From an uncultured Oscillospiraceae bacterium (GTDB lineage: Bacteria > Bacillota > Clostridia > Oscillospirales > Ruminococcaceae): a stretch of DNA of 64,000 nt. Shown piece after piece: positions 1 to 64,000 of the stretch; the first letter of the stretch is position 1, and every line of letters begins with the position of its first letter. The stretch covers positions 7,530-71,529 of the forward strand of contig USFO01000001.1 of assembly GCA_900553955.1 (NCBI GenBank), written 5' to 3'. The position numbers and the translations under genes are program-made. The notes beneath the pieces were generated by a model. The model ran no database searches, had not been told where the DNA came from, and saw only the letters and a program-made list of their open reading frames with translations.

Positions 1-368
1 TCTTTTCGTGGAAACTCGGTATTTTGATTACGGTAATCGTGCTGAGTGTACTTTTCTACAGGCCATTCTGCAAGTGGCTGTGTCCGCTGGGTGCATTTTA
101 TGCGCTGCTGAACAAAGTGTCGCTTTTCGGGATGAAAGTAGATAACCACAAATGTGTTTCCTGCGGAAAATGTGCAAAAGCGTGCAAGATGGATGTGGAT
201 GTAACCAAAACGCCCAACCACACTGAATGCATCCGTTGCGGAATGTGCATCCGCGCCTGCCCCACAAAGGCCATAAGTTTCCACTACGGCTTCGGTAAAA
301 AAGAAGACGGATGCCCTGCCGAAAAGGTGAAAACAGCAAAACCTATATCCGATACAGAAAAGGAGTAA
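1..368 (+). CDS. 4Fe-4S binding membrane protein (C-terminal part; the gene starts upstream of the window)
   Basis: The frame is open from position 3 with no start codon. Two CxxCxxCxxxCP ferredoxin motifs (CVSCGKCAKAC, CIRCGMCIRACP) follow a hydrophobic segment (FYRPFCKWLCPLG), as in NapH/MauN-like COG0348 proteins. Confidence 0.6.
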   Translation, partial: FSWKLGILITVIVLSVLFYRPFCKWLCPLGAFYALLNKVSLFGMKVDNHKCVSCGKCAKACKMDVDVTKTPNHTECIRCGMCIRACPTKAISFHYGFGKKEDGCPAEKVKTAKPISDTEKE

Positions 369-373
369 AAACT

Positions 374-1336
374 ATGAAAACAACGAAAATTTTAACCGTA
401 TTAACTGCATTCCTGCTGATACTCAGCCTTGCTGCCTGCAATATGAGCAAAGGCAATAAGAAAGACGATGAAAATAATAAGTCTGAAATTGCAGCACTTA
501 TAGCGACGGAACCGGATACAAAGGACGAAGCAACAGAGCTGCATCAAAAACTGATGGAACAGGAAAACGCAATTCTGTCTGAAAATAGCGCTCTTTGGGA
601 AAAGGTGTTCATCTCTGCCGACAAAGATATGGCAACGATTGAAGACGGCGGTAATTATGGTGACTTCCTGCTTAAAACGATTGACAGTGCAAAGGATCAG
701 TTCAAGGCAGACGAGCTAAAGCTGCTCAAAGAAGGTGCCGAACAGATTCGTGAGATTGAAGGTAAATTGACGATTCTTGAGCAGAAGTTTCCCGGCTGTG
801 GGGGAAAGCCTTCCGATGGCAGTATGAGTGTCCCGGCAGAAAACGGCAAGCCTATCGAAAAGGATGATCTTATGAAGTTCCCCGCATTCGATGGTAAAGA
901 CCTTGACGGTAATGAAGTGGATAGCAGCACGCTGTTTGAAGGAAACACTGTTACTGTAGTAAATTTTTGGTTTACCACATGCAGCCCCTGTGTCAATGAA
1001 CTTGCCGATCTGGAAGAGCTGAACAAACAGCTTGCCGAAAAAGGCGGTGCCGTAGTCGGAATCAACTCGTTTACCCTTGATGGTGATGAAACGGCAATAT
1101 CCGAGGCAAAGGACATTCTGACAAAAAAAGGCGTTTCATATAAAAACATTTGGTTTGACTCAAACAGTGAGGCAGGAAAATTCACATCCGGGCTGTTCTC
1201 CTATCCTACAACATACGTAGTTGACAAGAACGGCAATATTGTTGGTGAACCGATTGTCGGAGCGATAACCGCCCCAAAACAGGCTGAAGCGCTGCAAAAG
1301 TTGATTGATCAGGCAATTGCAAATAGCAACGGTTAA
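374..1336 (+). CDS. TlpA-family thiol:disulfide oxidoreductase lipoprotein (thioredoxin-like, CxxC)
   Basis: RBS aaaggag precedes the ATG at 374. Lipoprotein signal MKTTKILTVLTAFLLILSLAAC. The C-terminal redoxin fold carries WFTTCSPCVNE (CxxC). Confidence 0.65.
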   Translation: MKTTKILTVLTAFLLILSLAACNMSKGNKKDDENNKSEIAALIATEPDTKDEATELHQKLMEQENAILSENSALWEKVFISADKDMATIEDGGNYGDFLLKTIDSAKDQFKADELKLLKEGAEQIREIEGKLTILEQKFPGCGGKPSDGSMSVPAENGKPIEKDDLMKFPAFDGKDLDGNEVDSSTLFEGNTVTVVNFWFTTCSPCVNELADLEELNKQLAEKGGAVVGINSFTLDGDETAISEAKDILTKKGVSYKNIWFDSNSEAGKFTSGLFSYPTTYVVDKNGNIVGEPIVGAITAPKQAEALQKLIDQAIANSNG

Positions 1337-2026
1337 TGAACAACAGCCTCTTGGCAAAGAACTAATAATACTTGTTTTTGAGATGCAAAACAGAGCAAGA
1401 TGATTTTAAGGCGGAAGCGGCGCAAGCTGCTGCCGCCTTTTCTACAAAATAACAGTTAAGCCCTTGACATACCGGTGTACAGCCAGTCAATGCGGCAGCC
1501 GGGCATGGATTAGGCTCCGGTCCCGCCGTCTTCCGGTTCATTTCTTCGTAATATCCATCATGGTTTATATGCTTCTTCCGATACTGCTTCCGTGTTTGCA
1601 TTACCGGCCTCTTCAAATTTATGCTTGATAAACTTGACTTTGGCATCTTTATCCGACCGATTAGCGGTATAGCCTTTCTGCACAATAAACTCATCCCGTG
1701 CGGCGTCAAATGTCCGGAAGGAGCTTGCCGCCTCAAGCGCAGTTCCTGTATGCAGTTCTCATCCTCAGGAGAATTTGTAGCTTACGCACATAAAGAAACC
1801 CCATAATTTGCAATCGCCACGCATTATTATAAGCAGATTATACCGCAGAATATGCTGAATTTCAACAGATAGCAGAGATAACACACGGGCTTTCTCGAAT
1901 TTTGCTTCACAGTCCATTCAAGGAACAGCATCGTGTGTATCCTGTACGACATGAAAATGTTTTGAGGATTTCTTTAATGTAAAACATTTATTTAACAGCA
2001 ACTATGAACTATGCTAAAATTACTTT

Positions 2027-2064
2027 TGAAAAGCAGGCTTCGCATTGCGAAGCCTGCTTTTTTG
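2027..2064. terminator. bidirectional intrinsic terminator (perfect 12-bp stem agcaggcttcgc/gcgaagcctgct with T-runs on both sides)
   Basis: The palindrome aaaagcaggcttcgcattgcgaagcctgctttttt was read directly. Confidence 0.6.
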
Positions 2065-2083
2065 CGTTCCGATAAAAATTCGT

Positions 2084-2126
2084 ATAAAAAACTCCGCCCG
2101 GAGGAGAGGTTCCGGGCGGAATTCAT
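2084..2126 (-). terminator. intrinsic terminator of the NPNTG surface-protein gene
   Basis: Stem ccgcccgga / tccgggcgg; the reverse complement is followed by tttttt. It lies just downstream of the stop at 2162. Confidence 0.55.
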
Positions 2127-2161
2127 TTAGGTCTGTTCTGTTTTATTTCCTGCTAAGAAAA

Positions 2162-3580
2162 TTATTTCTTGAGGGAAACAGCAGCTGCAGCAGCTACAGA
2201 AACAACAGCGACAGCGGCTACTACGCCCATAACGGACTCAGCACCGGTGTTGGGGTTCTTCTCGCCTTTGTTCTCTGCAGGAACTTTAACAGCGATCTGA
2301 TACTGACCAAGGGTGGTGTTCTCGCCATCGATGGAGAGTTTAACAGTGTCGTTGTAGTCAACAGTCATGTAGTCAACTTTAACTTCTTTGAGAACCTTGC
2401 CATCTTTGATGATGTAGTAGGTTACGACATCCTGCTCTTCGATCTTTTTGCCGAAGAACTCACGGAGCTGGAAGTAGGTCCAATCAAGGTCGAAGTTTAC
2501 GGTGAATTTGGATTTAACAACCTGATCACCATAGAAACCGAACTCAACTTTTCTGTTCTCGCCGTCAACAGCAAGAGCGGTCTTGTTGGCTTCTTTAACT
2601 TCTTTCTCATAGTACTCAAAGTTTACGCCCTTCTGGCCAGCAGCTACGTTGTAGATGGTGACATCGGCGCTCTTTGCAACTCTGTTGTCGTTCTCTTTAG
2701 CGCTGGGATATACGTTAACAGTGATGTTTTTGCCTTCGATAGCACGGAAAGCAGTGGTGGAGATGACTCTGGAGCCCATGATCTGAGCAAGGTCAGCCTG
2801 CTTGTAGCCGTTCACATAGGTCTCGTAATCGGAGTAACCGGTGTCGAAGAGCTCGAGAGCATATTTGTACTCTGCAGCAGATTTTACATACTCGTATGCA
2901 AAGATGGTGATGTCGTTGACGATCTTCATCTCAGTGTAAACGGTCTTCTTGTCTTCAACTCTGAGAGCGGAAACTTTAACGGAACCTTCGGTGAAGGAAG
3001 CGCTGTAGTTAGCAGCAACAGTGAGCTTGAGGATTTTGATCTCGCTGGTGGTCTTTACATAGAACTGAGTGGTCTTGAAGTATTTGTTGAGAGTTTTCGC
3101 AGCATATGCGCACCAGCCATACTGGTCTTTGCCACCTTCGGGAACGCATTTGCTCCAATCAAGGCCATCGGGCTGAGTATCCTTGTCGTATGCAGGGATC
3201 TTGTTAAGCCATTCGTCGATAGCTTTGCCGTCTTTTCTAACTACCTGATATGCAACGCCGTCTACCCATTCCATGGTCTCGGGGTTGTAGTCCATGACTT
3301 CTGCTTTAACAGTGTCATTGCTGTAGGTAGCCTTTACATCCTTGAGGCCGGTGGTGTTGAGTACGAAGTATGCAACGCCGCCTTTAGCACCGTCGGTGTA
3401 GAGAACTTTGTCAGCAGCGGGATCGCCGAGGATGTCAACAGTGTTTTCGAATTTGATGAGCTTTTTGCCGTCATCGGTTTTTTCAACTTTGTTGAGTTCG
3501 ATCTTGGTAAGAGCAAGAGCGGAAACACCAAGGCTGAGAACCATCATGAGAGCAAGAACAAGAGCAACAATCTTTTTCAT
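2162..3580 (-). CDS. cell-wall-anchored surface protein with NPNTG sorting signal (function unknown)
   Basis: RBS aaaggag precedes the ATG at 3580. Signal peptide MKKIVALVLALMMVLSLGVSALA. The C-terminus reads NPNTG + AESVMGVVAAVAVVSVAAAAAV + SLKK (motif, hydrophobic span, basic tail). Confidence 0.65.
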   Translation of the reverse strand: MKKIVALVLALMMVLSLGVSALALTKIELNKVEKTDDGKKLIKFENTVDILGDPAADKVLYTDGAKGGVAYFVLNTTGLKDVKATYSNDTVKAEVMDYNPETMEWVDGVAYQVVRKDGKAIDEWLNKIPAYDKDTQPDGLDWSKCVPEGGKDQYGWCAYAAKTLNKYFKTTQFYVKTTSEIKILKLTVAANYSASFTEGSVKVSALRVEDKKTVYTEMKIVNDITIFAYEYVKSAAEYKYALELFDTGYSDYETYVNGYKQADLAQIMGSRVISTTAFRAIEGKNITVNVYPSAKENDNRVAKSADVTIYNVAAGQKGVNFEYYEKEVKEANKTALAVDGENRKVEFGFYGDQVVKSKFTVNFDLDWTYFQLREFFGKKIEEQDVVTYYIIKDGKVLKEVKVDYMTVDYNDTVKLSIDGENTTLGQYQIAVKVPAENKGEKNPNTGAESVMGVVAAVAVVSVAAAAAVSLKK

Positions 3581-3850
3581 GTTAGTTTCTCCTTTTAAGA
3601 ATAAATTTTGAGCAATTATCAGAACGCCTTCCCTCTCCCGTCGGGCGATCCAATCAGTTTCTAACGGCGATAAATGTTCTTCGCAAAAGGGGTGAAGAGC
3701 TTTTCCTTTGGCTGTAAATCTTTTTAACCGATTTGTAACATTTATCTTGACCATAATATACCACGCTCCAAGAGCTTTGTCAATAGGTTTTTCAGAAAAT
3801 ATTTCATTTTGTAATAACTTTTTTTACGGAAATGATACTTTTGTAAGGAT

Positions 3851-4111
3851 GTGATGCTTTTGCCGTACCATGATGACGAATATGTGCGCCGCCAAATGCG
3901 CGAGGTGGGATTTTTGATTGCGTATCACAGGCGGCAAAAAGGGCTTTCTCAAGCCAAACTTGCCGATGCTGCCGGCATAAGCCGGCAGCATCTTGCCGCC
4001 GTGGAGGCATCGAGTATGCAGCGGCCTTTTTCCGTGGAATTTTTGATAAAAATTGCCTCTGTGCTCGAAATTTCTCCCGCAGAACTCTTTGAGTATGATA
4101 AAAAAGAGTAA
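3851..4111 (+). CDS. XRE-family HTH transcriptional regulator
   Basis: HTH_3-type motif QKGLSQAKLADAAGISRQHLAAVE. The gene is divergent from the surface-protein gene. Confidence 0.7.
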   Translation: MMLLPYHDDEYVRRQMREVGFLIAYHRRQKGLSQAKLADAAGISRQHLAAVEASSMQRPFSVEFLIKIASVLEISPAELFEYDKKE

Positions 4112-4187
4112 CAATTGTTACGAAAAAGTTACAAAACAGTTTTTGGTGTGACTTTTAAGGTTCTATGGGCGAACACAGCGGCAATTG

Positions 4188-4232
4188 TGAGCGTTCTCGG
4201 CTCCCCTGTGTAAGGGGAGCCGAGAACGCTCA
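4188..4232 (+). terminator. very stable 19-bp perfect hairpin (possible terminator or structured RNA element) downstream of the XRE gene
   Basis: Stem tgagcgttctcggctcccc, loop tgtgtaa, stem ggggagccgagaacgctca. There is no clean T-run after it, so a terminator role is uncertain. Confidence 0.4.
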
Positions 4233-4400
4233 GTTCGCCTTACAGGGTACAGGGAAGGCAAGGCGGCTCCGCCGCAGAGCACGGAATTTGCCGAGGCGAG
4301 GCAAGGCGTTCTCAAAAAGAGATTTAACAAATTCTCTATTTACATTGGTTCATAAAAATAGTATTATACTATTATTAAAAGTAACGGAGGATTTTTTGTT

Positions 4401-4871
4401 ATGATTAAAATTGAAGTTAAAGGCTTCGGCACTATTATGGTGGAGCTTGACAAGGAAGCCGCTCCCAAGACCGTGGAGAACTTTGAAAAGCTCGTTTCCG
4501 AGGGCTTTTATGACGGACTGACCTTTCACCGCATTATCAAGGGCTTTATGATTCAGGGCGGCGACCCTCTGGGCAACGGCACCGGCGATTCCAAGGTTAA
4601 AATTCCCGGCGAATTCAAATCCAACGGCTGGGACAACCCCATCAGCCACGAGCGCGGCGTTATTTCCATGGCGCGCGCACAGAACCCCAACTCCGCGTCC
4701 TGCCAGTTCTTCATTGTTCATGAGGACAGCAAATTCCTTGACGGCGACTATGCCGCTTTCGGTCATGTAACCGAGGGTATGGATGTTGTTGACGCTATCG
4801 CTTCCGTAGACACCTACCCCAACGATATGCCCAGCAAAAAAGTCGTTATCAAGAAAATCTCCATTGTTTAA
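4401..4871 (+). CDS. ppiB: peptidyl-prolyl cis-trans isomerase, cyclophilin type
   Basis: Cyclophilin signature GFYDGLTFHRIIKGFMIQGGDP...SMARAQNPNSASCQFFIV. Confidence 0.9.
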   Translation: MIKIEVKGFGTIMVELDKEAAPKTVENFEKLVSEGFYDGLTFHRIIKGFMIQGGDPLGNGTGDSKVKIPGEFKSNGWDNPISHERGVISMARAQNPNSASCQFFIVHEDSKFLDGDYAAFGHVTEGMDVVDAIASVDTYPNDMPSKKVVIKKISIV

Positions 4872-4874
4872 TTG

Positions 4875-5309
4875 ATGAAAAAGCTTAACCTAAAGCCCAC
4901 CGGCGAAGCCGCCGCCATCCTGTTCGGCTTTTTTGCGGTGCTCACCGCCGCAAGCTGCGCCATGCAGGCGGGTACGGCGGACGCCGTGCGCGTCGTCATT
5001 TACGAATGGGGCGCTTTTCCGCTGCTTTGCGCCATTGTGGGCGGCGTCATCGCCCGCAAAAGCGGCTTTCTGCCGCTGTACGGCCTTTGCTGCGGCGCAA
5101 TTTTCGTTCCATTTATGTATTCGTTTTATTCCGAACAGAATTGGTATGTCATTTTGATGTACTGCATCTTCGGCTATGTGGGAACGGTATTCGGCTGGGT
5201 TCTTTTCCGTCGGGAGGTTCACCGCATCGAGGAGGGTCGCCTGGAGAAAAAGCGCAAGCCCCTTTTGCTGAAGCTTTTCGACCGCCACAACATCGACCAA
5301 TACAAATAG
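4875..5309 (+). CDS. small integral membrane protein, hypothetical
   Basis: Four predicted TM segments. The start abuts the ppiB stop, which suggests translational coupling. Confidence 0.4.
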   Translation: MKKLNLKPTGEAAAILFGFFAVLTAASCAMQAGTADAVRVVIYEWGAFPLLCAIVGGVIARKSGFLPLYGLCCGAIFVPFMYSFYSEQNWYVILMYCIFGYVGTVFGWVLFRREVHRIEEGRLEKKRKPLLLKLFDRHNIDQYK

Positions 5310-5343
5310 TATATTCCGCTTTTGAATATACCGGAGGTACATA

Positions 5344-5817
5344 ATGAAGCTTTGTGTAAAGCAGCAGATATTTTCTTTCCGGGACAGATTTTATGTCACG
5401 GACGAAAACGGAGCGCAGGTCTTTTATATTGAAAGCGAGATTTTCACTTTCTTCAAAAAGTTCCACATCTACGCCATGACCGGCGAAGAGGTGGGCTATA
5501 TCGAGCAGCGGTTCAGCCTGATTTTGCCCCGCCTTGATATTTACATTCACGGCGAATACTCCGCCTCCATTCAAAAGCAGTTTACGCTTTTTTGTCAGGA
5601 ATACTCCGTCGAGGGCGTGAATTGGTATGTTTCCGGCGATTTTTTCAGCCACGAATACGAAATCACCCGCTCCGGCGCGCCTGTTGCCCACATCAGCAAG
5701 GAATGGTTCACCTTCGGGGACTGCTACACCGTCGAGGCGCTGCACCCGCAGGATATGCTCCTCTCCCTTGCGGTTATGGTGAGCATCGACTTCGTTATGG
5801 CAAGCAATAACAACTGA
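5344..5817 (+). CDS. hypothetical protein (possibly LURP-one-related/DUF567-like)
   Basis: RBS ggaggt. 157 aa, soluble. The family assignment comes from length and composition only. Confidence 0.4.
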   Translation: MKLCVKQQIFSFRDRFYVTDENGAQVFYIESEIFTFFKKFHIYAMTGEEVGYIEQRFSLILPRLDIYIHGEYSASIQKQFTLFCQEYSVEGVNWYVSGDFFSHEYEITRSGAPVAHISKEWFTFGDCYTVEALHPQDMLLSLAVMVSIDFVMASNNN

Positions 5818-5878
5818 TACCGAATGCAAAAAATCCGCTTCCCAAAAGGGAAGCGGATTTTTTGTCTTTTTATCGGAA

Positions 5879-6739
5879 TTATTTATGCTCGCCCATATAG
5901 AAAACCGCAACGGTTCCGGGACCCACATGGGAACCGGTAACGGGCTCGTAAACCACCTTGAGCAGCTCTCCGGTGAAGCCTTTTTCACGCAGGCGATCCT
6001 CAAGGCGCTGCGCCCCCTCGGGATTATCCGCATGGGCTATTCCCACGGGCGCGCTTTTATCCAGAACAAGCTCGTCGTACATATTCGCAAGGGTGTCCAT
6101 GGACTTGTTAAAGCCGCGGATTTTTGCGCAGGCAACGATTTTGCCGGTTTCGTCGCCGCGAAGCATGGGTTTTATGTTGAGCATGGTTCCCACCACCGCC
6201 GCCGCTCCGGAAATTCTGCCGCCCTTGCGAAGATAGGCAAGGTCGTCAACGGTGAAGAACTGGCACATATTTTTTCGCAGAAGCTCTATGCTCTTGACGA
6301 CCTTGAGGAAAGGATCGCCGCGCTCAATCATCTTTGCCGCTTCAATTACAAGCATACCCTCGCCGAGGCTTGCGGCGTAGGTATCTATGGTGGCGATTTT
6401 AGCGGATGGGTACTGCTCAAGCAGCTCCTCCGCCGCAAGCTTGGCGGCGTTTGCGGTTCCGCTTATTCCGCCGGACATTCCGACATATATAACAGCGTTG
6501 CCCTTTTCTACCCAAGGCTCAAAGGCTTCGCAGAAGTCGGTCATGCTCACCATGGAGGTCTTGACATCCGCACCGGCGCGCATAGCTTCGTAGAAAGCTC
6601 TGCCGTTAAAGTCGGTGTCGGCGCTGTAAGGAACCTCCTTGCCGTTTACCGTATAGGAAAACGGTACAACTTCTATGTCGTATTCTTTGGTTATGCTCAC
6701 CGGAAGGTTCGCGGATGTATCAGTAAAAAGTTTTATCAT
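5879..6739 (-). CDS. DegV family fatty-acid-binding protein (FakB-like)
   Basis: DegV N-terminus MIKLFTDTSANLP...; about 286 aa. Confidence 0.85.
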   Translation of the reverse strand: MIKLFTDTSANLPVSITKEYDIEVVPFSYTVNGKEVPYSADTDFNGRAFYEAMRAGADVKTSMVSMTDFCEAFEPWVEKGNAVIYVGMSGGISGTANAAKLAAEELLEQYPSAKIATIDTYAASLGEGMLVIEAAKMIERGDPFLKVVKSIELLRKNMCQFFTVDDLAYLRKGGRISGAAAVVGTMLNIKPMLRGDETGKIVACAKIRGFNKSMDTLANMYDELVLDKSAPVGIAHADNPEGAQRLEDRLREKGFTGELLKVVYEPVTGSHVGPGTVAVFYMGEHK

Positions 6740-7626
6740 TATGCTTCCCTCTTTTTTCCCCAGAAGAACAGCGCAACGGTTCCGGGACCGGTGTGGCTGC
6801 CTATGGTTGTGCCTACGTAGTTTATTTCAACTTTTCCGCAAAGCTTGGGGAAACGCTCCTCCACAAGCCTTGCAACCTCCTTTGCGTCCTCAACGCATGC
6901 GGACTGCGAAATATAGCATTTGCCGGAATAATCAAGTCCGTCGTCGGCGTTTTCCTCCATGCGCTTTACGATTTCCTGAATTACCTTGCGCTTCGAGCGG
7001 ATTTTCGCCCTCGGAATGAGTCTGCCCTCGTTGTCCATATTGAGCAGCGGGCAAATTCCGAGGATGGTTCCGATGGCGCCGGCTGTTTTGGAAATTCTGC
7101 CGCCCTTGATGTAGAATTTCAGGTCGGTGGAGAAGAACCAGTGGTGCAGATTGAGCTTGTGCTCCTCCGTCCAGTCCCGCACCTCCTCGATGCTCATGCC
7201 GGAATCCCGCAAATCCGCAAGCTTATCCATAAGCAAACCGTATCCGGAGGACGCACCAAGGGAATCCACAATGTAAATTTTGCGCTCGGGGTAGCGCTCC
7301 CTTGCGATAAGGGCGGCGTTCATCGCGGAATTGTAAGTTCCGGAAATGCCGGTGGAAAGGCTCACATGAAGAATGTCCTTGCCCTCCTCAAGAAATTGGG
7401 AAAAGTACTCGACATATTCCGAAACGTTCACCTGAGAGGTTACGGTGTCGGCGCCCTCATCCATTTTTTTATAAAATTCTTCAAACGGAATGGTCTGACC
7501 CAAATCATCCGGGTGATCCACCCCATCCAATTTATAATGGAAGCAAATATAATGAATATCCCTGTTCTCAAAATGCTCTTTTGAAAGGTCTGCGGTGGAG
7601 CAGCAGCTTAAAACATAGTTTGCCAT
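6739..7626 (-). CDS. DegV family fatty-acid-binding protein (second paralogue)
   Basis: DegV-like sequence directly adjacent to, and overlapping by one nucleotide, the other DegV gene. Confidence 0.8.
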   Translation of the reverse strand: MANYVLSCCSTADLSKEHFENRDIHYICFHYKLDGVDHPDDLGQTIPFEEFYKKMDEGADTVTSQVNVSEYVEYFSQFLEEGKDILHVSLSTGISGTYNSAMNAALIARERYPERKIYIVDSLGASSGYGLLMDKLADLRDSGMSIEEVRDWTEEHKLNLHHWFFSTDLKFYIKGGRISKTAGAIGTILGICPLLNMDNEGRLIPRAKIRSKRKVIQEIVKRMEENADDGLDYSGKCYISQSACVEDAKEVARLVEERFPKLCGKVEINYVGTTIGSHTGPGTVALFFWGKKREA

Positions 7627-7765
7627 TTGTAGTTTTCTCCTTCACAACATTTTCTATGCCTCTATGATACCCCGCCCGCCTGAAAAAGGCAATGAAATCC
7701 GGCTATACTCCTCAATAACAAAAAGTAGAGCCCGAAAAATCGGGCTCTACCGGTAGTAGAATGGC

Positions 7766-8344
7766 TTAATCAAGCGGTTTTTTCACCCTAAACGCAAGGA
7801 ACACTATAAGCTCCGCCGGAACTATGAGCAGCAGTATCTGCCAAGGGTTCCACCGCAGCAGAGCAAGATAGAACATCACGAATATGCTCGCCACAAGGGT
7901 CGAAATTATATAATAGTTCCGTTTTCCCTTTTCCCAAACGGAATTGAACACCAAAAGCGTTATGAGGGAAATGGGAATTGCATATATGAACACCATCCAG
8001 AACAGGTGTCCCAAAATCCAGCCTATGATGAAGATGAAGAACGCCAGCGTCCATATTCCCACCATGGAAATGAGCACTATAATCTCACTGCGGTAGCGGC
8101 GTTTCTGCTTTTGAGAAATCGGCTCCCAGTCGTTATGGGAAGAAAGCAGGTAGTCCACGCTCACGCCGAAAATTTCCGACATATTCTTTAGCACATATGC
8201 GTCCGGCACCGCCTCCGCCCGCTCCCACTTAGAAACACTTTTGTCGGAATAATTAAGAAGCTCCGCAAGCTGCGCCTGGGTCATTCCCGCCTTTGTGCGA
8301 AGACTGATTATATTTGCGGCTGTTATGAATTTAAGATCCTCCAC
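7766..8344 (-). CDS. membrane-anchored XRE-family transcriptional regulator (HTH plus 3-4 TM helices)
   Basis: N-terminal HTH MTQAQLAELLNYSDKSVSKWERAE is followed by hydrophobic helices. Confidence 0.75.
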   Translation of the reverse strand: MEDLKFITAANIISLRTKAGMTQAQLAELLNYSDKSVSKWERAEAVPDAYVLKNMSEIFGVSVDYLLSSHNDWEPISQKQKRRYRSEIIVLISMVGIWTLAFFIFIIGWILGHLFWMVFIYAIPISLITLLVFNSVWEKGKRNYYIISTLVASIFVMFYLALLRWNPWQILLLIVPAELIVFLAFRVKKPLD

Positions 8345-8478
8345 AGTGCCTGCTCACTCCTTTCTTACTACTATATTATAATTGAACTTTATGAATTTTT
8401 CCACCCGGCGGGCGAATTATTTTTTACGGCACAAAAATGCCTCCCAAAAAGGGAGGCATTGAAGCTTTCGCCTGCGTA

Positions 8479-9012
8479 TCAGTCCTCATCGTCGGCAAGT
8501 CTGCCCAGCTCGCGCATAACTTTGTCGTATGCGGCTTTGGTGTTAAAGTCGAAGCAGACTATCTTCACATCTTCAAGGCAGGTGTCCTGCTCAAGATATT
8601 CGATGATGGTGTTGATTGCGATTTCCGCGGCCTTTGCAAGGGGAAAACGGTTTGCACCGGTGGAAATGGAAGGGAACACAACGGTTTTGCAGTTGTATTC
8701 AACGGCAAGGTCAAGGCATTTTACATAGCACTGACGGAGCAGCTCCGCTTCGTTGGTAAGACCGTTGTTCCAAACGGGGCCTACGGTATGGATAATATAT
8801 TTTGCGTCAAGCTTAAATCCGGGAGTAATAACGGCTTCGCCGGTTTTGCAGCCGCCGAGCTTGCGGCAGCAGCTGATAAGCTCCGCACCCGCGGCGCGAT
8901 GAATTGCGCCGTCAATGCCGTCGCCGCCTATAAGGCTGGTATTTGTGGCATTAACTATTGCGTCAACCTTCATATTTACGATATTGCCTTTAACAACGGA
9001 GAAATTTGACAT
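8479..9012 (-). CDS. macro-domain protein (O-acetyl-ADP-ribose deacetylase / ADP-ribose binding)
   Basis: RBS aaggaaag. Macro motif NIVNMKVDAIVNATNTSLIGGDGIDGAIHRAAG. An intrinsic terminator hairpin gcctccc/gggaggc lies at 8440-8463. Confidence 0.8.
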   Translation of the reverse strand: MSNFSVVKGNIVNMKVDAIVNATNTSLIGGDGIDGAIHRAAGAELISCCRKLGGCKTGEAVITPGFKLDAKYIIHTVGPVWNNGLTNEAELLRQCYVKCLDLAVEYNCKTVVFPSISTGANRFPLAKAAEIAINTIIEYLEQDTCLEDVKIVCFDFNTKAAYDKVMRELGRLADDED

Positions 9013-9031
9013 TGCTGTATCTTTCCTTTCT

Positions 9032-9424
9032 TTAGTTGAAATCGCCGTCAAGATCCGATGAGTCAGCTTCCGCGCTGATATTCAGCGTATTTATCGTTCT
9101 GCGCTTCATACGCTGATCTTCTGAATTTTCAATGATAAAATCTTTTATCTTGCGGGCGTTTTTTATATTTTTCATCACAAGCTGCGGATGGGTTACATCG
9201 CTTGTTTTGCAAACAACCGTGCCAAGCCCCGCCATACGCTGAAGCAGACTGCTGGAAAGCACCGTATCCTGTACTTTGTACATATAACAGTTGTTTTCCT
9301 CCTGGTTCAAAAAGCCGGTGTTAATGATTATCTGTTCCTCCGTCAAGGTGTATTTGGTGAACGTTAACGGAAGCCCAAAAAGAAGCCAACGTTTTCTTTC
9401 TTGATAGGTCATATAAAAACTCAC
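9032..9424 (-). CDS. bacterial PH-domain (YcxB/bPH-like) protein
   Basis: About 130 aa. Two N-terminal hydrophobic segments are followed by a beta-rich region typical of bPH domains. Weak call. Confidence 0.4.
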   Translation of the reverse strand: MSFYMTYQERKRWLLFGLPLTFTKYTLTEEQIIINTGFLNQEENNCYMYKVQDTVLSSSLLQRMAGLGTVVCKTSDVTHPQLVMKNIKNARKIKDFIIENSEDQRMKRRTINTLNISAEADSSDLDGDFN

Positions 9425-9476
9425 CCTTTCCGTTCTATTATACCATCTTTACGGAAAATATCAAGGCTTTTTGCAC

Positions 9477-11531
9477 CTATACAAACAGTTTTACAGTCAT
9501 ATTTATTAAAAAGCATAGGAAAAGCCCGGTAAAAAGCGGCGCCGCAACGGAAAGCACCGTCCATTTAAGGCTTTTTGTCTCCTTCCAGACGGTCAGAATG
9601 GTGGTTGCGCATGGCCAGTGGAACAGTATGAACACCAGCGTGCACAATGCGTTTACCGTGCCGAAACCGTTTGCGGCGAAGAGCACCGCCGTTTTTTCAA
9701 GGGAACTTATCTCCGCAAGCGCGCCGCCGGAATAGCCCATGGCCATTATCGGCAGGGCGATTTCGTTGGCGGGCAGCGCCAATATGAAGCCGCAGAGCAC
9801 GTTTCCGTCCATACCGAAAAGCCTTGCAAAGGGTTCGAGCACGGAGGCGGCGATTTTGAGCACGGTCTCCTCACCGATATAAATATTCGAGCACGCCCAT
9901 ATAACAATCCCCGCGGGCAGAGCCACCGCCGCCGCCCGCCCGAGCACCACGAGGGTTCTGTCGAGCACCGAGCGAAGCAGGATTTTCCCCACTCTCGGTA
10001 TTCTGTACGGCGGAAGCTCCAAAGTAAAGCTTGCCGGAACGCCCTTGAGCACCGTTTTTGAAAGCGCCCGAGAAACGAGCAGCGTCATGAGCACGGAGAA
10101 GGCTATGGCGGCGGTCATAATCAGCGCGCTTTGCAAAGAAGCGAAGCGTCCACCGGTGGTTAGAAACATTGTGGCTATGGCAATTATCGCAGGAAAGCGC
10201 CCATTGCACGGTACAAAGCTGTTTGTTATGATGGCGATTAGCCGTTCCCGGGGCGAATCTATAATTCGAGCGCCGGTCACGCCGACCGCTCCGCAGCCCA
10301 GCCCCATGCACATTGTAAGCGCTTGTTTTCCGCATGCTCCTGCGGTTTTGAAGCCCTTATCGAGGTTAAAAGCCACCCTTGATAAATAGCCCAAATCCTC
10401 AAGCAGAGTAAAAAGCGGAAAGAAAATCGCCATGGGCGGCAGCATTACGGATACCACCCAGCCGAGCACCCTCCACACGCCGTTTATGAGCAAATCCATG
10501 AACACCGGAGGCGTGCTCAACGCCGCAAGGGCACGGCGAAGCCACTCCTCCGCTATCGCAAACCCGACTGAAAGCCACTTTGAAGGATAGTTTGCGCCAG
10601 AAACGGTAAGCCAGAATATGCCCGCGAACAGCAAAAGCATCACCGGAATGCCCCACACTCTGCCAGTGAGCACGGAGTCAATTTTGCCATCACGCCGGAC
10701 TGCTTTCTGCGTGCTCAAATCCACTGCGGAAAGGCAGATTTCCTCCGCTCTGAGCACGGCGCAGGCTGCAAGCTTATCCGAAATGTTCTTTTTAGTCACA
10801 CCGCCGTCCTTCATAATGCGGTTTGCCTTGCCAATTGCGCCGGTAAGCTCCCGGTTTGCGGAAATTTTGCCGAAGCGCTTTTCAAAGGCGGCAACAAAGC
10901 CGTGCTCATTTTCAAGCAGTTTGAGCACGGTAAAAATGCTCGTGATTCCGTACCTTTTTCTGAGCACCGGAGTAAGGCTTTCCGCCGCGCTTTCCACCGC
11001 CTTCGGGTATCGTACCGGAACAAAAACGCTGTGCAGCCGCCCTTCGGCAAGGCTTATCATCTGCCGCTCCAGTTCGTCAAGTCCTTCGTACTGCGTTGCG
11101 GAAACGCCCACCGCCGGCAATCCTGTTTCCGCCGAAAGTGCGGCAAGGTCGATTTTTATGCCGCGGTGGCGCGCTTCATCCATCATGTTCACACAGAGCA
11201 TTGTTTTTGGTATTATCTGCGCCACCTGTATGGCGAAAATCAAATTGCGTTCCAAGCAGCAGGCATCGCACACAACCACGGCGGCGTCCGGGTGCTCAAA
11301 GCAGAGAAAATCCCGGGTGACCTCCTCCTCGGCGGAGTTCGCCGTCAACGAATACGCCCCGGGCAAATCCACAAGCCGCACCTCTTTTTTGCCGCAACGA
11401 AAGTGCCCCTCCGCCGTGCCAACTGTTTTCCCGCTCCAGTTGCCGGTGTGCTGGTGTAGACCGGTCAGGGCGTTGAACACGGTGCTTTTGCCGACATTAG
11501 GGTTGCCCGCAAGGGCGATAACCAGCGTCAT
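9477..11531 (-). CDS. feoB: ferrous iron transporter B
   Basis: G-domain start MTLVIALAGNPNVGKSTVFNALTG with a polytopic C-terminus. Its start overlaps the feoA stop (ATGA). Confidence 0.9.
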   Translation of the reverse strand: MTLVIALAGNPNVGKSTVFNALTGLHQHTGNWSGKTVGTAEGHFRCGKKEVRLVDLPGAYSLTANSAEEEVTRDFLCFEHPDAAVVVCDACCLERNLIFAIQVAQIIPKTMLCVNMMDEARHRGIKIDLAALSAETGLPAVGVSATQYEGLDELERQMISLAEGRLHSVFVPVRYPKAVESAAESLTPVLRKRYGITSIFTVLKLLENEHGFVAAFEKRFGKISANRELTGAIGKANRIMKDGGVTKKNISDKLAACAVLRAEEICLSAVDLSTQKAVRRDGKIDSVLTGRVWGIPVMLLLFAGIFWLTVSGANYPSKWLSVGFAIAEEWLRRALAALSTPPVFMDLLINGVWRVLGWVVSVMLPPMAIFFPLFTLLEDLGYLSRVAFNLDKGFKTAGACGKQALTMCMGLGCGAVGVTGARIIDSPRERLIAIITNSFVPCNGRFPAIIAIATMFLTTGGRFASLQSALIMTAAIAFSVLMTLLVSRALSKTVLKGVPASFTLELPPYRIPRVGKILLRSVLDRTLVVLGRAAAVALPAGIVIWACSNIYIGEETVLKIAASVLEPFARLFGMDGNVLCGFILALPANEIALPIMAMGYSGGALAEISSLEKTAVLFAANGFGTVNALCTLVFILFHWPCATTILTVWKETKSLKWTVLSVAAPLFTGLFLCFLINMTVKLFV

Positions 11532-11764
11532 ACAGCCGCCTCCACGAACACCGTAGCGGCGTCCTCTTTTCGTATGGCGATAACCGCGCCCCGAATAAGA
11601 TAGGCTTTCGGATCCCCCGCCGGGCTTTCCCGCAGACATTCCACCAAGGTTCCCTCCACAAGTCCTATATCCATAAACCGGCGGCGCAGATACCCCTCGG
11701 TATCAAGCCTCACCACCCGGCCGTATGTACCGGTCTTCATATCGCAAAGCGGAATTTGCCGCAT
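11528..11764 (-). CDS. feoA: ferrous iron transport protein A
   Basis: 79-aa SH3-like FeoA (GTYGRVVRL...LIRGAVIAIRKEDA). RBS agaggg. Translationally coupled to feoB. Confidence 0.8.
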   Translation of the reverse strand: MRQIPLCDMKTGTYGRVVRLDTEGYLRRRFMDIGLVEGTLVECLRESPAGDPKAYLIRGAVIAIRKEDAATVFVEAAV

Positions 11765-11893
11765 AAATATCCCTCTTTCCATAATAGAATAGGCTCAGTA
11801 TCACAATATGAAGCAAAGTGAAATATGGTGAAAGGCGCGCGTTTTCAAAAAATTCACACTTATTAAATCAAAATTTGATACATTTCCAGCCGC

Positions 11894-11912
11894 ATAATGA
11901 TAAAATGTATAT
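11894..11912. promoter_or_regulatory. candidate Fur box between feoAB and the divergent zinc-ribbon gene
   Basis: ATAATGATAAAATGTATAT matches the first 10 positions of the Fur consensus GATAATGATAATCATTATC. Confidence 0.3.
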
Positions 11913-11944
11913 ATTAAAGAAGAAATACGAAGGGAGCAATTTTT

Positions 11945-12535
11945 ATGGCACTTTTTGATAAGATAAATGATTTTGCGAAAACCGCAACCGAAAAAACCGC
12001 AAGCTTTGCGAAGGCAACCACCGAAAAGGCTGAAAACGCCATCGAAACCGGCAAGCTCAATTCCAGAATTGCCGCGGAGGAGCGCAACATTTCTGCAATC
12101 ACCCTCAAAATCGGTGAATATTTCCTTGCAAAGCTGGATTCCGGCGAAATTCTTGACAGCGATGTTATGAATATGTTTGAAGGTGTGAAGGTTTGCCGCA
12201 ACAACATCGCAAACTTCCGCAAAGAGATCGAAGCAATCACCTCGCCAAAAGAAGCTCCTGCGGAAGCTGCCGCGCCCGCGTGCCCCTGCGGCGAAGCTGC
12301 ACCGGCGGAGCCCGCAGAGCCCGAAGTACCCGCTGAGCCTGCCTTCTGCCCCTGCTGTGAGGGAGAGCAGCCTGTTTGCGAACCGGTGGTTCTTCCGCTG
12401 ACCAATGAAGAAAGGCCCGTCTGCGATTGCGAACCCGCTCCAAAAGCGGAAGCGACCTGTAAATTCTGTCCCATGTGCGGCGCAAAGGTTGAGCCGGAAG
12501 CCCGCTTCTGCCCGCTTTGCGGCGCGCAGCTTTAA
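11945..12535 (+). CDS. coiled-coil protein with C-terminal zinc ribbon
   Basis: C-terminus CKFCPMCGAKVEPEARFCPLCGAQL, preceded by a Pro/Ala/Glu-rich linker containing further Cys pairs. Confidence 0.5.
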   Translation: MALFDKINDFAKTATEKTASFAKATTEKAENAIETGKLNSRIAAEERNISAITLKIGEYFLAKLDSGEILDSDVMNMFEGVKVCRNNIANFRKEIEAITSPKEAPAEAAAPACPCGEAAPAEPAEPEVPAEPAFCPCCEGEQPVCEPVVLPLTNEERPVCDCEPAPKAEATCKFCPMCGAKVEPEARFCPLCGAQL

Positions 12536-12580
12536 TTACTGACGCTTTTTCATTACCCTCTTTTTTGATGATAGACGCCC

Positions 12581-12617
12581 AAAAGCACCTGCCGTTTTGG
12601 CAGGTGCTTTTGGTTTT
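12581..12617 (+). terminator. intrinsic terminator
   Basis: Stem gcacctgcc / ggcaggtgc, loop gtttt, then ttttggtttt. Confidence 0.7.
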
Positions 12618-12733
12618 ATTCTTTTACAGTTTCGCAAAAAGCTTTTATTATTTCATTTATATTAATGCTGTACTTTGGGTTAAGCTGCCTTATTCGTTCA
12701 ACGGCTTCTACGAGGGGTGAATCGCAGGTAAAC

Positions 12734-13090
12734 ATGGCGCAGCCCTCCGGAGAAAATTCCTCTTTCGGCTATTACGCCAATCAGGCAAAGCAGGAAGTGC
12801 AAAAGTATAACATTTGGGCGATAGTCGGCTTTGCAGTAGCAGCCGTTTCGTTTTTTCTGCCCGGTTTTTTTACCCTTATAACCGGCATTTCCGCACTGGT
12901 TATGTCCATTTACGCAGCAAAGCAAATCAAAATTACCGGCGAAAAAGGCAATGTTTTTGCAATTCTCGGAATTATTTTCGGCTCGGCATTTGTGCTGTAC
13001 GGTACTTTCTGTGTTTTTGTTATCATAGGGGCTTTGGGTGTGTACGGCAACCTGTTAAGTGAACTGCTCAGCAGCTATTATTCATTCTGA
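12734..13090 (+). CDS. DUF4190-like small membrane protein
   Basis: RBS gagggg. Two TM helices and a DUF4190-like pattern (YNIWAIVGFAVAAVSFFLPG...). This family is often paired with zinc-ribbon proteins. Confidence 0.5.
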   Translation: MAQPSGENSSFGYYANQAKQEVQKYNIWAIVGFAVAAVSFFLPGFFTLITGISALVMSIYAAKQIKITGEKGNVFAILGIIFGSAFVLYGTFCVFVIIGALGVYGNLLSELLSSYYSF

Positions 13091-13145
13091 TTTCATTTCA
13101 AAGCGTTCTTCTATTCGGAAGGGCGCTTTTTTTCTGCAAAAATGC

Positions 13146-13188
13146 GATTTTACACGGATTTTACATTAGTCTTCTTTCGGTTTTTACA
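13146..13188 (+). promoter_or_regulatory. Pho-box-like direct repeats upstream of pstS
   Basis: ATTTTACA occurs at 13147 and 13158 (11-bp phasing) and TTTTTACA at 13181, resembling PhoP TT(A/T)ACA repeats. Confidence 0.4.
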
Positions 13189-13257
13189 CCCGCTCGGTAT
13201 CCTTATAAGTGCAGAGAAAAAAGAAAATCAAATTCAAAAACCGAAAGGAAATCTGTT

Positions 13258-14061
13258 ATGAAAAAAATTATTGCTGTTTTACTTGCTCTTTGCTGCATGG
13301 CGCTTGTGTTCGCCGGATGCGGCAGCACCGGAGGCACCGTTTCCACCGACGGCTCCACCTCTATGGAGAAGGTTATCCGCGCCCTTGGCGAAACCTTTAT
13401 GAAGAACAACCAAGGCGTAAACTTCACCTACAACCCCACCGGTTCCGGCTCCGGAATTACCGCAGTTGCCGAGGGTCGCTGCGACATCGGCCTTTCCAGC
13501 CGCGCTCTTAAAGACGACGAGAAGGCTCAGGGTCTTAAAGAAACCGTTCTTGCCCTTGACGGCATCGCAATAATCGTAAACCCCGAAAACCCCGTCACCG
13601 ACCTTACGGTGGAACAGATTGCTTCCATTTATAAAGGTGAAATCACTAACTGGAAAGATGTTGGCGGAAATGACGGTGAAATCGTACTTATCGGGCGCGA
13701 AGCAGGAAGCGGCACCCGCGACGGCTTTGAATCCATTACGGATACAAAGGATTCCTGCAAGTACCGCCAGGAGCTTACCTCCACCGGCGATGTTATCACC
13801 ACCGTTTCTCAAAACCCCAACGCCATAGGCTATGCCTCACTCGCCGCTCTTAAAGACAGCGTAAAGGCTCTTACCGTGAACGGCGTTGTTCCCTCCGAGG
13901 AAACGGTCAAGGACGGCAGCTATCTTATTCAGCGCCCCTTTGTTCTTGTAACCAAGGACGGAGCGGTGCTTTCCGAAACGGCTCAGAAGTTTTTTGACTA
14001 TATCACTTCTCCTGATGCTGCTGAAATCATTTCTGCGGCCGGCGCAGTTGCAGCAAACTAA
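13258..14061 (+). CDS. pstS: phosphate ABC transporter substrate-binding lipoprotein
   Basis: Lipoprotein signal ...LVFAGCGS. PstS family motifs (SGSGITAVAEGRCDIGLSSRAL, GSGTRDGFE). Confidence 0.85.
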   Translation: MKKIIAVLLALCCMALVFAGCGSTGGTVSTDGSTSMEKVIRALGETFMKNNQGVNFTYNPTGSGSGITAVAEGRCDIGLSSRALKDDEKAQGLKETVLALDGIAIIVNPENPVTDLTVEQIASIYKGEITNWKDVGGNDGEIVLIGREAGSGTRDGFESITDTKDSCKYRQELTSTGDVITTVSQNPNAIGYASLAALKDSVKALTVNGVVPSEETVKDGSYLIQRPFVLVTKDGAVLSETAQKFFDYITSPDAAEIISAAGAVAAN

Positions 14062-14076
14062 AAATGAGCAACAAAA

Positions 14077-14105
14077 ATGTGGCTGCAAAACAGCCGCATT
14101 TTTGT
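14077..14105 (+). terminator. intergenic attenuator/terminator hairpin between pstS and pstC
   Basis: Stem atgtggctg / cagccgcat, loop caaaa, then ttttt. Confidence 0.5.
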
Positions 14106-14121
14106 TATTCGGAGGACTTTT

Positions 14122-14988
14122 ATGAAGAGAAAAAAATTTTCAGAGAGCCTTGTGCACGGCGTTTTTCTTATACTCGGACTTATAACCGTGGGCTTTGTGC
14201 TGCTCATAAGCGTTTACCTTATTATTTCCGGTATTCCCGCCATTAAAAAAATCGGGATAATCCCCTTTCTGTTCGGCAAAACATGGGCTTCCACCGCGGC
14301 GGAGCCTCAGTTCGGCATACTGCCCTTTATTCTGACAAGCGTTTACGGAACGGCGGGAGCCATAGTGATAGGCGTGCCCGTGGGCTTTATGACGGCGGTT
14401 TATATTGCGAAAATAGCCCCGCCGAAGCTCAAATCCGTCATGCAGTCCGCCGTCAGCCTGCTTGCGAGCATACCCTCGGTGGTGTACGGACTTGTGGGTA
14501 TGCTGATTCTTGTTCCGGGAATACGCAAAATCTTCTCCGTGCCGGACGGCGCAAGCCTTTTGGCGGCGATAATAGTGCTTGCGATTATGATTCTGCCCTC
14601 CATAATCAAGGTCGCTGTGACCTCCCTTGAGGCGGTGCCGAAGGAATATGAGGACGCCTCCCTTGCGCTTGGGGCAACGCCCATTGAAACGTATTTTCGG
14701 GTGTCCGTTCCCGCGGCAAAAAGCGGCATTGCCGCCGCCGTAGTGCTCGGAGTGGGGCGTGCCATAGGCGAAGCCATGGCGGTTGCCATGGTATCCGGCA
14801 ACGCCGCCCGTATGCCCTCGCTTTTTGAAAGCGTGTGCTTTCTCACCACCGCGGTTTCCAAAGAAATGAGCTATTCCTCCGGCTTGCAGCGGCAGGCGCT
14901 TTTCTCCATCGCGCTTGTGCTGTTCGTATTCATCATGCTAATAAATGCTGTGCTGAATTTCTTCCTTAAGCGGGATAAGGAGGAGTGA
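14122..14988 (+). CDS. pstC: phosphate ABC transporter permease
   Basis: RBS ggagg. Polytopic, with the EAA-like region of PstC permeases. Confidence 0.85.
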   Translation: MKRKKFSESLVHGVFLILGLITVGFVLLISVYLIISGIPAIKKIGIIPFLFGKTWASTAAEPQFGILPFILTSVYGTAGAIVIGVPVGFMTAVYIAKIAPPKLKSVMQSAVSLLASIPSVVYGLVGMLILVPGIRKIFSVPDGASLLAAIIVLAIMILPSIIKVAVTSLEAVPKEYEDASLALGATPIETYFRVSVPAAKSGIAAAVVLGVGRAIGEAMAVAMVSGNAARMPSLFESVCFLTTAVSKEMSYSSGLQRQALFSIALVLFVFIMLINAVLNFFLKRDKEE

Positions 14989-15854
14989 TTATGAATAAGA
15001 ATAAGCTTTCTTCCCAAAGAAAAATATATATCGGTGCCATGACATGGCTTATGCGTATCTGTGCGGGGCTTACCTTCGGGTTGGCGCTATTTCTTATCGC
15101 GTATATTCTCATAAAGGGCTTGCCGGGCATTTCGTGGAGCTTTCTTTCCACCGTGCCAACGGTAATTCCCCACAATATCGGCATACTGCCGGATATTCTG
15201 AACACGGTTTACATTGTAATCGCCACCATAATCATAGTCGTTCCTCTTGGAGCGGGCGCGGCGGTCTATCTTTCGGAATATGCCGGGGACAAAAGATTTG
15301 TGCGGATAATCGAATACGCCGCGGAGACGCTTTCCGGCATACCGTCCATCATATACGGTCTTGTGGGTATGCTGTTCTTCTGCGAATTCCTCAAAATGCA
15401 GACCTCTCTGCTTGCGGGCGCGCTGACACTTGTTATTATGAACCTGCCCACGGTTATGCGCACAACGCAGGAGAGCCTTAAAACCGTTCCGCAAAGCTAC
15501 CGGGAGGGTGCTTTCGGACTGGGAGCGGGCAAATGGAGAGTTATTCGCACCGTGGTGCTCCCCGGCTGCGTTGACGGCGTAATCACCGGCTGCATACTCG
15601 CGGTGGGGCGCATACTCGGCGAATCCGCCGCACTGCTGTTCACCGCGGGCTTTGCCCACACGCTAAACGGATTTTTCCGCGGACTCGGCAGCTCCGGCTC
15701 CACCCTCACCGTGGCACTCTATGTTTACGCAAAGGAGGAGGGCGAGTTTGAAGCCGCCTTCGCCATAGCCGCCATACTTATGCTTTTGGCTCTGCTTATA
15801 AACTTCGCCGCGGAGCTTGCGGCAAAATACTTCAGGAGGAAGAAAGAATTATGA
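14985..15854 (+). CDS. pstA: phosphate ABC transporter permease
   Basis: Overlaps pstC by 4 nt. Polytopic ABC permease. Confidence 0.85.
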
Positions 15855-16606
15855 GCGATATTATTTCCGTAAAGGATCTCTGCCTTTGGTACGGAGACCA
15901 TCAGGCACTGTTCGATATAAATATGGATATTCCCGAAAAGAGCATAACTGCCCTTATAGGTCCCTCCGGCTGCGGAAAATCCACCTTTCTTAAAACCCTA
16001 AACCGTATGAACGACCTTATCCCCGGAGTTAAAATCACCGGAGAAATCTCCTACGGCGGAGCGAATATCTATTCGCCGGATACGGATGTAAACGAGCTTC
16101 GGCGGCAAATCGGCATGGTATTCCAAAAGCCGAACCCCTTCCCCATGAGCATTTACGACAACGTGGCATACGGCCCGCGCACCCACGGCATTCGCAGCAA
16201 AGCAAAGCTTGATGAAATTGTGGAGCAGTCCCTGCGGGATGCCGCCATTTGGGAGGAGGTCAAGAACCGTCTCAATAAGAACGCTTTGGGGCTTTCCGGC
16301 GGACAACAGCAGCGCCTTTGCATAGCGCGCGCCCTTGCCGTTCACCCGAATGTGCTGCTCATGGATGAGCCGACCTCCGCCCTCGACCCTGTTTCCACCT
16401 CCAAAATCGAGGATTTGGCTATGCAGCTAAAGGACAAATACACCATAGTCATAGTCACCCACAATATGCAGCAGGCGGCGCGAATTTCCGACAAAACGGC
16501 GTTTTTTCTGCTGGGCGAGCTTGTGGAATACGGCGATACGGAAGAAATTTTCTCCGTTCCGAAGGACAAACGGACGGAAGACTACATCACGGGAAGGTTT
16601 GGATAA
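15851..16606 (+). CDS. pstB: phosphate ABC transporter ATP-binding protein
   Basis: Walker [10 protein letters not shown], signature LSGGQQQRL, Walker B LLMDEP. Confidence 0.9.
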
Positions 16607-17265
16607 TGAGAAATTTTTTTGACGAGCAGCTTGCTCTTTTGAACACGGAGCTTATTGAAATGGGCGCGCTTTGCGAGGATATAATCGCCATTACGCCGAA
16701 AGCGCTTGGCGGCGAAAATGACGCCGTAAAAAAAGCAAAGCCCCTTGACGGAGAAATTCGCCAAAAGGAACGGGACATTGAGGGGCTTTGTTTGAAGCTG
16801 CTTTTGCAGCAGCAGCCGGTGGCGAGGGATCTTCGACAGATTTCCGCCGCCCTTAAAATGGTCACGGATATGGAGCGAATCGGCGACCAGGCGGCGGACA
16901 TTGCCGAAATTCTCTCCTTTTTGAGGGACGGCGGCGGCAGCTCCTCTTCTGTTTTAATAAAAATGGCAAAATCGGCAATGAAAATGGTTACGGAAAGTGT
17001 TGATGCTTTCGTCAAACATGATATAATGTTAGCAGAGAAGGTTGTTTCCGACGATGACGCCGTTGACAACTGCTTTGCCGCCGTCAAGCGCTGCCTGATA
17101 GACGAAATTTCCGAAAATCCGATGCAGGGAGAGTCTGCTCTCGACCTTTTGATGATTGCAAAATACTTTGAACGAATCGGAGACCATGCGGTGAACATTG
17201 CTCACTGGGTCATGTTCTCCATAACCGGTGAACACAGGAGGGAAAACGATGATTTGGTGCGTTGA
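16606..17265 (+). CDS. phoU: phosphate signalling complex protein PhoU
   Basis: Two PhoU repeats (DxxxD motifs: VTDMERIGDQAADIAE, AKYFERIGDHAVNIAH). Confidence 0.85.
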   Translation: MRNFFDEQLALLNTELIEMGALCEDIIAITPKALGGENDAVKKAKPLDGEIRQKERDIEGLCLKLLLQQQPVARDLRQISAALKMVTDMERIGDQAADIAEILSFLRDGGGSSSSVLIKMAKSAMKMVTESVDAFVKHDIMLAEKVVSDDDAVDNCFAAVKRCLIDEISENPMQGESALDLLMIAKYFERIGDHAVNIAHWVMFSITGEHRRENDDLVR

Positions 17266-17935
17266 GGATGATGCAAGCATCCGCGACATAGAGGTTTACG
17301 CTTTACAGTCCACGGGTTTTTCCGCAAGGGGCTTTGAGGACGGCGCCTCTTTTTGGGAAGCGCTGCAAGCGGAGCAGGCGGAGCTGCCGGAGCTTGTTAT
17401 CCTCGACCTTATGCTCCCAGGCATTGACGGGCTGGAGCTTTTGCGCAGAATGCGCGAGGTGCGCCGCTTTGCGGATATTCCGGTGGTGCTTGCCACCGCG
17501 AAGGGTGCGGAATACGACAAAATAAAGGGGCTTGACCTTGGCGCGGATTACTACCTTGTAAAGCCCTTCGGTGTGATGGAGCTTGTTTCCTGCGTAAAGG
17601 CGGTTTTGCGCCGCTGCAAAACCTCTGCGCCGCAAAGCACCGTGCTCAAAATCGGCGGACTGTCCCTGAGCACCGACGAGCACAAGGTTTTCGCCGACGG
17701 AGAGCAGGTGGTGCTCACCTACAAGGAGTTCGAGCTGCTGCGGTTGTTTCTCTCCCATCCCGGAATCGCGTTCACACGGGACCAGCTTATGGAGAAGGTT
17801 TGGAGCACGGACTATTGCGGAGAAACCCGCACCGTTGATATGCACATACGCTCCCTGCGTCAAAAGCTTGGCAAATACGGCGACCTTATCAAAACCGTTC
17901 GCAATGTTGGCTATCGGTTGGAGGCAGATTTATGA
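17249..17935 (+). CDS. OmpR-family response regulator (PhoP/PhoB-like)
   Basis: RBS aggaggg. Receiver domain (DLMLPGIDG) plus winged-helix output (FTRDQLMEKVWS...VDMHIRSLRQKLG). Confidence 0.85.
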   Translation: MIWCVEDDASIRDIEVYALQSTGFSARGFEDGASFWEALQAEQAELPELVILDLMLPGIDGLELLRRMREVRRFADIPVVLATAKGAEYDKIKGLDLGADYYLVKPFGVMELVSCVKAVLRRCKTSAPQSTVLKIGGLSLSTDEHKVFADGEQVVLTYKEFELLRLFLSHPGIAFTRDQLMEKVWSTDYCGETRTVDMHIRSLRQKLGKYGDLIKTVRNVGYRLEADL

Positions 17936-19590
17936 CCAAAAAGATTTTTCACTCCATTATTATTGTGGCGGCAAGCGTTCTGCTTGCTAGCCTTGTTATC
18001 ATTTCAAGCTGCTTTTACGAATACTTCGGCAGACTGCAAAGGCAGGAGATGAGGGACGAGCTTTACCTCGCCGCCACAGCGGTTGAACACGGCGGCGATG
18101 ATTACCTGAAAAACATTTCTTCCGGGCATTTTCGTCTTTCGCTTATCGCAAAGGACGGCAATGTTCTTTATGACACCGCCGCCGACGCGGAAAGCCTTGA
18201 AAATCACGGCGGCCGCGAGGAAATAAAGCAGGCACTTGAAAGCGGCGAGGGTGAATCCATCCGCTATTCCTCCACTCTGCTGCAAAAAACAATTTACTGT
18301 GCAAAACGCCTTGATGATGGGCGAGTTCTGCGTATTTCCGTAAGCCGCGCCACGGTGGGTGCCATCGCCATGGGCATGATTTCGCCCATAATTGCCGTGG
18401 GCGTCGGCGCGCTTATCCTCTCCGGCGTTCTGGCTAGCCGCCTTGCAAAACGAATTGTGGAGCCGCTCAACAGGCTTGACCTTGAACACCCGCTGGACAA
18501 TGATTCCTACGAAGAGCTTTCTCCGCTGCTGAGCAGGATAAACAAACAGCGTGCTCAAATTGCGGAGCAGCTTGCGGAGCTTCGCCACCGCACCGACGAA
18601 TTTGAGCAGGTAACCGGAAATATGAAGGAGGGTTTGGTGCTCATCGACACGAACGAGAATGTTTTGAGCATCAACTCCGCTGCGCGGAATATTTTTTCTG
18701 CCGCGGAGGACTGCATAGGAAAGAGCTTCCTCACCGTTGACCGCAGCCGCGACCTCAACGCAGCGATACATTCTGCCTTTGAGCACGGCCACAGTGAAAT
18801 TCATTCCGATAAAAACGGGCGCACCTATCAGTTTGACATAAGCCGCATTGATTCCGACGGCAACGCTTTCGGCGCGGTTATTCTTCTCTTTGACATAACC
18901 GACAGGGAAAACGCCGAAAAGCTTCGGCGCGAATTCACCGCAAATGTTTCCCACGAACTGAAAACCCCGCTCCAAGGGATAATCGGCAGTGCGGAGCTTA
19001 TAGAAAGCGGCATGGTGAAAGCCGCGGATATGCCCCGCTTTGTGGGACATATCCGCGAGGAGGCTCAGCGGCTTGTTAGCCTTGTGAACGACATAATCCG
19101 CCTTTCTCAGCTTGATGAGGGGGATTCCCTGCCCATGGAGCGGGTGGATTTGCTTGCCGTTGCAGAGGAAGCCGCCGCCGACCTCTCCGAAGCCGCAAAA
19201 GCGAGGAATATTTCCCTCCTTGCAGAGGGCGAAAGCGTTTTTGTGTTCGGAATTAAAAGACTTTTGTACGAAGTTATTTACAACTTGGGTGAAAATGCGG
19301 TAAAATATAATGTAGAAAGCGGAAACGTTCTGATATCCGTCGCCAAGGAAGAAAACTCTGCCGTGCTCACGGTAAATGACAGCGGAATAGGAATTGCGCC
19401 GGAGCATCAGAGCCGCATTTTTGAACGCTTCTATCGGGTGGACAAGAGCCATTCCAAGGCTTCCGGTGGAACCGGTCTGGGTCTTTCCATCGTAAAGCAC
19501 GCAGTACAGCGGCACGGCGGCAAAATCGAGCTTGAAAGCGAACCCGGCAAGGGTACGACTATCCGCGTTATTCTGCCCGCCGCAAAATAA
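17932..19590 (+). CDS. sensor histidine kinase (PhoR-like)
   Basis: N-terminal TM, PAS-like segment, H-box FTANVSHELKTPL, and HATPase G-boxes (DSGIGI, GGTGLGLSIV). Confidence 0.85.
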   Translation: MTKKIFHSIIIVAASVLLASLVIISSCFYEYFGRLQRQEMRDELYLAATAVEHGGDDYLKNISSGHFRLSLIAKDGNVLYDTAADAESLENHGGREEIKQALESGEGESIRYSSTLLQKTIYCAKRLDDGRVLRISVSRATVGAIAMGMISPIIAVGVGALILSGVLASRLAKRIVEPLNRLDLEHPLDNDSYEELSPLLSRINKQRAQIAEQLAELRHRTDEFEQVTGNMKEGLVLIDTNENVLSINSAARNIFSAAEDCIGKSFLTVDRSRDLNAAIHSAFEHGHSEIHSDKNGRTYQFDISRIDSDGNAFGAVILLFDITDRENAEKLRREFTANVSHELKTPLQGIIGSAELIESGMVKAADMPRFVGHIREEAQRLVSLVNDIIRLSQLDEGDSLPMERVDLLAVAEEAAADLSEAAKARNISLLAEGESVFVFGIKRLLYEVIYNLGENAVKYNVESGNVLISVAKEENSAVLTVNDSGIGIAPEHQSRIFERFYRVDKSHSKASGGTGLGLSIVKHAVQRHGGKIELESEPGKGTTIRVILPAAK

Positions 19591-19635
19591 TCGGCAAGGG
19601 GCGTTTCCGTATAATAAGCAAAGGAGATACCGCAA

Positions 19636-20421
19636 ATGGATAATCTTAAAAACAAAAAGGGCTTTATCTGCGATATGGACGGCGTTATCTATCACGGAAA
19701 CAAGCTTTTGCCCGGCGTTCGCGAATTTGTGGACTGGCTTTACAACGAGGATAAGCATTTTCTGTTCCTGACAAACTCTTCCGACCGTTCGCCGAAGGAG
19801 CTTCAGCAAAAGCTGTGGCGCATGGGACTTGATGTGGACGAAAGTCATTTCTATACCAGCGCACAGGCCACAGCAAAGTTCATAGCCTCTCAGGCTCCGG
19901 GCTGCAGCGCATTTGTAATCGGCGGTGCGGGACTTATTATGGCGCTTCATGACGAGGGCATCACCATGAACGACGTTGACCCGGACTATGTGGTTATCGG
20001 CGAAGGTAATGCCTACAATTATGAAAGCATTGTGAAAGCGGTGCGCCTTGTGCTTGCGGGCGCGAAGCTTATCGGAACCAACAGCGACATTACCGGTCCT
20101 TCCGACGACGGCATTCTGCCCGCCTGCCGCGCCATGATTGCGCCCATCGAAATGGCGACGGGCAAATCCGCCTACTTCATCGGAAAACCTAACCCTCTTA
20201 TTATGCGCACCGGTCTGCGCATCCTCGGCGTTCACTCCGAAGACGCGGTTATGATAGGCGACCGCATGGACACCGACATTGTCGCCGGAATAGAAACCGG
20301 CCTCGATACGGTTTTGGTACTCTCCGGCGTCACCGACCCGGAGGAAATTAAGCGCTTTCCCTATCGCCCGAAACATGTTCTCTCCGGCGTGGGCGATATT
20401 CCCGCTCTGCCAGACGACTGA
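19636..20421 (+). CDS. HAD-IIA family hydrolase (NagD/YutF-like)
   Basis: DGVIY motif I, LTNSS motif II, GDRMDTDI motif IV. Confidence 0.75.
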   Translation: MDNLKNKKGFICDMDGVIYHGNKLLPGVREFVDWLYNEDKHFLFLTNSSDRSPKELQQKLWRMGLDVDESHFYTSAQATAKFIASQAPGCSAFVIGGAGLIMALHDEGITMNDVDPDYVVIGEGNAYNYESIVKAVRLVLAGAKLIGTNSDITGPSDDGILPACRAMIAPIEMATGKSAYFIGKPNPLIMRTGLRILGVHSEDAVMIGDRMDTDIVAGIETGLDTVLVLSGVTDPEEIKRFPYRPKHVLSGVGDIPALPDD

Positions 20422-20425
20422 TTGC
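20325..20425 (+). repeat. direct repeat copy 1 (native 3' end of the HAD gene)
   Basis: 101 bp, about 93% identical to 20513-20613. Confidence 0.8.
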
Positions 20426-20512
20426 GCTTAAAGTCTGCCACTATTACCTACTGTTTTGTTATGAATTTCAAGCCCACACCCCAAAAGGGGGTGCGGGATT
20501 TGCTCTGTTTTG

Positions 20513-20613
20513 CGGCGTCACCGACCCGGAGGAAATTAAGCGTTTCCCCTATCGCCCGAAGCATGTTCTCTCCGGCGTGGGCGATATTCCCGCGCTGCCG
20601 GATGATTGATTGC
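20513..20613 (+). repeat. direct repeat copy 2 (diverged orphan copy of the HAD 3' end, synonymous changes only)
   Basis: In frame it encodes the identical ...GVTDPEEIKRFPYRPKHVLSGVGDIPALPDD* despite about 7 nucleotide changes. Confidence 0.8.
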
Positions 20614-20619
20614 ATTAAC

Positions 20620-20660
20620 AGCCCCGCACAGATTTTGCGCAGGGCTGTTTTTTTCCGCAA
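20620..20660 (+). terminator. probable intrinsic terminator after the repeat
   Basis: Imperfect stem cagccccgcaca/tgcgcagggctg followed by ttttttt. Confidence 0.45.
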
Positions 20661-20790
20661 GCTTCGACAAATCACTGTGAGCTGCCGCAAAATATTTTAC
20701 AATTAGTCATATTATGTCTTAATTCTACAATTCGTATATCATTAAAGTACAAAAAAGCACCCGGCGGGTGCTTTTTTCTTCGCATAATAA

Positions 20791-21162
20791 TTATTCGGCT
20801 TCTTCAATCTTTGCTTCGGGAGCATTTTTGCGGACGCTCTCTACACCGTTTTTGCAGGATGCTTTTGCCTTGTATCCCTCGGAGGAGAGGATGATTTCGC
20901 CGTTGCGGGCTTTCAGGCGGAAGCGGAATTCGCCGGCTTTGTCGGTGTAAATTTCAAATTTCGGGTTGGTTTCAGTCTCAAAGTTCTCAACGGTCTGATC
21001 TTCAAGCTTCGCGGCTTCGGCGTTTTTGCGGACGCTTTCGATTCCGTTAAGGCAGCCGTCCTTGGTGCTGTAGTTCTGGGAGCTTCCGATGACTTCGCCG
21101 TTGGAGGCGACAAGATTGAAATGAACACTCTTTTCAGTTTCTTTTACTACGAATTTTCCCAT
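20791..21162 (-). CDS. YegP/DUF1508 tandem-domain protein
   Basis: Two repeats of about 55 aa (...FRLKARNGEIILSSEGYKAKASCKNGVESVRKNA / ...FNLVASNGEVIGSSQNYSTKDGCLNGIESVRKNA). Confidence 0.7.
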   Translation of the reverse strand: MGKFVVKETEKSVHFNLVASNGEVIGSSQNYSTKDGCLNGIESVRKNAEAAKLEDQTVENFETETNPKFEIYTDKAGEFRFRLKARNGEIILSSEGYKAKASCKNGVESVRKNAPEAKIEEAE

Positions 21163-21212
21163 GGTTTTTACTCCTTCAAAATTATATTTTAACGTCCTGC
21201 GGCGTTACAGAC

Positions 21213-22598
21213 TTACTTTTTCTTCTGCTTTTCCCGATAGAAGATAACTCCGCCGAGCATAAAGAGCGCAAACACCGCAAGATAGGATATTACAAGCTCG
21301 CCGTAGGAAACATAGCAGCAATAACCCATAAAAACGGAAGCACCAATGCCAAGCAGCGGCAGAACAAAGCGCTTCACAAAGCCGAAATCCTTTTCCTTTG
21401 CCATCATCATAATGAATATGGGAATATAGAAAGCATAGAGGGTGATTATTACGATTTCGTCCGCTTCCCAGCCGAGTAGCCACGCCGGATTTCCGGTTTT
21501 ATTCATAACGAGGGGGCCTTCCCAGAAGAAAGCCTGCCACTGGAGGAACCAAAACGCGCAAAGCGCAAGCCCCGCTATGCAGGATTTAAGTGGCATTCCC
21601 GTGGATTTGTCCACCTCCGCAAGAACCTTTGCCCGCTTGCCCTCCGTTCTGAAGGAGAGAGAGTACAGTCCGCGCATAGTTCCCATCATAACGCCGTTTG
21701 TGGTTCCCAAACAGGAAATTATAATGAAAACGAACACAAGCGTTCCGGCGAAATTGCCGAACACATTGGAGAATGCTATTTTGGGAAGCATATCCCCCGC
21801 TTCGAGAATTTGCTCCGCGTTCATGGTTGCGCTCATAGAGTAGACATAGAGGCTGTAAATCACGGTGCAGAAAATCGCTCCGCCGATAAGCGCAAGCGGA
21901 AGATCCCGCTTTGCGTTCTTCAGCTCGGAATTTATGGTGGTGGCGATTATCCAGCCCTCGTAGGAGAACGCAAAGGCGCACACCGCCGGAAGAATTCCGC
22001 TGCTTTGACCTCCCGCCTCAATAATGGAGCTGTCGCTGAAAATTGCAATACTGTTGCCGTTCACAAGGCCGACTATCGTTCCCACAATGCCCATAAGCAA
22101 CAGCGGAACAAGCTTGATCACCGTGGCGGAAACCTGAATTTTGCCCGCCAGCTTCGGCGAAAGAGCGTTTATCGCAAAGCTCGTCATCAAATAGAACGCA
22201 CCTATGGCGCAGGTGGCTCCGCCGCCGTCCTCCATGCCGAAGAGCATGGTGGTGTACCTTGCGGAAACCCACGAAAGGGTGGCTGCTATAATCGGATAGT
22301 ACATGGTGGATAGGAACCACGCCACATAGTAGGCATATTTTTTGCCGATGGTGGCTTCGGCGTAGTCCACAATTCCGTTGCACTTTACATACTTCGTGCC
22401 GAGCGCCGCAAAAGCGCATGAGCATGCGATCATAATAAGCCCCACTATGGCGATTACAAGCATACTCTGCCCCATATTTCCGCCTGTAAGGCTGAGCACC
22501 TTTACAGCCTTGAAGAACACGCCGGAGCCTATTGTGATGCCCACGACCATGGATATCGCCGTAAAAAGTCCGTACCTCTTTTCAAGTTTGTTTTCCAT
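21213..22598 (-). CDS. APC-family amino acid permease
   Basis: RBS ggaagga. About 12 TM segments and APC-like N-terminus GLFTAISMVVGITIGSGVF. Confidence 0.8.
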   Translation of the reverse strand: MENKLEKRYGLFTAISMVVGITIGSGVFFKAVKVLSLTGGNMGQSMLVIAIVGLIMIACSCAFAALGTKYVKCNGIVDYAEATIGKKYAYYVAWFLSTMYYPIIAATLSWVSARYTTMLFGMEDGGGATCAIGAFYLMTSFAINALSPKLAGKIQVSATVIKLVPLLLMGIVGTIVGLVNGNSIAIFSDSSIIEAGGQSSGILPAVCAFAFSYEGWIIATTINSELKNAKRDLPLALIGGAIFCTVIYSLYVYSMSATMNAEQILEAGDMLPKIAFSNVFGNFAGTLVFVFIIISCLGTTNGVMMGTMRGLYSLSFRTEGKRAKVLAEVDKSTGMPLKSCIAGLALCAFWFLQWQAFFWEGPLVMNKTGNPAWLLGWEADEIVIITLYAFYIPIFIMMMAKEKDFGFVKRFVLPLLGIGASVFMGYCCYVSYGELVISYLAVFALFMLGGVIFYREKQKKK

Positions 22599-22725
22599 AC
22601 CGTTTCCTTCCCGCATTAAGCCGCTTTCGGTTGACAATTTTATTTTTTTATTATAGCATCGTTTTCACTATCAATCAACCGCTTTTTTCCCGAAGCTGCG
22701 AAAAAATTTGAGGGGAAGGGGTATA

Positions 22726-24138
22726 TTATGCAGCCTTTGCGCTGTCCCTGTCAAGCTTCCCGAATGTATGCAATATAATTATTACCGAAACAATGAATGT
22801 AAGTATATCCGCCACCGGCATAGAAAGCAAAATGCCGTCCAACCCGAACCGCAGCGGCAGCAGCAGTGCCAATCCGACGCCCAAAACCACTTCCCGCAGC
22901 ATGGAAAGCAGTGTGGATTCCCATGGCTTTCCCATGGACTGGAGGAAAATGAACGCCGCCTTATTTATGCAGGCGAGCACCATCATGCAAAGATAAATAC
23001 GAAACGCCTTTACCGCAAATTCGGTGTAGTATGCGCTTTCCCCCGCGGCCCCGAAAATTCCGATAAGCTGCCGTGGGAAAAGCTCCACGATAATCAGAGA
23101 AACCGCCCCTACGGCAGCCTCTGCGCCGAGCAGCAGCCTGAACAGACCCTTTGCGCGATCTCCCCGAGCCGCCCCTATATTATAGCCTACTATTGGTATG
23201 CACCCGGCGGCAAGACCTATTGAAATTGAAATGACTATTTGGAAAAACTTCATCACTATGCCGATTACCGCCATCGGGATATCCGAGTATTCCGCCATAC
23301 CGAATATTTCGTCAGAAGCGCTGTATTTTGTAATCATATTGTTATTCGCCGCCATTGCCGCCACAAGCGAAATCTGTGCAAGAAAGCTGCATACACCGAG
23401 CGGAATGTACTTTTTCATGAGCGCATAGTGCGGTTTAATACTGCTCGCCGTAATGTGCATGCACTTCATGCGGCAAATATACCACAGCGAAAGCCCCGCC
23501 GTGAGCACCTGTCCGAGCACCGTTGCCACAGCGGCGCCCATCATTCCCATGCGGCATACAAAAATGAGCACGGGGTCGAGCACGATATTCACAGCGGCAC
23601 CGCAGAGAGTAGCTGCCATGGCAAAACGCGGGCTTCCGTCGGAACGGATTATCGGGTTCATCGCCTGACCGAACATATAAAACGGCAAACCTGCGGTTAT
23701 CCATGTGAAGTATTCCTTTGCCAAAGCAAAGGTTTTTTCGTTCACTCTGCCTCCGAAAGCAGTCAAAAGCGTTTCCTGAAAGGCAAAATACAACGCCATG
23801 AGCACGACGGAAGAAACGAGCACGGTGAGCACGGAGCTGCCGACGCTGTTTGCCGCATCGTGCTCATCATGAGCACCGAGGCAAATACTTACAAAAGCAC
23901 AGCAGCCGTCACCTATCATTACGGCAACCGCAAGCGCCACCACAGTAAGCGGAAACACCACATTATTTGCGGCATTTCCCGCCGTTCCGAGATAATCGGC
24001 GTTCGCAATAAAAATCTGGTCGACAATATTATATAACGCCGCCACAAAAAGCGAGATTACGCATGGCAGGGAATATTTTTTCATCAGCCTGCCCAGCGGC
24101 TCCGTTACAAGAAAAGTATTCTTTTCATTTTCCTTCAT
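22726..24138 (-). CDS. MATE-family efflux transporter
   Basis: RBS agagg. 12 TM. MATE-like start LGRLMKKYSLPCVISLFVAALYNIVDQIFI. Confidence 0.8.
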   Translation of the reverse strand: MKENEKNTFLVTEPLGRLMKKYSLPCVISLFVAALYNIVDQIFIANADYLGTAGNAANNVVFPLTVVALAVAVMIGDGCCAFVSICLGAHDEHDAANSVGSSVLTVLVSSVVLMALYFAFQETLLTAFGGRVNEKTFALAKEYFTWITAGLPFYMFGQAMNPIIRSDGSPRFAMAATLCGAAVNIVLDPVLIFVCRMGMMGAAVATVLGQVLTAGLSLWYICRMKCMHITASSIKPHYALMKKYIPLGVCSFLAQISLVAAMAANNNMITKYSASDEIFGMAEYSDIPMAVIGIVMKFFQIVISISIGLAAGCIPIVGYNIGAARGDRAKGLFRLLLGAEAAVGAVSLIIVELFPRQLIGIFGAAGESAYYTEFAVKAFRIYLCMMVLACINKAAFIFLQSMGKPWESTLLSMLREVVLGVGLALLLPLRFGLDGILLSMPVADILTFIVSVIIILHTFGKLDRDSAKAA

Positions 24139-24160
24139 CAAAACAACCTCTTGAAAAAAT

Positions 24161-24330
24161 AAATTTGAGCACAAAAAAATGCGCGTAATTCCGTACTCGG
24201 ACTTACGCGCATAGCTGCTCAGCTTTATTATTATACCACTTTTCGGAACAAATTTTCAAGTATTTTTTGCACAAAAATACTATGGTGAATTTTTGTGCAA
24301 AACGTCCTTTGATTTCCGGTGCTCAAATTT
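24161..24330. promoter_or_regulatory. palindrome-rich divergent control region (12-bp inverted repeat aaatttgagcac/gtgctcaaattt flanking a 13-bp inverted repeat ttttgcacaaaaa/tttttgtgcaaaa and a hairpin tgcgcgtaa/ttacgcgca)
   Basis: All elements were read directly. The -10 tataat of the small downstream gene lies in gctataataagc. Confidence 0.45.
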
Positions 24331-24391
24331 GCTATAATAAGCTTAGGCAAATTATATACTTGCTATTATATAAACCGAAAGGGGAATTTTT

Positions 24392-24631
24392 ATGAAAAGA
24401 GTTCAATCTGCCTGTATATGCCAAACTCTGCATTTTATTTTGAAGGAGGATTATGCCCACGATTACGCTGTAAAGCTCGTCAAGGGCGAGGTGGAAAACT
24501 ACAAGCTCGGCCTTGAGCACGCCGGAACCAAGTTCAAAATTATAGACGAGCACGATGAGCCGGACGGCTCCGTCATAGTCAAAATCATCAAGCAATATAA
24601 CGGCTGTGATATCGGCGATTATCTTGACTGA
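24392..24631 (+). CDS. small hypothetical protein (79 aa)
   Basis: RBS aaagggga at proper spacing; no recognisable family. Confidence 0.3.
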   Translation: MKRVQSACICQTLHFILKEDYAHDYAVKLVKGEVENYKLGLEHAGTKFKIIDEHDEPDGSVIVKIIKQYNGCDIGDYLD

Positions 24632-24675
24632 CAGCAAAAAAGCGCAAAGACCGTACCGATCTTTGCGCTTTTTCT

Positions 24676-25794
24676 TTATTCTTTCTCAAACTCCGCCGCG
24701 CACATCTCCAAAAGCTCTCTGATTTTGAGGTGCTGCGGGCAGGATTTTTCGCATTTGCCGCATTTTATGCAGGATGACGCCTTGCCGCCGTTTTCGGTGA
24801 GCTTGCCGTAGTACCAGCCGCTGTTCCAATCGCCGAACTGCTTTTTGCGGTTCATGGCGGCGAAAATATCCGGAATTGGAATTTGCTTCGGACAGCCGTC
24901 GGTGCAGTAGTGACAGGCGGTGCAGGGAATGAGCTTCTGTGCCGCAAAAATGTCGCAGACCCGCCGCACGGCCGCAAATTCCTCCTCGGAGAAGGGCTTA
25001 AAGTCCTTCATAAAGCTGATGTTGTCCTCCATCTGCTCCATATCGCTCATGCCGGAGAGAACTATCATAATGCCCTCAAAGGACGCCGCAAAGCGGATTG
25101 CATAGCTTGCGGGGCTGCCGTCACCGACGGAGTGGAGCACTTCCAGTGCCTCCTTTGGAAGATTGACAAGACTGCCGCCCTTGACCGGCTCCATAATTAT
25201 CACCGGTTTTCCGAACCTGCGGCAAACCTCGTAGCATTTTTTGCTCTCCACCGTGGGGCTGTCGTAGTCCACATAGTTGAACTGAATTTGCACGACCTCT
25301 ATTTCCGGCACCTCGGAGAGAATTTTTTCAAGCACATCGGCGGTATCGTGGAAGGAAATACCCATGTGGCGAATTTTACCCTCCGCCTTGAGGGCAAGAG
25401 CTTCCTCGTAAGCGCCGACCCTTTTGAAATTCTCGTGATCCTCCGCGTCAAGCCCGTGCATGAGGTAGTAGTCAAAATAGTCCACGCCGCAGGCCTCAAG
25501 CTGGGACTTGAACAGAGGACGAATGTCCTCCTTCGTCTTAAAATAGCCCGATGTAAGCTTATCCGTAAGTATATAGCTGTTCCTTGGGTATCGGCTGGTG
25601 AGGCACTCCTTCACCACAGGCTCGCTTTTTTTGCTTATGTAGCCGTGGGCGGTGTCAAAATAGTTGAAGCCCGCCCCCATAAAACGGTCCACCATGCGTT
25701 TGGTCTGTTCTATGTCAACCTGCTTTTCTGCGCCCTCAAGCATAGGCAGGCGCATACAGCCGAAACCGAGTTTTTTCAAAAAAATCACCCTCAC
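24676..25794 (-). CDS. aldo/keto reductase with C-terminal 4Fe-4S ferredoxin-like cysteine clusters
   Basis: AKR core (GFGCMRLP, NYFDTAHGY, IRHMGISFH) plus C-terminal CTACHYCTDGCP ... CIKCGKCEKSCP. GTG start per the ORF track; a TTG 18 nt downstream is an alternative. Confidence 0.75.
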   Translation of the reverse strand: MRVIFLKKLGFGCMRLPMLEGAEKQVDIEQTKRMVDRFMGAGFNYFDTAHGYISKKSEPVVKECLTSRYPRNSYILTDKLTSGYFKTKEDIRPLFKSQLEACGVDYFDYYLMHGLDAEDHENFKRVGAYEEALALKAEGKIRHMGISFHDTADVLEKILSEVPEIEVVQIQFNYVDYDSPTVESKKCYEVCRRFGKPVIIMEPVKGGSLVNLPKEALEVLHSVGDGSPASYAIRFAASFEGIMIVLSGMSDMEQMEDNISFMKDFKPFSEEEFAAVRRVCDIFAAQKLIPCTACHYCTDGCPKQIPIPDIFAAMNRKKQFGDWNSGWYYGKLTENGGKASSCIKCGKCEKSCPQHLKIRELLEMCAAEFEKE

Positions 25795-25891
25795 TTTTCC
25801 GAATTTACTATTCGATTATAGCGCAAAACACATTTTTTTGCAAACTAAAAGCGGCTTTACCGAAGTAAAGCCGCTTTTGCGCTTGATTTAA

Positions 25892-28800
25892 TTATCCGCG
25901 TTTCTTTTTGCCAAGAATTACTGCCGCAGCAGCAAGAACGGCAACAGCTGCAAAGCCGTTCGGTGCGGGTGCGCCGGTTTCGGGGTTGTTTTCGCCCTTG
26001 TTCTTGTCGCCGCCGATGACGATGTGAATGGTCTGGCTGTTATCGGACAGGCGCGGAATTTCCATTCTCTGCTCAAGGTTGCAAACCTTGCAGTAGCGAA
26101 CCTTTTCGCCCGCTTCGGTTCCGGTGGGCTGCTTTACTATAATCCATTCGCCGAACTGATGAGGTACGACGGGGCTTGCTTTACCCTTTTCGATAAGCTC
26201 GCCGCAGGACTTGCAGTAGGTATCGCCGGTGTAGCCGCTCTCGGTGCAGGTTGCGGCTTTGGCGTTTTTAAGCTCGGTTTCGCCTACATGGTTCTTGGGG
26301 TCCTTGGGGGTTACAATTGTTGTGACTTCGTTCTTTGCGTCCTTATCGGAGTAAAGCTTCTTGCAAACAGTGCATTCCCAATACTCGATGCTGCCCTCCG
26401 CAATGCAGGTGGCTGCTTTTGCGGCATGGTGAACGAGCTTGTGACCGAGAGCCGGAGTATCGACGGTCTTAATCTGCTTTTCAAAGCCGTAGATATTGGC
26501 GCCGAATTCTGCGGTGAACTCAACCTTGCCCTTTTCGGTGCAGGTCGCCTCTTTGAGAGTCTTGGAGGTGACTCTTGCATCTTCGGTGTGAACATGGCTG
26601 TTGTCGTTCTCACAGACTACCTTTCCGGTGAGGGTGCTGTTGTTTGCGCTCCACTCGTAGGTGGGCTTGCCCCACTTATGGCCGATTGCCGGGATTTCAA
26701 CGGTCTTTTCGGCCGCTGCGAACTTGGTAAAGGTTGCAACGAACTTGCCCTCGCCTTTTACTTCGCAGGTTGCCGCTTTAACAACGCTGTAAACGGTGTT
26801 TACGGTTTCGGTTTCAGTGTGGCTCGGATCGCGTTTGCAGGTATGCTTTGCGGTAGCTTCGCTGTTATTGCTGTTCCATGTGTACTCGGTTTCGCCCCAG
26901 TCATGACCGAGAACCGCATTTTCAACTACGGCAGTCTGAGTGGTGAAGCCATATTCATTCTCGCCAAACTCTGCGGTGTAGGTAACCTTGCCCGGAGTGG
27001 TGCAGGTTGCGTTCTCGGTTACGGCGGTGGAGTTCACCGTTTCAGTGTGAACATGGTTTTTGTCGTTCTCGCAGACTACCTTTCCGGTGAGAGTGCTGTG
27101 ATCTGCGCTCCACTCATAGGTGGGCTTGCCCCACTTATGACCGGTCGCCGGGATTTCAACAGTCTTTTCGGTCGCCGCGAACTTGGTGAAGGTTGCCACG
27201 AACTTGCCCTCGCCCTTTACTTCGCAGGTAGCTTCTTTAACTACGCTGTAAACAGCGTCAACGGTTTCGGTTTCGGTCTCGTTCGGGTGCTGTGCGCAGG
27301 AATGAGTTGCGGTTACAGTATTGTTGTCAGCGTTCCAAGTATAGGTGGTTTCGCCCCATTCGTGAGCCTGCCATGCAAGGATGGGATAGCCGCTGTTGAT
27401 GTTCTGCTTATCCATGCGGAAGCTTGCGCCAAGAAGGTCAACCATAGCGGAAGCTTTGAGTTCGGATTCGGTCTTTTCGGTGCCGAAGCCGGTGTTAGCT
27501 GCAAGGCTGTGGCAGCCTTTGAGGTAATAGCAGTTTACAACTGCAGATTCCTTAGTGGTGTCGGAAATTGCGCCGCTTCTGGCTGCGCCGGTTACTTTGC
27601 CGACGTTGTAGCAGTTGGTTATCTGCGGACCTTTGCTCTGCTGAGAGCAAGAGTTAGAGATACCGGAAGCAATTCCGTTCTGGGAAGTTGCAGTAATATT
27701 GCCAACATTGTAGCAATCGGTAATGGTTACGCTTTCAAGCAGCGGGTTCGCAAGGATGCCTGCCACTCTGGAGAAGCCGGTTACTTCAACTGCGGTGAAA
27801 CACTGGCTGATTTTGGTATTCTCATAAGAGAACGCTACCAATCCAGCGGTATATTCTTTGCCGCCGGTAGTTGTTACGCTACCCTTTACGCCAAGTTTGG
27901 TGATAGTTGCAGCTCTTACGGTTCCAAAGAGTGCTTGTCTGCCGTTTGCATTGTTAATATAAAGGTCGCTGATAACATGACCGTTTCCGTCGAATTCGCC
28001 GCTAAACTCCTGATAGTCGTCGCCGATAGGAGTCCAGTTGTAACCGCCGAGGGAAATATCGTTCATCAGCTTTACTTTGCTGATTGCGGTGCCTTTGTTT
28101 ACCTCCGCAGCAATCCATGCAAGCTCTGCGCCGGTTCTTACTTCGTAAACGCCGTCAGCATTGGGGGTTACTTCTGTAGTGGTCTTGCCGTCCCAGATGG
28201 AGGCATCGCCCTTAGTAAGGTTTACAGTAACGGTTTTGCCTGCTGCATCCGCATCAGTAAGAGTGAACTTGCCGTGAGCAGCGACATATCCGTTTGCAAC
28301 TACATCATAGCTGTAATCGCCGATGTTTGCGTTATAAGTTCCGTCTTCGTTCGCTGCAACAACAGCGCCGGTGCCGTCATAAAGGGTTACGACTGCGTTT
28401 GCAGGAGTGCAAACGAATGTTACCTTGATGTCAACAATGGATTTTACGGGAATTGTGATCTCCGGGAGCACGTCTCTTACGTGGTTAGTGGAAACAGCGC
28501 TGAAGTTTGCGCCAACGCCGTTATCAGTAAGAATTCTGTGTCCGCCGAGAGGAGAATCGGTGCCCATAACGTTGAATTTTACATTACCGCCGGAAAGGAC
28601 AACATCGCCTGCACTCTTAGCGGTAAAGATGTATCTGTTGGTGCTGATAAAGTCATACTGACCGCCGCTTGCACTCTTAAATTCAGCGTTATCGGAAAGA
28701 GTATAAGAAACTTTGTGTCCCTGACCAAATCCGGGGTTGTAAATACCGGAGAATTTGGAGATAGGCTGATAAAGTCCATGGAATACAAGTTTGATATCGT

Positions 28801-31201
28801 CGCCCACATAGGCTACATCGCCGCCGCGGGTTACGTTTTCAACGGTGTAAGTCACTTTTGCGGCTCTTACTACCTGATATACGGTCTTGCCGTTCGCAGT
28901 GAACTTCAGAATGTTGTTACCGGTGGCAAGTCCTGCTGCGGTAAAACTGCCGTCTGCATTTTTGCCGACGTTTTTCCAACTTCTGCCCTTATCGGTAGAG
29001 AACTGAACAGTGGGTTCTGCGTCGTCAAGAGTTGCGTTGAAGGAGAAGGCTGCCGCATTGGTAAGGGTATAAACCGTGTCGTACTCGGTATCCCAAATAT
29101 CTTTTGAGCCAACAGCTTTCATGGTAAGTCCGCTGTTATCGCCGCCTACATTGATAACAATAAGGCTGGTACGCTGAGGATCAGTTGCGCCATAAGTGCC
29201 AGAATAGCTGGTGCTGCCGCCGATTTCGATAGCGTCATATCTGACTTCGAGGATGGTAAGACCTTCGGAAACACCTTCAATATCCATCCAGTTGGTCTGT
29301 TCGCCAACGCCGGCGTTACCGGTGCAGCGGTTGGTCGCAGGGGTCATCTTGATATGCTCGCCGCCGGAAATTACGGTGTAGTGGAAATCCGGCTCGATCA
29401 TAATGTTCGCGGTATCACTGTTGATAATCTGCCATGCGCCGCGGTATGCACGGAGTCTGAAGGTTTCACCAACGCCGAGGGAAAGGTTGTTCTGTCCGTT
29501 GACGTTTACCATGGTGCTGCCTTCCATACGCCCTTTAAGGTAGGTGCTGGTAACATTATTTTCTGTGCTTTCGGGGTCTTCATTTTCCGCAAACGTTACG
29601 GTAATGTTCTTATTTCTGCCGCTATCAAAATAGCCGGCTCTGGTTATTTTGCCTTCCATGGAAACGCGGTAGGTAAGGTTGCTGCTGACTGCACGAAGTG
29701 TATGTGTAACAGTTCCATCCTCGTTTTCGGTAGTGGAAGAAACGGGCATTTCTTCAACATTGAAATTCTTAATCTGGCTGAAGAATTTTACGGTTGCGCC
29801 CTTGGGTGCAGTTACAGTGTAATTAACAAGAGAGTTAAGAATGAAGGTCTTCTCTATTGTTTTGCTGGAACCTTCGCCGAAAGTGTTGTTGATGGAAAGT
29901 GCAACGCCATAAGTTTTGGAAAGCTCCTCGTTAAGAGTGATTTTCCAGTTATAAAGCAGTGCATTGCCGTGTGCGAAAAGAAGAGTAGGAGTCATGACGA
30001 AATCGTCGTAACCGTCGTTGTAGATGTACTGAGCACCGGTAACAACGCTCTTCATTTTGCCGGGCATAATGTCGATGGAGTAATCGCCGACTTTCTGCAC
30101 CTTGGGGTTCTCGGTGTAGTAGTTGACTCTTACAAGGGTCATCTTCTGCTCGCTGTGAATCGGCTTGCCGTCCGCGCCGATTTCTACGCTGATAGGTGCT
30201 TCAAAGGTCATTCCGCCGAGGTCGTGGTTGTCCTCGGTATCAACCGCGCGGTAGGAATACATACCGGAAGGAACGGTGATTTCGTAAACATGGTAATTGC
30301 CGCTTACGCCTTTATCAACAACCTTGTCGGCTGCAAGGGCGTTCTGTGCGTCCTCGTCGCTGTAGAAGGTTACGTTGACAGTAGAAGGAGCAACGTTCAC
30401 GGTGATGGTGTATTGTTCATCCCCGGTTGCCGGGAAAGTATAGCCGCAGTGAACGCATTTGCCGTCGCTGCCTCTGGTGCAGGCTTCCTCGCCGGTGCTG
30501 ATAACATAGTCGCACTTTGCACATTTTACGGTTTTGGTGTGATTGCCGTCGTTTTTGGAAACATAGGTGGTATGTTCCTCGTCTCCGGCGCAGGCTTCCT
30601 CGCTGGTGCTGATAACTTCGCCGCACTTTTTGCAGGTAACGGTTACGGTGTGGTTACCGTCGCCCTTTGCGGTGTAGGAAGTTTCGGTTTCGGTGCCGAC
30701 GTGGTCGCACTCCTTGGCAGGGAAAACAGTAACAACAGTTTCTTTTACCTCGCCTTCAGGAATGTCTACATCAGCGGTTGCACCGCCAAAAATCTTTGTT
30801 CCGAACTTTGCTTCTGTTTTTGCTGCTATATCTTCTTTTGCAGTAAATACAACAGTCGCAATAGTTTCGCCCGCTGCAACAGCGCCCTTCATGTTCATAT
30901 TGGTAAGGCCAATCTGAAGATAGCTGCCGTTTTCATCGGTCATGGTGTCTTTTCTTACTGTAATGTCGCTGTTATTAGAAGCAACAGACTTTACAGTAAA
31001 CAAATCTGCGTTGAAGTAAAGCCTTGTTTCAAGAGCGATAAGCCCTGAATACGCTTCATCAACAGTGACATCAATTGTAACATCCTCGCCAGCCTTCACG
31101 GTGGAAGGAGTGACGGTGGGAGTTGCATTTATTGCAAAGGCAGAAATTCCGGTGCTGCACACCATAATAACTGCAAGCAATAAAGAAATCAGTTTTTTCA
31201 T
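25892..31201 (-). CDS. giant (1769 aa) cell-wall-anchored surface protein with a cohesin-like N-terminal module, GLUG-motif region, Cys-rich tandem repeats and an NPETG sorting signal
   Basis: RBS aaggagg. Signal peptide MKKLISLLLAVIMVCSTGISAFA. Cohesin-like beta-sandwich pattern at residues ~25-170. GLUG-like repeats (RQALFG, TAGLVAF, VAGILAN). C-terminus NPETG + hydrophobic span + KKKRG. Confidence 0.8.
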   Translation of the reverse strand: MKKLISLLLAVIMVCSTGISAFAINATPTVTPSTVKAGEDVTIDVTVDEAYSGLIALETRLYFNADLFTVKSVASNNSDITVRKDTMTDENGSYLQIGLTNMNMKGAVAAGETIATVVFTAKEDIAAKTEAKFGTKIFGGATADVDIPEGEVKETVVTVFPAKECDHVGTETETSYTAKGDGNHTVTVTCKKCGEVISTSEEACAGDEEHTTYVSKNDGNHTKTVKCAKCDYVISTGEEACTRGSDGKCVHCGYTFPATGDEQYTITVNVAPSTVNVTFYSDEDAQNALAADKVVDKGVSGNYHVYEITVPSGMYSYRAVDTEDNHDLGGMTFEAPISVEIGADGKPIHSEQKMTLVRVNYYTENPKVQKVGDYSIDIMPGKMKSVVTGAQYIYNDGYDDFVMTPTLLFAHGNALLYNWKITLNEELSKTYGVALSINNTFGEGSSKTIEKTFILNSLVNYTVTAPKGATVKFFSQIKNFNVEEMPVSSTTENEDGTVTHTLRAVSSNLTYRVSMEGKITRAGYFDSGRNKNITVTFAENEDPESTENNVTSTYLKGRMEGSTMVNVNGQNNLSLGVGETFRLRAYRGAWQIINSDTANIMIEPDFHYTVISGGEHIKMTPATNRCTGNAGVGEQTNWMDIEGVSEGLTILEVRYDAIEIGGSTSYSGTYGATDPQRTSLIVINVGGDNSGLTMKAVGSKDIWDTEYDTVYTLTNAAAFSFNATLDDAEPTVQFSTDKGRSWKNVGKNADGSFTAAGLATGNNILKFTANGKTVYQVVRAAKVTYTVENVTRGGDVAYVGDDIKLVFHGLYQPISKFSGIYNPGFGQGHKVSYTLSDNAEFKSASGGQYDFISTNRYIFTAKSAGDVVLSGGNVKFNVMGTDSPLGGHRILTDNGVGANFSAVSTNHVRDVLPEITIPVKSIVDIKVTFVCTPANAVVTLYDGTGAVVAANEDGTYNANIGDYSYDVVANGYVAAHGKFTLTDADAAGKTVTVNLTKGDASIWDGKTTTEVTPNADGVYEVRTGAELAWIAAEVNKGTAISKVKLMNDISLGGYNWTPIGDDYQEFSGEFDGNGHVISDLYINNANGRQALFGTVRAATITKLGVKGSVTTTGGKEYTAGLVAFSYENTKISQCFTAVEVTGFSRVAGILANPLLESVTITDCYNVGNITATSQNGIASGISNSCSQQSKGPQITNCYNVGKVTGAARSGAISDTTKESAVVNCYYLKGCHSLAANTGFGTEKTESELKASAMVDLLGASFRMDKQNINSGYPILAWQAHEWGETTYTWNADNNTVTATHSCAQHPNETETETVDAVYSVVKEATCEVKGEGKFVATFTKFAATEKTVEIPATGHKWGKPTYEWSADHSTLTGKVVCENDKNHVHTETVNSTAVTENATCTTPGKVTYTAEFGENEYGFTTQTAVVENAVLGHDWGETEYTWNSNNSEATAKHTCKRDPSHTETETVNTVYSVVKAATCEVKGEGKFVATFTKFAAAEKTVEIPAIGHKWGKPTYEWSANNSTLTGKVVCENDNSHVHTEDARVTSKTLKEATCTEKGKVEFTAEFGANIYGFEKQIKTVDTPALGHKLVHHAAKAATCIAEGSIEYWECTVCKKLYSDKDAKNEVTTIVTPKDPKNHVGETELKNAKAATCTESGYTGDTYCKSCGELIEKGKASPVVPHQFGEWIIVKQPTGTEAGEKVRYCKVCNLEQRMEIPRLSDNSQTIHIVIGGDKNKGENNPETGAPAPNGFAAVAVLAAAAVILGKKKRG
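26435..27364 (-). repeat. two tandem ~470-bp intragenic repeats (~90% nt identity) encoding ~155-aa Cys-containing modules
   Basis: DNA around 26620-26880 and 27040-27300 is near-identical. The protein repeats run HEWGETTYTWN...AVLG and HDWGETEYTWN...ALGHK. Confidence 0.7.
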
Positions 31202-31219
31202 TTCTTTTGCCAGACCTCC

Positions 31220-32341
31220 TTAATTTTCAGCCTTGAATTTATCTATAAGACCGTTATAATACTTTATCATATCTATAACGTCAAAAAGATTGACTTTTCC
31301 GTCACCGGTAACGTCTGCGGCTTTCAACTGCTCGTCAGAAAGTGCATTTCCGGTTCCGTTATAATGTCTTATCATCGCGATTATGTCAAACAGGTTTACC
31401 TTACCATCACCTGTCAAATCGCCGTAAACAACATTACCGCTGCCGCCCTCTACAACAACCTTGCAATATGCCGGAGAAGAAACAATCTCTTCCTCATATT
31501 CAACGCCAAGCTCGCCGTAAGCCCAAAGGTAGTAAACGCCGCCTTTGTCAAAAGTGATCTTCGCTTTGCCGTTTGCATCGGTGATTACGGTTTGTGCGCT
31601 TTCCTCATCATAAAGCTCCTTGCCGTAATATATCTTGCTGTTTGCGGAGGGCGTACCTACACCGGTAGTTCCTTGATCTATGTTGCCAAAAATCCTTGTG
31701 TAGCTTATTTCCAAGGGTTCGCCGGCTTTTGCCGCATACTCGTGAGTTATGTTGCCTTTTTCATCAAGGAAATAGTGGAAGCCCGCCGCCGGGTCAGAGT
31801 AAAAGCTCCAGCTTTCATACATGGTAACATCGATAAAATCCCCATCGTTAAGCGCAATTACATCTGCGGTTGCGCCCATGTTCGGACCAAGGGTCGGGTC
31901 CATGGGATAATCGCCGTTTACATAGTAGAGCAGGTTTTCATCATGTCCCCAAAACCCATATTTCATATACATACTATGGGGGCTTCCCTCGATTTGCAGT
32001 TCTCTTGCCGTTCCGTGATAGTATTTATTAAGAACATAAAGATAAAGTTGAAGCACCGTAATATCGTACTTTCCGTTCTTGTCCTCATCGTGATAATACT
32101 CCTGAAGATTATAGTCTTCAAGCTTTATATTGCGAAGCTCGGCAAGGTTAACCGGAACATACGCCATAATCGTGCCTGCGTCAACGCCGTCGCTGACAAC
32201 ATACCTATCATCCTTGCTTATGGATATGTAAGCGGTTCCATTTACCTCCTCATATTCATACTCCTCCGCGGCAAGCACCGTTACAGGAAGCACTCCAACC
32301 GCCATAATTACGGCGAGAATGAGTGCCAATAATTTTTTCAT
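31220..32341 (-). CDS. secreted dockerin-containing protein (N-terminal module of unknown function plus C-terminal type-I dockerin)
   Basis: Signal peptide MKKLLALILAVIMAVGVLPVTVLA. Two Ca-binding dockerin repeats: GDLTGDGKVNLFDIIAMIRHY and ADVTGDGKVNLFDVIDMIKYY. 18-nt spacing to the downstream giant gene. Confidence 0.75.
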   Translation of the reverse strand: MKKLLALILAVIMAVGVLPVTVLAAEEYEYEEVNGTAYISISKDDRYVVSDGVDAGTIMAYVPVNLAELRNIKLEDYNLQEYYHDEDKNGKYDITVLQLYLYVLNKYYHGTARELQIEGSPHSMYMKYGFWGHDENLLYYVNGDYPMDPTLGPNMGATADVIALNDGDFIDVTMYESWSFYSDPAAGFHYFLDEKGNITHEYAAKAGEPLEISYTRIFGNIDQGTTGVGTPSANSKIYYGKELYDEESAQTVITDANGKAKITFDKGGVYYLWAYGELGVEYEEEIVSSPAYCKVVVEGGSGNVVYGDLTGDGKVNLFDIIAMIRHYNGTGNALSDEQLKAADVTGDGKVNLFDVIDMIKYYNGLIDKFKAEN

Positions 32342-32730
32342 TGTCCCCCTTCTTTCGTTCGGAATTGTGAATGCACAAAAAATGCCTTGCTCAAATAAAT
32401 CCTTCGGAATTTACTTAAGCAAAGCATTTTCCACGGCATACTGCCGATACGGTATGATACATGCTCAACAATAAGTCTCCTAGCTATGCTTCAACGCAAT
32501 TCCCTCGCCTTCTCACGGCTTTTACCGCAATGACACAAATGAGGGATTGCTCCGCAATACAGTTGCCTCTTTGAAATCTCAAAGAGCCAGTGCGCTCGCC
32601 CAAAACAGGCTCTCTTTTCGCGCGTTCCTCTGGATTATAGATAAGTATTTTTTCGCACATTCGTACATTTATATAATACTGCATTTCATCGTTTTTTGCA
32701 ATAGCTTTAGCGCTTTTTTTAATACTGTGA

Positions 32731-32766
32731 ACAAAAAAGGCAAGCTCTGCAGCTTGCCTTTTTTAT
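32731..32766 (-). terminator. intrinsic terminator downstream of tuf
   Basis: Palindrome ggcaagct ctgc agcttgcc flanked by A/T runs. Confidence 0.7.
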
Positions 32767-32782
32767 CCGATTAAACTCGAAA

Positions 32783-33988
32783 TTATTCGTTGATTTCGAT
32801 AACAACACCGGAACCGACGGTTCTGCCGCCTTCACGGATAGCGAAGCGGAGACCTTTTTCGATTGCGATAGGCTCGATAAGTTCAACATCCATCTCGACG
32901 TTATCGCCGGGCATGCACATCTCGGTGCCTTCGGGAAGGGTGATAACACCGGTAACGTCAGTGGTTCTGAAGAAGAACTGAGGACGATAGTTGTTGAAGA
33001 AAGGAGTATGACGGCCACCTTCGTCTTTCTTGAGGACGTAAACCTGTCCGCGGAAAGCTTTGTGAGGATGGATGGAGCCGGGTTTGGAAAGAACCTGACC
33101 ACGTTTTACTTCAGTTCTCTGGATGGAACGGAGAAGAGCACCGATGTTGTCGCCTGCCTCGCCATAGTCGAGGATCTTGTGGAACATTTCTACGCCGGTA
33201 ACAACGGTTTTCTTTTTCTCTTCGCTAAGGCCAACGATTTCAACTTCGTCGCCGGTTTTAACCTGACCACGCTCTACACGGCCGGTAACAACAGTGCCAC
33301 GACCGGTGATGGTGAAGATGTCTTCGATAGGCATAAGGAAAGGAAGGTCAGCTTTACGCTCAGGAGTAGGAATGTAAGAGTCAACAGCGTCAAGAAGAGC
33401 CTGGATGGGCTTGTAGCACTCTGCATCAGGATCGTTGCTGGTGTCTTCGAGGCAAGCAAGAGCGGAGCCTGCGATAACAGGGGTTTCGTCGCCGGGATAT
33501 CCGTACTCGGTAAGAAGCTCACGAACTTCCATCTCTACGAGCTCGAGCATTTCGGTATCGCCGTTGAGCTGGTCAACTTTGTTAAGGAATACTACGATGT
33601 AGGGAACACCTACCTGACGGGAAAGAAGGATGTGCTCACGGGTCTGAGGCATAGGACCATCAGCAGCGGAAACTACGAGGATGGTACCATCCATCTGTGC
33701 AGCACCGGTGATCATGTTCTTGATGTAGTCGGCATGTCCGGGGCAGTCAACGTGAGCATAGTGACGGTTTGCAGTCTCATACTCAACGTGTGCGGTGTTA
33801 ATCGTGATACCACGAGCTTTTTCTTCAGGAGCTTTGTCGATTGCGTCATATGCCTCGTACTGTGCCCAACCTTTAAGGCTGAGGTACTTGGTGATGGCAG
33901 CAGTCAGAGTGGTTTTACCATGGTCGATATGGCCGATGGTGCCGATATTAACATGGGGTTTGGTTCTCTCAAAATGTTGTTTTGCCAT
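32783..33988 (-). CDS. tuf: elongation factor Tu
   Basis: [32 protein letters not shown]... Confidence 0.97.
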
Positions 33989-34126
33989 TTAAGATTGTCC
34001 TCCTTACAGTTAAATTCTTTCTTTTTTTATTTCTGGGCTATTACATACTATTTTATACTAAAACAAAAATTTTGCAAGCTGAAAAGCGGCATTATTTTTG
34101 CTTTTGACAAAATATTTTTCCATTGC

Positions 34127-36196
34127 TTATCTATTTTTAATAATCTCTTCAGCAATGGACTTCGGAACTTCAACATAATGGCTGGGTTCCATAACATACT
34201 GTCCGCGTCCTTGGGTTTTGGAACGAAGGTCGCTTGCATAACCGAACATTTCGGAAAGCGGAACATATGCTTTGATTTCTTTTGCGCCGTAGTTATCATC
34301 CATACCGCGGATCTGGCCACGTCTGGAAGAAAGGTCACCCATAACATCGCCCATGTATTCCTCGGGGAATGTTACGGTTACGTTCATGATCGGCTCAAGC
34401 AGAACGGGATCTGCTTTTCTCATAGCTTCCTTGAATGCCATAGAACCGGCAATGGTAAATGCCATTTCGGAAGAGTCGACCTCGTGGTAAGAACCGTCGT
34501 AAAGAGTAACCTTTACGTCAACAACGGGATAACCCGCGAGGACACCGGCATTAAGAGCACCCTGGATACCTTTGTTAACAGGCTCAATGTACTCTTTCGG
34601 GATTGCGCCACCAACAACTGCGTTGATGAACTCGTAGCCCTTGCCGCTTTCGTTCGGTTCGACCTTAATTTTAACATGACCGTACTGACCTTTACCGCCG
34701 GACTGACGGGCATATTTGGTTTCCTGGTCAACAGCCTTTCTGATAGTCTCTTTATAAGCAACCTGAGGTTTACCGACGTTTGCTTCTACCTTAAATTCAC
34801 GAAGAAGACGGTCAACGATGATTTCGAGGTGAAGCTCACCCATACCAGCGATGATGGTCTGTCCGGTTTCTTTATCGGTATAAGCTTTGAAGGTAGGATC
34901 TTCTTCAGCAAGCTTTGCAAGAGCAATAGCCATTTTCTCCTGGCCTGCCTTGGTCTTCGGTTCGATTGCAAGGTCGATAACAGGCTCCGGGAACTCCATT
35001 TTTTCAAGCTCGATAGGAGCTTTGGGGTCGCAAAGGGTATCGCCGGTGGTAGTGTACTTAAGACCTACCGCCGCTGCGATATCGCCGCAGTAGCAGATAT
35101 CAAGATCTTTTCTGTGGTTTGCGTGCATCTGAAGGATGCGGCCTATTCTTTCGTTCTTATCCTTGGTGGAGTTGAGAACGGTGGAACCGGCTTCAACAAT
35201 ACCGGAATAAACTCTGAAGAAGCAGAGTTTTCCGACGAACGGGTCGGCAGCAATCTTGAATGCAAGCGCTGCAAGAGGCTCGTCATCACCGGGCTTGCGT
35301 TCGACTTCTTCTCCGGTGTGGAAATCAACGCCTCTTACAGGCGGGATGTCAAGAGGAGAAGGCATATAGTCAACAATAGCATCGAGCAGCTTTTGAACGC
35401 CTTTGTTGCGGTAAGAAGTGCCGCAGCATACGGGAACGAAATCGTTGTCGATGGTGCCTTTTCTGATGGCGGCTTTGAGTTCGCCAATGGTGAGCTCTTC
35501 GCCGTCAAGGTATTTCATCATAAGCTCTTCGTCAACTTCCGCAGCGGTTTCAACAAGCTTTTCGCGATATTCTTCGCAAAGATCCTTCATATTGTCCGGA
35601 ACGTCAGTAACTTCAATGTTCGTGCCAAGATCGTCAAGATAATAATAAGCTTTCATTTCAAGAAGGTCAACAAGACCTTTGAAATCGGATTCAGCTCCGA
35701 TAGGAAGCTGAATTACCAGCGGAACAGCTTTAAGTCTGGTCTTGACCATATCTACGACATGGAAGAAGTTCGCACCCATGATATCCATCTTGTTGACGTA
35801 AATCATGCGCGGTACTTTATATTTGTTTGCCTGACGCCATACGGTTTCAGACTGGGGTTCTACGCCGCCTTTTGCGCAGAGAACGGTTACAGAACCGTCA
35901 AGCACGCGGAGAGATCTTTCAACCTCAACAGTAAAGTCTACGTGTCCGGGAGTATCGATGATGTTGATACGGTGGCCGTTCCAATATGCGGTGGTTGCGG
36001 CGGAGGTGATGGTAATACCTCTTTCCTGCTCCTGAACCATCCAGTCCATGGTGGCGCTGCCATCGTGAGTTTCACCGATTTTGTAGTTAACACCGGTATA
36101 GTAAAGTATGCGTTCGGTTGTGGTAGTCTTTCCTGCGTCGATGTGAGCCATGATACCGATATTTCGGGTCATCTCAAGTGAAACATCTCTTGCCAT
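34127..36196 (-). CDS. fusA: elongation factor G
   Basis: [35 protein letters not shown]... Confidence 0.97.
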
Positions 36197-36246
36197 AAAA
36201 ACTCCTTAATAAATGCAAAAATAAATAACAAACAGATTAAAAAGAA

Positions 36247-36717
36247 TTACCATCTGAAGTGTGCAAATGCCTTGTTGGCATCGGCCATTCTGTGGGTTTC
36301 TTCCTTCTTCTTAACAGCACCGCCGGTGCTGTTCATTGCGTCCATAATTTCGCCTGCAAGACGCTCCTTCATGGTGCGCTCGTTACGAGTTCTGGAGAAG
36401 TTGGTGAGCCAGCGGAGACCAAGGGTCTCACGGCGCTCAGGTCTGACCTCAAGCGGTACCTGGTAGTTTGCACCACCGACACGGCGGGTCTTACATTCGA
36501 GAACGGGCATGATGTTTTCGAGAGCTTCCTCAAAAGCTTCAAGTCCGTTTTTGCCGGTTTTCTCGGTTACGATGTCAAATGCACCGTAAACGATTTTCTG
36601 TGCAACACCTTTCTTACCGTCAAGCATGATGTTGTTGATAAGACGGGTTACCATTTTGGAATTATAAACAGGATCCGGCAATACGTCACGTTTTGCAATA
36701 TTTCCTCTTCTTGGCAC
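36247..36717 (-). CDS. rpsG: 30S ribosomal protein S7
   Basis: GTG start ([18 protein letters not shown]...) preceded by RBS aaggaggg. 156 aa. Confidence 0.9.
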
Positions 36718-36871
36718 TTTTCTTCCCTCCTTCATAAATAATAATGAATTCACAGGTACTCGAAAGCGACAAACCTCCGTTGTGCCCAAAAGGGGATGAA
36801 TAATTATATCATCGCACCGTTATGGGCGCTTATTCACTAATTTTTCAAATTAGGAAACCGGAAATTTGCTC

Positions 36872-37297
36872 TTACTTCTTTGCACCAGCCTTCGGACGCT
36901 TTGCACCGTATTTGGAACGGGCCTGCATCCTCTTTGCGACGCCCTGAGCATCAAGGGTTCCGCGGACAATGTGGTAACGAACACCAGGAAGGTCCTTTAC
37001 ACGGCCGCCTCTGATAAGAACGACGCTGTGCTCCTGAAGGTTGTGGCCGATACCGGGAATGTAAGAGGTAACTTCCATTCCGTTGCTCAGACGTACTCTG
37101 GCGATTTTACGAAGAGCAGAGTTCGGCTTCTTCGGGGTCGCGGTACGGATAGCGGTGCAAACGCCACGCTTCTGCGGGCTGTGCTGGTCAATGGCAACCT
37201 TTTTCTTGGAGTTCCAACCTCTCAGCAAAGCCGGAGCGGTGGATTTGGTCTCAAGATCATGTCTTCCGTTGTGAACGAGCTGGTTAAAAGTAGGCAT
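36872..37297 (-). CDS. rpsL: 30S ribosomal protein S12
   Basis: [28 protein letters not shown]... conserved S12. Confidence 0.95.
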
Positions 37298-37544
37298 AGG
37301 TTTCCTCCTTTCTTCAGTTTTTACCGTTTGGGCATGGTTGTCCCCAAAGCAGGAACTACCAATTTCAAATTATAGCATTCTTTCTGCCCGGTGTCAACAA
37401 AATTTTATGTAGGTATTTCACAAAAATGAGGCTCCGGATTAGTGCAAAATGCCTAAACAAAGCGCATATTTTATCGACTCATGTTCATACAGCCGATGAA
37501 ATATCGCAACATTGCAAAAAATTTTATGCAAAAATGCAAGGAGG

Positions 37545-37585
37545 CATAAAATACCGGCTTTTCGCTTCCGAAAAGCCGGTATTAC
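37545..37585 (-). terminator. intrinsic terminator downstream of rpoC
   Basis: Perfect stem ataccggcttttcg / cgaaaagccggtat. Confidence 0.6.
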
Positions 37586-37610
37586 TTTAAATAAACGAAT
37601 AATAAAGATA

Positions 37611-40600
37611 TTATTCTTTAGCAGCGGAAGCTTCCTCCATGGCGCGCTCATACTCGCTGCCGTTGTCAAGGGGCTTTATTTCCGGCATGGTTGCGGAATA
37701 GGTTGCATTGTTATAGCACTCCATGCCGGTACCTGCGGGAACAAGCTTACCGATGATGACATTCTCTTTAAGTCCGAGCAGGCGGTCGGTTTTGCCCTTA
37801 ATCGCCGCTTCGGTAAGAACACGGGTGGTTTCCTGGAAGGATGCGGCGGACATAAAGCTTTCTGTCGCAAGAGACGCTTTGGTGATACCAAGGAGCATCG
37901 GGATGTAGGTCGCTTCGCGCAGGCCGGTTTCTCCCTCTGCAATACGTCTTCTGATTTCTCTGTTTTCCGCGAACAGCTCGCCCTTTTCGACGGTCATACC
38001 GGAAAGCAGATGAGTATCGCCCTGGTCGTCGACCTTTACCTTCTTCATCATCTGGCGAACGATAACCTCGATGTGCTTATCGTTGATGTCAACACCTTGG
38101 AGGCGGTAAACCTTCTGAACCTCGGCGATAAGGTAGTCCTGAACGGCAAGAGCGCCGTTGATGTCGAGATACTTATGCGGGTTGACGGAGCCTTCGGTGA
38201 GGAGGGAGCCTGCCTTTACCCTGTCGCCTTCCTTTACGCAGGGATGGCTGCCGTAGGTGATAAGATATTTGCGTTCGTCGCCGGTTTCCTTATTGTAAAT
38301 AACGATATGGCGGTTCTTCTTGATTTCCTCAATACGAACCTCGCCGTCGATTTCGGAGATAATGGCTTCGCGCTTGGGATTTCTTGCCTCAAACAGCTCC
38401 TCAACACGGGGAAGACCCTGTGTAATATCCTCTGCGGAAGCGATACCGCCGGTATGGAAGGTACGCATGGTAAGCTGAGTACCGGGTTCGCCTATGGACT
38501 GCGCCGCGATTACGCCGACGGCCTCGCCGACGGAAACAGGCTTGCCGTTGGCAAGGTTCATGCCGTAGCACTTGGCGCAAACGCCCTGTTTCGCTTCGCA
38601 GTTAAGAATGGTTCTGATTTTGACGGAGGTGATGCCGGCCTCTTTGACGCGCTTCGCATCCACATCGTCCATCATCTTGTCTTTGCTTACGATAATCTCG
38701 CCGGTGGTCGGATCCACAATGTCTTCGACGGCGTAACGTCCCACAAGACGCTCGGTCATCGGCTCGATCATTTCTCCGCCCTCTTTGATGTCGCAAACCA
38801 CAATGCCCTCGTGAGTTCCGCAGTCCTGCTCACGGATGATAACATCCTGAGAAACGTCAACAAGACGTCTGGTAAGGTAACCGGAGTCTGCGGTACGAAG
38901 TGCGGTATCCGCCAAGCCCTTACGAGCGCCACGGCTGGATATGAAGTATTCGAGTATGTTAAGACCCTCACGATAGTTTGCACGAATAGGAATTTCTATG
39001 GCTTTACCGGAGGTGTTGGCGATAAGTCCGCGCATACCCGCAAGCTGACGAATCTGGTTCATGGAGCCACGAGCACCGGAGTCCGCCATCATGAAGATTG
39101 GGTTATATTTGTCAAGGTTGTCTTTCAGTGCGTCGGCAACCTTATCGGTGGTTTCGTTCCAGGTGGCGATTACCTTCTTGTAGCGTTCCTCGTTGGACAT
39201 AAGACCGCGGCGGTACTGCTTGGTGATGGTATCGACCTTTTTTTCTGCTTCCTGAAGAAGCTCATATTTCTTCGGAGGAATTACGGCGTCGCTTACGGAG
39301 ACGGTGATTGCGCTCTTGGTGGAATATTTGAAGCCCTGAGCCTTAACTCTGTCGAGCACCTGACCGGTGATTGCGGTTCCGTGCTTCTTTACGCAGCGGT
39401 CGATAATCTGACCGAGCTGCTTTTTGCCCACAAGGAAGTCGATTTCAAGGTCGAATTCGTGCTCGGGGTCGGTTCTGTCAACATAGCCGAGATCCTGAGG
39501 AATGGGCATATTGAAAATGGTTTTACCCACGGTGGTGCGAATGATTTTGCTGCGCTTGGTTCCGTCCTCGTCGGTTTTCTCCATACGAATGAATATCGGA
39601 GCGTGAAGACCCACAACGCCTGCGGAATATGCCATAATGGCCTCGTTTACATCGCGGAACACCTTGCCCTCGCCCTCTTCGTAGCCGGGCTTTTCGAGGG
39701 TAAGATAGTAGGAGCCGAGCACCATGTCCTGAGTAGGAACGGTAACGGGCTTGCCGTCGGAGGGCTTGAGCAGGTTGTTCGCGGCAAGCATAAGGAATCT
39801 TGCCTCTGCCTGAGCCTCGGTGGAAAGCGGAACATGAACTGCCATCTGGTCGCCGTCGAAGTCCGCGTTGTATGCGGTACAGGCAAGAGGATGCAGCTTC
39901 AGCGCTCTGCCCTCTACCAATACGGGTTCAAAAGCCTGAATACCGAGTCTGTGAAGCGTAGGAGCACGGTTGAGCATAACCGGGTGGTCTTTAATGACGA
40001 TTTCGAGAGCGTCCCAAACCTCCGGGCGTGCTCTTTCCACCATTTTTCTTGCGTTCTTGATGTTGGTGGCTGCGCCCACGTCCACAAGGCGCTTCATTAC
40101 GAAGGGCTTGAAGAGCTCCAGCGCCATTTCCTTAGGAAGACCGCACTGGCTCATTTTAAGCTCCGGTCCTACGACGATAACGGAACGGCCGGAGTAGTCG
40201 ACGCGCTTACCGAGAAGGTTCTGACGGAAACGGCCCTGTTTCCCCTTGAGCATATCGGAAAGGGATTTGAGCGGTCTGTTGTTGGGGCCGGTGACGGGTC
40301 TGCCGCGGCGGCCGTTGTCAATAAGTGCGTCCACCGCTTCCTGGAGCATACGCTTTTCGTTGCGGACAATGATGTCCGGCGCGCCCAGCTCAAGAAGTCT
40401 GGTAAGGCGGTTATTTCTGTTGATAACTCGTCTGTAAAGGTCGTTGAGGTCGGAGGTGGCAAATCTGCCGCCGTCGAGCTGCACCATAGGACGAATATCC
40501 GGAGGAATTACCGGCACAACATCGAGAATCATCCATTCGGGGCGGTTGCCGGAGAGACGGAACGCCTCTGCAACCTCAAGGCGCTTGAGCAGGCGCACAC

Positions 40601-41204
40601 GCTTCTGTCCGGAAGCGTTTTCAAGCTCCTCATGAAGCTCCTGAGAGAGCTTTTCAAGGTCAATATCCTTGAGAAGAAGCTGGATCGCCTCCGCACCCAT
40701 GCCGGCCTGGAAGTCCTCGCCGTATTTTTCGCGCATCTCTCTGTATTCCTTTTCGGAAAGGAGCTGTTTGTTCTCCAAAGAGGTGCTGCCCTTGTCGGTT
40801 ACAATGTAGCTTGCGAAGTAGAGAACCTTTTCCAGCAGTCTGGGGCTCATATCAAGGATAAGTCCCATTCTGGAGGGGGTTCCTTTGAAGTACCAGATAT
40901 GGGATACCGGCGCCGCAAGCTTGATGTGACCCATACGCTCGCGTCTTACCTTTGCTCTGGTGACTTCAACGCCGCAGCGCTCGCAGATCTTGCCCTTGAA
41001 GCGCAGGCGTTTGTATTTTCCGCAGTAGCACTCCCAGTCCTTGGTCGGTCCAAAGATTCTTTCGCAGAAAAGGCCGTCGCGCTCGGGCTTGAGTGTTCTG
41101 TAGTTTATCGTTTCGGGTTTCTTTACTTCACCGTAGGACCATTCAAGGATCTTTTCCGGTGAAGCAAGGCCGATTTTGATAGAATCAAAGGTGTTGAATT
41201 CCAT
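37611..41204 (-). CDS. rpoC: DNA-directed RNA polymerase subunit beta'
   Basis: Zn-finger [23 protein letters not shown] and catalytic [12 protein letters not shown]. Confidence 0.97.
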
Positions 41205-41222
41205 TATTTGCAGCCCTCCCCA

Positions 41223-44200
41223 TTACATTTCATCATCGTCATCGGAACCGAAATCAAAAGACATATCGTTAAAGAGATCGGACATTCCGTCGTCCTCTTC
41301 TTCATCTGCATCTTTGACCTGGTATCCGTCGAAGTCGCCCTCGTAAGCAACATTTTCTTCGTCGAAGTTAATATTCTCGTTGCCGGGGATAAGACCCGCA
41401 TCTTCGTCGTCGAAGTTCTGCTTAAGATCGATTTCTTCGTTGTTTTTATCAAGCACCTTGATGTCAAGACCAAGGGACTGAAGCTCTTTAATAAGCACCT
41501 TGAAGGATTCCGGAATACCTGCCGGCGGAACATTCTGACCTTTAACAATGGATTCAAAGGTCTTTACACGGCCGACAACGTCATCGGACTTGACGGTAAG
41601 GATTTCCTGAAGCGTATAGGCTGCGCCGTAAGCCTCAAGAGCCCAAACCTCCATTTCACCGAAACGCTGACCGCCGAACTGAGCTTTACCGCCGAGAGGC
41701 TGCTGAGTAACAAGGCTGTATGGACCGGTGGAACGGGCGTGGATTTTATCGTCAACAAGGTGGTGAAGTTTAAGGTAGTACATGTAACCAACGGTTACGG
41801 GGTTATCGAAGAGCTCGCCGGTACGACCGTCGCGGAGCTGAACCTTGCCGCTTTCGTCAAGGCCTGCCTGTGTGAGCAGCTCGCGGATATCGCCCTCGTG
41901 CGCACCGTCGAAAACAGGGGTCATAACATGCCAGCCAAGCTCTGCGGCGGCTCTGCCGAGGTGAACCTCAAGCACCTGACCGATGTTCATACGGGACGGA
42001 ACGCCAAGGGGGTTAAGGAGAATATCCAGCGGTCTGCCGTCCGGAAGGAACGGCATATCTTCCTGAGGAAGAATTCTGGAAACAACACCCTTGTTACCGT
42101 GACGACCCGCCATTTTATCACCGACGGAAAGCTTTCTCTTCTGTGCGATGTAGCAGCGAACGACCTGGTTTACGCCGGGAGCAAGCTCGTCGCAGTTCTC
42201 TCTGGTGAACACCTGAACGTCAACGATTATGCCGTATTCGCCATGGGGAACGCGCAGGGAGGTATCACGAACCTCTCTTGCCTTTTCACCGAAGATTGCA
42301 CGAAGCAGTCTTTCCTCTGCGGTAAGCTCGGTTTCGCCCTTCGGGGTGACCTTACCGACAAGGATGTCTCCGGCACGAACCTCCGCGCCGACGCGGATAA
42401 TGCCGCGCTCGTCAAGCTCGCGGAGGGCATCGTCACCCACGTTAGGAATATCGCGGGTGATTTCTTCCGGGCCGAGTTTAGTGTCACGGGATTCAAGCTC
42501 GTATTCCTCAATATGAACGGAAGTGAAGGTATCCTCTTTAACAAGCTTTTCGTTGATAAGAACGGCGTCCTCGTAGTTATAGCCTTCCCAAGTCATAAAG
42601 CCGATGAGCATATTCTTACCAAGGGAAACCTCTCCCTCGCAGGTGGCGGGGCCGTCGCAGATTACCTGACCCTTTTCAACATGCTCGCCCTTGCAAACTA
42701 TGGGGCGCTGGTTTACGCAGGTTCCCTGGTTGGAACGAAGGAACTTGATGATTTTGTATTCGTCGCTTTCGCCGTTGTCGTCGCGCTTAATAACAACTCT
42801 TGCGGCGTCGACCTTAGTAACGGTGCCTGCATGCTCCGCAAGAACGGTTACGCCGGAGTCGACGGCGGCTTTGTACTCCATACCGGTGCCGACGAAGGGT
42901 CTTTCGGTTTTAAGCAGCGGAACCGCCTGCTTCTGCATGTTGGAGCCCATCAGAGCACGGTTTGCGTCGTCGTTTTCAAGGAATGGAATCATTGCGGTGG
43001 CGACGGAAACAACCATTTTAGGAGAAACGTCCATGTAGTCGACCTTTGCGGCATCGACTTCGATGAATTCGTCCTTATAACGGCAGGTTACCTTCGGCAC
43101 TGCGAAGTGATTGTTCTCATCAAGAGGGGTGTTTGCCTGAGCAACGATGTAATCATCCTCGGTATCCGCGGTCATGTACTCGATTTCGTCAAGTACAACG
43201 CCGGTTTCTTTATCAACCTTGCGGAAAGGCGCTTCGATAAAGCCGTATTTGTTTATTTTTGCATAAGTTGCAAGGTAGGAGATAAGTCCGATGTTAGGAC
43301 CTTCGGGAGTTTCGATAGGGCACATACGGCCGTAGTGGCTGTAATGTACGTCACGAACTTCGAATCCTGCGCGGTCACGGGAAAGACCGCCGGGGCCGAG
43401 AGCGGACAGACGACGCTTATGGGTAAGCTCGGAAAGCGGGTTAGTCTGATCCATGAACTGAGAAAGCGGAGAAGAACCGAAGAACTCTTTGATGGCTGCA
43501 ACAACCGGACGGATGTTTACAAGTCCTTGAGGAGTGATTGCTTCGGCGTCCTGCGCCTGAATGGTCATGCGCTCGCGGATAACTCTTTCAACTCTGGAAA
43601 AACCGATGCGGAACTGGTTCTGGAGCAGCTCGCCCACGCATCTGATACGGCGGTTGCCGAGGTGGTCGATGTCGTCGGTGCAGCCGATACCCCAGTAAAG
43701 GTTGCACATATAGTTGATAGAGGAGAAAATATCGTCGATGATGATGTGTTTAGGAATGAGTTCATCCACGTTTTCTTTGATAAGTGAAACGAGGAGTTCT
43801 TTGTCGTCGCCGGCCTTTTCGGCAATGTCGGTGATAACGGAAAAACGTACTTTTTCGTTGATGAAGAGCTCTTCGAGCTCCTTTTTGGAAAGGTCAACAT
43901 AGTCTTCGGCATCAACCATGTTGTTGGAAATAACTTTTATTGCGTGACCGTCAATATCAACCTTAACTTCGCGCACGCCTTTTTTATCCATAAGGGCTGC
44001 GTCCGCTCTGGAAACGGTTGCGCCGGCATCAAACAAAACTTCGCCGGTGAGGGGATCCGCAACCGGCTCAGCAAGGGTAAGGCCTGCAATTCTTCTTTCA
44101 AGAGCAAGCTTTTTGTTGTATTTATAGCGGCCGACTCTGGAAATGTCGTATCTTCTTGCGTCGAAGAACAGGTTATGAAGATGCTGCTCACTGGTTTCCA

Positions 44201-44963
44201 CCGTGGGCGGCTCACCGGGACGAAGCTTGCGGTAAACTTCAAGCAGGGCTTCCTCTCTGGATTTGGTGCTGTCCTTTTCAATGGTTGCGACTATCATGGG
44301 CTCTTCGCCGAAGTAGTCGAGAATTTGTTCGTCGGAACCGAGTCCCAATGCTCTGATAAAGGTAGTAACCGGCAGCTTGCGGTTTTTATCGATTCTTACG
44401 CCGAAGACATCGTTAAGGTCGCTTTCATATTCAAGCCAAGCGCCGCGGTTAGGAATGATAGTGCTGGCAAAAAGCTTTTTGCCGGTTTTATCATAGTTCA
44501 TCGCATAATAAACGCCCGGGGAACGAACAAGCTGGGAGACAATAACACGTTCCGCACCGTTGATAACAAAGGTGCCGGAAGGAGTCATAATCGGGAAGTC
44601 ACCCATAAAGATGTCCTGTTCCTTAATTTCGCCGGTTTCCTTATTCTGCAGGCGCGCTCTTACGCGAAGCGGTGCAGCATAGGTTACGTCACGCTCTTTG
44701 CATTCCTCGATGGTATATTTGGGCTTATCCTCGATATGATAATCAATGAAGTCCAAAACCAGGTTGCCGGAATAATCCGTGATGGCCGAAACATCGCGGA
44801 AAACTTCCTGCAGTCCTTCCTCAAGGAACCACTTATACGAGTCCTTCTGAACCTCGATGAGGTTGGGCATATCCAGAACCTCATTGATTTTGGAAAAACT
44901 CATGCGGACATTTTTGCCGAGCCGGACAGGTTTTACGTTTACCAAATAGCTCACTCCATTCAT
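41223..44963 (-). CDS. rpoB: DNA-directed RNA polymerase subunit beta
   Basis: Conserved beta-subunit blocks (e.g. [13 protein letters not shown]). Confidence 0.97.
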
Positions 44964-45339
44964 CCGTATTTACGTCGTTTTATTTTTTAGCCTGAAACAC
45001 TTGCATTTTAACAAAAAGTGTGGTATAGTATATTTAGTTAACGGTACAAGTGTCCATTCTGATACATTCTATAAGTATAATGCAGTTGTCAAGCGGTGTC
45101 AAGTCCTTTTCGGGCTTTGGCGCTATTTTTTTATAATTTTTTAATTACATTATATAAATCACCCTTTTCGGGCTTATGCGCTTGCATTTTTACTAATTAT
45201 TGGATTATTTCTCCTTCGGTATTCGCTTGGTAAAAATGCTGTTCTCGGGGTGATTTTGCCTTCAAAAAGCCTCAAATTTGAATATTATTATCCACGGTTC
45301 CGAGTGTTTCTGCTTATAAAAAAGGGTTGTTCCTCTTAA

Positions 45340-45388
45340 AAAATACGAAAATCCTCTGCGTTTTCTCAAAGCGCAGAGGATTTTTTTG
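45340..45388 (-). terminator. bidirectional intrinsic terminator at the 3' end of the aro operon
   Basis: Stem atcctctgcg / cgcagaggat with T-rich flanks on both strands. Confidence 0.65.
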
Positions 45389-45425
45389 TTTATACTCACA
45401 AAAGCCGCACCGAATTTCGGCTTGC

Positions 45426-46451
45426 TCAAAGCCTTTCCGCAATATCGTAAATCAGTCTTTCGGTCTTTTCCCATCCAAGGCAGGGGTCGGTGATTGAACA
45501 GCCGAAAACGCCGCCGCTTTCATCCTGAGCGCCGTCAACAAGGTAGCTTTCGGTCATAATCCCCTTGACAAGCCTTCTGAGCACCGGGTCCCGGCGGCTT
45601 TCAATCACATCGAGGGCGATTTCCGGCTGAAGAAAGCAGTTTTTTCCAGAATTTGCGTGGTTCGTATCAACTATAATCGACGGATTTTCAAGGTCTCTTT
45701 CCTCGTAAAGCTCCGCGATTTTCAGTAAATCGTCATAACGGTAATTTCCGCGGCAGCTGCCGTCCCGCTCCGTATATCCGCGCAGAACGCAGTGTGCAAG
45801 GGGGTTCCCGGCGCTTTCAACCTCCCAGCCCCGATAGATAAACCTGTGAGACGACTGCGCCGCATGAACCGCGTTGAGCATGGCGGCGGGGTCGCCCCCG
45901 GTGGGGTTTTTCATGCCCACGGGAATATCAAGCCCGCTTGCGGTAAGGCGGTGCTGCTGATCCTCCACGGAGCGTGCGCCCACCGCCACATAGCTGAGCA
46001 AATCCGAGAGGTAGCGGTGATTTTCCGTGTAAAGCAGCTCATCCGCACAGGAAAAGCCCGTTTCCGCAAGGGCGCGCAGGTGAAATTCCCGCACGGCGGC
46101 AACGCCCCTGAAAATATCCGGCGCTTCGTTCGGGTTCGGCTGATGAATAAAGCCCATATAGCCGTCCCCGGCGGAGCGCGGCTTGCAGGTATAGAGCCTT
46201 GGCAGAACGAAAAGCTTCTCCGAAACCTCGTCGGAAATTCGGCGCAGGCGGCGAAGATATTCCATCACCGGCTCCTCCCTGTCCGCCGAGCAGGGGCCTA
46301 TTATCAGCAGAAGCTTGTCGGATTTTCCCGTAAAAATTCGGCGAATTTCCTCGTCCCGCTCCGCTTTTACCGCCGCCAAAGCCGTGCTCACCGGCATTTC
46401 CGTTTTAAGCTCCAGCGGAATGGGCAGCTTTCTTATAAAATTCATATTCAA
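45426..46451 (-). CDS. aroG: 3-deoxy-7-phosphoheptulonate (DAHP) synthase
   Basis: Class I DAHP synthase pattern (LLLIIGPCSADREE, KPRS..GYMG). Confidence 0.8.
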   Translation of the reverse strand: MNMNFIRKLPIPLELKTEMPVSTALAAVKAERDEEIRRIFTGKSDKLLLIIGPCSADREEPVMEYLRRLRRISDEVSEKLFVLPRLYTCKPRSAGDGYMGFIHQPNPNEAPDIFRGVAAVREFHLRALAETGFSCADELLYTENHRYLSDLLSYVAVGARSVEDQQHRLTASGLDIPVGMKNPTGGDPAAMLNAVHAAQSSHRFIYRGWEVESAGNPLAHCVLRGYTERDGSCRGNYRYDDLLKIAELYEERDLENPSIIVDTNHANSGKNCFLQPEIALDVIESRRDPVLRRLVKGIMTESYLVDGAQDESGGVFGCSITDPCLGWEKTERLIYDIAERL

Positions 46452-47659
46452 ATAATATCACCGCTTTCAGCTTCAAAGCCGAGGCTTTTCATTGTGTCAA
46501 AAAAGTTCGGGCAGCTTTTGCGAACCGCCTCCCCTTTGGAAATCGTTCCGCCAAACGCCGTGCAGAGCACCGCCAGCGCCATGGCAATTCTGTGGTCGTC
46601 GTGGGAATCGAGCTTTTCCTCCGGGGGATGCAGCCCGCCGTCGGAAACGGCAACAAAGTTTTCCCCGATTTCAAGCGTTGCGCCGAATTTCGCAAGCTCC
46701 TCCGCCATGGCGGCGGCGCGGCTGCTCTCCTTATAGGCAAGGCGGCGCGTTCCGGTAAACAAGGCTCCGTTTTTCGCCGCCGCAACCGCAAAGAGCACCG
46801 GCGCCAAATCCGGACAGGCGCTTATATCAATGCTCGGACGCCCGGCACAGAGCAAAGGAAAAAAATCCTCGTAGGCTCTGTCCCCTTGGAGGCTGTCCGG
46901 GTCAAGTCCGGCTATCTCTATCTCCGAACCGAAGCAGTTCATGGCGGCAAAAAAAGCCGCGTTGGAATAATCCCCGGGGACAAGAACCTTCGCCGGACGA
47001 AGCTTTCCGCAGCCGGGAATTTTAATCAGCCTTTCGCCCTCCCACCCGGCGGAAATTCCGAAGCGGCGCAGAGCGTAAAGGGTCATATCTATGTAGTTTT
47101 TACTCTCAATTCGGGTTGTAAATTCAATGCGGCTTTCGCCCTCCAACAGCGGCAGCGCGAACAGAAGCCCGCTTGCAAACTGGCTCGAAACATCTCCGGG
47201 GATGCTGTATTTCCCGGCGGGGAGCTTCCCTTTCACGGTAAGGCTGTTTTCTCCGCGGACAAATTCAATTCCCCGCCCGGCGCAGATTTCCTCGTAAACG
47301 CCGAGGGGGCGTTCAAAAAGCCGGGGCGTTCCTGTAAAAGTTATCTCTTTTCCGGAGGCGATTGCCGCGGGAATAAGAAACCTCAGCACCGCGCCGGAGG
47401 CTCCGCAGTCCGCAACTGCGCCGTCCCTCGGGGCTATTTCTCCCCGAACCTCTGCGACGCTTCCGTTTACTTCGATCTCCGCTCCCAGTGCCCGCAGACA
47501 GCGGAGAGCGGCGGTCACATCCTCGGAGAGGGCTATATTTTCGATTTTGCTCGTTCCCTGCGCCAGCGCTCCGCATATTAGGAAGCGCTGCGCCATGCTT
47601 TTTGATGGCGGCGCGGTGATTTTCCCCCGCACCCTGCCGGGCTTTATTGTGACTTCCAT
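46448..47659 (-). CDS. aroA: 3-phosphoshikimate 1-carboxyvinyltransferase (EPSP synthase)
   Basis: MEVTIKPGRVRGKITAPPSKSMAQRFLICGALAQG... Confidence 0.9.
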   Translation of the reverse strand: MEVTIKPGRVRGKITAPPSKSMAQRFLICGALAQGTSKIENIALSEDVTAALRCLRALGAEIEVNGSVAEVRGEIAPRDGAVADCGASGAVLRFLIPAAIASGKEITFTGTPRLFERPLGVYEEICAGRGIEFVRGENSLTVKGKLPAGKYSIPGDVSSQFASGLLFALPLLEGESRIEFTTRIESKNYIDMTLYALRRFGISAGWEGERLIKIPGCGKLRPAKVLVPGDYSNAAFFAAMNCFGSEIEIAGLDPDSLQGDRAYEDFFPLLCAGRPSIDISACPDLAPVLFAVAAAKNGALFTGTRRLAYKESSRAAAMAEELAKFGATLEIGENFVAVSDGGLHPPEEKLDSHDDHRIAMALAVLCTAFGGTISKGEAVRKSCPNFFDTMKSLGFEAESGDII

Positions 47660-47663
47660 ACCG

Positions 47664-48098
47664 TTATCCTCTCAGGCGGTTTTGCAGTATTTCCATGGCT
47701 TCCTCGTACCCCGAAACGCCTTTTCCCGCTACAGAAGCCACGCAGACCGGGCGAAGAAAGTTCACCCGCCGAAAATCCTCCCGCGCGTCCGGGTCGGAAA
47801 TATGCACCTCCGCTGCGGGAATTCCCACTGCGCGGAGCGCGTCGGGAATGGCTATGCTCGTATGGGTATAGGCGGCGGCGTTTATGATTATTCCGTCAAA
47901 AACGCCGTATGCAGACTGGATTTTATCCACTATGGCGCCCTCGTGGTTGCTTTGGAAGAGCTCCGCATGAATGCCGAGCTCCGTCGCCTTTTTCTCAAGG
48001 CGGGCGCAAAGCTCCTCGTAGGTGGTGCTGCCGTAGATTTCCGGCTCCCGCAATCCGAGCATATTCATATTCGGACCGTTCATAATAAGGATATTCAT
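47664..48098 (-). CDS. aroQ: type II 3-dehydroquinate dehydratase
   Basis: MNILIMNGPNMNMLGLREPEIYG... Confidence 0.9.
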   Translation of the reverse strand: MNILIMNGPNMNMLGLREPEIYGSTTYEELCARLEKKATELGIHAELFQSNHEGAIVDKIQSAYGVFDGIIINAAAYTHTSIAIPDALRAVGIPAAEVHISDPDAREDFRRVNFLRPVCVASVAGKGVSGYEEAMEILQNRLRG

Positions 48099-49333
48099 TT
48101 CAAAAAATCCTCCAAAACCGCGGCGGCGGTTTCTTCCGCGCCGCCGGTGACGGTTATTTTTGTGTCGCAGTATTTTTCATAGAGGGGCTTTCGTGCGGTG
48201 AAAAGCGCCGCAAGCTGCTCCGCCGTTTGAGAAAGCGGATGATTTTCGTCCGCAGAGAGCGCCTCAAGGGGTCTTTCGAGGTAGTACAGCCTGCCGTTTT
48301 TGCGAAGCGCCGCCATATTTTCTTCTCTGAGCACGGCTCCGCCTCCGGTGGCTATTACCGCGCCCCGCTGCTTTGAAAGCAGCGCTATGGCGCGGTGCTC
48401 AATCTTTCGGAAGGCGTTTTCGCCCCCCTCCGCGAAAATTCCGGGAACGCTTTTGCCCTCAAGCGCGGCGGCAAGCTCGTCGCTGTCGAAGAAGCTTTTT
48501 CCGAGTTTTTCGGCAATTATTCTCCCCACGGTGCTCTTGCCCGCCGTGGGCATACCGATGAGCACGATGTTCTCCTTTTGCCGCAGAACTGTTTTGTATG
48601 CGTGCTCGATTTTCTCCTGCGGTATGCTCCGCCCGGTGAAAAGCTCCGCTGCTGCGGCGGCCTGCGCCACCAACATGTATAGCCCGCCTGCGGCGGTGCT
48701 CGTTTCGCCCGCTTTGAGCACGAAGCTCGTTCTCAGTGGATTATATATCGCATCCACGGCGCCGCATAGATTCGGAAACATGGAAACATCTATGGGGATT
48801 TCCTCCGTATCCGGGTACATTCCCACCGGGGTGGTGTTGATGACAACCTCCGTCTGCGGCATTTTTGCCGCTTCCTCGTAGGAAATTTCGCCGTTTTTCG
48901 GCGTTCTGCTCACCTTGAGCACGGATTTTGCGTTAAAATGCCTGCAAACCGCCGCGGCGGTTTTGCTCGTGCCCCCGGTGCCTAGAATGAGCACGCTTCG
49001 GTGCTCAAGGCTTATTTTTTCGTGCTCAACTAACGCGCAAAGCCCGAAAAAATCCGTATTGTAACCGCAGAGCCTGCCGTTTCTGTTGATGATTGTATTC
49101 ACCGCGCCGATTTCCGCCGCCTCCGTGCTCACCTCATCCAGATATTTGAGCACGCTTTCCTTGTATGGCACGGTTACATTTATTCCGTGAAAATCACGGC
49201 GGCGGAAAAAGCCGTCAAGCTCATCCGGAGCAAGCTCAAAAAGCCCGTATTCGTAATCTCCGAACAAGCGGTGAATTTCCGGCGAAAAGCTGTGGCAAAG
49301 AGATTTGCCGATAAGTCCGTACTCCATGCTCAT
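48095..49333 (-). CDS. bifunctional shikimate dehydrogenase / shikimate kinase (AroE-AroK fusion)
   Basis: N-terminal shikimate DH (GLIGKSLCHSFSPEIH); C-terminal P-loop kinase (LIGMPTAGKSTVGRIIA). The ATG overlaps the aroC stop (ATGA). Confidence 0.8.
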   Translation of the reverse strand: MSMEYGLIGKSLCHSFSPEIHRLFGDYEYGLFELAPDELDGFFRRRDFHGINVTVPYKESVLKYLDEVSTEAAEIGAVNTIINRNGRLCGYNTDFFGLCALVEHEKISLEHRSVLILGTGGTSKTAAAVCRHFNAKSVLKVSRTPKNGEISYEEAAKMPQTEVVINTTPVGMYPDTEEIPIDVSMFPNLCGAVDAIYNPLRTSFVLKAGETSTAAGGLYMLVAQAAAAAELFTGRSIPQEKIEHAYKTVLRQKENIVLIGMPTAGKSTVGRIIAEKLGKSFFDSDELAAALEGKSVPGIFAEGGENAFRKIEHRAIALLSKQRGAVIATGGGAVLREENMAALRKNGRLYYLERPLEALSADENHPLSQTAEQLAALFTARKPLYEKYCDTKITVTGGAEETAAAVLEDFLK

Positions 49334-50430
49334 TCCGTCGCCCAGTCGTTTCCGAAGCGCTTTGTGAACAGGTCGCAGACGCAAATCGCCGTAACCGAAT
49401 CTATTATAACCGCCGCCCGGGCGGCTATTGCCGCATCGTGCCTGCCGTTTATTTCAATCTCCGTTTCCTCCATGGTGCTCATATCCACGGTTTTCTGCTT
49501 CTTTGAAATTGAGGGGGTGGGCTTTATCGCGGTGCGGAAAATAACAGGCATACCATTTGAAATTCCGCCCAAAATTCCGCCGCAGTTGTTCGTTTTCGTA
49601 ACCACCCTGCGGTGCTCGTCAAGCTCAAATTCGTCGTTCGCCTCGCTGCCCTTCATCCTTGCAAGGGCAAAGCCCGCGCCGAATTCAACGCCCTTTACTC
49701 CGGGAATACCGAAAATTCCGCGGGAAATTTCCCCCTCTATTCCGCCGAACCACGGCTCGCCCAGTCCCTCCGGCAGACCGCAAATCGCCGTTTCGAGCAC
49801 TCCGCCGAGGCTGTCGCCGGCTTTGCGAGCGGCGGAAATTGCCTTTTTCATCTGCTTTGCGGCCTCCTTGTCGAACACGGCGAAGTCCATGCCGTCAAGC
49901 TTCAAAAGGTCGGCTGTCGAAGCGCCGCCCTCTGCAAAGGGGCGGTCGCAAACACCACCCAGCTCCGCAATATGCGTGCCGATAATAATTCCCATGTCCC
50001 GCAGAGCGTCCCGCGCAATAGTGCCCGCGGCAACAAGGGCGGCACTTATCCGCCCGCTGAAATGCCCGCCGCCGCGAAAATCCTGATAACCGTGATACTT
50101 GTAAAACGCGGTGTAATCCGCATGTCCGGGGCGCACCTTTGAGGCGTTGTAGCCGCTGCTGTCAGCATCCTCGTTGTAAATCGTTATGGTGATGGGCGTG
50201 CCGGTGGTGCAGCCGTTAAACACGCCGCTGAGAATTTCAAAATCGTCCGGCTCCTGCCGCGCGGTGGCAGCGGCGCTTATCCCCCGCCGGCGGCGAAGCT
50301 GCATTTCAATAAAAGCCTCTTCCACCCGAACCCCCGCCGGAAGTCCCGAAAGAATGGCCGTAATGGCGGGCCCGTGGCTTTCTCCCGCCAAGGTAAGCGT
50401 TACCATATCGCCGAGCGTGCTCATTTTCAT
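49330..50430 (-). CDS. aroC: chorismate synthase
   Basis: GESHGPAITAILSGLPAG..., typical AroC. Confidence 0.9.
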   Translation of the reverse strand: MKMSTLGDMVTLTLAGESHGPAITAILSGLPAGVRVEEAFIEMQLRRRRGISAAATARQEPDDFEILSGVFNGCTTGTPITITIYNEDADSSGYNASKVRPGHADYTAFYKYHGYQDFRGGGHFSGRISAALVAAGTIARDALRDMGIIIGTHIAELGGVCDRPFAEGGASTADLLKLDGMDFAVFDKEAAKQMKKAISAARKAGDSLGGVLETAICGLPEGLGEPWFGGIEGEISRGIFGIPGVKGVEFGAGFALARMKGSEANDEFELDEHRRVVTKTNNCGGILGGISNGMPVIFRTAIKPTPSISKKQKTVDMSTMEETEIEINGRHDAAIAARAAVIIDSVTAICVCDLFTKRFGNDWATE

Positions 50431-50969
50431 TCCTCCGTTTCTGCTTCCGTGCTCAAAAATTGTTCTTTCGTTATAATAAGCTCTATTATGCCGTTTTCCT
50501 CCTTGTATTTGCGAAATCCGGCATGCTCATGCGCTTTTATCGCCGCAGTGCGGCTGCTTTCAAAATCGTTGTGAACGGCGTTTGCGCCCATTTCTTCGAA
50601 CGCATGGCGCAAAAGCAGGCGCAAGCCCTCGCTTGCATAGCCCTTTCCCCGGTGCTTTGCTTCAATCATAATGCCCATTTCGTACCAATCGTGCCCGGCG
50701 CTTTTGTGGAGATTTACATCGCCCGCAAATTCGCCGTTTTCGGTGCTCACAAGGTAGGCGTAGAACCGCTGCGGCTCGTTTCCCACAAGATATTCATAAG
50801 CGTTTTTCCACTTTGATTCCGGAAAAGCAATACAGCCGGTTTCTTTGTCATAACCGTCAAAATCGAGTTCGTATCCGCGGTTATAGCTCATGGTTTTTGG
50901 GTCTTCCAAAAGCTTTTTTCTGTACCAAAGCTCGTCAAGCTTCGGCACATGAAGATACAGTGTGCTCAT
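50427..50969 (-). CDS. GNAT-family N-acetyltransferase embedded in the aro operon
   Basis: GNAT motif A region HRGKGYASEGLRLLLRHAFEEMGANAV. Overlaps both neighbours by 4 nt. Confidence 0.7.
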   Translation of the reverse strand: MSTLYLHVPKLDELWYRKKLLEDPKTMSYNRGYELDFDGYDKETGCIAFPESKWKNAYEYLVGNEPQRFYAYLVSTENGEFAGDVNLHKSAGHDWYEMGIMIEAKHRGKGYASEGLRLLLRHAFEEMGANAVHNDFESSRTAAIKAHEHAGFRKYKEENGIIELIITKEQFLSTEAETEE

Positions 50970-52213
50970 TTCACTGCCTCCTCAAGGCGGGATTTTATCT
51001 CGTCCGTGCTCATTTTTACGAATTTATATTCGCCTATGCTTTTGAGCACCGTGACGGTGATTTTTCCCTCCGTGGATTTTTTATCGTGCTCAAGCGCGGC
51101 GAAAGCCGCCTCTTTATCGCCGGAAAATCGCAGCTCAAAGCCGTATTTTTTGAGCACCGCGCATAGGCGCTGCTTACATTCCGGATTTTCGCACATGGGC
51201 GGCATACCCATGGCAACACATTCCCCGTGAAGAAGCGTGCCCTTTGCCGCGCTTTCCGCCGCATGACCTATGGTGTGCCCGAAATTGAGCACCCGGCGAA
51301 GACCGCTTTCGTGCTCGTCAGCTTCAACAATGCTCGTTTTCGCCAAAATGCAGCGGCGGATAACCTCGTCAATGTTTTCCGTGCTCACGCCGTGCTCAAG
51401 CAGCCCGAAAAGCTCCGAGTCAAGGCAGGCGGCGGTCTTTATCGCCTCCGCAAGCCCATTTCTGTATTGGCGTTCGTCCAAGGTAAAAAGCAAATCCGGG
51501 TCGACGGCCACCGCCCTCGGCGCATGGAAAGCGCCTACGGTGTTCTTCACACCGCAGAGGTTCGCCGCGGTTTTGCCCCCTATCGAGGAATCCACCTGCG
51601 CGAGGAGCGTTGTGGGCACATTATAAAAATCAATTCCCCGCATATAGCACGCCGCGGCAAAGCCCGCAATATCCCCGACCATGCCGCCGCCCACCGCGAG
51701 CACGCAGTCGCCCCGGTCAAAGCCCGCCTCAAGCATCTTTTGGCAGAGCGCCTGCATGGTTTCAAGGCTTTTTGTGGCTTCGCCACAGGGCAGGGTTACG
51801 CAAAACGGCGATTTGCACTGTGCCGCGGCCTCTGCCGCATACTCCGCGGGAACACCGGAATCCGCCACCACGAGAACTTTTCTCTCAAGGTCAAAAAGCT
51901 CGTCTATGCGGTGGAGGCAGCCCCGCTCTAAAGCTATATTTTCCGGCAGGCGGTGCAGCAGCCCCCGCTGATACCGCTTTGAAAGGGCAATTTCCTTTTC
52001 GATAAGCTCCCGATAGAGCGGTGCGACTTTCGGCGAAACGCGCTTTCCGCAGGCGGCGAGCATCGCCTGCTCCCGCTTCGGGTCGAAAATCTGCGCGCCG
52101 CTTTGCGCCTTTTCTTCGGCAATTTGGGCGCAAAGCTCCATGCGGCGCTCAAAAAGCTCCGCCATTGCCAAATCCGTTTCGTCGATTTTTGCTCTCAATT
52201 CGTCAATGTTCAT
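50966..52213 (-). CDS. aroB: bifunctional chorismate mutase (AroQ-type) / 3-dehydroquinate synthase
   Basis: N-terminal CM helix-bundle (IDELRAKIDETDLAMAELFERRMEL); C-terminal DHQS (GGGMVGDIAGFAAA..., HTIGHAAE). RBS aggcggggg precedes the ATG at 52213. Confidence 0.8.
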   Translation of the reverse strand: MNIDELRAKIDETDLAMAELFERRMELCAQIAEEKAQSGAQIFDPKREQAMLAACGKRVSPKVAPLYRELIEKEIALSKRYQRGLLHRLPENIALERGCLHRIDELFDLERKVLVVADSGVPAEYAAEAAAQCKSPFCVTLPCGEATKSLETMQALCQKMLEAGFDRGDCVLAVGGGMVGDIAGFAAACYMRGIDFYNVPTTLLAQVDSSIGGKTAANLCGVKNTVGAFHAPRAVAVDPDLLFTLDERQYRNGLAEAIKTAACLDSELFGLLEHGVSTENIDEVIRRCILAKTSIVEADEHESGLRRVLNFGHTIGHAAESAAKGTLLHGECVAMGMPPMCENPECKQRLCAVLKKYGFELRFSGDKEAAFAALEHDKKSTEGKITVTVLKSIGEYKFVKMSTDEIKSRLEEAVK

Positions 52214-52396
52214 GCAAAAACGCCCCCGCCTATAATAATACATATTAAATATAGCATATCCCGCGGCTGCTTTCAATGAAAAAATGCGGTTTCTGCCTCG
52301 GTTTTGGCATATTTTTATGCAAAGCCCTTGCAAAGTGAGCGAATATATGTTAAAATTTTTTGTAAAACAATTTTCCTATAAGGGGCGATAATTAAA

Positions 52397-53140
52397 ATGT
52401 CAGGACATTCCAAATGGAGTACCATTAAACGCAAAAAAGAAGGCATAGACGCTGCCCGCGGCAAGATCTTCACCAAAATCGGTCGTGAAATCACCGTGGC
52501 AGTTCGTGAAGGAGGCCCTGACCCCAACAACAACAGCAAGCTGCAGGCTCTTATCCTTAAAGCGAAGGCCAACAATGTGCCGAACGACAATATCGACAGA
52601 ACCATCAAAAAAGCCGCCGGTATGGGCGACAAAACCACTTTTGAAGATATTGTGTACGAGGGCTACGGTCCCTGCGGAATTGCGGTTATTGTGGAAACCC
52701 TCACCGACAACCGCAACCGTACCGCCGGCGACATCCGCCACTATTTCGACAAATTCGGCGGCAACCTCGGTCAGAGCGGCTGCGTTTCCTTTATGTTCGA
52801 CCGCAAGGGCGTTATCGTAATCGAAGACGAAGACCTTGACGAGGACAAGCTGATGGAAGACGTTATGGAAGCAGGCGGCGATGACTTCAAGTACGAAGAC
52901 GGCATAGCCGAAATTGTCACCGCGCCGAACGATTTCCCCGCAGTGCGCGACGCGCTCTACAACATGGGTTATCGCTTCGCTTCCGCGGATATTGCCTATG
53001 TTCCGCAGACCACCTCCTCCATCGACGACCCGGACAATGTTCTGAAAATGACCAAGCTCCTCGACCAGCTTGAGGATAACGACGACGTTCAGAACGTATG
53101 GCACAACTGGGATATGCCCGCCGACGAGGATGAGGATTGA
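52397..53140 (+). CDS. yebC: YebC/PmpR-family transcriptional regulator
   Basis: MSGHSKWSTIKRKKEGIDAARGKIFTKIGREI... Confidence 0.9.
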   Translation: MSGHSKWSTIKRKKEGIDAARGKIFTKIGREITVAVREGGPDPNNNSKLQALILKAKANNVPNDNIDRTIKKAAGMGDKTTFEDIVYEGYGPCGIAVIVETLTDNRNRTAGDIRHYFDKFGGNLGQSGCVSFMFDRKGVIVIEDEDLDEDKLMEDVMEAGGDDFKYEDGIAEIVTAPNDFPAVRDALYNMGYRFASADIAYVPQTTSSIDDPDNVLKMTKLLDQLEDNDDVQNVWHNWDMPADEDED

Positions 53141-53165
53141 TTTTTTAGTTTAATGGGTATGACAA

Positions 53166-53196
53166 CTCCCCCTGCCGAACGGCAGGGGGAGTTTTT
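53166..53196 (+). terminator. intrinsic terminator (hairpin ctccccctgcc gaac ggcagggggag + ttttt)
   Basis: Perfect 11-bp stem; a near-identical copy recurs at 53919. Confidence 0.75.
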
Positions 53197-53315
53197 GTGC
53201 GCTATTGTCAAACTTTTTTTACAAATATAGTGCAAATATTTCAATGATATGCTATAATGGAAATGCGGCAAAGCTTTTGCCGAACTTCAAAAGCTGAATT
53301 AAGGGAGGTATATTC

Positions 53316-53912
53316 ATGAAAAAGATATTTGCACTGCTTCTTATGCTCGCTATACTATGCGCCTGCAACATGCCCGAAAAGCCCGCCGTCAGTTCGGAAA
53401 GCGAACCGAGGACTTCCGCTTCGGAAAGTTCGGAGAGCGAAACCGAAACTTCACAGGAGCCCGAAAAAACGTGGCTTGACGACGACGACCCTCTCTATTA
53501 CGAAATGAAAGCAAAAGATATTTACGAATCCGGAAAGCACAGCCTGTACATTTCACGCGTGGAACAGCGGATACAAAGCTATCGCGACGGAACTTTTACC
53601 GAAATGGAAAATCACCACGCGCCCTACCCGGATGATTTTCCCGACCCGAAGAACCTTCCCGAAGCGACAGCGGAAAACACTTTCCTTTGCTGGAGGAATA
53701 ACGTGCCACTAAGTGAAAGTTCTTATCAGGTCGGGTGTGTTGAATATGTCTATGCCATAGACGAAGATCATATGGTCATCCTCGAACCCGTCGCACTCGA
53801 ATTGATGGATGGCACAATAGCCTATACCTTTGCCGATACCGAATATATAGATGCGGATGTAAAGGAATGGTTTGAAACAAAGTACGACGGCATTTACGAA
53901 AATTATCAGTAA
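53316..53912 (+). CDS. lipoprotein, hypothetical (acidic, Ser/Glu-rich linker)
   Basis: Lipobox LAILCAC; no family recognised. Confidence 0.5.
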   Translation: MKKIFALLLMLAILCACNMPEKPAVSSESEPRTSASESSESETETSQEPEKTWLDDDDPLYYEMKAKDIYESGKHSLYISRVEQRIQSYRDGTFTEMENHHAPYPDDFPDPKNLPEATAENTFLCWRNNVPLSESSYQVGCVEYVYAIDEDHMVILEPVALELMDGTIAYTFADTEYIDADVKEWFETKYDGIYENYQ

Positions 53913-53918
53913 AAAGTT

Positions 53919-53947
53919 ACCCCCTGCCAAACGGCAGGGGGAGTTGT
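53919..53947. terminator. second copy of the cccctgcc-aac-ggcagggg hairpin, convergent terminator for the lipoprotein and Fic genes
   Basis: ccccctgccaaacggcagggggag is 1 nt different from the 53166 copy. Confidence 0.7.
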
Positions 53948-53951
53948 TGCG

Positions 53952-54941
53952 TTATTTTGCTCTGTATTTCCACACGGTGCCGTCGCGAAAGCGTTCCAGC
54001 CTGCCGCCTTGAACCCAGCTGCTAAGCAGTCTGTTCGCCGTTGAGGGTGAAACTTTCAGCAATTTGCAAATGTCGGAGTTTTGAATTTTGCCATTCTTTT
54101 GCAGGTACTTTTCGGCTGCTTTCCACTTCCTTTCTTCCGAAAGCGGCTTCCTGCTTGCCGCATTTTCTGTTTCTGCTGCTTCCACAAGAGCAGCCTTAAT
54201 TGCTTCAAGCATAAATTCAATAAATTCCGTGGACTCTCCCGCTTCGTTGGAGCTGTTTATCGCTTCATAGTATTCGTTCTGGCGGTCATGAATTATTGAT
54301 TCCACAGGAAGCCACGCAAACAGCGCATTCCATTTTGACAAAAGCAGCGTATGCCAAAGCCGCCCAACTCTGCCGTTGCCGTCAATGAACGGATGTATAA
54401 GCTCAAATTCGTAGTGGAACACGCAGCTTTTGATAAGCAGCGGCAGCTCGCTGCTTTTTGTCCAATTCATCAGATTTTCGAGCGCGTCCGGCACATATGC
54501 GGGCAAAGTTCCGAAGTGGATTATTTTCCCCGCGCCGTTTACTACTCCCACCGGGCGCGAGCGCAGCTCGCCCGCTTCGTCCACAAGCCCGCGCATCATC
54601 ACGCCATGCGCAGCAAGCAAGGATTCTATTGAATATGGGTCAAGCATATCCATATGCTCGTAAATTTCATACGCATTTTTGACTTCCGCAATATCCTTTG
54701 GCGGAGCGATTATTTTTTTGCCGTTCAGAACCGCCGTAATCTGCTCTATGCTGAGGGTGTTCTGCTCGATAGCGAGCGAACCGTGAATCGTTTTTATGCG
54801 GTTTGTTTTGCGCAAGGTCGGGTTCGCGGAAAGTCTTTCCGTCGAGCCGATTTTCCCTGCAAGTTCGGCTATTTCCGCAACGTCGGAAAGTATTTTCTCC
54901 GTAATTTCAAAAGGCGGATTTTTACTTTTCATTTTCATCAC
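53952..54941 (-). CDS. Fic-family protein (Fic_N, Fic core, C-terminal winged helix)
   Basis: Fic motif HPFIDGNGRVGR. N-terminal SLAIEQNTLSIEQ (Fic_N inhibitory-helix region with Glu retained). C-terminal wHTH. Confidence 0.8.
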   Translation of the reverse strand: MMKMKSKNPPFEITEKILSDVAEIAELAGKIGSTERLSANPTLRKTNRIKTIHGSLAIEQNTLSIEQITAVLNGKKIIAPPKDIAEVKNAYEIYEHMDMLDPYSIESLLAAHGVMMRGLVDEAGELRSRPVGVVNGAGKIIHFGTLPAYVPDALENLMNWTKSSELPLLIKSCVFHYEFELIHPFIDGNGRVGRLWHTLLLSKWNALFAWLPVESIIHDRQNEYYEAINSSNEAGESTEFIEFMLEAIKAALVEAAETENAASRKPLSEERKWKAAEKYLQKNGKIQNSDICKLLKVSPSTANRLLSSWVQGGRLERFRDGTVWKYRAK

Positions 54942-55077
54942 TCCTCGTAGCTTTCATATATATTATAGCAGCATTTTTTCCCTTTGCAAAGGGCTTTTTT
55001 CAAAAAAGCATCGCTCATTTCATAAGTCAGAATGAGCGATGCCTTGAGAGATGCTATGAGAGATGCTTCGCAGCGTT

Positions 55078-55572
55078 TCAGCCGTTTGACTGTAAATTTT
55101 CCGGCGGGTAGTCAAGGTTATAGCTGCCGTCCGGCCAAAGGTGATAAATATTCTGAATAAATCCGTGGAGGTCGTACTCGGCTTTCGTATTCGGCTCGAT
55201 TTTCATCTCATCGTCAAACTGACAAAAATCCATCGTAGGGAACTCTTCCATATTCATGGCGTCCTCAATCGTAAGCTCGCCGCCCGCAATGATTTCCGGC
55301 ACGCAGTTTTCGTCATAAACTATGTAGGTATGCGGCTGCATCCAGTCCGGGTAATAGCCCGCCGCTGTAATTTCTTCAAGGGTCATGTAGCCGATTTCCT
55401 CGGCAAATTCCTCCGGGGTTTTGCTCGCCTGTGTGTCGGAGCTTTCCTCGGGCTGTGAGGATTCCGACGAGGATTCAGGCTCGCTCTGCACCTCTGCATT
55501 GTTCGAACACGCCGCAAATGTCACAATCATAAGTGCCGCCAGTGCCAAAACAGCAATTTTTTTCAATTCCAT
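55078..55572 (-). CDS. lipoprotein, hypothetical
   Basis: Lipobox TFAACS with a Ser/Glu-rich linker. Start chosen at the ATG after ggcggtgga; the ORF track marks an upstream GTG. Confidence 0.45.
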   Translation of the reverse strand: MELKKIAVLALAALMIVTFAACSNNAEVQSEPESSSESSQPEESSDTQASKTPEEFAEEIGYMTLEEITAAGYYPDWMQPHTYIVYDENCVPEIIAGGELTIEDAMNMEEFPTMDFCQFDDEMKIEPNTKAEYDLHGFIQNIYHLWPDGSYNLDYPPENLQSNG

Positions 55573-55703
55573 TATTTCCACCGCCTGTTCATAAAGTTAA
55601 TTTTCGTCTTCATTATAGTACTGCGGTTTCAAAAAGTCAATAGATTATGCCAAACCGGACTAAAACAAATCCCGCGCCGTTTTCACGGTGCGGGATTTTT
55701 GCA

Positions 55704-56969
55704 TTATCTCATATATTCAAATTCAATATCGAGGATGCTGACGGTGTCGCCCTCGTTTATGCCCATTTCTTCAAGCCGGTCGATAATGCCGGAAAGGCGG
55801 AGCACACGCTGAAAATATTGCAGGGATTCGTAGTCGTCCAAATCGACGAAGCCGAGAGCGTGGGCAAGCCACGGTGCTTCGACAATATAAACTCCGTCCT
55901 CCACGGTGACGGTGAACTCCTGCTTGGCGGTGATTTCCTCCCGAACAGGCTCCTCCGCCTCGTAGCGGAGCACCGGCGGCAGCTTTGCAAGCTCGCGTTC
56001 CACCGCGTGCATAAGCTCCTGCACGCCCTCGCCGGTGGCGGCGGAAATGAGATAGGTTTCAAAGCCCTGCTCCTTGGCGAAGTCGTTAAACTCGTCTATC
56101 ATTTCCTCAATGGCGGCGTCCGCCTTGTTCAAAGCGACTATCTGCGGGCGAGCGCGAAGCTCCGGAGAGAATTTCTCCAGCTCCGCATTGATTTTTTTGT
56201 AGTCCTCTATGGGGTCGCGATCCTCCAAAGCCGCAATGTCGATAACATGAAGTATCAGGCGGCAGCGTTCCACATGGCGAAGAAAATCGTGACCGAGTCC
56301 GACTCCCTCCGCGGCGCCCTCAATAAGGCCGGGAATGTCCGCCATAACAAAGGAGCTGCCCTCGTCCACGCGCACAACGCCGAGCACCGGAGTCAGTGTG
56401 GTGAACGGATAGTTCGCAATTTCGGGCTTTGCGGCGGAAACCACGGAAATAAGCGTGGATTTGCCCACGTTCGGGAAGCCAACAAGACCCACATCCGCCA
56501 AAAGCTTCAGCTCAAGGGTGAGCTCAAGCTCCTCGCCGGGGTAGCCGGGCTTGGCGAAGCGGGGAATTTGCCGTGTGGGGGTTGCAAAATGGCTGTTACC
56601 CCAGCCGCCCTTGCCTCCGCGAGCCACAATATGCGGCTCCTTGTCGGAAACATCCGCTACAATGCGTCCGGTTTCCGCGTCCTTCACAAGGGTTCCCACC
56701 GGAACCTTTATGATAAGATCCGGTGCGGATTTGCCTGTGCAGCGCTTGGAAAAGCCGGGCTTGCCGTCCTCTGCGGCGTAATTTTTCTTGTACTTAAAGT
56801 CGATAAGGCTGGAAACATTGGTATCCCCCACAAATACGACATTACCGCCGCGACCGCCGTCGCCGCCGTCGGGGCCGCCGGCGTTGACGAACTTCTCCTG
56901 ATGGAAGCTCACGGCGCCGTTGCCGCCTTTTCCCGCTCTTACCCTTATTTTCGCTGTATCAACGAACAT
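55704..56969 (-). CDS. obg: GTPase Obg/CgtA
   Basis: MFVDTAKIRVRAGKGGNGAVSFHQEKFV...GGDGGRGG plus GTPase G1 GFPNVGKST. RBS ggagg. Confidence 0.9.
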   Translation of the reverse strand: MFVDTAKIRVRAGKGGNGAVSFHQEKFVNAGGPDGGDGGRGGNVVFVGDTNVSSLIDFKYKKNYAAEDGKPGFSKRCTGKSAPDLIIKVPVGTLVKDAETGRIVADVSDKEPHIVARGGKGGWGNSHFATPTRQIPRFAKPGYPGEELELTLELKLLADVGLVGFPNVGKSTLISVVSAAKPEIANYPFTTLTPVLGVVRVDEGSSFVMADIPGLIEGAAEGVGLGHDFLRHVERCRLILHVIDIAALEDRDPIEDYKKINAELEKFSPELRARPQIVALNKADAAIEEMIDEFNDFAKEQGFETYLISAATGEGVQELMHAVERELAKLPPVLRYEAEEPVREEITAKQEFTVTVEDGVYIVEAPWLAHALGFVDLDDYESLQYFQRVLRLSGIIDRLEEMGINEGDTVSILDIEFEYMR

Positions 56970-57062
56970 TATATACCTCCAAAAGCCGTGCCGACGGGCA
57001 CAGCACAAAAAGCATTAAAAAAGGGACGGATTTTTACACTCCGCCCCCGTTTTAATAAGCAA

Positions 57063-57347
57063 TTACTGCTCGACAGGATATACGCTGACTTTCTTCTTGT
57101 CTGCACCGAGGCGCTCGAATCTTACGACGCCGTCGGAGAGTGCGAAGAGAGTATCGTCAGAGCCTTTGCCGACATTCTCACCGGGATGAATGTGAGTTCC
57201 GCGCTGTCTTACAAGAATGTTTCCTGCAAGAACGAACTGGCCGTCCGCTCTTTTTGCGCCAAGGCGCTTAGATTCGGAATCGCGGCCGTTTTTAGTGGAG
57301 CCCATACCTTTTTTATGGGCGAAGAACTGCATACTAAGTCTAAGCAT
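57063..57347 (-). CDS. rpmA: 50S ribosomal protein L27 with N-terminal propeptide
   Basis: [30 protein letters not shown]... parallels B. subtilis MLRLDLQFFASKKG (Prp cleavage site FF|A). Confidence 0.9.
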
Positions 57348-57351
57348 GATA

Positions 57352-57672
57352 TTATACCTCCGTAATTATAAGGTTGATTGTGCCCGGAAAATCCTCCGAC
57401 AGAAGCTTCAGCTGAAGCCTCAGAGCGGATACAAAATGTATCGCCGCGGGGCGGGGTTCAGGCGGAAGGACACATTCAATATAGCCGTCCCGTCCTACGT
57501 TCACCGAACAGTTGGTTTTAACTATTTCGGTGATACCGTTTATCGCCATCTGTACTGCGGAGCTTACCGACGCACATACAATGTCTTTTCCGTTTTCCGC
57601 ATAGCCCGCGTGCCCGCTTACAGTAAAGCGGAGGGGCGTTCCTTTTTTATAAAAGAATTCGGCGCGGATCAT
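57352..57672 (-). CDS. prp: ribosomal-processing cysteine protease Prp
   Basis: 106 aa, conserved SGHAGY...CASVS motif, located between rplU and rpmA. Confidence 0.8.
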
Positions 57673-57677
57673 GGTTT

Positions 57678-57986
57678 TCAGCCTTCAACAGCCTCGATAG
57701 TGAGCTTGGTGTAGGGCTGACGATGACCGAGAGCGCGTTTGCTGCCTTTTTTGGAGCGATAGGTGAAAACATTGATTTTCTTGCCTTTGCCGGTCTTTAC
57801 AACCTTTGCGGTAACTTTTGCGCCTTCAACATAGGGTGCGCCTACCTTGAGGCTTTCGCCGCCGAGAACAAGAACCTTATCAAGAGTTACTACTTCGCCT
57901 TCGTTGGCTTCGAGTTTTTCAACGTAAATAGTATCGTTAGCTTCTACGCGATACTGTTTGCCGCCGGTTTCGATTACTGCGTACAT
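57678..57986 (-). CDS. rplU: 50S ribosomal protein L21
   Basis: [25 protein letters not shown]... Confidence 0.9.
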
Positions 57987-58099
57987 GATATTCCTTCTTT
58001 TTTATAGACTCGCTGCGTGATGGCGGCGCCAAAAAGGCGCACTTATAGAGCCAATGGCAAGCGGCAAGAAAGATTATAACATTGATTTTGTCCTTTGTC

Positions 58100-58260
58100 A
58101 ACCTCCATTATGCGAAAAAACCGCTTTTTTATGCGGAATTTTCGCGGCAAAGCTCGGCACCTCTGTATAAGGGGAGCCGGCGTGCCTTCGGCGCGACTGA
58201 GGAGTTGTATCCGCAACCGGTTACAGCGTTTATACAAAACAATCTCATTTGTGAACTTTT
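58100..58260 (-). ncRNA. candidate ribosomal protein L21 leader / structured 5'UTR
   Basis: GC-rich structured segment upstream of rplU, including hairpin cggcacctctgtataaggggagccg. Assigned by analogy with Firmicutes L21 leaders and not verified. Confidence 0.25.
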
Positions 58261-58534
58261 TGTAAACGCTTGAAAATATGTGTAACATTTTGCGGATTTT
58301 TTCGTTTATATAAGTGAAGGCTTTTTGAAACGGCAGACTTCGCGGAAACAAAGCGATAGTCGTTGTGCTCAAAAAGATTCTTTTAATTATATCTTTACGC
58401 CATTTGTAGCATTTTTGAAATATATATCAATGAAGAGCCTTAACTTTGTTTATTATGTCAATTGTAGTATTTAAGAAAGTAATGTATAATATTTGCAAAG
58501 ATGTATCTGTATATCGTGCAACAGGAGGGTACTT

Positions 58535-59374
58535 ATGAAAAAATTTGCTATAAGCTTTTCCGCTTTTATATGCGCGGTTCTCATGCTCTCCGCAACTGCG
58601 TTTGCAGCGGAGAAAATAACCGCCTATGACGGCATTAAATCAAGCTATTATGTCGACAAATCCGCTTCGTTCGGAAAAGAAATCGACATAACCGATTCCT
58701 ACGAAACCCTCGGCGTGCAGGCAAAAGCCAAAACCGACGAGCTGATTCCGATTTACTATACCGATACCGAATTGACAGAGAAACTTCAAAATATGTTAGC
58801 GGAAATTTCACGCGGAAAAAGCCTTGAAAGCTTTCTCATTCCAAAAAATCAGTATTTTGCTTTTGCCTATAACGGCAACAAAGCGGTGGGCTACTGCATA
58901 CTCTCGGACAAGCTCGAAATGCAGGAAGTCGGTGAACTTAACGAATTCAACAACCCGGCGCTCCGTCTGAACAACAAAGCCACGAAAGCACTCAGCAGCA
59001 TTGATTTGAACAACGCTTCCGCAAAATACTGCATAATTTCCGGCTTTGCCGTTGGAACGCTGATTTACGACAGCAACAGCGAATTTTTTATTCCGTCCGT
59101 CGAATGCCTTGAAACTGCAAATGTTCTTACGGTCGGCTCCGTTTACCGCGTTTCCGATTTATACACAATAAGCGCGCAAATGCCCGAAAAAGCACCGAAC
59201 TCTCTTGACGAAAACGGCAACCCATACACCGGCGCCGAATATTACAGCAACATTTCCGCCAACAAACCGTCCCATATCGAAGCCGTTCCGGTTATGTTCC
59301 TTTCGGCTTCTGTAATTTTCGCCGTAGCAGCGGGATTTCAAATAAGAAAAGTTAAAGACAAACATTCCAAATAA
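58535..59374 (+). CDS. secreted protein with C-terminal membrane anchor, hypothetical
   Basis: RBS aggaggg. Signal peptide ...ATAFAAEK. C-terminal TM VMFLSASVIFAVAAGF plus basic tail. Promoter TTGTAG-17-TATAAT at 58462-58490. Confidence 0.45.
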   Translation: MKKFAISFSAFICAVLMLSATAFAAEKITAYDGIKSSYYVDKSASFGKEIDITDSYETLGVQAKAKTDELIPIYYTDTELTEKLQNMLAEISRGKSLESFLIPKNQYFAFAYNGNKAVGYCILSDKLEMQEVGELNEFNNPALRLNNKATKALSSIDLNNASAKYCIISGFAVGTLIYDSNSEFFIPSVECLETANVLTVGSVYRVSDLYTISAQMPEKAPNSLDENGNPYTGAEYYSNISANKPSHIEAVPVMFLSASVIFAVAAGFQIRKVKDKHSK

Positions 59375-59380
59375 ACAAAA

Positions 59381-59482
59381 GAGCGCCCCCGCAGTTAAAC
59401 CTGCGGGGGCTTTTGTAAACTACATTGGTAGTCATTTTGCACAAAAACACGGTACATATTTTGGTGATTATGCTGATTGAAA
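59381..59482 (+). repeat. 102-bp direct repeat unit A (terminator hairpin cccccgcagttaaacctgcggggg plus promoter -35 TTGAAA at its 3' edge)
   Basis: Near-identical to 60239-60340 (1 mismatch). Each copy is followed by its own TATAAT 16-17 nt after TTGAAA. Confidence 0.85.
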
Positions 59483-59555
59483 TAATTACAGTTGTAGTAT
59501 ATAATTTTATTACAGTATATGATAACCGCAAAAAGCACTTTGCTCGAAAGGATGT

Positions 59556-60230
59556 GTGACAAAAATGAAAAAAGCAGCTCTGTTCCTCGTTGCAATTTTA
59601 CTTCTATGCTCCTGCCAAGCGGGCGTTCCCGCTTCAAGCAATTCAAGCAGCCTTTCCGAAAGCACAAGCATTTCCGATGATTCAAGCGGTCTGCCCGAAA
59701 GCAAATCTTTCGGCGAAGCGGAGAAACAGCCCAACGTCCAAACGCCGGGCGGCGAATCATTAGAAATGACTGACGAAGACAAAAAGTATCAGGACGACTG
59801 CGAGCGCGCCACAGCACTGGAAGCTTATCTGAGGGACAACCTCTCCGGCGACGATTACGGCGGGCTGTACCTTTTCAAGGGCGACAAGGTTGAGCTAACC
59901 GTGCTGGCAATAAACCGCGGCAACATTGATAAAGTTATCGGCGAATACGCCGGCAAACCGTACAAGGTGAATATTCTCGAGGGCGACTACTGCCCGCACA
60001 GCAAGCTTGAAGCCTTTGCCGAGAAAGTTGAGGCGCTGAACAGCCCCTCCGAGCGGAAAATAATCGCCATTCTTTCCGAGGAATACAGCTTTGTTGCCGT
60101 AAATGTCCACAAAGAAGCCCTTCCCGAATTTGAAAATTCGATAAACAAGATTGCGGCGGAGCTTTCCATGCCGGAGGGCTCGTGGAAGCTTGTTATTCTC
60201 GACACGAAAGGTGAAAATCCCAATACATAA
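59556..60230 (+). CDS. lipoprotein, hypothetical
   Basis: Lipobox LLLCSC with a Ser-rich linker; bracketed by the direct repeats. Confidence 0.5.
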   Translation: MTKMKKAALFLVAILLLCSCQAGVPASSNSSSLSESTSISDDSSGLPESKSFGEAEKQPNVQTPGGESLEMTDEDKKYQDDCERATALEAYLRDNLSGDDYGGLYLFKGDKVELTVLAINRGNIDKVIGEYAGKPYKVNILEGDYCPHSKLEAFAEKVEALNSPSERKIIAILSEEYSFVAVNVHKEALPEFENSINKIAAELSMPEGSWKLVILDTKGENPNT

Positions 60231-60238
60231 TGTATTTA

Positions 60239-60340
60239 GAGCGCCCCCGCAGTTAAACCTGCGGGGGCTTTTGTAAACTACATTGGTAGCCATTTTGCAC
60301 AAAAACACGGTACATATTTTGGTGATTATGCTGATTGAAA
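60239..60340 (+). repeat. direct repeat unit B (second copy of terminator plus promoter -35 cassette)
   Basis: See 59381-59482. Confidence 0.85.
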
Positions 60341-60587
60341 AGTCTTGTAATTGTTGTATAATGATTTTAGAACAATACTTACATAAATGTAAACAGAAAG
60401 CAAGTATATTGCTTTAGAATAGTAAGCGCAGCCAAAACACGACACTTGTAAAATAGATTTGAGGTGAGTCCCATGGGCAATGTGTCGCCATGCGACGGCA
60501 ATTAAGAAGTGTAAATTTTTATATTGAATGCTCGTGCCCAACATAGCATAAACAACATACTTTGCTCGGAGGGATTGGTTTATTCTC

Positions 60588-61646
60588 ATGTGCTCATTCA
60601 CAACAAATAAAACACAAAGATATGCCAAGCTTTTCATCTTGGTACTTTCAATACTGCTTTTATGCTGCTGTTCACCGCAAAAGTCCTCTTACGAAATATG
60701 CCTTTCCTCTATTGAAGAAAGCAGTCCTGAAATAGAAGGAGCTATTTCAGCCGTGGAAAATTATATTGAGAATTTTCAGTATCGCGCTGACAGCAATCTT
60801 ATAAGCAGCCACCATATAGTGAAAATAGCGGTTAGTTTGCCGGCTACAAATTTCCACATAAATAACATTCTGGAGACGCCATGTTCAGGAGCTTATTCAA
60901 ACGATTATAGTGCGCTTTATAATTCCGACTATTTGGAAAGAAACCTTGTCGCTGTTTGCACAGTGCAAAAGCTTGATTTCACAGATGAAAATTCAAGACT
61001 CATTTTTGAGAGAAGCGGCTGCTTTACTTACGGTGAAAATCAGATTGATTTTACATATGTTGTGCTTCGTGACGAAAGTGGCAAATGGCAGGTTATAAAT
61101 AAATTTTGTGTTCCATTCAACACTTATGACAACTGTACTGTCACCAAGCTCAGGCAAGTTTTTGCTGATTCACATGAAGAAATTGCGGCATATAATTCCA
61201 AGCCGCCACAAACGAGTGAAATCGATTCAAAAGGCAGCTTTGCCAAATCATGTCTAGATGATGTTCAAAAAAATTTTATTGACCGGTACGAGCATTATCC
61301 CGAAGTTAAAAGCTGTAAAATACTATCTTGTGAAATTGATTCATCATTCACCGAAAGTTGGATTAAGCAGTATTGGAACAGTGAATTATATTGTAATTAT
61401 ATCCTTGCAAAGCGTTTTCTCGCCGTTAGGACTGTTTTCGAGCTTACCTTTGATCCCGACTGGGATGGTAAATCCGGCTTTGGCTATTTATATGGACCGG
61501 ACGTGCAAATAACTTTACCCGTAGAAACGTTTGAATCTACAAATATTGCCGTATACGATCCCGATGGCCGCTGGTATTTCCGACAGAGCGACTCCGATTG
61601 GGTACTTGCTGACGGATTCCCTGTTTCAGAGTACTTCCCCGAATAG
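60588..61646 (+). CDS. lipoprotein, hypothetical (Cys-rich, 352 aa)
   Basis: Lipobox LLLCCC; no family recognised. Confidence 0.5.
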   Translation: MCSFTTNKTQRYAKLFILVLSILLLCCCSPQKSSYEICLSSIEESSPEIEGAISAVENYIENFQYRADSNLISSHHIVKIAVSLPATNFHINNILETPCSGAYSNDYSALYNSDYLERNLVAVCTVQKLDFTDENSRLIFERSGCFTYGENQIDFTYVVLRDESGKWQVINKFCVPFNTYDNCTVTKLRQVFADSHEEIAAYNSKPPQTSEIDSKGSFAKSCLDDVQKNFIDRYEHYPEVKSCKILSCEIDSSFTESWIKQYWNSELYCNYILAKRFLAVRTVFELTFDPDWDGKSGFGYLYGPDVQITLPVETFESTNIAVYDPDGRWYFRQSDSDWVLADGFPVSEYFPE

Positions 61647-61673
61647 CATCAAAAACGCATTGTCAACTTTTCC

Positions 61674-61706
61674 TGCGCCCCCGCAGTTAAACCTGCGGGG
61701 GTGTTT
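61674..61706 (+). terminator. third copy of the cccccgcagttaaacctgcggggg hairpin terminator (hairpin only)
   Basis: gcgcccccgcagttaaacctgcgggggtgttttttg. Confidence 0.75.
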
Positions 61707-61872
61707 TTTGCGCATTTTGGTACAACAAAGCTAGCCCCCTGTCGGCGGGGAAACTAAAAAACGCTATTGCCGCCTATCGAGAGCCGGACATTCTCTCAAC
61801 AGGCGGAGAAGTTTTGTACAAGCGATATGCCGCATTTCTGATACACCCTCAGCCACTCAAAAGGCGACCGCT

Positions 61873-62655
61873 TCACAAAATCAGAGCCATAGCCCTCTCA
61901 ATTTCGCTGTCGTCATACCCTGCCAGCGACTTTGGCACGCTTCGCACCTCGTCAACAGAAAATCCCTTTGGTTTCGGAATTATGATTTCCGCATGGGTTG
62001 CTTTTTTGTCAAAGCTTTTTATTCTTATTCTGCCGCCGCAATCCTGCACATAATACCGCGCCAGTGTAAGCCCAAGCCCAAGCGGCTGCTTGTTGCCGGA
62101 AGCGATTCTTCCGCTGAAAAACGGTTCCATACAGCGGCTCAATGTTTCTTTGTCCATGCCATCGCCGTTATCGTGAACTGAAATTTTTACGGTGCGGGCG
62201 GTTTCCTCCACGCGCACTTCAATTTTTCCGCCAAACTTTATATGCTCAATGGAGTTAAGCACCATCGCCGAAAGTGCCTGCCGGATTTCGCTGCAGTCTA
62301 TCAGCACGTAAATCGGGGATTCCGGAACAGTATAGGCAAATTGCACATTCTTTTTGCTGAGGATACGGGATGTTGTATCGCAGAGGGGGCGCAGTTCTTC
62401 GCATATATCGTAAAGTCCCTTCTCCGCCTTGTATTCGCCGGAAATTATCTTGCAATAGTCACCGAATTCCTGCTGAACATGCAAAATGTAATAAGAATCC
62501 GCCACCACCTGCTCTGCGGCCGCCTTATCGTTTTTTACCGCATTTACAATGTTCGCATAGGCAGCGTCCTTTATTTTTTCGCACACTTTTTCGCTTAAAT
62601 ACGAAATTGTTTTTGTGCTTATGGTTTTTGTCGGGCGAAGTCTTTTTTCCGTCAT
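61873..62655 (-). CDS. cytoplasmic GHKL/HATPase_c-domain protein (orphan histidine-kinase-like ATPase)
   Basis: C-terminal N/G1/G2-box-like segments (LNSIEH, HDNGDGMD, GLGLGLTLAR). No TM, and no clear H-box or partner regulator. Confidence 0.55.
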   Translation of the reverse strand: MTEKRLRPTKTISTKTISYLSEKVCEKIKDAAYANIVNAVKNDKAAAEQVVADSYYILHVQQEFGDYCKIISGEYKAEKGLYDICEELRPLCDTTSRILSKKNVQFAYTVPESPIYVLIDCSEIRQALSAMVLNSIEHIKFGGKIEVRVEETARTVKISVHDNGDGMDKETLSRCMEPFFSGRIASGNKQPLGLGLTLARYYVQDCGGRIRIKSFDKKATHAEIIIPKPKGFSVDEVRSVPKSLAGYDDSEIERAMALIL

Positions 62656-62836
62656 ACGTTTTCCGCTCCTTTGTAATAATTATCAATATTATCAATGCGG
62701 GGTGTCCGATCCCGCAAGCAATTTCTACGCAATAACCAAAAAAGAGGTGGATTTTCCGTGCTGTTTATACAGTTACACAGAATAATTTTAAAATTCTTGC
62801 CAAGGCAATTAAAATATAATAAAATTATAGCTGTAA

Positions 62837-63871
<1,035 letters not shown>

Positions 63872-63883
63872 TTCACTATATGA

Positions 63884-63915
63884 TGAAAAAGCCGCCCTTT
63901 AGGGCGGCTTTTTTG
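63884..63915 (+). terminator. intrinsic terminator after gap
   Basis: aaaaagccgccctttagggcggcttttttg. Confidence 0.8.
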
Positions 63916-64000
63916 CGTCATTCGTGCTCGTGCTAAAAAGCCGTGCTCAAATTATTTTAATATGTGCTCGTTCCGTGCTCAAGGCGCACGAAACTTATGT

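What the first reader, a model, noticed from the sequence alone, without database searches (positions are those of the whole stretch)
2162..2262. Both surface proteins in the window use an NPxTG sorting signal, but no sortase gene lies in the window
The protein at 2162-3580 ends NPNTG-AESVMGVVAAVAVVSVAAAAAV-SLKK. The giant protein ends NPETG-APAPNGFAAVAVLAAAAVILG-KKKRG (25892-25990). NPxTG is the class-B sortase type, as in B. anthracis IsdC NPKTG and clostridial (S/P/N)PxTG substrates, and differs from housekeeping LPxTG. A dedicated class-B sortase encoded elsewhere is implied. The 3851-4111 XRE regulator is divergent from the first gene and is a candidate local regulator.
Basis: partly seen in the sequence, partly recalled or inferred. 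Interest (0 to 1): 0.55.

Follow-up and report, generated by a model that had tools for sequence, protein, structure and literature searches.

The report
NPxTG cell-wall anchors, class B sortase
Two (probably three) secreted proteins of an uncultured human-gut Oscillospiraceae bacterium end in an NPxTG cell-wall sorting signal, a variant NCBI already curates for Ruminococcus; the likely matching enzyme is a class B sortase encoded outside the window, unusually fused to two other domains.

Summary
ORF 2162-3580(-) ends NPNTG + hydrophobic stretch + SLKK. ORF 25892-31201(-) ends NPETG + hydrophobic stretch + KKKRG. No sortase lies in the window or within 10 kb of either end. A third candidate was missed (58535-59374, NPYTG).

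The signal is not new. NCBIfam NF033846 "Rumino_NPXTG" matches both tails, at 25.1 and 22.6 bits against a cutoff of 23.5 when the tails are scanned alone.

In about 374 kb from this clade, every sorting-type tail is NPxTG and none is LPxTG. A strict KGExNPxTGA DNA pattern found 25 in-frame C-terminal copies in four sister MAGs. NPxTG therefore looks like the clade's general signal, not a dedicated side system.

The class B inference is supported. A metagenome contig 99% identical to the window carries a class B sortase domain 3.3 kb from the NPNTG gene. The domain sits inside a 1127-aa fusion: CinA-like, TM, SrtB, Ser-rich linker, SpoIID. The fusion is conserved across the clade, and in one relative NPxTG genes lie within about 5 kb on both sides.

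The giant protein carries an N-terminal cohesin and follows a dockerin gene, so it looks like a sortase-anchored scaffoldin. The XRE regulator idea remains untested.

The parts
2162..3580 (-). Protein 1: 472-aa secreted, beta-rich surface protein of unknown fold, ending in an NPNTG cell-wall sorting signal.
   Evidence: The start at 3580 has an AGGAG ribosome-binding site. No Pfam family matched. The AlphaFold model was unusable, mean pLDDT 38.
2162..2269 (-). Sorting signal of protein 1: KGEK-NPNTG-A + 22 mostly hydrophobic residues + SLKK + stop. The NPNTG codons are at 2243-2257.
   Evidence: NF033846 scores 22.6 bits on the isolated tail and 16.8 bits in the full protein, cutoff 23.5.
2086..2119 (-). 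Intrinsic-terminator-like hairpin plus T-run after protein 1.
   Evidence: Sequence CCGCCCGGA...TCCGGGCGGAGTTTTTT.
3755..3783 (-). Sigma-70-like promoter (TTGACA, 17 nt, TATATT) upstream of protein 1. It overlaps the upstream ATG at 3754, so the 530-aa reading is spurious.
   Evidence: Read directly from the sequence.
3851..4111 (+). XRE-family HTH protein of 86 aa, divergent from protein 1.
   Evidence: Pfam HTH_3, 49.1 bits. The adjacency is conserved in strains L001-L006 and in sister species. No functional link was tested.
25892..31201 (-). Giant 1769-aa surface protein: signal peptide, N-terminal cohesin, Cys-rich repeats, a large central domain, and an NPETG sorting signal.
30797..31114 (-). 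Cohesin module, aa 30-135 of the giant protein.
   Evidence: Pfam PF00963 scores 31.3 bits (gathering cutoff 24.1) on the first 200 aa. The AlphaFold model has pLDDT 84.8. The top 22 Foldseek PDB matches are cohesins.
25892..25999 (-). Sorting signal of the giant protein: KGEN-NPETG-A + hydrophobic stretch + KKKRG + stop. The NPETG codons are at 25973-25987.
   Evidence: NF033846 scores 25.1 bits on the isolated tail, at or above the 23.5 cutoff.
25847..25877 (-). Intrinsic-terminator-like hairpin after the giant gene.
31220..32341 (-). 373-aa secreted protein with a C-terminal type I dockerin. Its stop codon lies 18 nt upstream of the giant gene's start, so the two are probably one operon.
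   Evidence: Pfam Dockerin_1, E 1.4e-11. The same pairing of a dockerin gene with an NPNTG giant gene occurs in a distant relative, L011.
58535..59374 (+). Third candidate substrate: 279-aa secreted protein ending NPYTG-AEYY + 19-aa spacer + hydrophobic stretch + RKVKDKHSK. The NPYTG codons are at 59219-59233.
   Evidence: NPYTGAEYY is conserved in strain variants L007-L010 while the spacer varies. NF033846 does not hit it, and the spacer is unusually long.

Best explanation
The two proteins, and probably a third, are exported through Sec. They are held at the membrane by a C-terminal hydrophobic stretch and a basic tail. A class B-type sortase then cuts them between T and G of NPxT|G and joins them covalently to peptidoglycan.

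In this small clade of uncultured gut Oscillospiraceae, E-x-N-P-x-T-G-A is the general sorting signal, not a special-purpose one. The most likely enzyme is a conserved chromosomal protein encoded outside the window. It places a class B sortase domain after a cytoplasmic CinA-like domain and a membrane helix, and before a Ser-rich linker and an extracellular SpoIID/LytB domain.

The giant substrate carries a cohesin at its far end and is encoded just downstream of a dockerin protein. It probably acts as a wall-anchored scaffoldin that holds dockerin-bearing partners on the cell surface.

Shown: the signal anatomy and its conservation, the absence of a sortase nearby, the existence and class of the fused sortase, and the cohesin and dockerin domains.

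Inferred: cleavage, wall linkage, the enzyme-substrate pairing, and cohesin-dockerin binding.
For: Anatomy and non-random occurrence of the tails.

The motif is invariant while its flanks diverge.

NF033846 Rumino_NPXTG is the best-matching model for both tails.

The genome-collection scan with KGExNPxTGA returned 47 loci, about 35 of which are expected by chance. It gave 25 in-frame C-terminal copies, all from four related MAGs. None of the hits in unrelated phyla lies at a sorting-type C-terminus.

All sorting-type tails in about 374 kb of clade DNA are NPxTG.

Sortase: L005 1462-4845 matches TIGR03064 (class B) at 142.6 bits over the whole model and Pfam Sortase at 31.4 bits. All 15 PDB matches are class B, led by B. 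anthracis SrtB. The YGHN, TLSTC and DAR motifs are conserved in the eight orthologues inspected out of about 40.

The rest of the L005 contig is 98.8-99% identical to the window, and the NPNTG gene lies 3.3 kb from the sortase.

In relative L192, NPNTG and NPSTG proteins lie about 5 kb and 4 kb from the fused sortase, one on each side.

Literature: class B sortases typically target NPXTG or NPQTN, and they need residues outside the pentapeptide (PMC11987632).

Cohesin and dockerin.
Against: No complete genome of the species was available, so other sortases cannot be excluded.

The sortase-bearing 5.6 kb of L005 joins the window-like part at an IS200/IS605 transposase gene. It could therefore be an assembly chimera with a sister species. 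Its exact protein was not found in the protein collection, and the closest orthologues are only 73-75% identical.

The TIGR03064 score is below the equivalog cutoff of 153.75.

The sortase is normally not next to its presumed substrates.

No biochemical evidence exists for cleavage or wall linkage.

Six sister-species proteins carry the full motif with no membrane tail, which the classical mechanism does not explain.
Confidence: 0.72

Rival explanations
1. The NPxTG proteins are true sortase substrates, but the cognate enzyme is a different, unseen sortase elsewhere in the genome. The CinA-SrtB-SpoIID fusion would then serve another purpose, for example in sporulation or wall remodelling.
For: Only about 84 kb of the species' genome was inspected directly. 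The fusion carries SpoIID and CinA-like domains unrelated to protein sorting. The linkage in L005 may be chimeric.
Against: The fusion keeps the catalytic His, Cys and Arg in the eight orthologues inspected. It is restricted to the same clade that uses NPxTG. It is flanked by NPxTG genes in L192. Its closest solved relative is an NPKTG-specific enzyme.
Confidence: 0.18
2. One reading: NPxTG marks a dedicated accessory class B pathway, like Isd/IsdC, running beside a housekeeping LPxTG/class A pathway.
For: In Bacillus and Staphylococcus, NPKTG and NPQTN are used by one or a few substrates of an accessory SrtB. This rests on established knowledge and PMC11987632.
Against: No LPxTG tail occurs in about 374 kb of clade DNA, against more than 25 NPxTG tails on unrelated proteins. 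There are 8-10 strict-pattern copies per sister genome. The sortase gene lies among housekeeping genes and not in a substrate operon.
Confidence: 0.07
3. The tails are only C-terminal membrane anchors and NPxTG is incidental. The proteins would stay in the membrane uncleaved.
For: No experimental evidence of cleavage exists. The third protein has an atypically long 19-residue spacer.
Against: The pattern occurs 3 times against 0.07 expected. The motif is invariant while neighbouring residues vary. The same motif recurs on many unrelated proteins of the clade at the same distance from the hydrophobic stretch. A curated sorting-signal model matches it.
Confidence: 0.03

Closest known systems
NCBIfam NF033846 'Rumino_NPXTG' (NPXTG-anchored protein), a 30-position C-terminal domain model
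   Same: It has the same motif, the same tripartite tail and the same broad lineage (Ruminococcus/Oscillospiraceae). The model starts at the N of NPxTG. The giant protein's isolated tail scores 25.1 bits against a cutoff of 23.5.
   Different: Both window proteins fall below the cutoff when scanned full length (16.8 and 17.0 bits), so routine annotation would miss them. Protein 1's isolated tail is borderline at 22.6 bits. This clade also has a conserved upstream extension, (IHI...)KGE-x, and an invariant A after the G.
Bacillus anthracis SrtB / IsdC (NPKTG) and Staphylococcus aureus SrtB / IsdC (NPQTN)
   Same: The motif starts with Asn-Pro. The clade's sortase domain is closest in sequence to these enzymes (1rz2 E 2.6e-26, 1qwz E 1.4e-21). 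Residues flanking the pentapeptide matter for baSrtB (PMC11987632), and here the flanks are conserved.
   Different: Those enzymes are accessory, stand-alone enzymes of about 250 aa in a haem-uptake operon with one substrate. Here there are many unrelated substrates and no haem genes. The sortase domain is embedded in a fusion of 1050-1365 aa that sits among housekeeping genes.
Clostridioides difficile SrtB, a class B enzyme that serves as the organism's only functional sortase and recognises (S/P)PxTG and NVQTG (own knowledge; structures 4ux7 and 5gyj matched)
   Same: A member of the Clostridia uses a class B sortase as its general sortase with a non-LPxTG motif.
   Different: The motif consensus differs (NPxTGA here). 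The C. difficile enzyme is a stand-alone protein.
Sortase-anchored single-cohesin scaffoldins: R. flavefaciens ScaE, R. bromii Sca2 and Sca5 (PMC5301203, PMC4611034, PMC5814915)
   Same: They combine a cohesin with a C-terminal sortase signal, have dockerin-bearing partners, and belong to the same family-level lineage.
   Different: The giant protein is much larger (1769 aa). Its cohesin is at the extreme N-terminus, followed by long domains of unknown function. No glycoside hydrolase or sca-type gene cluster lies nearby. Binding was not tested.

Membership tests
Sortase-dependent cell-wall sorting signal (CWSS) | N-terminal Sec signal peptide | tested here: met
   Read from the sequence: MKKIVALVLALMMVLSLGVSALA, MKKLISLLLAVIMVCSTGISAFA and MKKFAISFSAFICAVLMLSATAFA. 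No predictor was run.
Sortase-dependent cell-wall sorting signal (CWSS) | Pentapeptide motif, then a hydrophobic stretch, then a basic tail, within the last 30-40 residues or so | tested here: met
   Met for protein 1 and the giant protein. The third protein has the motif 51 residues from its end, after a 19-aa spacer, which is atypical.
Sortase-dependent cell-wall sorting signal (CWSS) | Cleavage after Thr and amide linkage to peptidoglycan | not testable with these tools
   This needs biochemistry or mass spectrometry.
NCBIfam NF033846 Rumino_NPXTG | Score at or above the curated cutoff of 23.5 bits | tested here: inconclusive
   Full-length proteins score 16.8 and 17.0 bits, below the cutoff. 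Isolated tails score 22.6 bits (protein 1, below) and 25.1 bits (giant, above). It is the best-scoring model in every case.
LPXTG anchor models (TIGR01167, Pfam PF00746) | Score at or above the cutoff (15.9 and 20 bits) | tested here: not met
   TIGR01167 scores 14.7 and 15.7 bits on the isolated tails. Neither TIGR01167 nor PF00746 (Gram_pos_anchor) was listed for the full-length proteins.
Class B sortase (candidate enzyme, L005 1462-4845, outside the window) | Sortase fold signature with the catalytic His, Cys (TLxTC) and Arg | tested here: met
   Pfam PF04203 scores 31.4 bits, cutoff 26.6. YGHN, TLSTC and DAR are conserved in the eight orthologues inspected.
Class B sortase (candidate enzyme, L005 1462-4845, outside the window) | Class-specific model TIGR03064 at or above its equivalog cutoff of 153.75 bits | tested here: not met
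   It scores 142.6 bits over model positions 6-235 of 235. It is the best sortase model, and no other class model matched at E<0.01. All 15 PDB matches are class B.
Class B sortase (candidate enzyme, L005 1462-4845, outside the window) | Stand-alone architecture of about 220-260 aa with a single N-terminal membrane anchor | tested here: not met
   The domain lies in a 1127-aa fusion: CinA-like (MoCF_biosynth), TM, SrtB, Ser-rich linker, SpoIID/LytB.
Class B sortase (candidate enzyme, L005 1462-4845, outside the window) | Encoded in the same genome as the window | tested here: inconclusive
   It is contiguous with 14 kb that is 98.8-99% identical to the window, but the junction lies at an IS element. 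Its exact sequence is absent from the protein collection. Orthologues occur in sister species.
Cohesin module (giant protein, N-terminus) | Pfam PF00963 at or above 24.1 bits, and a cohesin fold | tested here: met
   It scores 31.3 bits on aa 1-200. The model has pLDDT 84.8, and the top Foldseek hits are cohesins at E 1e-7 to 1e-5.
Cohesin module (giant protein, N-terminus) | Calcium-dependent binding of a dockerin | not testable with these tools
   Only adjacency to a dockerin gene is shown.
XRE-family local regulator (3851-4111) | HTH_3 DNA-binding domain | tested here: met
   PF01381 scores 49.1 bits.
XRE-family local regulator (3851-4111) | Regulates the divergent neighbouring gene | not tested
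   Only conserved adjacency is known.

The most novel reading that the evidence does not exclude
In this clade of uncultured gut Oscillospiraceae, the only housekeeping sortase is a three-part protein: a cytoplasmic CinA-like domain, a membrane helix, a class B sortase, a Ser-rich linker and a SpoIID/LytB wall-remodelling domain. It anchors the whole surface proteome, cohesin scaffoldins included, through an extended (IHI...)KGE-x-NPxTG-A signal. The same enzyme may also act on secreted proteins that carry the motif followed by only 4-5 residues (NPNTGAEVIG*) and no membrane tail. That would be sortase processing without the classical retention signal.
Probability: 0.35. Interest if true: 0.65.

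Novelty: new member of a known kind. Interest (0 to 1): 0.38.

Why it matters
On its own the finding is ordinary. NPxTG tails are a curated variant of the sortase signal, and linking them to class B sortases is textbook.

Three things have some value.

First, standard models (Pfam Gram_pos_anchor, TIGR01167, and NF033846 on full-length proteins) miss these tails. Surface-proteome and cellulosome or amylosome surveys of gut Oscillospiraceae that look only for 'LPXTG' will therefore undercount anchored scaffoldins.

Second, the clade appears to run its whole wall-anchoring on a class B-type enzyme with an unusual fusion architecture that links sorting to a peptidoglycan-remodelling domain.

Third, tail-less NPxTG proteins in sister species suggest a variation on sortase substrate recognition that could be tested directly.

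Tried and rejected
- **Protein 1 fold.** Pfam and NCBIfam gave no family for the 472-aa protein. AlphaFold with 19 shallow homologues gave pLDDT 38, so no fold search was attempted.

- **Sortase next to distant homologues.** Gene neighbourhoods of the distant NPNTG homologues P0272 and P0299 held no sortase.

- **Plasmid-collection seeds.** A tblastn search of the plasmid collection with S. aureus SrtB returned only ICE- or plasmid-borne class B sortases. These came from R. albus pRUMAL01, a Monoglobus ICE, and 'Subdoligranulum' records whose neighbouring substrates end TPQTG or LPQTG. They served only as HMM seeds.

- **Genome scan and species identity.** The single genome-contig scan found no genome of the window's own species. 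Sister MAGs are 75-90% identical, so no species name beyond 'Oscillospiraceae bacterium' was obtained.

- **Linking the L005 sortase to the species' NCBI MAGs.** Exact-sequence look-ups were negative. Cluster members came from other assemblies.

- **Literature.** Searches found no paper on NPxTG in Ruminococcus or on the fusion sortase. Cellulosome papers simply write 'LPXTG'.

- **Lipoprotein ending KGENPNT*.** I considered whether it is a truncated substrate and set the idea aside. No tail follows in any frame, and the spacing differs from the consensus.

Full report

- ORF 2162-3580(-) encodes 472 aa and ends ...NKGEKNPNTG-AESVMGVVAAVAVVSVAAAAAV-SLKK*.
- ORF 25892-31201(-) encodes 1769 aa and ends ...NKGENNPETG-APAPNGFAAVAVLAAAAVILG-KKKRG*.
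- Both begin with typical Sec signal peptides.
- The real start of the first gene is 3580. It has an AGGAG ribosome-binding site. The upstream ATG at 3754 lies inside a TTGACA-17-TATATT promoter-like site.
- Both genes end at hairpin-plus-T-run terminators.

**The motif is not chance.**

- The DNA pattern for NPxTGA occurs 3 times in the window against 0.07 expected.
- KGExNPxTGA occurs 2 times against 0.00 expected.
- NPNTG is invariant in 120 homologues of protein 1.
- NPETG is invariant in about 80 homologues of the giant protein, down to about 50% identity. More remote relatives have NPDTG or NPNTG.

**A third candidate was missed.** ORF 58535-59374(+) has a signal peptide and ends NPYTGAEYY + 19-residue spacer + hydrophobic stretch + RKVKDKHSK. 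NPYTGAEYY stays fixed in strain variants while the spacer changes.

**No sortase nearby.** A six-frame search for TLxTC-type motifs and phmmer/hmmsearch with sortase seeds found no sortase in the window. Gene tables for the 10 kb beyond each end list none either.

**Organism.**

- The window carries rpoB, rpoC, fusA and tuf.
- Identical proteins occur in human-gut metagenomes (Hadza, Nepal and others) and in NCBI MAGs labelled 'Oscillospiraceae bacterium' (GCA_964312995.1, GCA_934474505.1).
- No genome of the same species was found in the species-representative collection. The nearest MAGs are 75-90% identical.

**Is the signal known?** Yes.

- NCBIfam NF033846 'Rumino_NPXTG: NPXTG-anchored protein' is the best model for both tails.
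- On full-length proteins it scores 16.8 and 17.0 bits, below the 23.5 cutoff.
- On isolated tails it scores 22.6 bits (protein 1) and 25.1 bits (giant).
- The generic LPXTG model TIGR01167 stays just below its cutoff, at 14.7 and 15.7 against 15.9.
- Cellulosome and amylosome papers on Ruminococcus write only 'LPXTG' or 'sortase signal'.

**How general is NPxTG in the lineage?**

- I scanned one genome per species (596 Gb) for the DNA pattern encoding KGExNPxTGA. It returned 47 loci, and about 35 are expected by chance.
- The hits in unrelated phyla are not at sorting-type C-termini.
- In contrast, 25 in-frame C-terminal copies all come from four related MAGs. CAKSLF01 has 10, CAAGBQ01 has 9 on eight loci, SFFD01 has 3 in-frame plus one locus not in frame, and CALBGD01 has 1.
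- They sit on unrelated proteins of 300 to about 2000 aa.
- A generic search for hydrophobic-plus-basic C-termini over about 374 kb of clade DNA found only NPxTG-type signals, with x = N, E, H, S or Y. It found no LPxTG.
- Many tails share a longer upstream module, ...IHI(x6-8)KGE-x-NPxTG-A.

NPxTG is therefore the clade's general sorting signal. It is not a minority signal served by a dedicated accessory enzyme.

**The sortase.**

- An HMM built from class B sortases was run against all fetched loci. It hit one ORF strongly (E 1e-56): L005 1462-4845.
- L005 is a metagenome contig (ERZ15609759, NODE_357) that carries the identical 472-aa protein. It is 98.8-99% identical to the window from position 5638 onward.
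- The ORF encodes 1127 aa: a CinA-like MoCF_biosynth domain, a membrane helix, a class B sortase domain, a Ser-rich linker and a SpoIID/LytB domain.
- The sortase domain scores 142.6 bits on TIGR03064 over the whole model (cutoff 153.75) and 31.4 bits on Pfam Sortase.
- All 15 PDB sequence matches are class B sortases. The best is B. anthracis SrtB, the NPKTG enzyme.
- About 40 orthologues of 1050-1365 aa keep the fusion. Some carry an extra Big_3 domain. The eight inspected all keep the YGHN, TLSTC and DAR motifs.
- The usual context is iscS-thiI-fusion-pgk-tpi-gpmI.
- In L005 the gene is followed by an IS200/IS605 transposase and then the window-type genes, which puts it 3.3 kb from the NPNTG gene.
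- In the more distant relative L192 (GCA_965348455.1), an NPNTG protein lies about 5 kb upstream and an NPSTG protein about 4 kb downstream of the fusion.

**Caveats on the sortase.**

- The L005 junction at an IS could be an assembly chimera with a sister species.
- The exact protein could not be found in the protein collection.
- I could not census sortases in a complete genome.

**The substrates.**

- The giant protein starts with a cohesin. Pfam PF00963 scores 31.3 bits on the first 200 aa. The AlphaFold model has pLDDT 84.8, and its top 22 Foldseek PDB matches are cohesins.
- The gene immediately upstream (31220-32341) encodes a secreted protein with a type I dockerin. Its stop codon is 18 nt from the giant gene's start.
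- The same dockerin-plus-giant pairing is seen in a distant relative.
- Paralogues of the giant protein's central domain carry a dockerin instead of the anchor, or a tail-less NPxTG end.
- The giant protein therefore resembles sortase-anchored scaffoldins such as ScaE, Sca2 and Sca5. It is much larger, and no glycoside hydrolase gene was identified among the neighbours examined.
- Protein 1 has no recognisable family, and its structure prediction failed.

**XRE gene.** ORF 3851-4111 is an HTH_3 protein. Its divergent position is conserved. Nothing else bears on a regulatory role.

**Unexplained.** Six secreted proteins from two families, spread over three of the four sister MAGs, end ...KGExNP[NS]TGAEV[ILF]G(E)*. 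They have no hydrophobic or basic tail in any downstream frame. The classical retention-then-cleavage mechanism does not account for them.

**Verdict.**

- The class B inference is supported, though not proven for this exact genome.
- The 'dedicated, non-housekeeping' framing is not supported.
- The signal itself is an already curated kind.
- The fused sortase and the tail-less substrates are the parts worth following up.

Noticed in passing
window 58535-59374 (+): A third secreted protein (279 aa, no Pfam family) ends NPYTGAEYY + 19-aa spacer + hydrophobic stretch + RKVKDKHSK. The motif is conserved in strain variants while the spacer varies. It is a likely extra sortase substrate that the finding missed.
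   Followed up: partly
window 59556-60230 (+): A lipoprotein-like ORF (LLLCSCQAG lipobox region) ends ...LDTKGENPNT*. That is the KGE/NPxT context cut off exactly where a sortase would cleave. No tail follows in any frame, and it has one residue fewer between E and N than the consensus. This may be coincidence.
   Followed up: partly
L005 1462-4845 (ENA ERZ15609759 NODE_357); orthologues P0304-P0342; loci L190-L197: A 1050-1365-aa fusion protein has the order CinA-like (MoCF_biosynth), TM helix, class B sortase, Ser-rich linker, optional Big_3, and SpoIID/LytB. It is conserved next to thiI in a small Oscillospiraceae clade. The search returned only 42 homologues, and no literature was found.
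   Followed up: partly
L145 1869-3371(-), L157 296-2812(-), L152 6185-7999(-), L168 3567-6179(-), L170 2-1192(+), L185 5264-6778(-): Secreted proteins of sister MAGs end ...KGExNP[NS]TGAEV[ILF]G(E)*. They carry the full sorting motif but only 4-5 residues after it, with no membrane-spanning or basic tail downstream.
   Followed up: partly
Clade loci L143-L185; window 25990-26040: Many NPxTG tails are preceded by a conserved module, (P)RLSD-x4-IHI-x6-8-KGE-x-NPxTG-A. This suggests that recognition, or a structural element, extends about 25 residues upstream of the pentapeptide.
   Followed up: no
window 31220-32341 (-) and 25892-31201 (-); L011 8811-15928: A dockerin-protein gene lies immediately upstream of the giant cohesin/NPxTG gene, with an 18-nt gap. 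The same pairing recurs in a distant relative, which suggests a conserved two-gene surface module.
   Followed up: partly
window 3752-3800 (-): The 530-aa version of protein 1, called in some public assemblies, starts at an ATG inside a TTGACA-17-TATATT promoter-like site. The 472-aa version, which has an AGGAG RBS, is the real one.
   Followed up: yes
L005 4846-5640 against window about 5823: A strain-specific breakpoint next to an IS200/IS605 (Y1_Tnp) gene replaces the DegV-side genes with thiI and the sortase. It is either an IS-mediated rearrangement or an assembly chimera.
   Followed up: partly
L018 17071-20594; L022 13708-15229; L019 19806-20576; L017 11629-12519: Other class B sortases in Oscillospirales records sit on plasmids or ICEs, or next to substrates ending TPQTG or LPQTG. 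Class B enzymes in this order therefore cover several motifs.
   Followed up: no
window 32783-44963 (-): The tuf, fusA, rpoC and rpoB genes lie just upstream of the surface-protein pair, so the giant gene sits in a core, highly expressed chromosomal neighbourhood.
   Followed up: no

What the first reader, a model, noticed from the sequence alone, without database searches (positions are those of the whole stretch)
20325..20613. Diverged, synonymously substituted duplicate of the HAD-hydrolase 3' end, 88 bp downstream of the gene
The last 101 bp of the HAD gene (20325-20425) recur at 20513-20613 with about 7 substitutions. All of them are synonymous in the HAD reading frame: both copies encode ...GVTDPEEIKRFPYRPKHVLSGVGDIPALPDD*. 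An 88-bp spacer containing the hairpin cccacacccc aaaa gggggtgcggg separates the copies. The pattern fits an integrative element that once inserted into the gene's 3' end carrying its own replacement 3' end, leaving attL/attR-like copies of different origin. It also fits allelic replacement by recombination from a related strain. Either way it marks a recombination hotspot or a decayed integration site.
Basis: seen in the sequence. Interest (0 to 1): 0.6.

Follow-up and report, generated by a model that had tools for sequence, protein, structure and literature searches.

The report
Variable tandem repeat of gene end
The duplicated end of the HAD-hydrolase gene is real, but it is one allele of a 189-bp tandem repeat (gene end plus terminator hairpin) that varies from one to at least five copies between strains of this gut bacterium, not the scar of an integrated phage or ICE.

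Summary
Window 20325-20425 recurs at 20513-20613 with 94/101 identity. All 7 differences are synonymous third-codon positions. The integrative-element reading is not supported.

In about 24 independent contigs of the same uncultured Oscillospiraceae species, the locus is a head-to-tail array [R(101)-S(86-90)]n-R-T. It has 1, 2, 3 and at least 4-5 copies, and the S|R junction is the same throughout. S is the native sequence downstream of HAD in a sister lineage that has one R copy.

No strain has an element between R copies. A 10.1-kb serine-recombinase IME does occur here, but it sits in the loop of terminator T, after the last R. R copies form 32 haplotypes among 46 copies, with all four gametes at every adjacent pair of common sites, so there is no fixed crossover point.

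Copies within one array differ as much as alleles between strains. Diversity in the gene's R segment is about 3-fold that of the rest of the gene.

Best reading: one founding non-homologous join placed two allelic gene ends side by side. Unequal homologous recombination and gene conversion then shuffled the species' standing synonymous polymorphism. This is an ordinary kind of feature (a VNTR and recombination hotspot) and a clear example of it.

The parts
19636..20421 (+). HAD-IIA (NagD-like) hydrolase gene, 261 aa. Its last 96 coding nt plus the stop codon form the first repeat copy.
   Evidence: ORF. Pfam Hydrolase_6/Hydrolase_like on the identical protein. A cluster member carries the NCBI name 'HAD-IIA family hydrolase [Oscillospiraceae bacterium]'.
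20325..20425 (+). R1: the in-gene repeat copy (32 codons including the stop, plus TTGC).
20426..20512 (+). S: 87-nt spacer with a GC-rich hairpin (core 20473-20497) followed by a T-rich tail. It is the native HAD 3' flank of sister lineage B. Its terminator function is inferred.
   Evidence: Fold. Collinear with L122 10787-10876. Occurs once in the window.
20513..20613 (+). R2: the downstream, untranslated repeat copy. It has no canonical in-frame start codon.
20614..20654 (+). T: intrinsic terminator-like hairpin (stem 20617-20649) followed by a U-run. In other strains its loop (about 20633-20636) is the insertion point of a 10.1-kb IME with a large serine recombinase.
   Evidence: Fold z = -2.9. 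Junctions in L136, L090, L092 and L094.
20655..20790 (.). Shared intergenic segment ('T42+') including the A6-stem-U6 bidirectional terminator (20751-20777) of the convergent DUF1508 gene. It is the right-hand boundary of the variable region in strains carrying the GmrSD island.
20791..21162 (-). DUF1508 (YegP-like) gene, the conserved right flank of the hotspot.

Best explanation
The finding is one allele (n = 1 extra unit) of a hypervariable minisatellite with a period of about 189 bp. The unit is the last 101 bp of the HAD gene (R) plus an 86-90-bp spacer (S) that carries a terminator-like hairpin. The array is [R-S]n-R, followed by a second terminator T.

Shown:
- Copy number ranges from 1 to at least 5 among strains of one species.
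- Every S|R junction is the same.
- S is the native HAD 3' flank in a sister lineage that has a single R.
- R copies are intensely mosaic.
- Copies within one array are as different as alleles from different strains.
- The in-gene R segment has about 3-fold the diversity of the rest of the gene.

Inferred:
- A single founding non-homologous join put a 'gene end + S' allele next to a 'gene end + T' allele. This could be homology-facilitated illegitimate recombination, or a microhomology duplication followed by allelic replacement of the distal flank.
- Unequal homologous recombination, within genomes and with incoming DNA from other strains, has since expanded and contracted the array. Gene conversion exchanges patches between the expressed copy and the silent copies.
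- The differences are synonymous because they are the species' standing polymorphism, filtered by selection whenever a copy is the expressed gene end. The downstream copies themselves are not translated.
- No selected function of the array is implied. At most it provides stacked terminators between two convergent genes.
For: - Copy number and junctions: 1 copy in L084, L087, L104, L107. 2 copies in the window, L002, L085, L097, L110, L136. 3 copies in L001, L093, L111. At least 3-5 copies with scaffold gaps in L086, L088, L089, L091, L095, L096, L102, L103, L106, L109. All 29 resolved S|R junctions are ...TGCTCTGTTTTG|CGGCGTCACC or its diverged homologue ...GCTTTATTTTT|CGGCGTC.
- Origin of S: window 19636-20511 aligns collinearly at 89.7% with L122 HAD + S. 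In L122, S is followed by GmrSD, not by R.
- Sister lineage A and other species have no duplicate.
- Polymorphism: among 46 complete copies, the in-gene copies carry 16 synonymous and 0 nonsynonymous variants. The downstream copies carry 14 synonymous variants plus one natural coding allele (PDE*) and two singleton nonsynonymous changes. There are no indels in R.
- Divergence: mean within-array difference is 5.4; mean between-strain difference is 5.25.
- Mosaicism: 32 haplotypes among 46 copies, with all four gametes between every adjacent pair of common sites.
- Diversity: pi is 0.051 in R versus 0.016 in the rest of HAD. At third positions it is 0.151 versus 0.041.
- No conserved frame or start codon links the copies. 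Spacer length is 86-90 nt.
- Diverged flank duplicates also occur on the DUF1508 side of the GmrSD island. The same kind of event therefore recurs at this locus.
Against: - The founding event is not observed, and no clear microhomology explains the S|R junction.
- Four gametes between sites 3 nt apart could partly reflect recurrent mutation rather than recombination.
- R copies show no indels and few nonsynonymous changes even in the most divergent lineages (L086, about 9% divergent). This needs fast turnover or gene conversion, which is inferred and not measured.
- Copy numbers in scaffolds with N gaps are only lower bounds.
- Most of the comparison contigs come from metagenome assemblies. 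Only a few loci (L092, L114) come from NCBI genome records, and I did not check whether those are isolates or MAGs.
Confidence: 0.72

Rival explanations
1. Decayed integrative element ('microCIME'). An ICE, IME or phage specific for the HAD 3' end once integrated, bringing its own copy of the gene end. It then lost everything except 87 bp, and tandem accretion produced the multi-copy arrays. R copies would be att sites and S would be the fused element ends.
For: The unit size of 188 bp falls in the 130-220 bp range reported for gene-less microCIMEs, which sit in tandem at the 3' ends of rpmG, rpsI and fda in Streptococcus salivarius (PMC7563491). The copies are of different allelic origin. The locus does attract mobile DNA: an IME and a GmrSD island.
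Against: - S continues collinearly from HAD in a sister lineage that has no second R.
- No integrase-bearing element lies between R copies in any of about 24 conspecific contigs or the 20 sister-lineage places shown.
- R and S are absent from IMG/VR, INPHARED and PLSDB.
- The mosaic of variants has no fixed switch point.
- The only recombinase-bearing element at the locus uses terminator T, not R.
Confidence: 0.1
2. Selected cis-acting function. The repeated gene end plus hairpin is maintained because it acts as RNA or DNA, for example stacked terminators insulating the convergent HAD and DUF1508 genes, an mRNA-stability element or a small RNA. Nucleotide-level selection would then keep R intact.
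For: S and T both fold into GC-rich hairpins followed by T-rich tracts. R copies carry no indels, although the 5' part of S has diverged strongly between the S-a and S-b types.
Against: - Single-copy strains are common (4 of about 24), and sister lineages lack the array altogether.
- There is no Rfam match.
- The fold of S is no better than shuffled sequence (z = +0.25).
- Variation in R follows codon position, not any RNA pairing.
Confidence: 0.06
3. Serial 3'-end displacement. Each unit is an independent import of a new gene end that pushed the previous one downstream, as proposed for Rhs, CdiA and T6SS orphan arrays.
For: Orphan 3' fragments lie downstream of a full-length gene. Homology-facilitated illegitimate recombination is proposed for such arrays (PMC5361080). 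Units of different S types (S-a, S-b) coexist in one array.
Against: Independent illegitimate joins would give different junctions. All 29 junctions are the same. The orphans encode the same peptide and carry no cargo.
Confidence: 0.08
4. Assembly artefact from co-assembled strains.
For: Most comparison data are metagenome assemblies, and several scaffolds break inside the array (N gaps).
Against: The S-to-R junction k-mers can only come from real reads. Fully resolved 2- and 3-copy arrays recur in different studies and assemblers. The copies are distinguishable by substitutions.
Confidence: 0.02

Closest known systems
Bacterial minisatellites / VNTRs with long units (for example MIRU-VNTR loci of Mycobacterium tuberculosis; comparison from my own knowledge)
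   Same: Head-to-tail units of tens to hundreds of bp in an intergenic position abutting a gene end. Copy number differs between strains of one species. Change is presumed to occur by unequal recombination or slippage.
   Different: Here the unit contains the last 32 codons (including the stop) of a housekeeping gene plus a terminator hairpin. The copies within an array are as diverged as alleles from different strains instead of being homogenised. It is a single locus, not a dispersed family.
Orphan 3'-end arrays from 'C-terminal displacement' (Rhs, CdiA, T6SS effector-immunity arrays), proposed to arise by homology-facilitated illegitimate recombination (PMC5361080)
   Same: Silent copies of a gene's 3' end are stacked downstream of the expressed gene. 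They are brought together by recombination between lineages and can exchange with the expressed end.
   Different: The orphans here encode the same peptide, with synonymous changes only. They carry no toxin or immunity cargo, and all share one junction. That points to one founding event plus amplification, not serial displacement.
attL/attR of elements integrating into gene 3' ends, and their gene-less remnants (microCIMEs, 130-220 bp; PMC7563491)
   Same: Direct repeats of a gene's 3' end separated by a short gene-less spacer, sometimes in tandem.
   Different: The spacer is native flank DNA, not element ends. No cognate integrase element was found. There is no fixed crossover point. The real IME at the locus targets the neighbouring terminator hairpin.
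Transformation-triggered tandem duplication by alternative pairing of repeats (Streptococcus pneumoniae merodiploids; PMC3784515)
   Same: Unequal crossing-over is driven by incoming DNA that pairs out of register with a repeated segment. This is a plausible way for donor units to be added to an array.
   Different: Those duplications are 100-900 kb between IS-derived repeats and are unstable. Here the units are 189 bp and the polymorphism is long-lived.

Membership tests
Integrative-element att pair / microCIME | The DNA between the repeats is element-derived, not native flank. | tested here: not met
   S is collinear with the sequence directly downstream of HAD in sister lineage B (L122), which has a single R.
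Integrative-element att pair / microCIME | A cognate element with an integrase occupies the same repeats in some genome, or carries the repeat as attP. | tested here: not met
   None was found in about 24 conspecific contigs or the 20 sister-lineage places shown. There were no hits in IMG/VR, INPHARED or PLSDB. Absence holds only for the collections searched.
Integrative-element att pair / microCIME | Exchange occurs at one fixed crossover point within the repeat. | tested here: not met
   All four gametes occur at every adjacent pair of common polymorphic sites. There are 32 haplotypes among 46 copies.
VNTR / minisatellite | Head-to-tail units with a constant junction. | tested here: met
   29 of 29 resolved S|R junctions are homologous. 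Unit length is 187-191 bp.
VNTR / minisatellite | Copy number is polymorphic among strains of one species. | tested here: met
   1, 2, 3 and at least 4-5 copies occur in contigs that are 96-98.5% identical in their flanks.
VNTR / minisatellite | Copy-number change occurs by unequal homologous recombination or slippage. | not testable with these tools
   Inferred from the mosaic copies and the shared junction. It needs recA-mutant or time-series experiments.
Rhs/CdiA-type C-terminal displacement array | Orphan 3' fragments homologous to the expressed gene's 3' region lie downstream of it. | tested here: met
Rhs/CdiA-type C-terminal displacement array | The orphans encode divergent C-terminal domains with cognate immunity genes. 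| tested here: not met
   19 of 25 downstream copies encode the identical peptide. There are no ORFs in S.
Diversity-generating retroelement (TR/VR pair) | Mismatches lie at template adenines, with a reverse transcriptase nearby. | tested here: not met
   The mismatches are C/T, T/C, A/G, T/G, A/G, C/T and C/T, and all are synonymous. None of the Pfam-annotated genes within 10 kb in conspecific loci carries a reverse-transcriptase domain.
Known RNA family (Rfam 15) | A match reaching the family's gathering score. | tested here: not met
   Only two sub-threshold hits, both outside R-S.

The most novel reading that the evidence does not exclude
The array may work as a bank of silent gene-end cassettes that continually exchanges with the expressed 3' end. 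That resembles silent-cassette gene conversion in antigenic variation, except that the exchange here is neutral at the protein level. It would explain why synonymous diversity at the HAD 3' end is 3.7 times that of the rest of the gene. It would also make this a natural system for measuring gene-conversion tract lengths and unequal-recombination rates in an uncultured gut anaerobe.

A more speculative variant starts from the fact that the unit ends exactly after the T-rich tail of the S hairpin, the presumed mRNA 3' end. The founding copy could then have come from a reverse-transcribed mRNA 3' end.
Probability: 0.12. Interest if true: 0.5.

Novelty: new member of a known kind. Interest (0 to 1): 0.3.

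Why it matters
The finding is mainly a caution and a marker.

- A diverged, purely synonymous duplicate of a gene end looks like an att scar. Here it is a population-level tandem repeat.
- The HAD-DUF1508 spacer of this uncultured human-gut Oscillospiraceae species is a hotspot. It holds a VNTR, a GmrSD defence island and a serine-recombinase IME that targets a terminator hairpin.
- The repeat could serve as a strain-typing marker and as a natural read-out of unequal recombination and gene conversion in gut metagenomes.
- It does not reveal a new mechanism.

Tried and rejected
- DGR: rejected. The mismatches are not at adenines, all are synonymous, and there is no reverse transcriptase.
- Dispersed REP-like repeat: rejected. 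The hairpin occurs once in 64 kb. Elsewhere it occurs only at the right edge of the GmrSD island.
- Translation of downstream copies by read-through, frameshift or their own start codon: rejected. Spacer lengths are 86-90 nt, so the frame is not conserved, and start codons are inconsistent.
- Known RNA family: none.
- The simple terminator scan found nothing because the stems are imperfect. Folding was used instead. TRF found nothing because the window holds only 1.5 units.
- A homologue of S downstream of HAD in more distant species: only weak, non-significant collinear words in L016. Not used.
- Microhomology at the founding S|R junction: examined by eye. No convincing pattern.
The far junction was reached through the window's PstC protein instead.

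Full report
**1. Observation**

Window 20325-20425 (R1) and 20513-20613 (R2) are a 101-nt direct repeat with 94/101 identity.
- R1 is the last 94 coding nt of the HAD-IIA hydrolase gene (19636-20421), its stop codon, and TTGC.
- All 7 differences are third-codon positions and synonymous. Both copies read GVTDPEEIKRFPYRPKHVLSGVGDIPALPDD*.
- The spacer S is 87 nt (20426-20512) and holds a GC-rich hairpin at 20473-20497.
- After R2 comes a different hairpin followed by a U-run (T, 20614-20654; z = -2.9). Then comes the A6-stem-U6 terminator of the convergent DUF1508 gene (20791-21162, minus strand).
- The context is core chromosome: pstSCAB-phoU-phoBR, HAD, DUF1508, an amino-acid permease. The window has no tRNA genes, and no recombinase gene was noted among the ORFs near the locus.

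**2. The same locus in other strains**

I ran exact-protein look-ups of the window's HAD, DUF1508, PhoB, PstS and PstC and one DNA scan of metagenome contigs. These gave about 24 independent contigs whose flanks are 96-98.5% identical to the window. A named cluster member comes from an Oscillospiraceae bacterium MAG.

The locus in these contigs is a head-to-tail array [R-S]n-R-T.

| Copies of R | Contigs |
|---|---|
| 1 | L084, L087, L104, L107 |
| 2 | window, L002, L085, L097, L110, L136 |
| 3 | L001, L093, L111 |
| at least 3-5 (some with 100-N scaffold gaps inside the array) | L086, L088, L089, L091, L095, L096, L102, L103, L106, L109 |

- Spacers are 86-90 nt.
- All 29 resolved S|R junctions are ...TGCTCTGTTTTG|CGGCGTCACC or a diverged homologue...GCTTTATTTTT|CGGCGTC.
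- One junction shared by all units, including those of the most divergent lineages (L085, L086), means one founding join followed by amplification. It does not fit repeated independent insertions.

**3. Where S comes from**

- Other species (HAD at most 87% identical) have no downstream duplicate.
- Sister lineage A (HAD 84% nt identical) has a single copy and a 117-nt spacer with one shared terminator.
- Sister lineage B (about 90% nt identical) has a single copy followed directly by S with its hairpin. S is then followed by a GmrSD-family gene on the opposite strand, and later by DUF1508. Window 19636-20511 aligns collinearly with it at 89.7%.

S is therefore native HAD 3' flank DNA in a related lineage. 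T is the flank of the GmrSD-less allele. The window's arrangement juxtaposes 'gene end + S' with 'gene end + T'.

S is not a dispersed repeat. It occurs once in the 64-kb window.

**4. Mobile DNA at the locus**

*IME.* Three loci from at least two strains (L090/L136 and L094 are identical in sequence; L092 differs) carry a 10.1-kb integrative mobilizable element.
- It encodes a MobA/MobL relaxase and a 545-aa large serine recombinase.
- Both junctions were recovered for the L090/L136 contig...R-S-R-ATTAACAGCCCCGCACAGATTT | element | TTTGCGCGGGGCTGTTTTTTT....
- The element therefore sits in the loop of the T hairpin, downstream of an intact 2-copy array. It is not between R copies.

*GmrSD island.* Four contigs (L102, L106, L110, L111) carry a GmrSD island.
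- It begins inside the last R, which then ends ...PDE* followed by its own terminator.
- It ends at position 42 of T.
- The island carries a diverged duplicate of the DUF1508-side flank.

Insertions that leave diverged flank duplicates therefore recur at this hotspot.

R and S are absent from IMG/VR contigs, INPHARED phages and PLSDB plasmids.

**5. Why the differences are synonymous**

I analysed 46 complete R copies, 21 in-gene and 25 downstream.

| Measure | Result |
|---|---|
| Variants in in-gene copies | 16 synonymous, 0 nonsynonymous |
| Variants in downstream copies | 14 synonymous, one natural coding allele (PDE*, 4 copies), two singleton nonsynonymous changes |
| Indels in R | none |
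| Mean pairwise difference | 5.4 within arrays, 5.25 between in-gene copies of different strains |
| Haplotypes | 32 among 46 copies |
| Four-gamete test | all four gametes at every adjacent pair of common sites, even 3 nt apart |
| Nucleotide diversity (pi) | 0.051 in the in-gene R segment, 0.016 in the rest of HAD |
| Third-position diversity | 0.151 in R, 0.041 in the rest of HAD |

- The common variants occur at similar frequency in both classes of copy.
- Downstream copies have no conserved frame or start codon.

The simplest account is as follows. The variants are standing synonymous polymorphism of the gene end. Part of it comes from diverged lineages. It is stored in the silent copies and continually shuffled with the expressed copy by unequal crossing-over and gene conversion. 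Selection acts only when a copy is the expressed end.

**6. Mechanism, shown versus inferred**

*Shown:*
- array structure and copy-number polymorphism
- a single shared junction
- the native origin of S
- mosaicism of the R copies
- elevated diversity in the R segment
- no element between R copies
- the IME in the T loop

*Inferred:*
- The founding join was made by illegitimate recombination between alleles. This could be HFIR, as proposed for orphan arrays (PMC5361080), or a microhomology duplication followed by replacement of the distal flank.
- Later change occurred by unequal recombination, possibly stimulated by incoming DNA (PMC3784515).

I found no convincing microhomology at the junction.

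**7. Comparison with known systems**

- It behaves as a long-unit VNTR.
- It resembles Rhs/CdiA/T6SS 'C-terminal displacement' arrays in stacking silent gene ends. It lacks divergent cargo and independent junctions.
- In size it resembles microCIMEs (130-220 bp, PMC7563491). It fails the att-site tests: native spacer, no cognate element, no fixed crossover.
- It is not a DGR and not a known RNA family.

**8. Verdict**

- The integrative-element interpretation is not supported.
- The 'recombination between related strains / hotspot' alternative is supported and extended.
- Novelty: a new member of a known kind.
- Interest is modest (0.3). The value lies in a clean example, a possible strain-typing marker, and a caution against reading synonymous gene-end duplicates as att scars.

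Noticed in passing
window 20614-20654 (empty site); L136 15664-15700; L090 10520-10590; L092; L094: A 10.1-kb integrative mobilizable element is inserted in the loop of the HAD-distal terminator hairpin T in at least two strains. It carries HTH proteins, Lactamase_B_2, RNase_T, DUF3847, a MobA/MobL relaxase and a 545-aa large serine recombinase with DUF4368. The crossover lies within the T-run of the loop. The recombinase family is very abundant in gut metagenomes (7981 hits at E <= 1e-50).
   Followed up: partly
L102, L106, L110, L111 (same species); L122-L131 (sister lineage): A GmrSD-family (PF03235, type IV restriction-like) gene is variably present between HAD and DUF1508. In the window's species it enters through the last R copy, which then ends PDE* with its own terminator. 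The island carries a diverged duplicate of the DUF1508-side flank. It is bracketed by two copies of the S-type hairpin plus tail.
   Followed up: partly
S hairpins, e.g. L093 R2-R3 spacer, L091, L088, L136 15520-15550: The loop of the S hairpin is inverted between copies (CCCACACCCCCC-AAA-GGGGGTGTGGG versus CCCACACCCCC-TTTG-GGGGGTGTGGG). This is the signature of loop inversion by template switching within a palindrome. The window's own copy has an A.C mismatch in the stem that other copies lack.
   Followed up: no
window 19834-19932 (HAD codons 67-99): There is a second peak of nucleotide diversity inside HAD (pi 0.052, against about 0.01 in neighbouring segments) among 21 strains. This suggests an imported recombination tract unrelated to the array.
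   Followed up: no
window 18004-20376 (-), 26024-29107 (+), 33008-36181 (+), 37512-41162 (+) vs 37611-41204 (-), 41208-43787 (+) vs 41223-44963 (-): Very long ORFs (790 to about 1200 aa) run antisense to long ORFs on the other strand across the window, at only about 50% G+C. They are probably a codon-usage effect (avoidance of TTA, CTA and TCA), not genes. I did not examine this.
   Followed up: no
L103/L133 about 5200-8000; L105, L109 (upstream of the pst operon): Some strains carry a tyrosine integrase (PF00589) plus a YonV_C-domain gene between the large surface protein and the zinc-ribbon genes upstream of pstS. This is another variable spot in the same neighbourhood.
   Followed up: no
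L141 13128-16109: In one contig the conserved order breaks inside phoB and continues with Metallophos and ParA-like genes. This is either a rearrangement or insertion, or a chimeric assembly.
   Followed up: no

What the first reader, a model, noticed from the sequence alone, without database searches (positions are those of the whole stretch)
25892..32341. Two-gene cohesin/dockerin-type surface module: a secreted dockerin protein is co-transcribed with a giant NPETG-anchored protein carrying a cohesin-like N-terminus
The upstream gene (31220-32341) ends in a textbook type-I dockerin: two Ca-binding repeats, DLTGDGKVNLFDIIAMI and DVTGDGKVNLFDVIDMI. Only 18 nt downstream, the 1769-aa protein begins, just after its signal peptide, with a ~150-aa module whose strand pattern resembles cohesin beta-sandwiches (VTPSTVKAGEDVTIDVTVDEA...GSYLQIGLTNMNMKGAVAAGETIATVVFTAKE). 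It ends in a cell-wall sorting signal. That is the architecture of an anchoring scaffoldin paired with its cognate dockerin-bearing cargo. Here, however, the cargo module is not a recognisable glycoside hydrolase, the anchor motif is NPxTG instead of LPxTG, and the scaffoldin also carries GLUG-motif and CxxC-rich repeats. A non-cellulolytic, cell-surface protein-docking system of this composition would be novel.
Basis: partly seen in the sequence, partly recalled or inferred. Interest (0 to 1): 0.8.

Follow-up and report, generated by a model that had tools for sequence, protein, structure and literature searches.

The report
B12-riboswitch-controlled cohesin–dockerin surface display operon
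A gut Oscillospiraceae bacterium carries a two-gene operon, apparently switched off by vitamin B12, in which a secreted transcobalamin-like protein plugs by its dockerin into a cohesin at the tip of a giant wall-anchored stalk; this suggests how Gram-positive gut bacteria could display vitamin-scavenging proteins.

Summary
The upstream gene ends in a bona fide type I dockerin (Pfam 44.8 bits; superimposes on solved dockerins). The N-terminus of the 1769-aa neighbour is a cohesin: Pfam 31.6 bits when scanned alone, AlphaFold pLDDT 91.7, top 20 PDB matches all cohesins. It ends in an NPETG sorting signal.

1. The operon has a ~330-nt leader with a cobalamin riboswitch aptamer plus a terminator hairpin. 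It scores 28.2 bits in the window, just under the curated threshold, but 31.9–44.3 bits in 10 of 13 related loci, with compensatory base changes.
3. Across 12 strains, dockerin and cohesin occur as matched types (identity matrices r = 0.82, Mantel p = 1e-4). These types are uncorrelated with the rest of either protein.

Best reading: a B12-repressed, cohesin–dockerin-mounted surface module, probably for corrinoid capture. Non-cellulosomal cohesin–dockerin pairs and NPxTG anchors are already known. The B12 link and the swapped matched cassettes were not found in the searched literature. Ligand binding and docking are untested.

The parts
32673..32701 (-). Promoter-like site (TTGCAA, 17-nt spacer, TATTAT) downstream of the tuf terminator (about 32733-32760)
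   Evidence: Consensus scan, 9 of 12 matches; sequence read. A consensus match only, not shown to be functional.
32453..32654 (-). Cobalamin riboswitch aptamer (RF00174-like), with B12 box AGCUAGGAGAC
   Evidence: 28.2 bits against a gathering score of 31.5, E 2.3e-5, full model 1-189. The same element in related loci scores 31.9-44.3 bits in 10 of 13 loci; L013 scores 29.9. 83% column identity and 8 compensatory pairs across 12 leaders.
32373..32432 (-). Terminator-like hairpin (about 20 bp) plus U-tract, directly upstream of the cargo ribosome-binding site; the putative expression platform
   Evidence: Terminator scan; sequence; conserved, with G-U/A-U wobble changes, in 12 leaders.
31220..32341 (-). 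Cargo gene, 373 aa: signal peptide, N-module (aa ~26-300), type I dockerin
   Evidence: ORF; AF2 pLDDT 87.7; 91 homologues.
31778..32266 (-). Cargo N-subdomain (aa ~26-188), including a beta-grasp half with the conserved FWGHDENL...YYVNG...GATAD...DGDFIDV motif; a family with no Pfam model
31448..31777 (-). Cargo second subdomain (aa ~189-298), a DUF4198/NikK-like beta-sandwich
31259..31426 (-). Type I dockerin (aa 306-361), two near-identical Ca-binding repeats
   Evidence: PF00404 44.8 bits; structural match to solved dockerins; profile hits to PDB dockerins down to E 3.8e-18.
31215..31220 (-). AGGAGG ribosome-binding site of the giant gene, overlapping the cargo stop codon; the 18-nt junction has no terminator
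   Evidence: Sequence; terminator scan finds nothing in the junction.
25892..31201 (-). Giant anchored protein gene, 1769 aa
   Evidence: ORF; orthologues in the same position in 12 loci.
30707..31132 (-). Cohesin module (aa 24-165), immediately after the signal peptide
   Evidence: PF00963 31.6 bits when scanned alone; AF2 pLDDT 91.7; top 20 PDB fold matches all cohesins.
30437..30706 (-). Cys-rich CxxC repeats (aa 166-255), zinc-ribbon-like
   Evidence: Sub-threshold zinc-ribbon Pfam hits only; conserved in orthologues.
28442..30436 (-). Conserved beta-rich body (aa 256-920), function unassigned
   Evidence: 59-98% identical among orthologues; 70% mean column identity; no Pfam or PDB sequence match.
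27365..28441 (-). Variable block (aa ~921-1279) with GLUG-like repeats; present only in some strains
   Evidence: Present in the window, L011 and L013; absent in L002, L006 and L008. PF07581 E 0.42, not significant.
26102..27364 (-). Tandem ~150-aa H-x-W-G/Cys-containing repeats (aa ~1280-1700); copy number varies between strains
   Evidence: Internal and between-strain BLAST.
25895..25987 (-). NPETG sorting signal, hydrophobic segment and KKKRG tail (aa 1739-1769)
   Evidence: NF033846 17 bits, below the 23.5 cutoff; NPETG conserved in all complete orthologues.
25846..25879 (.). Strong bidirectional intrinsic terminator that ends the operon
   Evidence: 15-bp stem with T-tract; sequence.

Best explanation
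This is a two-gene operon of an uncultured human-gut Oscillospiraceae bacterium, inserted between tuf and an aldo-keto reductase gene. A cobalamin riboswitch with a terminator hairpin in the roughly 330-nt leader should end transcription when corrinoid is plentiful, so both proteins would be made under B12 limitation (inferred). Gene 2 encodes a 1769-aa stalk that a sortase probably attaches to the cell wall through its C-terminal NPETG signal (inferred). The stalk presents a single cohesin at its far, N-terminal end (fold shown by prediction). Gene 1 encodes a secreted 373-aa protein. Its C-terminal type I dockerin plugs, Ca2+-dependently, into that cohesin (inferred from matched types across strains). 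Its N-module, a transcobalamin-beta-like beta-grasp followed by a DUF4198-like sandwich, most likely binds a corrinoid and holds it at the cell surface for hand-off to a membrane importer (inferred; the ligand is untested). Dockerin and cohesin exist as at least five matched specificity types, which strains exchange as one contiguous cassette: dockerin, junction, signal peptide, cohesin.
Confidence: 0.55

Rival explanations
1. Same display architecture and same B12-regulon membership, but the cargo binds a metal ion (Co2+ or Ni2+) and not a corrinoid. Cobalt uptake components are common members of B12 riboswitch regulons.
Against: The DUF4198 hits are below threshold and cover only the last ~45 residues of the model. 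The transcobalamin-like hits score equally high. A soluble ion would gain little from capture at the tip of a 1700-aa stalk (inference).
Confidence: 0.13
2. The dockerin does not bind the neighbouring cohesin. Each binds partners encoded elsewhere, and their matched types only reflect physical linkage within one recombination tract.
For: Dockerin, junction, signal peptide and cohesin are contiguous over about 750 nt, and the signal peptide changes type along with them. Only the window is available, so other cohesins or dockerins in the genome cannot be excluded.
Against: None of the 12 loci shows a mismatched type, despite repeated recombination that uncouples both modules from their own proteins. 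The graded divergence is parallel: type D against B is 71% in the dockerin and 60% in the cohesin, and the type C variants are 76% and 72%. The same gene order recurs in lineages with only ~30% cargo identity. One relative, P0091, carries cohesin, cargo module and dockerin in a single chain.
Confidence: 0.12
3. The locus is a generic adhesin or surface-decoration system unrelated to B12. The Rfam hits are borderline false positives on some other structured leader.
For: Scores lie close to the gathering score, and the window's is below it. Distant family members lack the element. The giant protein looks like a fibrillar-adhesin stalk.
Against: The hits are full-length, on the correct strand, and always in the 5' leader followed by a terminator and a ribosome-binding site. 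The B12 box is conserved, one locus reaches 44.3 bits, and there are compensatory changes. The transcobalamin-like fold and the DUF4465 neighbour in a distant lineage point independently to B12.
Confidence: 0.1
4. A component of a cellulosome or amylosome, that is, a polysaccharide-degrading complex.
For: Type I dockerin and cohesin; Oscillospiraceae (Ruminococcaceae) lineage.
Against: Neither protein has a glycoside hydrolase or CBM hit at any threshold. There is a single cohesin, not an array, and the operon is riboswitch-regulated.
Confidence: 0.03

Closest known systems
Anchoring scaffoldins of ruminococcal cellulosomes and amylosomes (e.g. R. flavefaciens ScaE; R. bromii Sca proteins, PMC4611034)
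   Same: A cell-wall-attached protein presents a cohesin that captures secreted dockerin-bearing proteins. The dockerin is type I-like with two near-identical repeats. The lineage is Oscillospiraceae.
   Different: There is one cohesin at the tip of a 1769-aa non-catalytic stalk and one dedicated cargo encoded immediately upstream. No CAZyme or CBM is present. Control is by a cobalamin riboswitch. The anchor motif is NPETG. Matched dockerin and cohesin types differ between strains.
Bacteroides thetaiotaomicron surface cobamide-capture relay (BtuG, BtuH, BtuJ/DUF4465; PMC13616437, PMC13398666)
   Same: B12-riboswitch-regulated, surface-exposed accessory proteins are made under B12 limitation to capture corrinoids outside the cell. 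A distant relative of this locus carries a DUF4465 domain.
   Different: The Bacteroides proteins are outer-membrane lipoproteins with different folds (beta-propeller, beta-jelly roll) that deliver to BtuB. Here the organism is Gram-positive, the proposed binder is transcobalamin-beta-like, and it is held non-covalently by cohesin-dockerin on a sortase substrate. B12 binding is not shown here.
Transcobalamin / intrinsic factor / haptocorrin beta-domain and bacterial DUF4430 (PDB 5NO0, 2BB6, 2PMV, 4KKJ, 3U7Z)
   Different: No detectable sequence similarity. There is an extra N-terminal extension and a DUF4198-like sandwich in place of the alpha6-alpha6 barrel. Ligand contacts were not examined.
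Non-cellulosomal cohesin-dockerin pairs (Clostridium perfringens GH84/GH33 toxin complexes, PDB 2JH2, 2VO8, 2W1N; Archaeoglobus 2XDH)
   Same: Cohesin-dockerin is used as a general protein-docking device outside plant-fibre degradation. These are the top structural matches of the cohesin model.
   Different: Those systems join enzymes to each other. This one mounts a putative ligand-binding protein on a wall-anchored stalk and is vitamin-regulated.

Membership tests
Dockerin type I (PF00404) | Pfam model above its gathering score | tested here: met
   44.8 bits against 22.9, aa 306-361.
Dockerin type I (PF00404) | Two EF-hand-like Ca-binding repeats with Asp/Asn at positions 1, 3, 5, 9 and 12, each followed by a helix | tested here: met
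   DLTGDGKVNLFD and DVTGDGKVNLFD. Positions 1, 5 and 12 are invariant across 41 orthologues. Helices 317-328, 336-342 and 352-362 in the model.
Dockerin type I (PF00404) | Fold superimposable on solved dockerins | tested here: met
Dockerin type I (PF00404) | Ca2+-dependent binding to a cohesin | not testable with these tools
   Needs ITC or pull-down. Only indirect support from co-variation.
Cohesin (PF00963) | Pfam model above its gathering score | tested here: met
   31.6 bits against 24.1 for aa 1-164 scanned alone. Not detected in the full-length protein or in the precomputed annotation of orthologues.
Cohesin (PF00963) | Nine-stranded beta-sandwich (jelly-roll) fold matching solved cohesins | tested here: met
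   AF2 pLDDT 91.7 with 12 strands. Top 20 Foldseek PDB hits are all cohesins, TM 0.52-0.71.
Cohesin (PF00963) | Binds a dockerin | not testable with these tools
   Supported indirectly: matched types in 12 of 12 loci, Mantel p 1e-4.
Cobalamin riboswitch (RF00174) | Covariance-model score at or above the gathering score (31.5 bits) | tested here: inconclusive
   Window 28.2 bits, below threshold (E 2.3e-5). The orthologous element is at or above threshold in 10 of 13 loci, 31.9-44.3 bits.
Cobalamin riboswitch (RF00174) | B12 box and conserved core motifs | tested here: met
   AGCUAGGAGAC in the window and AGCCAGGAGAC in most orthologues; GAGGAAC, CAACUGUA and GAGAAGGCG are also present. A 53-nt insertion replaces part of the model.
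Cobalamin riboswitch (RF00174) | Located in a 5' leader, with an expression platform | tested here: met
   Lies between the promoter-like site and the cargo ribosome-binding site, followed by a ~20-bp hairpin plus U-tract.
Cobalamin riboswitch (RF00174) | Structure supported by covariation | tested here: met
   8 pairs with compensatory double changes and few broken pairs across 12 leaders. The sample is shallow and its members are related.
Cobalamin riboswitch (RF00174) | Binds a corrinoid and changes gene expression | not testable with these tools
   Needs in-line probing or a transcription-termination assay.
DUF4430 / transcobalamin beta-domain (PF14478) | Pfam model hit | tested here: not met
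   No hit in the full cargo, the isolated N-module, the 40 family members, or 10 isolated beta-grasp halves at E up to 10. The family profile recovers only 611 representatives and does not merge with DUF4430.
DUF4430 / transcobalamin beta-domain (PF14478) | Beta-grasp fold similar to the TC beta-domain | tested here: met
DUF4430 / transcobalamin beta-domain (PF14478) | Binds cobalamin | not testable with these tools
   Needs a binding assay.
NPXTG-anchored proteins (NCBIfam NF033846) | Model score at or above its cutoff (23.5 bits) | tested here: not met
   17 bits, E 0.0054, aa 1739-1768.
NPXTG-anchored proteins (NCBIfam NF033846) | C-terminal tripartite signal: motif, hydrophobic segment, basic tail | tested here: met
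   NPETG-APAPNGFAAVAVLAAAAVILG-KKKRG. Conserved in orthologues. A second NPNTG protein is in the window.
NPXTG-anchored proteins (NCBIfam NF033846) | Processed by a cognate sortase | not testable with these tools
   No sortase gene in the window.

The most novel reading that the evidence does not exclude
The matched dockerin and cohesin types are strain-specific 'locks and keys' kept apart by selection. A secreted B12-capturing protein would then re-dock only onto cells of its own type. This would privatise a scavenged vitamin in a crowded gut community and would be a kin-discriminating use of cohesin-dockerin specificity.
Probability: 0.2. Interest if true: 0.85.

Novelty: new variant of a known kind. 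Interest (0 to 1): 0.66.

Why it matters
[quoted passage not shown] This locus offers a concrete and cheaply testable answer: the binder is held non-covalently by cohesin-dockerin at the tip of a sortase-anchored stalk, and it is produced only when a B12 riboswitch senses scarcity. It would extend cohesin-dockerin biology from polysaccharide degradation to micronutrient competition. It would also define a surface-module family with no Pfam model (611 cluster representatives). Finally, it provides a natural set of at least five matched cohesin-dockerin specificity types in near-isogenic backgrounds, which is useful for studying specificity and for protein engineering. A methodological point: the cohesin is invisible to Pfam in the full-length protein and in the precomputed annotation of all orthologues, so systems like this one are currently unannotated.

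Tried and rejected
(1) Inversion or phase variation of the giant gene. Several contigs carrying the identical cargo showed minus-strand gene calls where the giant gene should be. DNA comparison showed the loci are collinear at 99.6-99.99% identity. They differ only by small indels and repeat copy number, and a plus-strand ORF is truncated by a frameshift. The minus-strand calls are long antisense ORFs; the window has them too (26024..29107 + and 29354..31048 +). Rejected.

(2) Direct sequence matches of the cohesin segment and of the cargo N-module to the PDB: no cohesin and nothing significant.

(3) Pfam and NCBIfam on eight segments of the giant protein beyond the cohesin: nothing reached threshold. 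A profile of the conserved body (aa 251-950) against the PDB found nothing. Its function remains unassigned.

(4) A sequence-level link between the cargo and DUF4430 or transcobalamin. I tried a profile against the PDB (only dockerins), Pfam on 40 family members, an exhaustive profile search and isolated beta-grasp halves. All were negative. One of 42 family members has a DUF4430 hit at E 4e-8. I could not locate it; it is not in P0100, P0107 or P0131.

(5) Generalising the riboswitch to the whole cargo family. It is absent upstream of SLH-, Big_2- and cohesin-fused relatives and of ~30%-identical dockerin relatives.

(6) Tandem Repeats Finder on the gene pair: nothing at the DNA level.

(8) Literature searches for dockerin + cobalamin riboswitch, transcobalamin-like + riboswitch, and DUF4430 + cobalamin returned nothing relevant. 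Vitamin B12 + dockerin returned only unrelated co-mentions.
Full report

ORGANISM AND LOCUS. The nearest genome record is an uncultured Oscillospiraceae MAG from Hadza gut samples. In 12 related contigs the pair sits at the same place: rpoB-rpoC-rpsL-rpsG-fusA-tuf-[cargo]-[giant]-aldo/keto reductase. On the coding strand the signals appear in this order. A terminator follows tuf. A promoter-like site lies at 32701-32673. A leader of about 330 nt follows, then the cargo gene, then AGGAGG overlapping its stop codon, then the giant gene, then a 15-bp terminator at 25879-25846. This is the layout of a two-gene operon. Co-transcription itself is inferred.

The leader matches the Rfam cobalamin riboswitch over the whole model, at window 32453..32654 (-), with 28.2 bits and E 2.3e-5. 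That is just under the curated threshold of 31.5. The same element scores at or above threshold in 10 of 13 related loci:
- L002 31.9, L006 32.8, L008 33.5 and L011 33.0
- L018 35.8
- L016 35.1, L017 35.3, L096 35.3, L097 44.3 and L098 33.1
L013 scores 29.9. Most loci have the B12 box AGCCAGGAGAC, whereas the window has AGCUAGGAGAC. The aptamer is followed by a hairpin of about 20 bp and a U-tract directly before the ribosome-binding site. The leader is more conserved (83% column identity) than the proteins it precedes, and a consensus fold of 12 leaders shows 8 pairs with compensatory double changes. I take this to be a divergent but genuine cobalamin riboswitch of the transcription-terminating type. 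The caveat is that all scores are close to threshold and part of the model is replaced by a 53-nt insertion.

- haptocorrin (8.6)
- intrinsic factor (8.1)
- transcobalamin (8.1) and the isolated transcobalamin beta-domain (7.9)
- for the second subdomain, the Ni-binding DUF4198 protein NikK (8.6) and the metal-binding Zcp (8.0)
This is a resemblance of fold only. No DUF4430 hit could be obtained from the cargo, from 40 relatives, or from isolated beta-grasp halves. An exhaustive profile search defines a separate family of 611 cluster representatives. Generic beta-grasp proteins score nearly as well. Members of the family carry dockerin, SLH, CWB2, Big_2 or cohesin modules, so it is a surface-displayed module with interchangeable anchors. 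In one distant lineage the dockerin-bearing homologue is followed by a giant protein with a DUF4465 domain, a family shown experimentally to bind B12 (PMC13398666). Distant members lack the riboswitch and lie in MoxR/transglutaminase-type operons. The B12 link is therefore established, at the level of regulation, only for the tuf-linked clade.

IS THE NEIGHBOUR THE COGNATE PARTNER? I compared four modules across 12 loci: cargo N-module, dockerin, cohesin and giant body. Dockerin and cohesin fall into matched types:
- A: window and L002
- E: L097 and L018
- E': L099
- B: L011, L013 and L008
- D: L096
- C: L006, L098 and L016
Their identity matrices correlate at r 0.82 (Mantel p 1e-4). By contrast, the dockerin is uncorrelated with the N-module of its own protein (r -0.02), and the cohesin is uncorrelated with the body of its own protein (r -0.07). 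The clearest cases are these. L016 is 99% identical to the window in the cargo N-module but has a type C dockerin (47%) and a type C cohesin (40%). L013 has a cargo N-module only ~39% identical to any other, yet its dockerin is 100% and its cohesin 98% identical to L011's. L006 and L099 are 90% identical in both flanking modules but only 40% and 43% identical in dockerin and cohesin. No locus has a mismatched pair. Across 41 orthologous dockerins the Ca-ligand positions are invariant, and variability peaks at positions 10, 11, 14, 16 and 18. From established work on type I dockerins, that is the cohesin-contacting face. The same gene order, a dockerin-bearing homologue followed by a Pfam-positive cohesin protein, recurs in lineages with about 30% cargo identity. 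The main caveat is that dockerin, junction, signal peptide and cohesin are contiguous, so one recombination tract moves them together. The data show that they travel as a cassette. That they bind each other is a strong inference, not a demonstration.

THE GIANT PROTEIN. After the cohesin come Cys-rich CxxC repeats and a conserved 660-residue body with no match anywhere. Next is a block with GLUG-like repeats that is present in some strains and absent in others. Then come ~150-residue repeats whose copy number varies, and finally the sorting signal. This is the layout of a stalk that holds its N-terminal cohesin far from the wall. The apparent 'inverted' versions of the gene in some contigs are gene-calling artefacts caused by long antisense ORFs and frameshifts.

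MECHANISM PROPOSED. When corrinoid is scarce the riboswitch allows read-through. The cell then secretes the cargo and the stalk, and a sortase fixes the stalk to the wall through NPETG. The cargo docks on the stalk's cohesin through its dockerin. Its transcobalamin-like module captures a corrinoid for delivery to an importer encoded elsewhere. Shown here by computation: the dockerin, the cohesin fold, the riboswitch-like leader with terminator, the conserved synteny and the matched types. Inferred: co-transcription, sortase anchoring, physical docking and the ligand. The chief rivals are a metal (Co/Ni) ligand, linkage-only co-variation, and a non-B12 leader.

COMPARISON AND NOVELTY. Cohesin-dockerin docking outside cellulose degradation is established: C. 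perfringens and archaeal cohesins appear, and the R. bromii amylosome is described in PMC4611034. NPxTG anchoring has its own NCBIfam model. Three things were not found in the searched literature:
- a cobalamin riboswitch controlling a cohesin-dockerin pair
- a transcobalamin-like cargo
- matched cohesin-dockerin cassettes exchanged between strains
A 2026 review explicitly calls the Gram-positive side of extracellular cobamide capture uncharacterised (PMC13616437). I rate this a new variant of known kinds, of moderate to high interest, and cheaply testable.

Noticed in passing
window 2162..3754 (-): A second secreted protein (~470 aa after an internal MKK start) ends in NPNTG + hydrophobic stretch + KK. 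This suggests NPxTG is the organism's general sorting motif. Its domains were not examined.
   Followed up: partly
window 26024..29107 (+) and 29354..31048 (+); L007, L009, L010, L013: The giant gene carries very long antisense ORFs (1027 and 564 aa). In several public contigs the gene caller annotated these antisense ORFs instead of the real, frameshifted gene. That mimics an inversion and leaves the cohesin protein unannotated.
   Followed up: yes
P0004 (175 aa; on the same 6262-nt contig as partial cargo P0041): This protein has the giant protein's signal peptide and the first ~35 residues of the cohesin, fused to a CAP12/Pycsar-type TIR effector domain (PF10137, 106 bits). It is either an assembly chimera or a defence gene inserted into this locus in one strain.
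   Followed up: no
L015 10804..10983 (+): A canonical, very strong cobalamin riboswitch (109.7 bits) lies about 1 kb downstream of the Big_2-fused cargo homologue P0043 and a GH25 gene. It is followed by ~370 nt with no called gene before rpsO. What it regulates is unknown.
   Followed up: no
L012 1..9635; L014 1..9911: Distant cargo-family members (SLH-fused, or cohesin + cargo module + dockerin in one chain) are the last gene of operons of the form MoxR-like AAA / unnamed 379-aa protein / transglutaminase (TgpA-like) / 1500-aa surface protein. This is a different, unexplained context for the same module.
   Followed up: partly
window 27365..28441 (-); L002, L006, L008 versus L011, L013: The ~360-aa GLUG-like block of the giant protein is present or absent between closely related strains, and the C-terminal ~150-aa repeats vary in copy number. 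The stalk is therefore length-variable.
   Followed up: partly
P0107 aa 325-423 and 579-677; P0131 aa 615-716: Some large family members carry extra copies of only the beta-grasp half of the cargo N-subdomain (profile positions ~57-154). This half therefore appears to be an independent ~100-aa unit.
   Followed up: partly
L029, L090, L091 downstream proteins (690-870 aa): In distant lineages the cohesin protein downstream of the dockerin cargo itself ends in a dockerin-like pair of repeats. That makes it an adaptor rather than an anchor, which implies multi-tier assemblies in those organisms.
   Followed up: no

What the first reader, a model, noticed from the sequence alone, without database searches (positions are those of the whole stretch)
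58440..61706. Array of secreted or lipoprotein genes, each bracketed by the same terminator-plus-promoter cassette
Three unrelated exported proteins (58535-59374, 59556-60230, 60588-61646) are separated by near-identical ~102-bp repeats (59381-59482, 60239-60340, and the hairpin alone at 61674-61700). Each repeat holds the hairpin terminator cccccgcagttaaacctgcggggg and ends exactly at a -35 TTGAAA. An individual TATAAT follows each copy 16-17 nt later, and a TTGTAGTAT-like motif recurs near the promoters. This looks like a modular, cassette-like organisation in which genes are swapped between fixed expression signals. Integron or gene-cassette-like shuffling, or phase-variable replacement, is possible.
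Basis: seen in the sequence. Interest (0 to 1): 0.65.

Follow-up and report, generated by a model that had tools for sequence, protein, structure and literature searches.

The report
Strain-variable secreted-protein gene array with recombining joints
Between a ribosomal-protein operon and a kinase-like gene, an uncultured human-gut bacterium carries a row of self-contained secreted-protein genes whose repeated terminator-plus-promoter joints let strains gain, lose and reorder them, apparently by ordinary recombination and not by an integron-like machine.

Summary
Two 103-nt copies (59380-59482, 60238-60340; 102/103 identical) and a third copy of their 27-nt GC-rich hairpin (61675-61701) separate three unrelated exported-protein genes. 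Each long copy ends at TTGAAA, with TATAAT 17 or 16 nt further on.

Comparison with about 45 metagenome contigs shows the rplU-to-HATPase interval is hypervariable within one species, with at least 9 arrangements:
- g1|g2|g3 (the window)
- g2|g1|g3
- g1|g3
- g1|g3|g2
- protease|g2|g3
- further variants with fusion genes and extra genes

Sister lineages carry one unit or none.

Breakpoints fall in the hairpin, the repeat tail, the promoter core and the signal-peptide codons. The promoter-bearing g2 unit sits after g1 in the window. In contig L018 it sits after g3, with both junctions inside the hairpin.

The repeat is not dispersed. All three collection hits to its tail lie at this locus. No recombinase was found among the window ORFs and annotated flank genes examined.

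The repeat is the ancestral locus's own terminator joined to its own upstream promoter region, reiterated as units were added.

Best reading: homologous recombination at these joints shuffles moron-like units. The integron, phase-variation and "fixed signals" parts are not.

The parts
57678..57986 (-). rplU (L21), first gene of the rplU-prp-rpmA-obg operon. This is the conserved left anchor of the variable interval.
   Evidence: ORF. Pfam Ribosomal_L21p in the table for source contig L001. The identical protein is found in all compared strains.
58073..58101 (-). rplU promoter-like site, TTGACA-17-TATAAT with an upstream TG. It marks the end of the conserved left flank.
   Evidence: 12 of 12 consensus match.
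58380..58444 (+). Degenerate copy of the repeat tail (the ancestral upstream promoter region), lying upstream of g1.
   Evidence: Alignments. A homologous stretch lies upstream of the single g1 gene in sister lineage L030, matching repeat positions 35-100 at 75%.
58445..58534 (+). p1, the g1-specific promoter core and 5' UTR: TTGTAG 58462-58467, TATAAT 58485-58490, GGAGGG ribosome-binding site.
   Evidence: Read from the sequence. It moves with g1 in every arrangement. Promoter function is inferred. The -35 matches consensus at only 3 of 6.
58535..59374 (+). g1: 279-aa exported protein with a signal peptide and a C-terminal membrane anchor. It is the oldest resident of the locus.
   Evidence: Homologues at 62-86% identity are the only, or one of two, genes between rplU and the HATPase gene in sister lineages.
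59380..59482 (+). Joint repeat copy 1: hairpin 59385-59410 (27-nt shared core 59383-59409), then the repeat tail to the -35 TTGAAA at 59477-59482.
59483..59564 (+). p2, the g2-specific promoter core (TATAAT 59500-59505) and 5' UTR.
   Evidence: Present only where g2 has the MKKAALF-type N-terminus. Absent from g2-first strains.
59565..60230 (+). g2: 221-aa lipoprotein. Together with p2 and one joint it forms an 858-nt unit that is absent, or placed elsewhere, in other strains.
   Evidence: L020 lacks it. L018 has it after g3.
60238..60340 (+). Joint repeat copy 2: hairpin 60243-60268, tail, -35 TTGAAA at 60335-60340.
60341..60587 (+). p3, the g3-specific promoter core (TATAAT 60357-60362) with a 225-nt leader. 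The leader holds a conserved GAGGTGAGTCCCATG element that opens a mini-ORF (60473-60505, MGNVSPCDGN).
   Evidence: The same leader element lies upstream of first-position genes in other strains.
60588..61646 (+). g3: 352-aa lipoprotein-like protein, 39.5% GC against 49.7% for the window, restricted to this species.
   Evidence: The only remote relative is the C-terminal domain of a BlaR1-type M56/M23 protein.
61675..61720 (+). Third hairpin (stem 61675-61704) followed by a degenerate, internally deleted repeat tail. This is the original end of the array.
   Evidence: The same hairpin plus tail follows g1 directly in sister lineage L037.
61873..62655 (-). HATPase_c (histidine-kinase-like) gene, the conserved right anchor.
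   Evidence: Pfam HATPase_c E 1.5e-17. It lies directly next to rplU in L023, which has no array.

Best explanation
The interval between rplU and the HATPase gene is a strain-variable array of self-contained transcription units. Each unit has its own sigma-70-type promoter core, ribosome-binding site, export signal, coding sequence and GC-rich hairpin.

The 103-nt repeat is the joint between two units. It consists of the hairpin that closes one unit and the roughly 73-nt upstream promoter region, up to the -35, of the next unit. Both halves are the native terminator and native upstream promoter region of an ancestral single-unit locus. They were reiterated as units were added.

These reiterated joints provide homology for general (RecA-type) recombination. 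The promoter cores, the leader and the signal-peptide codons do so to a lesser extent. The events envisaged are loop-out deletion, re-insertion of looped-out circles, unequal crossing-over, gene conversion between copies, and exchange with DNA from other strains. The result is strain-to-strain differences in which exported proteins are encoded and in what order, with each unit staying transcriptionally autonomous wherever it lands.

Shown here: the repeats, the predicted signals, the variation between strains, the positions of the breakpoints, locus-restriction of the repeat within the available collections, and its origin from ancestral signals.

Inferred: the recombination pathway, promoter and terminator activity, and selection for surface or secreted-protein diversity.
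For: 1. Variation between strains. At least nine arrangements occur between the same anchors in contigs about 95-99% identical in the flanks:
- g1|g2|g3: the window, L016, L022, L025, L027.
- g2|g1|g3: L003-L014, L019, L021.
- 410-aa fusion|g1|g3: L024, and L045 plus 9 similar places.
- Single examples of g1|g3 (L020), 232 aa|g1|g2|g3 (L017), 417 aa|g1|g3|g2 (L018), protease|g2|g1|g3 (L015), protease|g2|g3 (L029), and g3|249 aa|further gene (L028).

2. Breakpoints at the repeats.
- L020 is g1-joint-p3-g3, without the 858-nt unit.
- L018 reads g3-linker + hairpin + tail + p2 + g2 + g2-linker + hairpin + original end-tail. Both junctions therefore lie inside the 27-nt hairpin.
- The g1-first state differs from the g2-first state by a deletion between two copies of TTTGTTTATTAYGYCAATTGTAGT.
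- g1 and g2 each occur with two alternative 5' modules that switch inside the signal peptide.

3. Recombination signatures.
- Joint copies are mosaics of two sequence types.
- The two copies within a g1|g2|g3 strain are 0.90-0.99 identical. Orthologous copies between strains average 0.87-0.92.
- Four-gamete minimum recombination events are 15, 16 and 24 for g1, g2 and g3 among 11-13 strains.

4. Ancestry. In L037-L044 the locus is tail-like + p3-like promoter + leader | 232 aa | g1 | hairpin + end-tail. In L030 a tail-like sequence precedes a lone g1. L023 has rplU next to the HATPase gene with nothing between.

5. Not dispersed. There is no further copy in the 64-kb window. The tail 24-mer gives 3 hits in the metagenome collection, all at this locus, and none in viral contigs. 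The hairpin gives one unrelated hit among 185,579 species representatives.

6. No recombinase. No integrase, transposase or recombinase domain was found in 30 window ORFs or in the annotated flanks.

7. Foreign composition. GC is 44.8% for g1, 50.8% for g2 and 39.5% for g3, against 49.7% for the window.
Against: - A 27-nt crossover target (L018) is near the lower limit for RecA-type recombination, so that event would be rare.
- How the first hairpin-tail joint arose, and how unrelated coding sequences came to sit between copies of the locus's own signals, is not explained by homologous recombination alone.
- A second variable islet in the same window has a different hairpin duplicated on both sides of an added lipoprotein gene. 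This hints at a more general hairpin-linked insertion process.
- Several arrangements (L015, L017, L018, L020, L028, L029) rest on one metagenome contig each.
- No read-level or experimental evidence is available for promoters, terminators or ongoing rearrangement.
- One allelic type of the hairpin lacks a T-run, so it may not terminate efficiently.
- The whole genome of the organism was not available, so copies outside the sampled sequence cannot be excluded.
Confidence: 0.6

Rival explanations
1. Dedicated site- or structure-specific recombination. The hairpin acts as an att-like site recognised by a recombinase encoded elsewhere in the genome. Circular promoter-bearing cassettes are excised and integrated at hairpins, as in an integron but without a linked integrase.
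For: - In L018 both junctions of the g2 unit lie exactly within the 27-nt hairpin. The unit arrived with a tail of the sequence type seen in g1|g2|g3 strains, not the type of L018's own g1-g3 joint.
- Every unit ends in the hairpin family, and the hairpin is kept in all 37 copies examined despite sequence change, including one fully compensatory pair.
- A second islet shows a different hairpin duplicated around an added gene.
Against: - No recombinase gene was found among the 64-kb window ORFs and flank genes examined.
- Breakpoints are not confined to the hairpin. They also fall in the tail, the promoter core, the leader and the signal-peptide codons.
- Joint copies are mosaics, as expected from homology-driven exchange.
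- The two islets use different hairpin sequences, which a sequence-specific enzyme would not share.
- The GTTAAAC in the loop resembles the integron GTTRRRY core. It sits in the loop and is not conserved among strains.
Confidence: 0.15
2. Replication template switching (copy-choice) at stable hairpins. Stalled nascent strands re-anneal at another copy of the hairpin or joint and so delete, duplicate or transpose the intervening unit without a recombinase.
For: - The hairpins are very stable (-15 to -29 kcal/mol) and are retained in all copies.
- The crossover in L018 lies within 27 nt.
- Resident hairpins are duplicated at two independent islets.
Against: - It does not explain arrival of foreign coding sequences of different GC content.
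- It does not explain the abundant allelic mosaicism inside the genes.
- With sequence data alone it cannot be told apart from RecA-type events.
Confidence: 0.1
3. The three genes are ancient tandem paralogues that diverged beyond recognition. Their regulatory flanks stayed similar through purifying selection.
For: All intergenic regions of the array descend from one sequence.
Against: - The proteins show no similarity. Their architectures differ (membrane-anchored against lipoprotein; 279, 221 and 352 aa). GC differs by 11 points, while the flanking repeat is 99% identical.
- g3 has a separate remote relative in a BlaR1-type protein.
- Sister lineages have g1 alone.
Confidence: 0.03
4. The repeat is a dispersed REP- or MITE-like element that happens to sit at these terminators.
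For: It is short, non-coding, contains a hairpin, and is repeated.
Against: - Copies occur only at this locus in the window.
- All collection hits to the tail are at this locus. There are none in viral contigs.
- There are no terminal inverted repeats or target duplications.
- A different, genuinely REP-like hairpin exists in the window and is unrelated.
Confidence: 0.02
5. Assembly artefact: the repeats misled metagenome assemblers into false gene orders.
For: - The repeats are 103 nt long.
- Several arrangements are seen in one contig only.
Against: - The window's order recurs in independent samples with sequence differences: L001 plus 3 similar places, L016, L022, L025 and L027.
- The g2-first and fusion-first orders each recur in 10 or more contigs.
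- The unusual junctions in L018 span only a 27-nt shared core in a contig whose k141 name suggests a 141-nt k-mer assembly. A single k-mer would then cover unique sequence on both sides.
Confidence: 0.02

Closest known systems
Neisseria minimal mobile elements and intergenic repeat (NIME/dRS3) arrays (Saunders & Snyder 2002, as described in PMC1797815)
   Same: - A site between two conserved genes holds alternative whole-gene contents in different strains.
- Intergenic repeats next to surface-protein genes are proposed substrates for recombination with incoming DNA.
- Repeat arrays differ in number between strains.
   Different: - The repeat here is locus-specific rather than a genome-wide family.
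- It is made of the locus's own terminator and upstream promoter region.
- Units are reordered within the site as well as replaced.
- The organism is a gut Firmicutes-type bacterium whose competence for DNA uptake is unknown.
Phage morons (PMC3594210)
   Same: - Each unit is an added gene with its own promoter and terminator.
- The GC content of g1 and g3 differs from the surroundings.
- The products are small exported or membrane proteins.
   Different: - The units are not in a prophage. The flanks are rplU-obg and gap, and there are no PHROG matches.
- The units are chained in an array and share reiterated joints.
Integron gene-cassette arrays
   Same: - Unidirectional array of unrelated single-gene units.
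- Each unit ends in a hairpin-forming repeat.
- Content and order differ between strains.
- At least one unit behaves as if inserted at the hairpin.
   Different: - No intI and no attI.
- The hairpins are perfect GC stems, mostly with a T-run, rather than attC sites.
- Every unit has its own promoter.
- Breakpoints are spread over several homologous segments.
Mycoplasma variable lipoprotein loci (vsp, vpma, vsa; from general knowledge, not tested here)
   Same: - Clusters of lipoprotein genes with shared 5' regions.
- Recombination swaps expression modules and coding bodies.
- In this array, breakpoints lie inside the signal-peptide coding sequence.
   Different: - Those loci use an adjacent site-specific recombinase, inversions and a single active promoter, and their genes are paralogous.
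- Here all genes point the same way, each has a promoter, the genes are unrelated, and no recombinase is nearby.
Correia/REP-type intergenic elements that carry promoters or terminators (PMC1797815)
   Same: Short non-coding repeats that supply transcription signals and promote rearrangement.
   Different: - Those are dispersed in tens to hundreds of copies with terminal inverted repeats.
- This repeat is confined to one locus and has no such ends.

Membership tests
Integron | An adjacent intI tyrosine-recombinase gene with an attI site | tested here: not met
   No Phage_integrase or other recombinase domain in 30 window ORFs or in the annotated genes of the source contig around the array.
Integron | attC sites (imperfect palindromes with paired R and L boxes) at the 3' end of each cassette | tested here: not met
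   The hairpins are 10-12-bp perfect GC stems with a 5-6-nt loop, mostly followed by a T-run. GTTAAAC lies in the loop and varies among strains.
Integron | Promoterless cassettes expressed from a common promoter | tested here: not met
   Near-consensus -35/-10 pairs precede g2 and g3, and a TATAAT precedes g1. Activity was not measured.
Integron | Cassette content and order differ between strains | tested here: met
   At least nine arrangements.
REP/MITE-type dispersed repeat | Many copies at unrelated loci in the genome | tested here: not met
   Only the three local copies in 64 kb. All 3 collection hits to the tail are at this locus. A complete genome was not available.
REP/MITE-type dispersed repeat | Terminal inverted repeats and target-site duplication | tested here: not met
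   No inverted repeat other than the hairpin itself.
Minimal mobile element (concept) | Conserved flanking genes with alternative gene content between them in different strains | tested here: met
   rplU and the HATPase gene are conserved anchors. Contents differ, and the site is empty in L023.
Minimal mobile element (concept) | Exchange by homologous recombination of the flanks after DNA uptake | not testable with these tools
   Only indirect support: minimum recombination events of 15-24 per gene.
Phage moron | Independent unit with its own promoter and terminator, and deviant GC content | tested here: met
   (predicted signals only).
Phage moron | Located within a phage or prophage genome | tested here: not met
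   The flanks are housekeeping genes. No PHROG family matches the cassette proteins. No viral-contig match to the repeat.
Invertible or shufflon-type phase-variable locus | Inverted repeats flanking the segments, inverted variants, and a linked invertase | tested here: not met
   All units are co-oriented in every contig. No invertase was found.

The most novel reading that the evidence does not exclude
In this bacterium, new promoter-bearing genes may be inserted at intrinsic-terminator hairpins by a structure-directed process that duplicates the resident hairpin. That would make terminators act as general docking sites for moron-like cassettes.

The rplU array, with three or more hairpin copies, and the yebC-fic islet, with a different hairpin on both sides of an added lipoprotein gene, would be two products of the same mechanism.
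Probability: 0.15. Interest if true: 0.8.

Novelty: new variant of a known kind. Interest (0 to 1): 0.5.

Why it matters
It is a compact natural example of plug-and-play gene organisation. Each exported-protein gene is an insulated unit, and the duplicated terminator-promoter joint doubles as the recombination handle.

It accounts for strain-level differences in secreted and surface proteins in a gut bacterium whose contigs come largely from Hadza and Nepali samples. These proteins include a trypsin-like protease and possibly a cysteine-protease-like protein (a motif seen by eye, with no family match).

It shows that the repeat arose from the locus's own signals and not from a mobile element.

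It gives a concrete system in which to test whether 27-103-nt joints suffice for cassette movement.

It also warns that such loci can be collapsed or mis-ordered in metagenome-assembled genomes.

Tried and rejected
- Rfam: no family at gathering threshold in the whole window. Below threshold there were only hairpin-driven hits: Thr_leader, Spot_42, snR93 and IsrM.
- Family searches on cassette proteins: Pfam, NCBIfam, PHROGs and PADLOC gave nothing except Trypsin_2 for the 402-aa gene of L015/L029.
- Structure prediction: AlphaFold2 models of g2 (pLDDT 44.5) and g1 (pLDDT 45.4) were too poor, so no fold search was run.
- g3 homologues: one 90% cluster. The full HMMER scan found only a 33%-identical C-terminal domain of an M56/M23 protein.
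- Hairpin scan of species-representative genomes: one unrelated hit, in Desulfocucumis. The organism is therefore not among the representatives, or its hairpins differ there.
- Viral-contig scans: 0 hits.
- Naming the organism: cluster look-ups returned no source names.
- Integron-core idea: GTTAAAC in the loop matches GTTRRRY. Rejected because of its position and lack of conservation.
- Strand bias of hairpin stability, as a test for RNA-level selection: none, 14 against 14 of 37 copies.
- The 18007-20376(-), 33008-36178(+) and 37512-41159(+) ORFs had no Pfam hits. They are probably shadow frames of genes on the other strand.


Full report
**The observation**

The described features are present. 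A 103-nt direct repeat lies at 59380-59482 and 60238-60340, with 102 of 103 bases identical and a spacing of 858 nt. The hairpin part recurs at 61675-61706. The 24-nt hairpin core occurs three times in the window, against none in 100 shuffles.

Each long copy ends in TTGAAA, followed after 17 or 16 nt by TATAAT, matching 11 of 12 consensus positions. The three hairpins are picked up as terminator-like sites. They fold at about -24 to -25 kcal/mol.

The three ORFs encode one signal-peptide protein with a C-terminal anchor (g1) and two lipoprotein-like proteins (g2, g3). They have no mutual similarity and very different GC content: 44.8, 50.8 and 39.5%, against 49.7% for the window. None matches a Pfam or NCBIfam family.

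The similarity between the two long copies continues more weakly into the promoters, giving 140 nt at 90%. The sequence upstream of g1 and the sequence after the third hairpin are degenerate copies of the same element.

**Setting**

The array lies between the rplU-prp-rpmA-obg operon on the minus strand and a HATPase_c gene followed by gap. The window is 100% identical over the 5,001 nt compared to an ENA human-gut metagenome scaffold, L001. The organism carries no source name in the collections. It is not represented, at least with this hairpin, among 185,579 species-representative genomes. Record names of related contigs point to Hadza and Nepali gut samples.

**Comparison across strains**

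Homologues of g2, the exact L21 protein, g1 homologues and a DNA scan for the repeat tail brought in about 45 contigs. I cut out the rplU-to-HATPase interval from 14 of them and mapped fourteen sequence modules onto each.

| Order between rplU and HATPase | Contigs |
|---|---|
| g1, g2, g3 | window, L016, L022, L025, L027 |
| g2, g1, g3 | more than ten contigs |
| 410-aa fusion, g1, g3 | more than ten contigs |
| g1, g3 | L020 |
| 232 aa, g1, g2, g3 | L017 |
| 417-aa fusion, g1, g3, g2 | L018 |
| trypsin-like 402 aa, g2, g1, g3 | L015 |
| 402 aa, g2, g3 | L029 |
| g3 followed by a 249-aa lipoprotein and a further secreted-protein gene | L028 |

Flanks and shared genes are about 95-99% identical, so these are strains of one species.

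**Where the breakpoints are**

Every gene keeps its own short linker after the stop codon. It also keeps its own promoter core, 5' UTR and the first half of its signal peptide. What is shared between units is the hairpin and the roughly 73-nt tail up to the -35.

- L020 has g1, one joint, then p3-g3. It lacks the 858-nt unit made of p2, g2 and one joint.
- L018 reads g3-linker, hairpin, tail, p2, g2, g2-linker, hairpin, original end-tail. The same promoter-bearing g2 unit therefore sits after g3 there, and both junctions fall within the 27-nt GCGCCCCCGCAGTTAAACCTGCGGGGG.
- The g1-first state differs from the g2-first state by loss of everything between two copies of a 24-nt promoter segment.
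- The g2-first state itself retains the last ~37 codons of the 402-aa protease gene. It therefore derives from the L015-type order by deletion.
- g2 occurs with two N-termini: MKKAALF... with p2, and MYIKIVL... when it is first or follows the protease. Hybrids of the two exist.
- g1 likewise has two N-termini.
- The conserved C-terminal domain of g2 is fused to another lipoprotein domain in the 410/417-aa genes. That domain occurs on its own in L028.

**Signatures of homologous exchange**

- The joint copies come in at least two sequence types, and several copies are mosaics of them.
- In g1|g2|g3 strains the two joints of one genome are 0.90-0.99 identical. Orthologous joints of different strains average 0.87-0.92, so the copies evolve in concert.
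- Minimum recombination events by the four-gamete test are 15 for g1, 16 for g2 and 24 for g3 among 11-13 strains.
- The hairpin is kept in all 37 copies (-15 to -29 kcal/mol). One variant shows a fully compensatory change and many show G-U pairs. One allelic type extends the stem and loses the T-run.

**Origin of the repeat**

In a sister lineage (g1 84% identical; L037-L044) the interval holds one operon. A tail-like sequence, a p3-like promoter and the leader come first, then a 232-aa gene and g1, then the hairpin with the same end-tail as in the window. In a more distant lineage (g1 62%; L030, GCA_900768105.1) a tail-like sequence and a p1-like promoter precede a lone g1. In L023, rplU directly abuts the HATPase gene.

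So the hairpin and the tail are the native terminator and native upstream promoter region of the locus. The 103-nt repeat is the joint formed when a unit ending in the hairpin is followed by a unit starting with the tail. g1 is the oldest resident. g3 is species-restricted with low GC, and it and the other genes are additions.

**Is the repeat dispersed, and is a recombinase nearby?**

No other copy exists in the 64 kb. A degenerate 24-mer of the tail found three stretches in the metagenome collection, all at this locus, and none in viral contigs. The hairpin found nothing in viral contigs.

Pfam scans of 30 window ORFs and the precomputed annotations of the source contig show only housekeeping, transport and metabolic genes. 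No integrase, transposase or invertase appears.

The second refutation condition, a common REP-like element, is therefore also not met. The integron reading lacks its defining enzyme and site type.

**Mechanism**

The best-supported account is general homologous recombination acting on reiterated joints. Other short shared segments also take part. The events would be:
- loop-out of a unit between two joints;
- re-insertion of such a circle at any hairpin or joint;
- unequal crossing-over;
- gene conversion between copies;
- replacement by DNA from other strains.

Each unit stays expressed wherever it lands, because it carries its own promoter core and ends in a hairpin.

Weak points:
- The 27-nt crossover in L018 is short for RecA.
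- The first joint, and the way foreign coding sequences came to lie between copies of local signals, are unexplained.
- A second islet hints at something more general. There the lipoprotein gene at 53316-53912 is flanked by two copies of CCCCCTGCCRAACGGCAGGGGG in every strain that has the gene. The hairpin is single in L024, which lacks the gene.

I therefore keep a hairpin-directed process as a minority possibility. It could be either a recombinase acting in trans or template switching.

**What the proteins are**

No function could be assigned to g1, g2 or g3.
- Structure models were of low confidence.
- g3 aligns at 33% identity to the extracellular C-terminal ~300 residues of a 1,244-aa BlaR1-type M56/M23 protein, so it may be a ligand-binding domain.
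- Other units encode a trypsin-like peptidase.
- Another encodes a 232-aa protein with an NWCWAT motif that suggests a papain-like cysteine peptidase. This was seen by eye only.
- g2 overlaps the stop of the protease gene when it follows it.

The common theme is exported proteins. Selection for diversity is inferred and was not tested.

**Comparison with known systems**

- As a concept it matches the minimal mobile element and repeat-array ideas developed for Neisseria (PMC1797815).
- Each unit has the anatomy of a phage moron (PMC3594210), but it sits in a chromosome and in an array.
- It resembles an integron only in outline.

It is best called a new variant of a known kind: a repeat-mediated variable islet whose repeat is the locus's own terminator-promoter joint.

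**Verdict**

The cassette-shuffling interpretation is partly supported. The integron, phase-variation and fixed-signal parts are not. Interest is moderate.

Noticed in passing
window 53162-53949: A second small islet follows the same pattern. The lipoprotein gene 53316-53912, which has its own TGCTATAAT promoter, is flanked by two copies of the hairpin CCCCCTGCCRAACGGCAGGGGG (53168-53197 and 53920-53949), between yebC and fic. Strains with the gene have two copies. L024, which lacks it, has one. In some strains the two copies differ in the loop; in the window they are nearly alike.
   Followed up: partly
window 60461-60530; also L004 5854-5904, L015 1312-1379, L028 915-935: A conserved leader element, TTGAGGTGAGTCCMATGRRC, lies upstream of g3 and of first-position genes. 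It opens a mini-ORF whose length and sequence vary (MGNVSPCDGN, MGNVSPYDIKRR, MG-stop, MS-stop). In L015 and L037 the mini-ORF runs into the start codon of the downstream gene. It may be a translational control element. There is no Rfam match.
   Followed up: partly
window 4190-4232 and 58153-58179: A different, REP-like GC-rich hairpin, CTCGGCTCCCCTGTGTAAGGGGAGCCG, occurs at two distant sites in the window. Similar hairpins occur in the variable stretch between rplU and the array in other strains and in sister lineages. That stretch carries indels of about 145 nt among strains.
   Followed up: partly
window 20325-20613: The last ~100 nt of a plus-strand gene (ending ...PALPDD) are repeated 188 nt downstream at 93% identity. 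A terminator-like hairpin lies between the two copies. This looks like a footprint of an insertion or duplication at a gene end.
   Followed up: no
window 25895-32341 (minus strand): A 1,769-aa ORF with no Pfam match contains internal 300-nt and 80-nt repeats (26582-27340, 30472-30662). It sits next to a 373-aa protein with a type I dockerin domain. Together they suggest a cellulosome- or amylosome-type surface system and a Ruminococcus-like organism.
   Followed up: no
L018 array positions 669-1922; L024 620-1852; L028 979-1728: The conserved C-terminal ~150 residues of g2 are fused to an unrelated ~250-aa lipoprotein domain in 410/417-aa genes. That domain exists as a separate gene, with a paralogue next to it, in L028. 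This is domain shuffling within the same array.
   Followed up: partly
L036 5720-7451: A g1 homologue (63% identity, 302 aa) lies in a quite different neighbourhood: a SipL/LysM protein, a metallophosphoesterase and PAP2. The g1 family is therefore not tied to the rplU locus.
   Followed up: no
window 61873-62655 and other strains: The last 100 nt of the HATPase gene fall into two allele classes: 99-100% identical to the window in L015, L016, L022 and L025, and 90-93% in the other strains. The gene was called as only 176 aa in L018.
   Followed up: no
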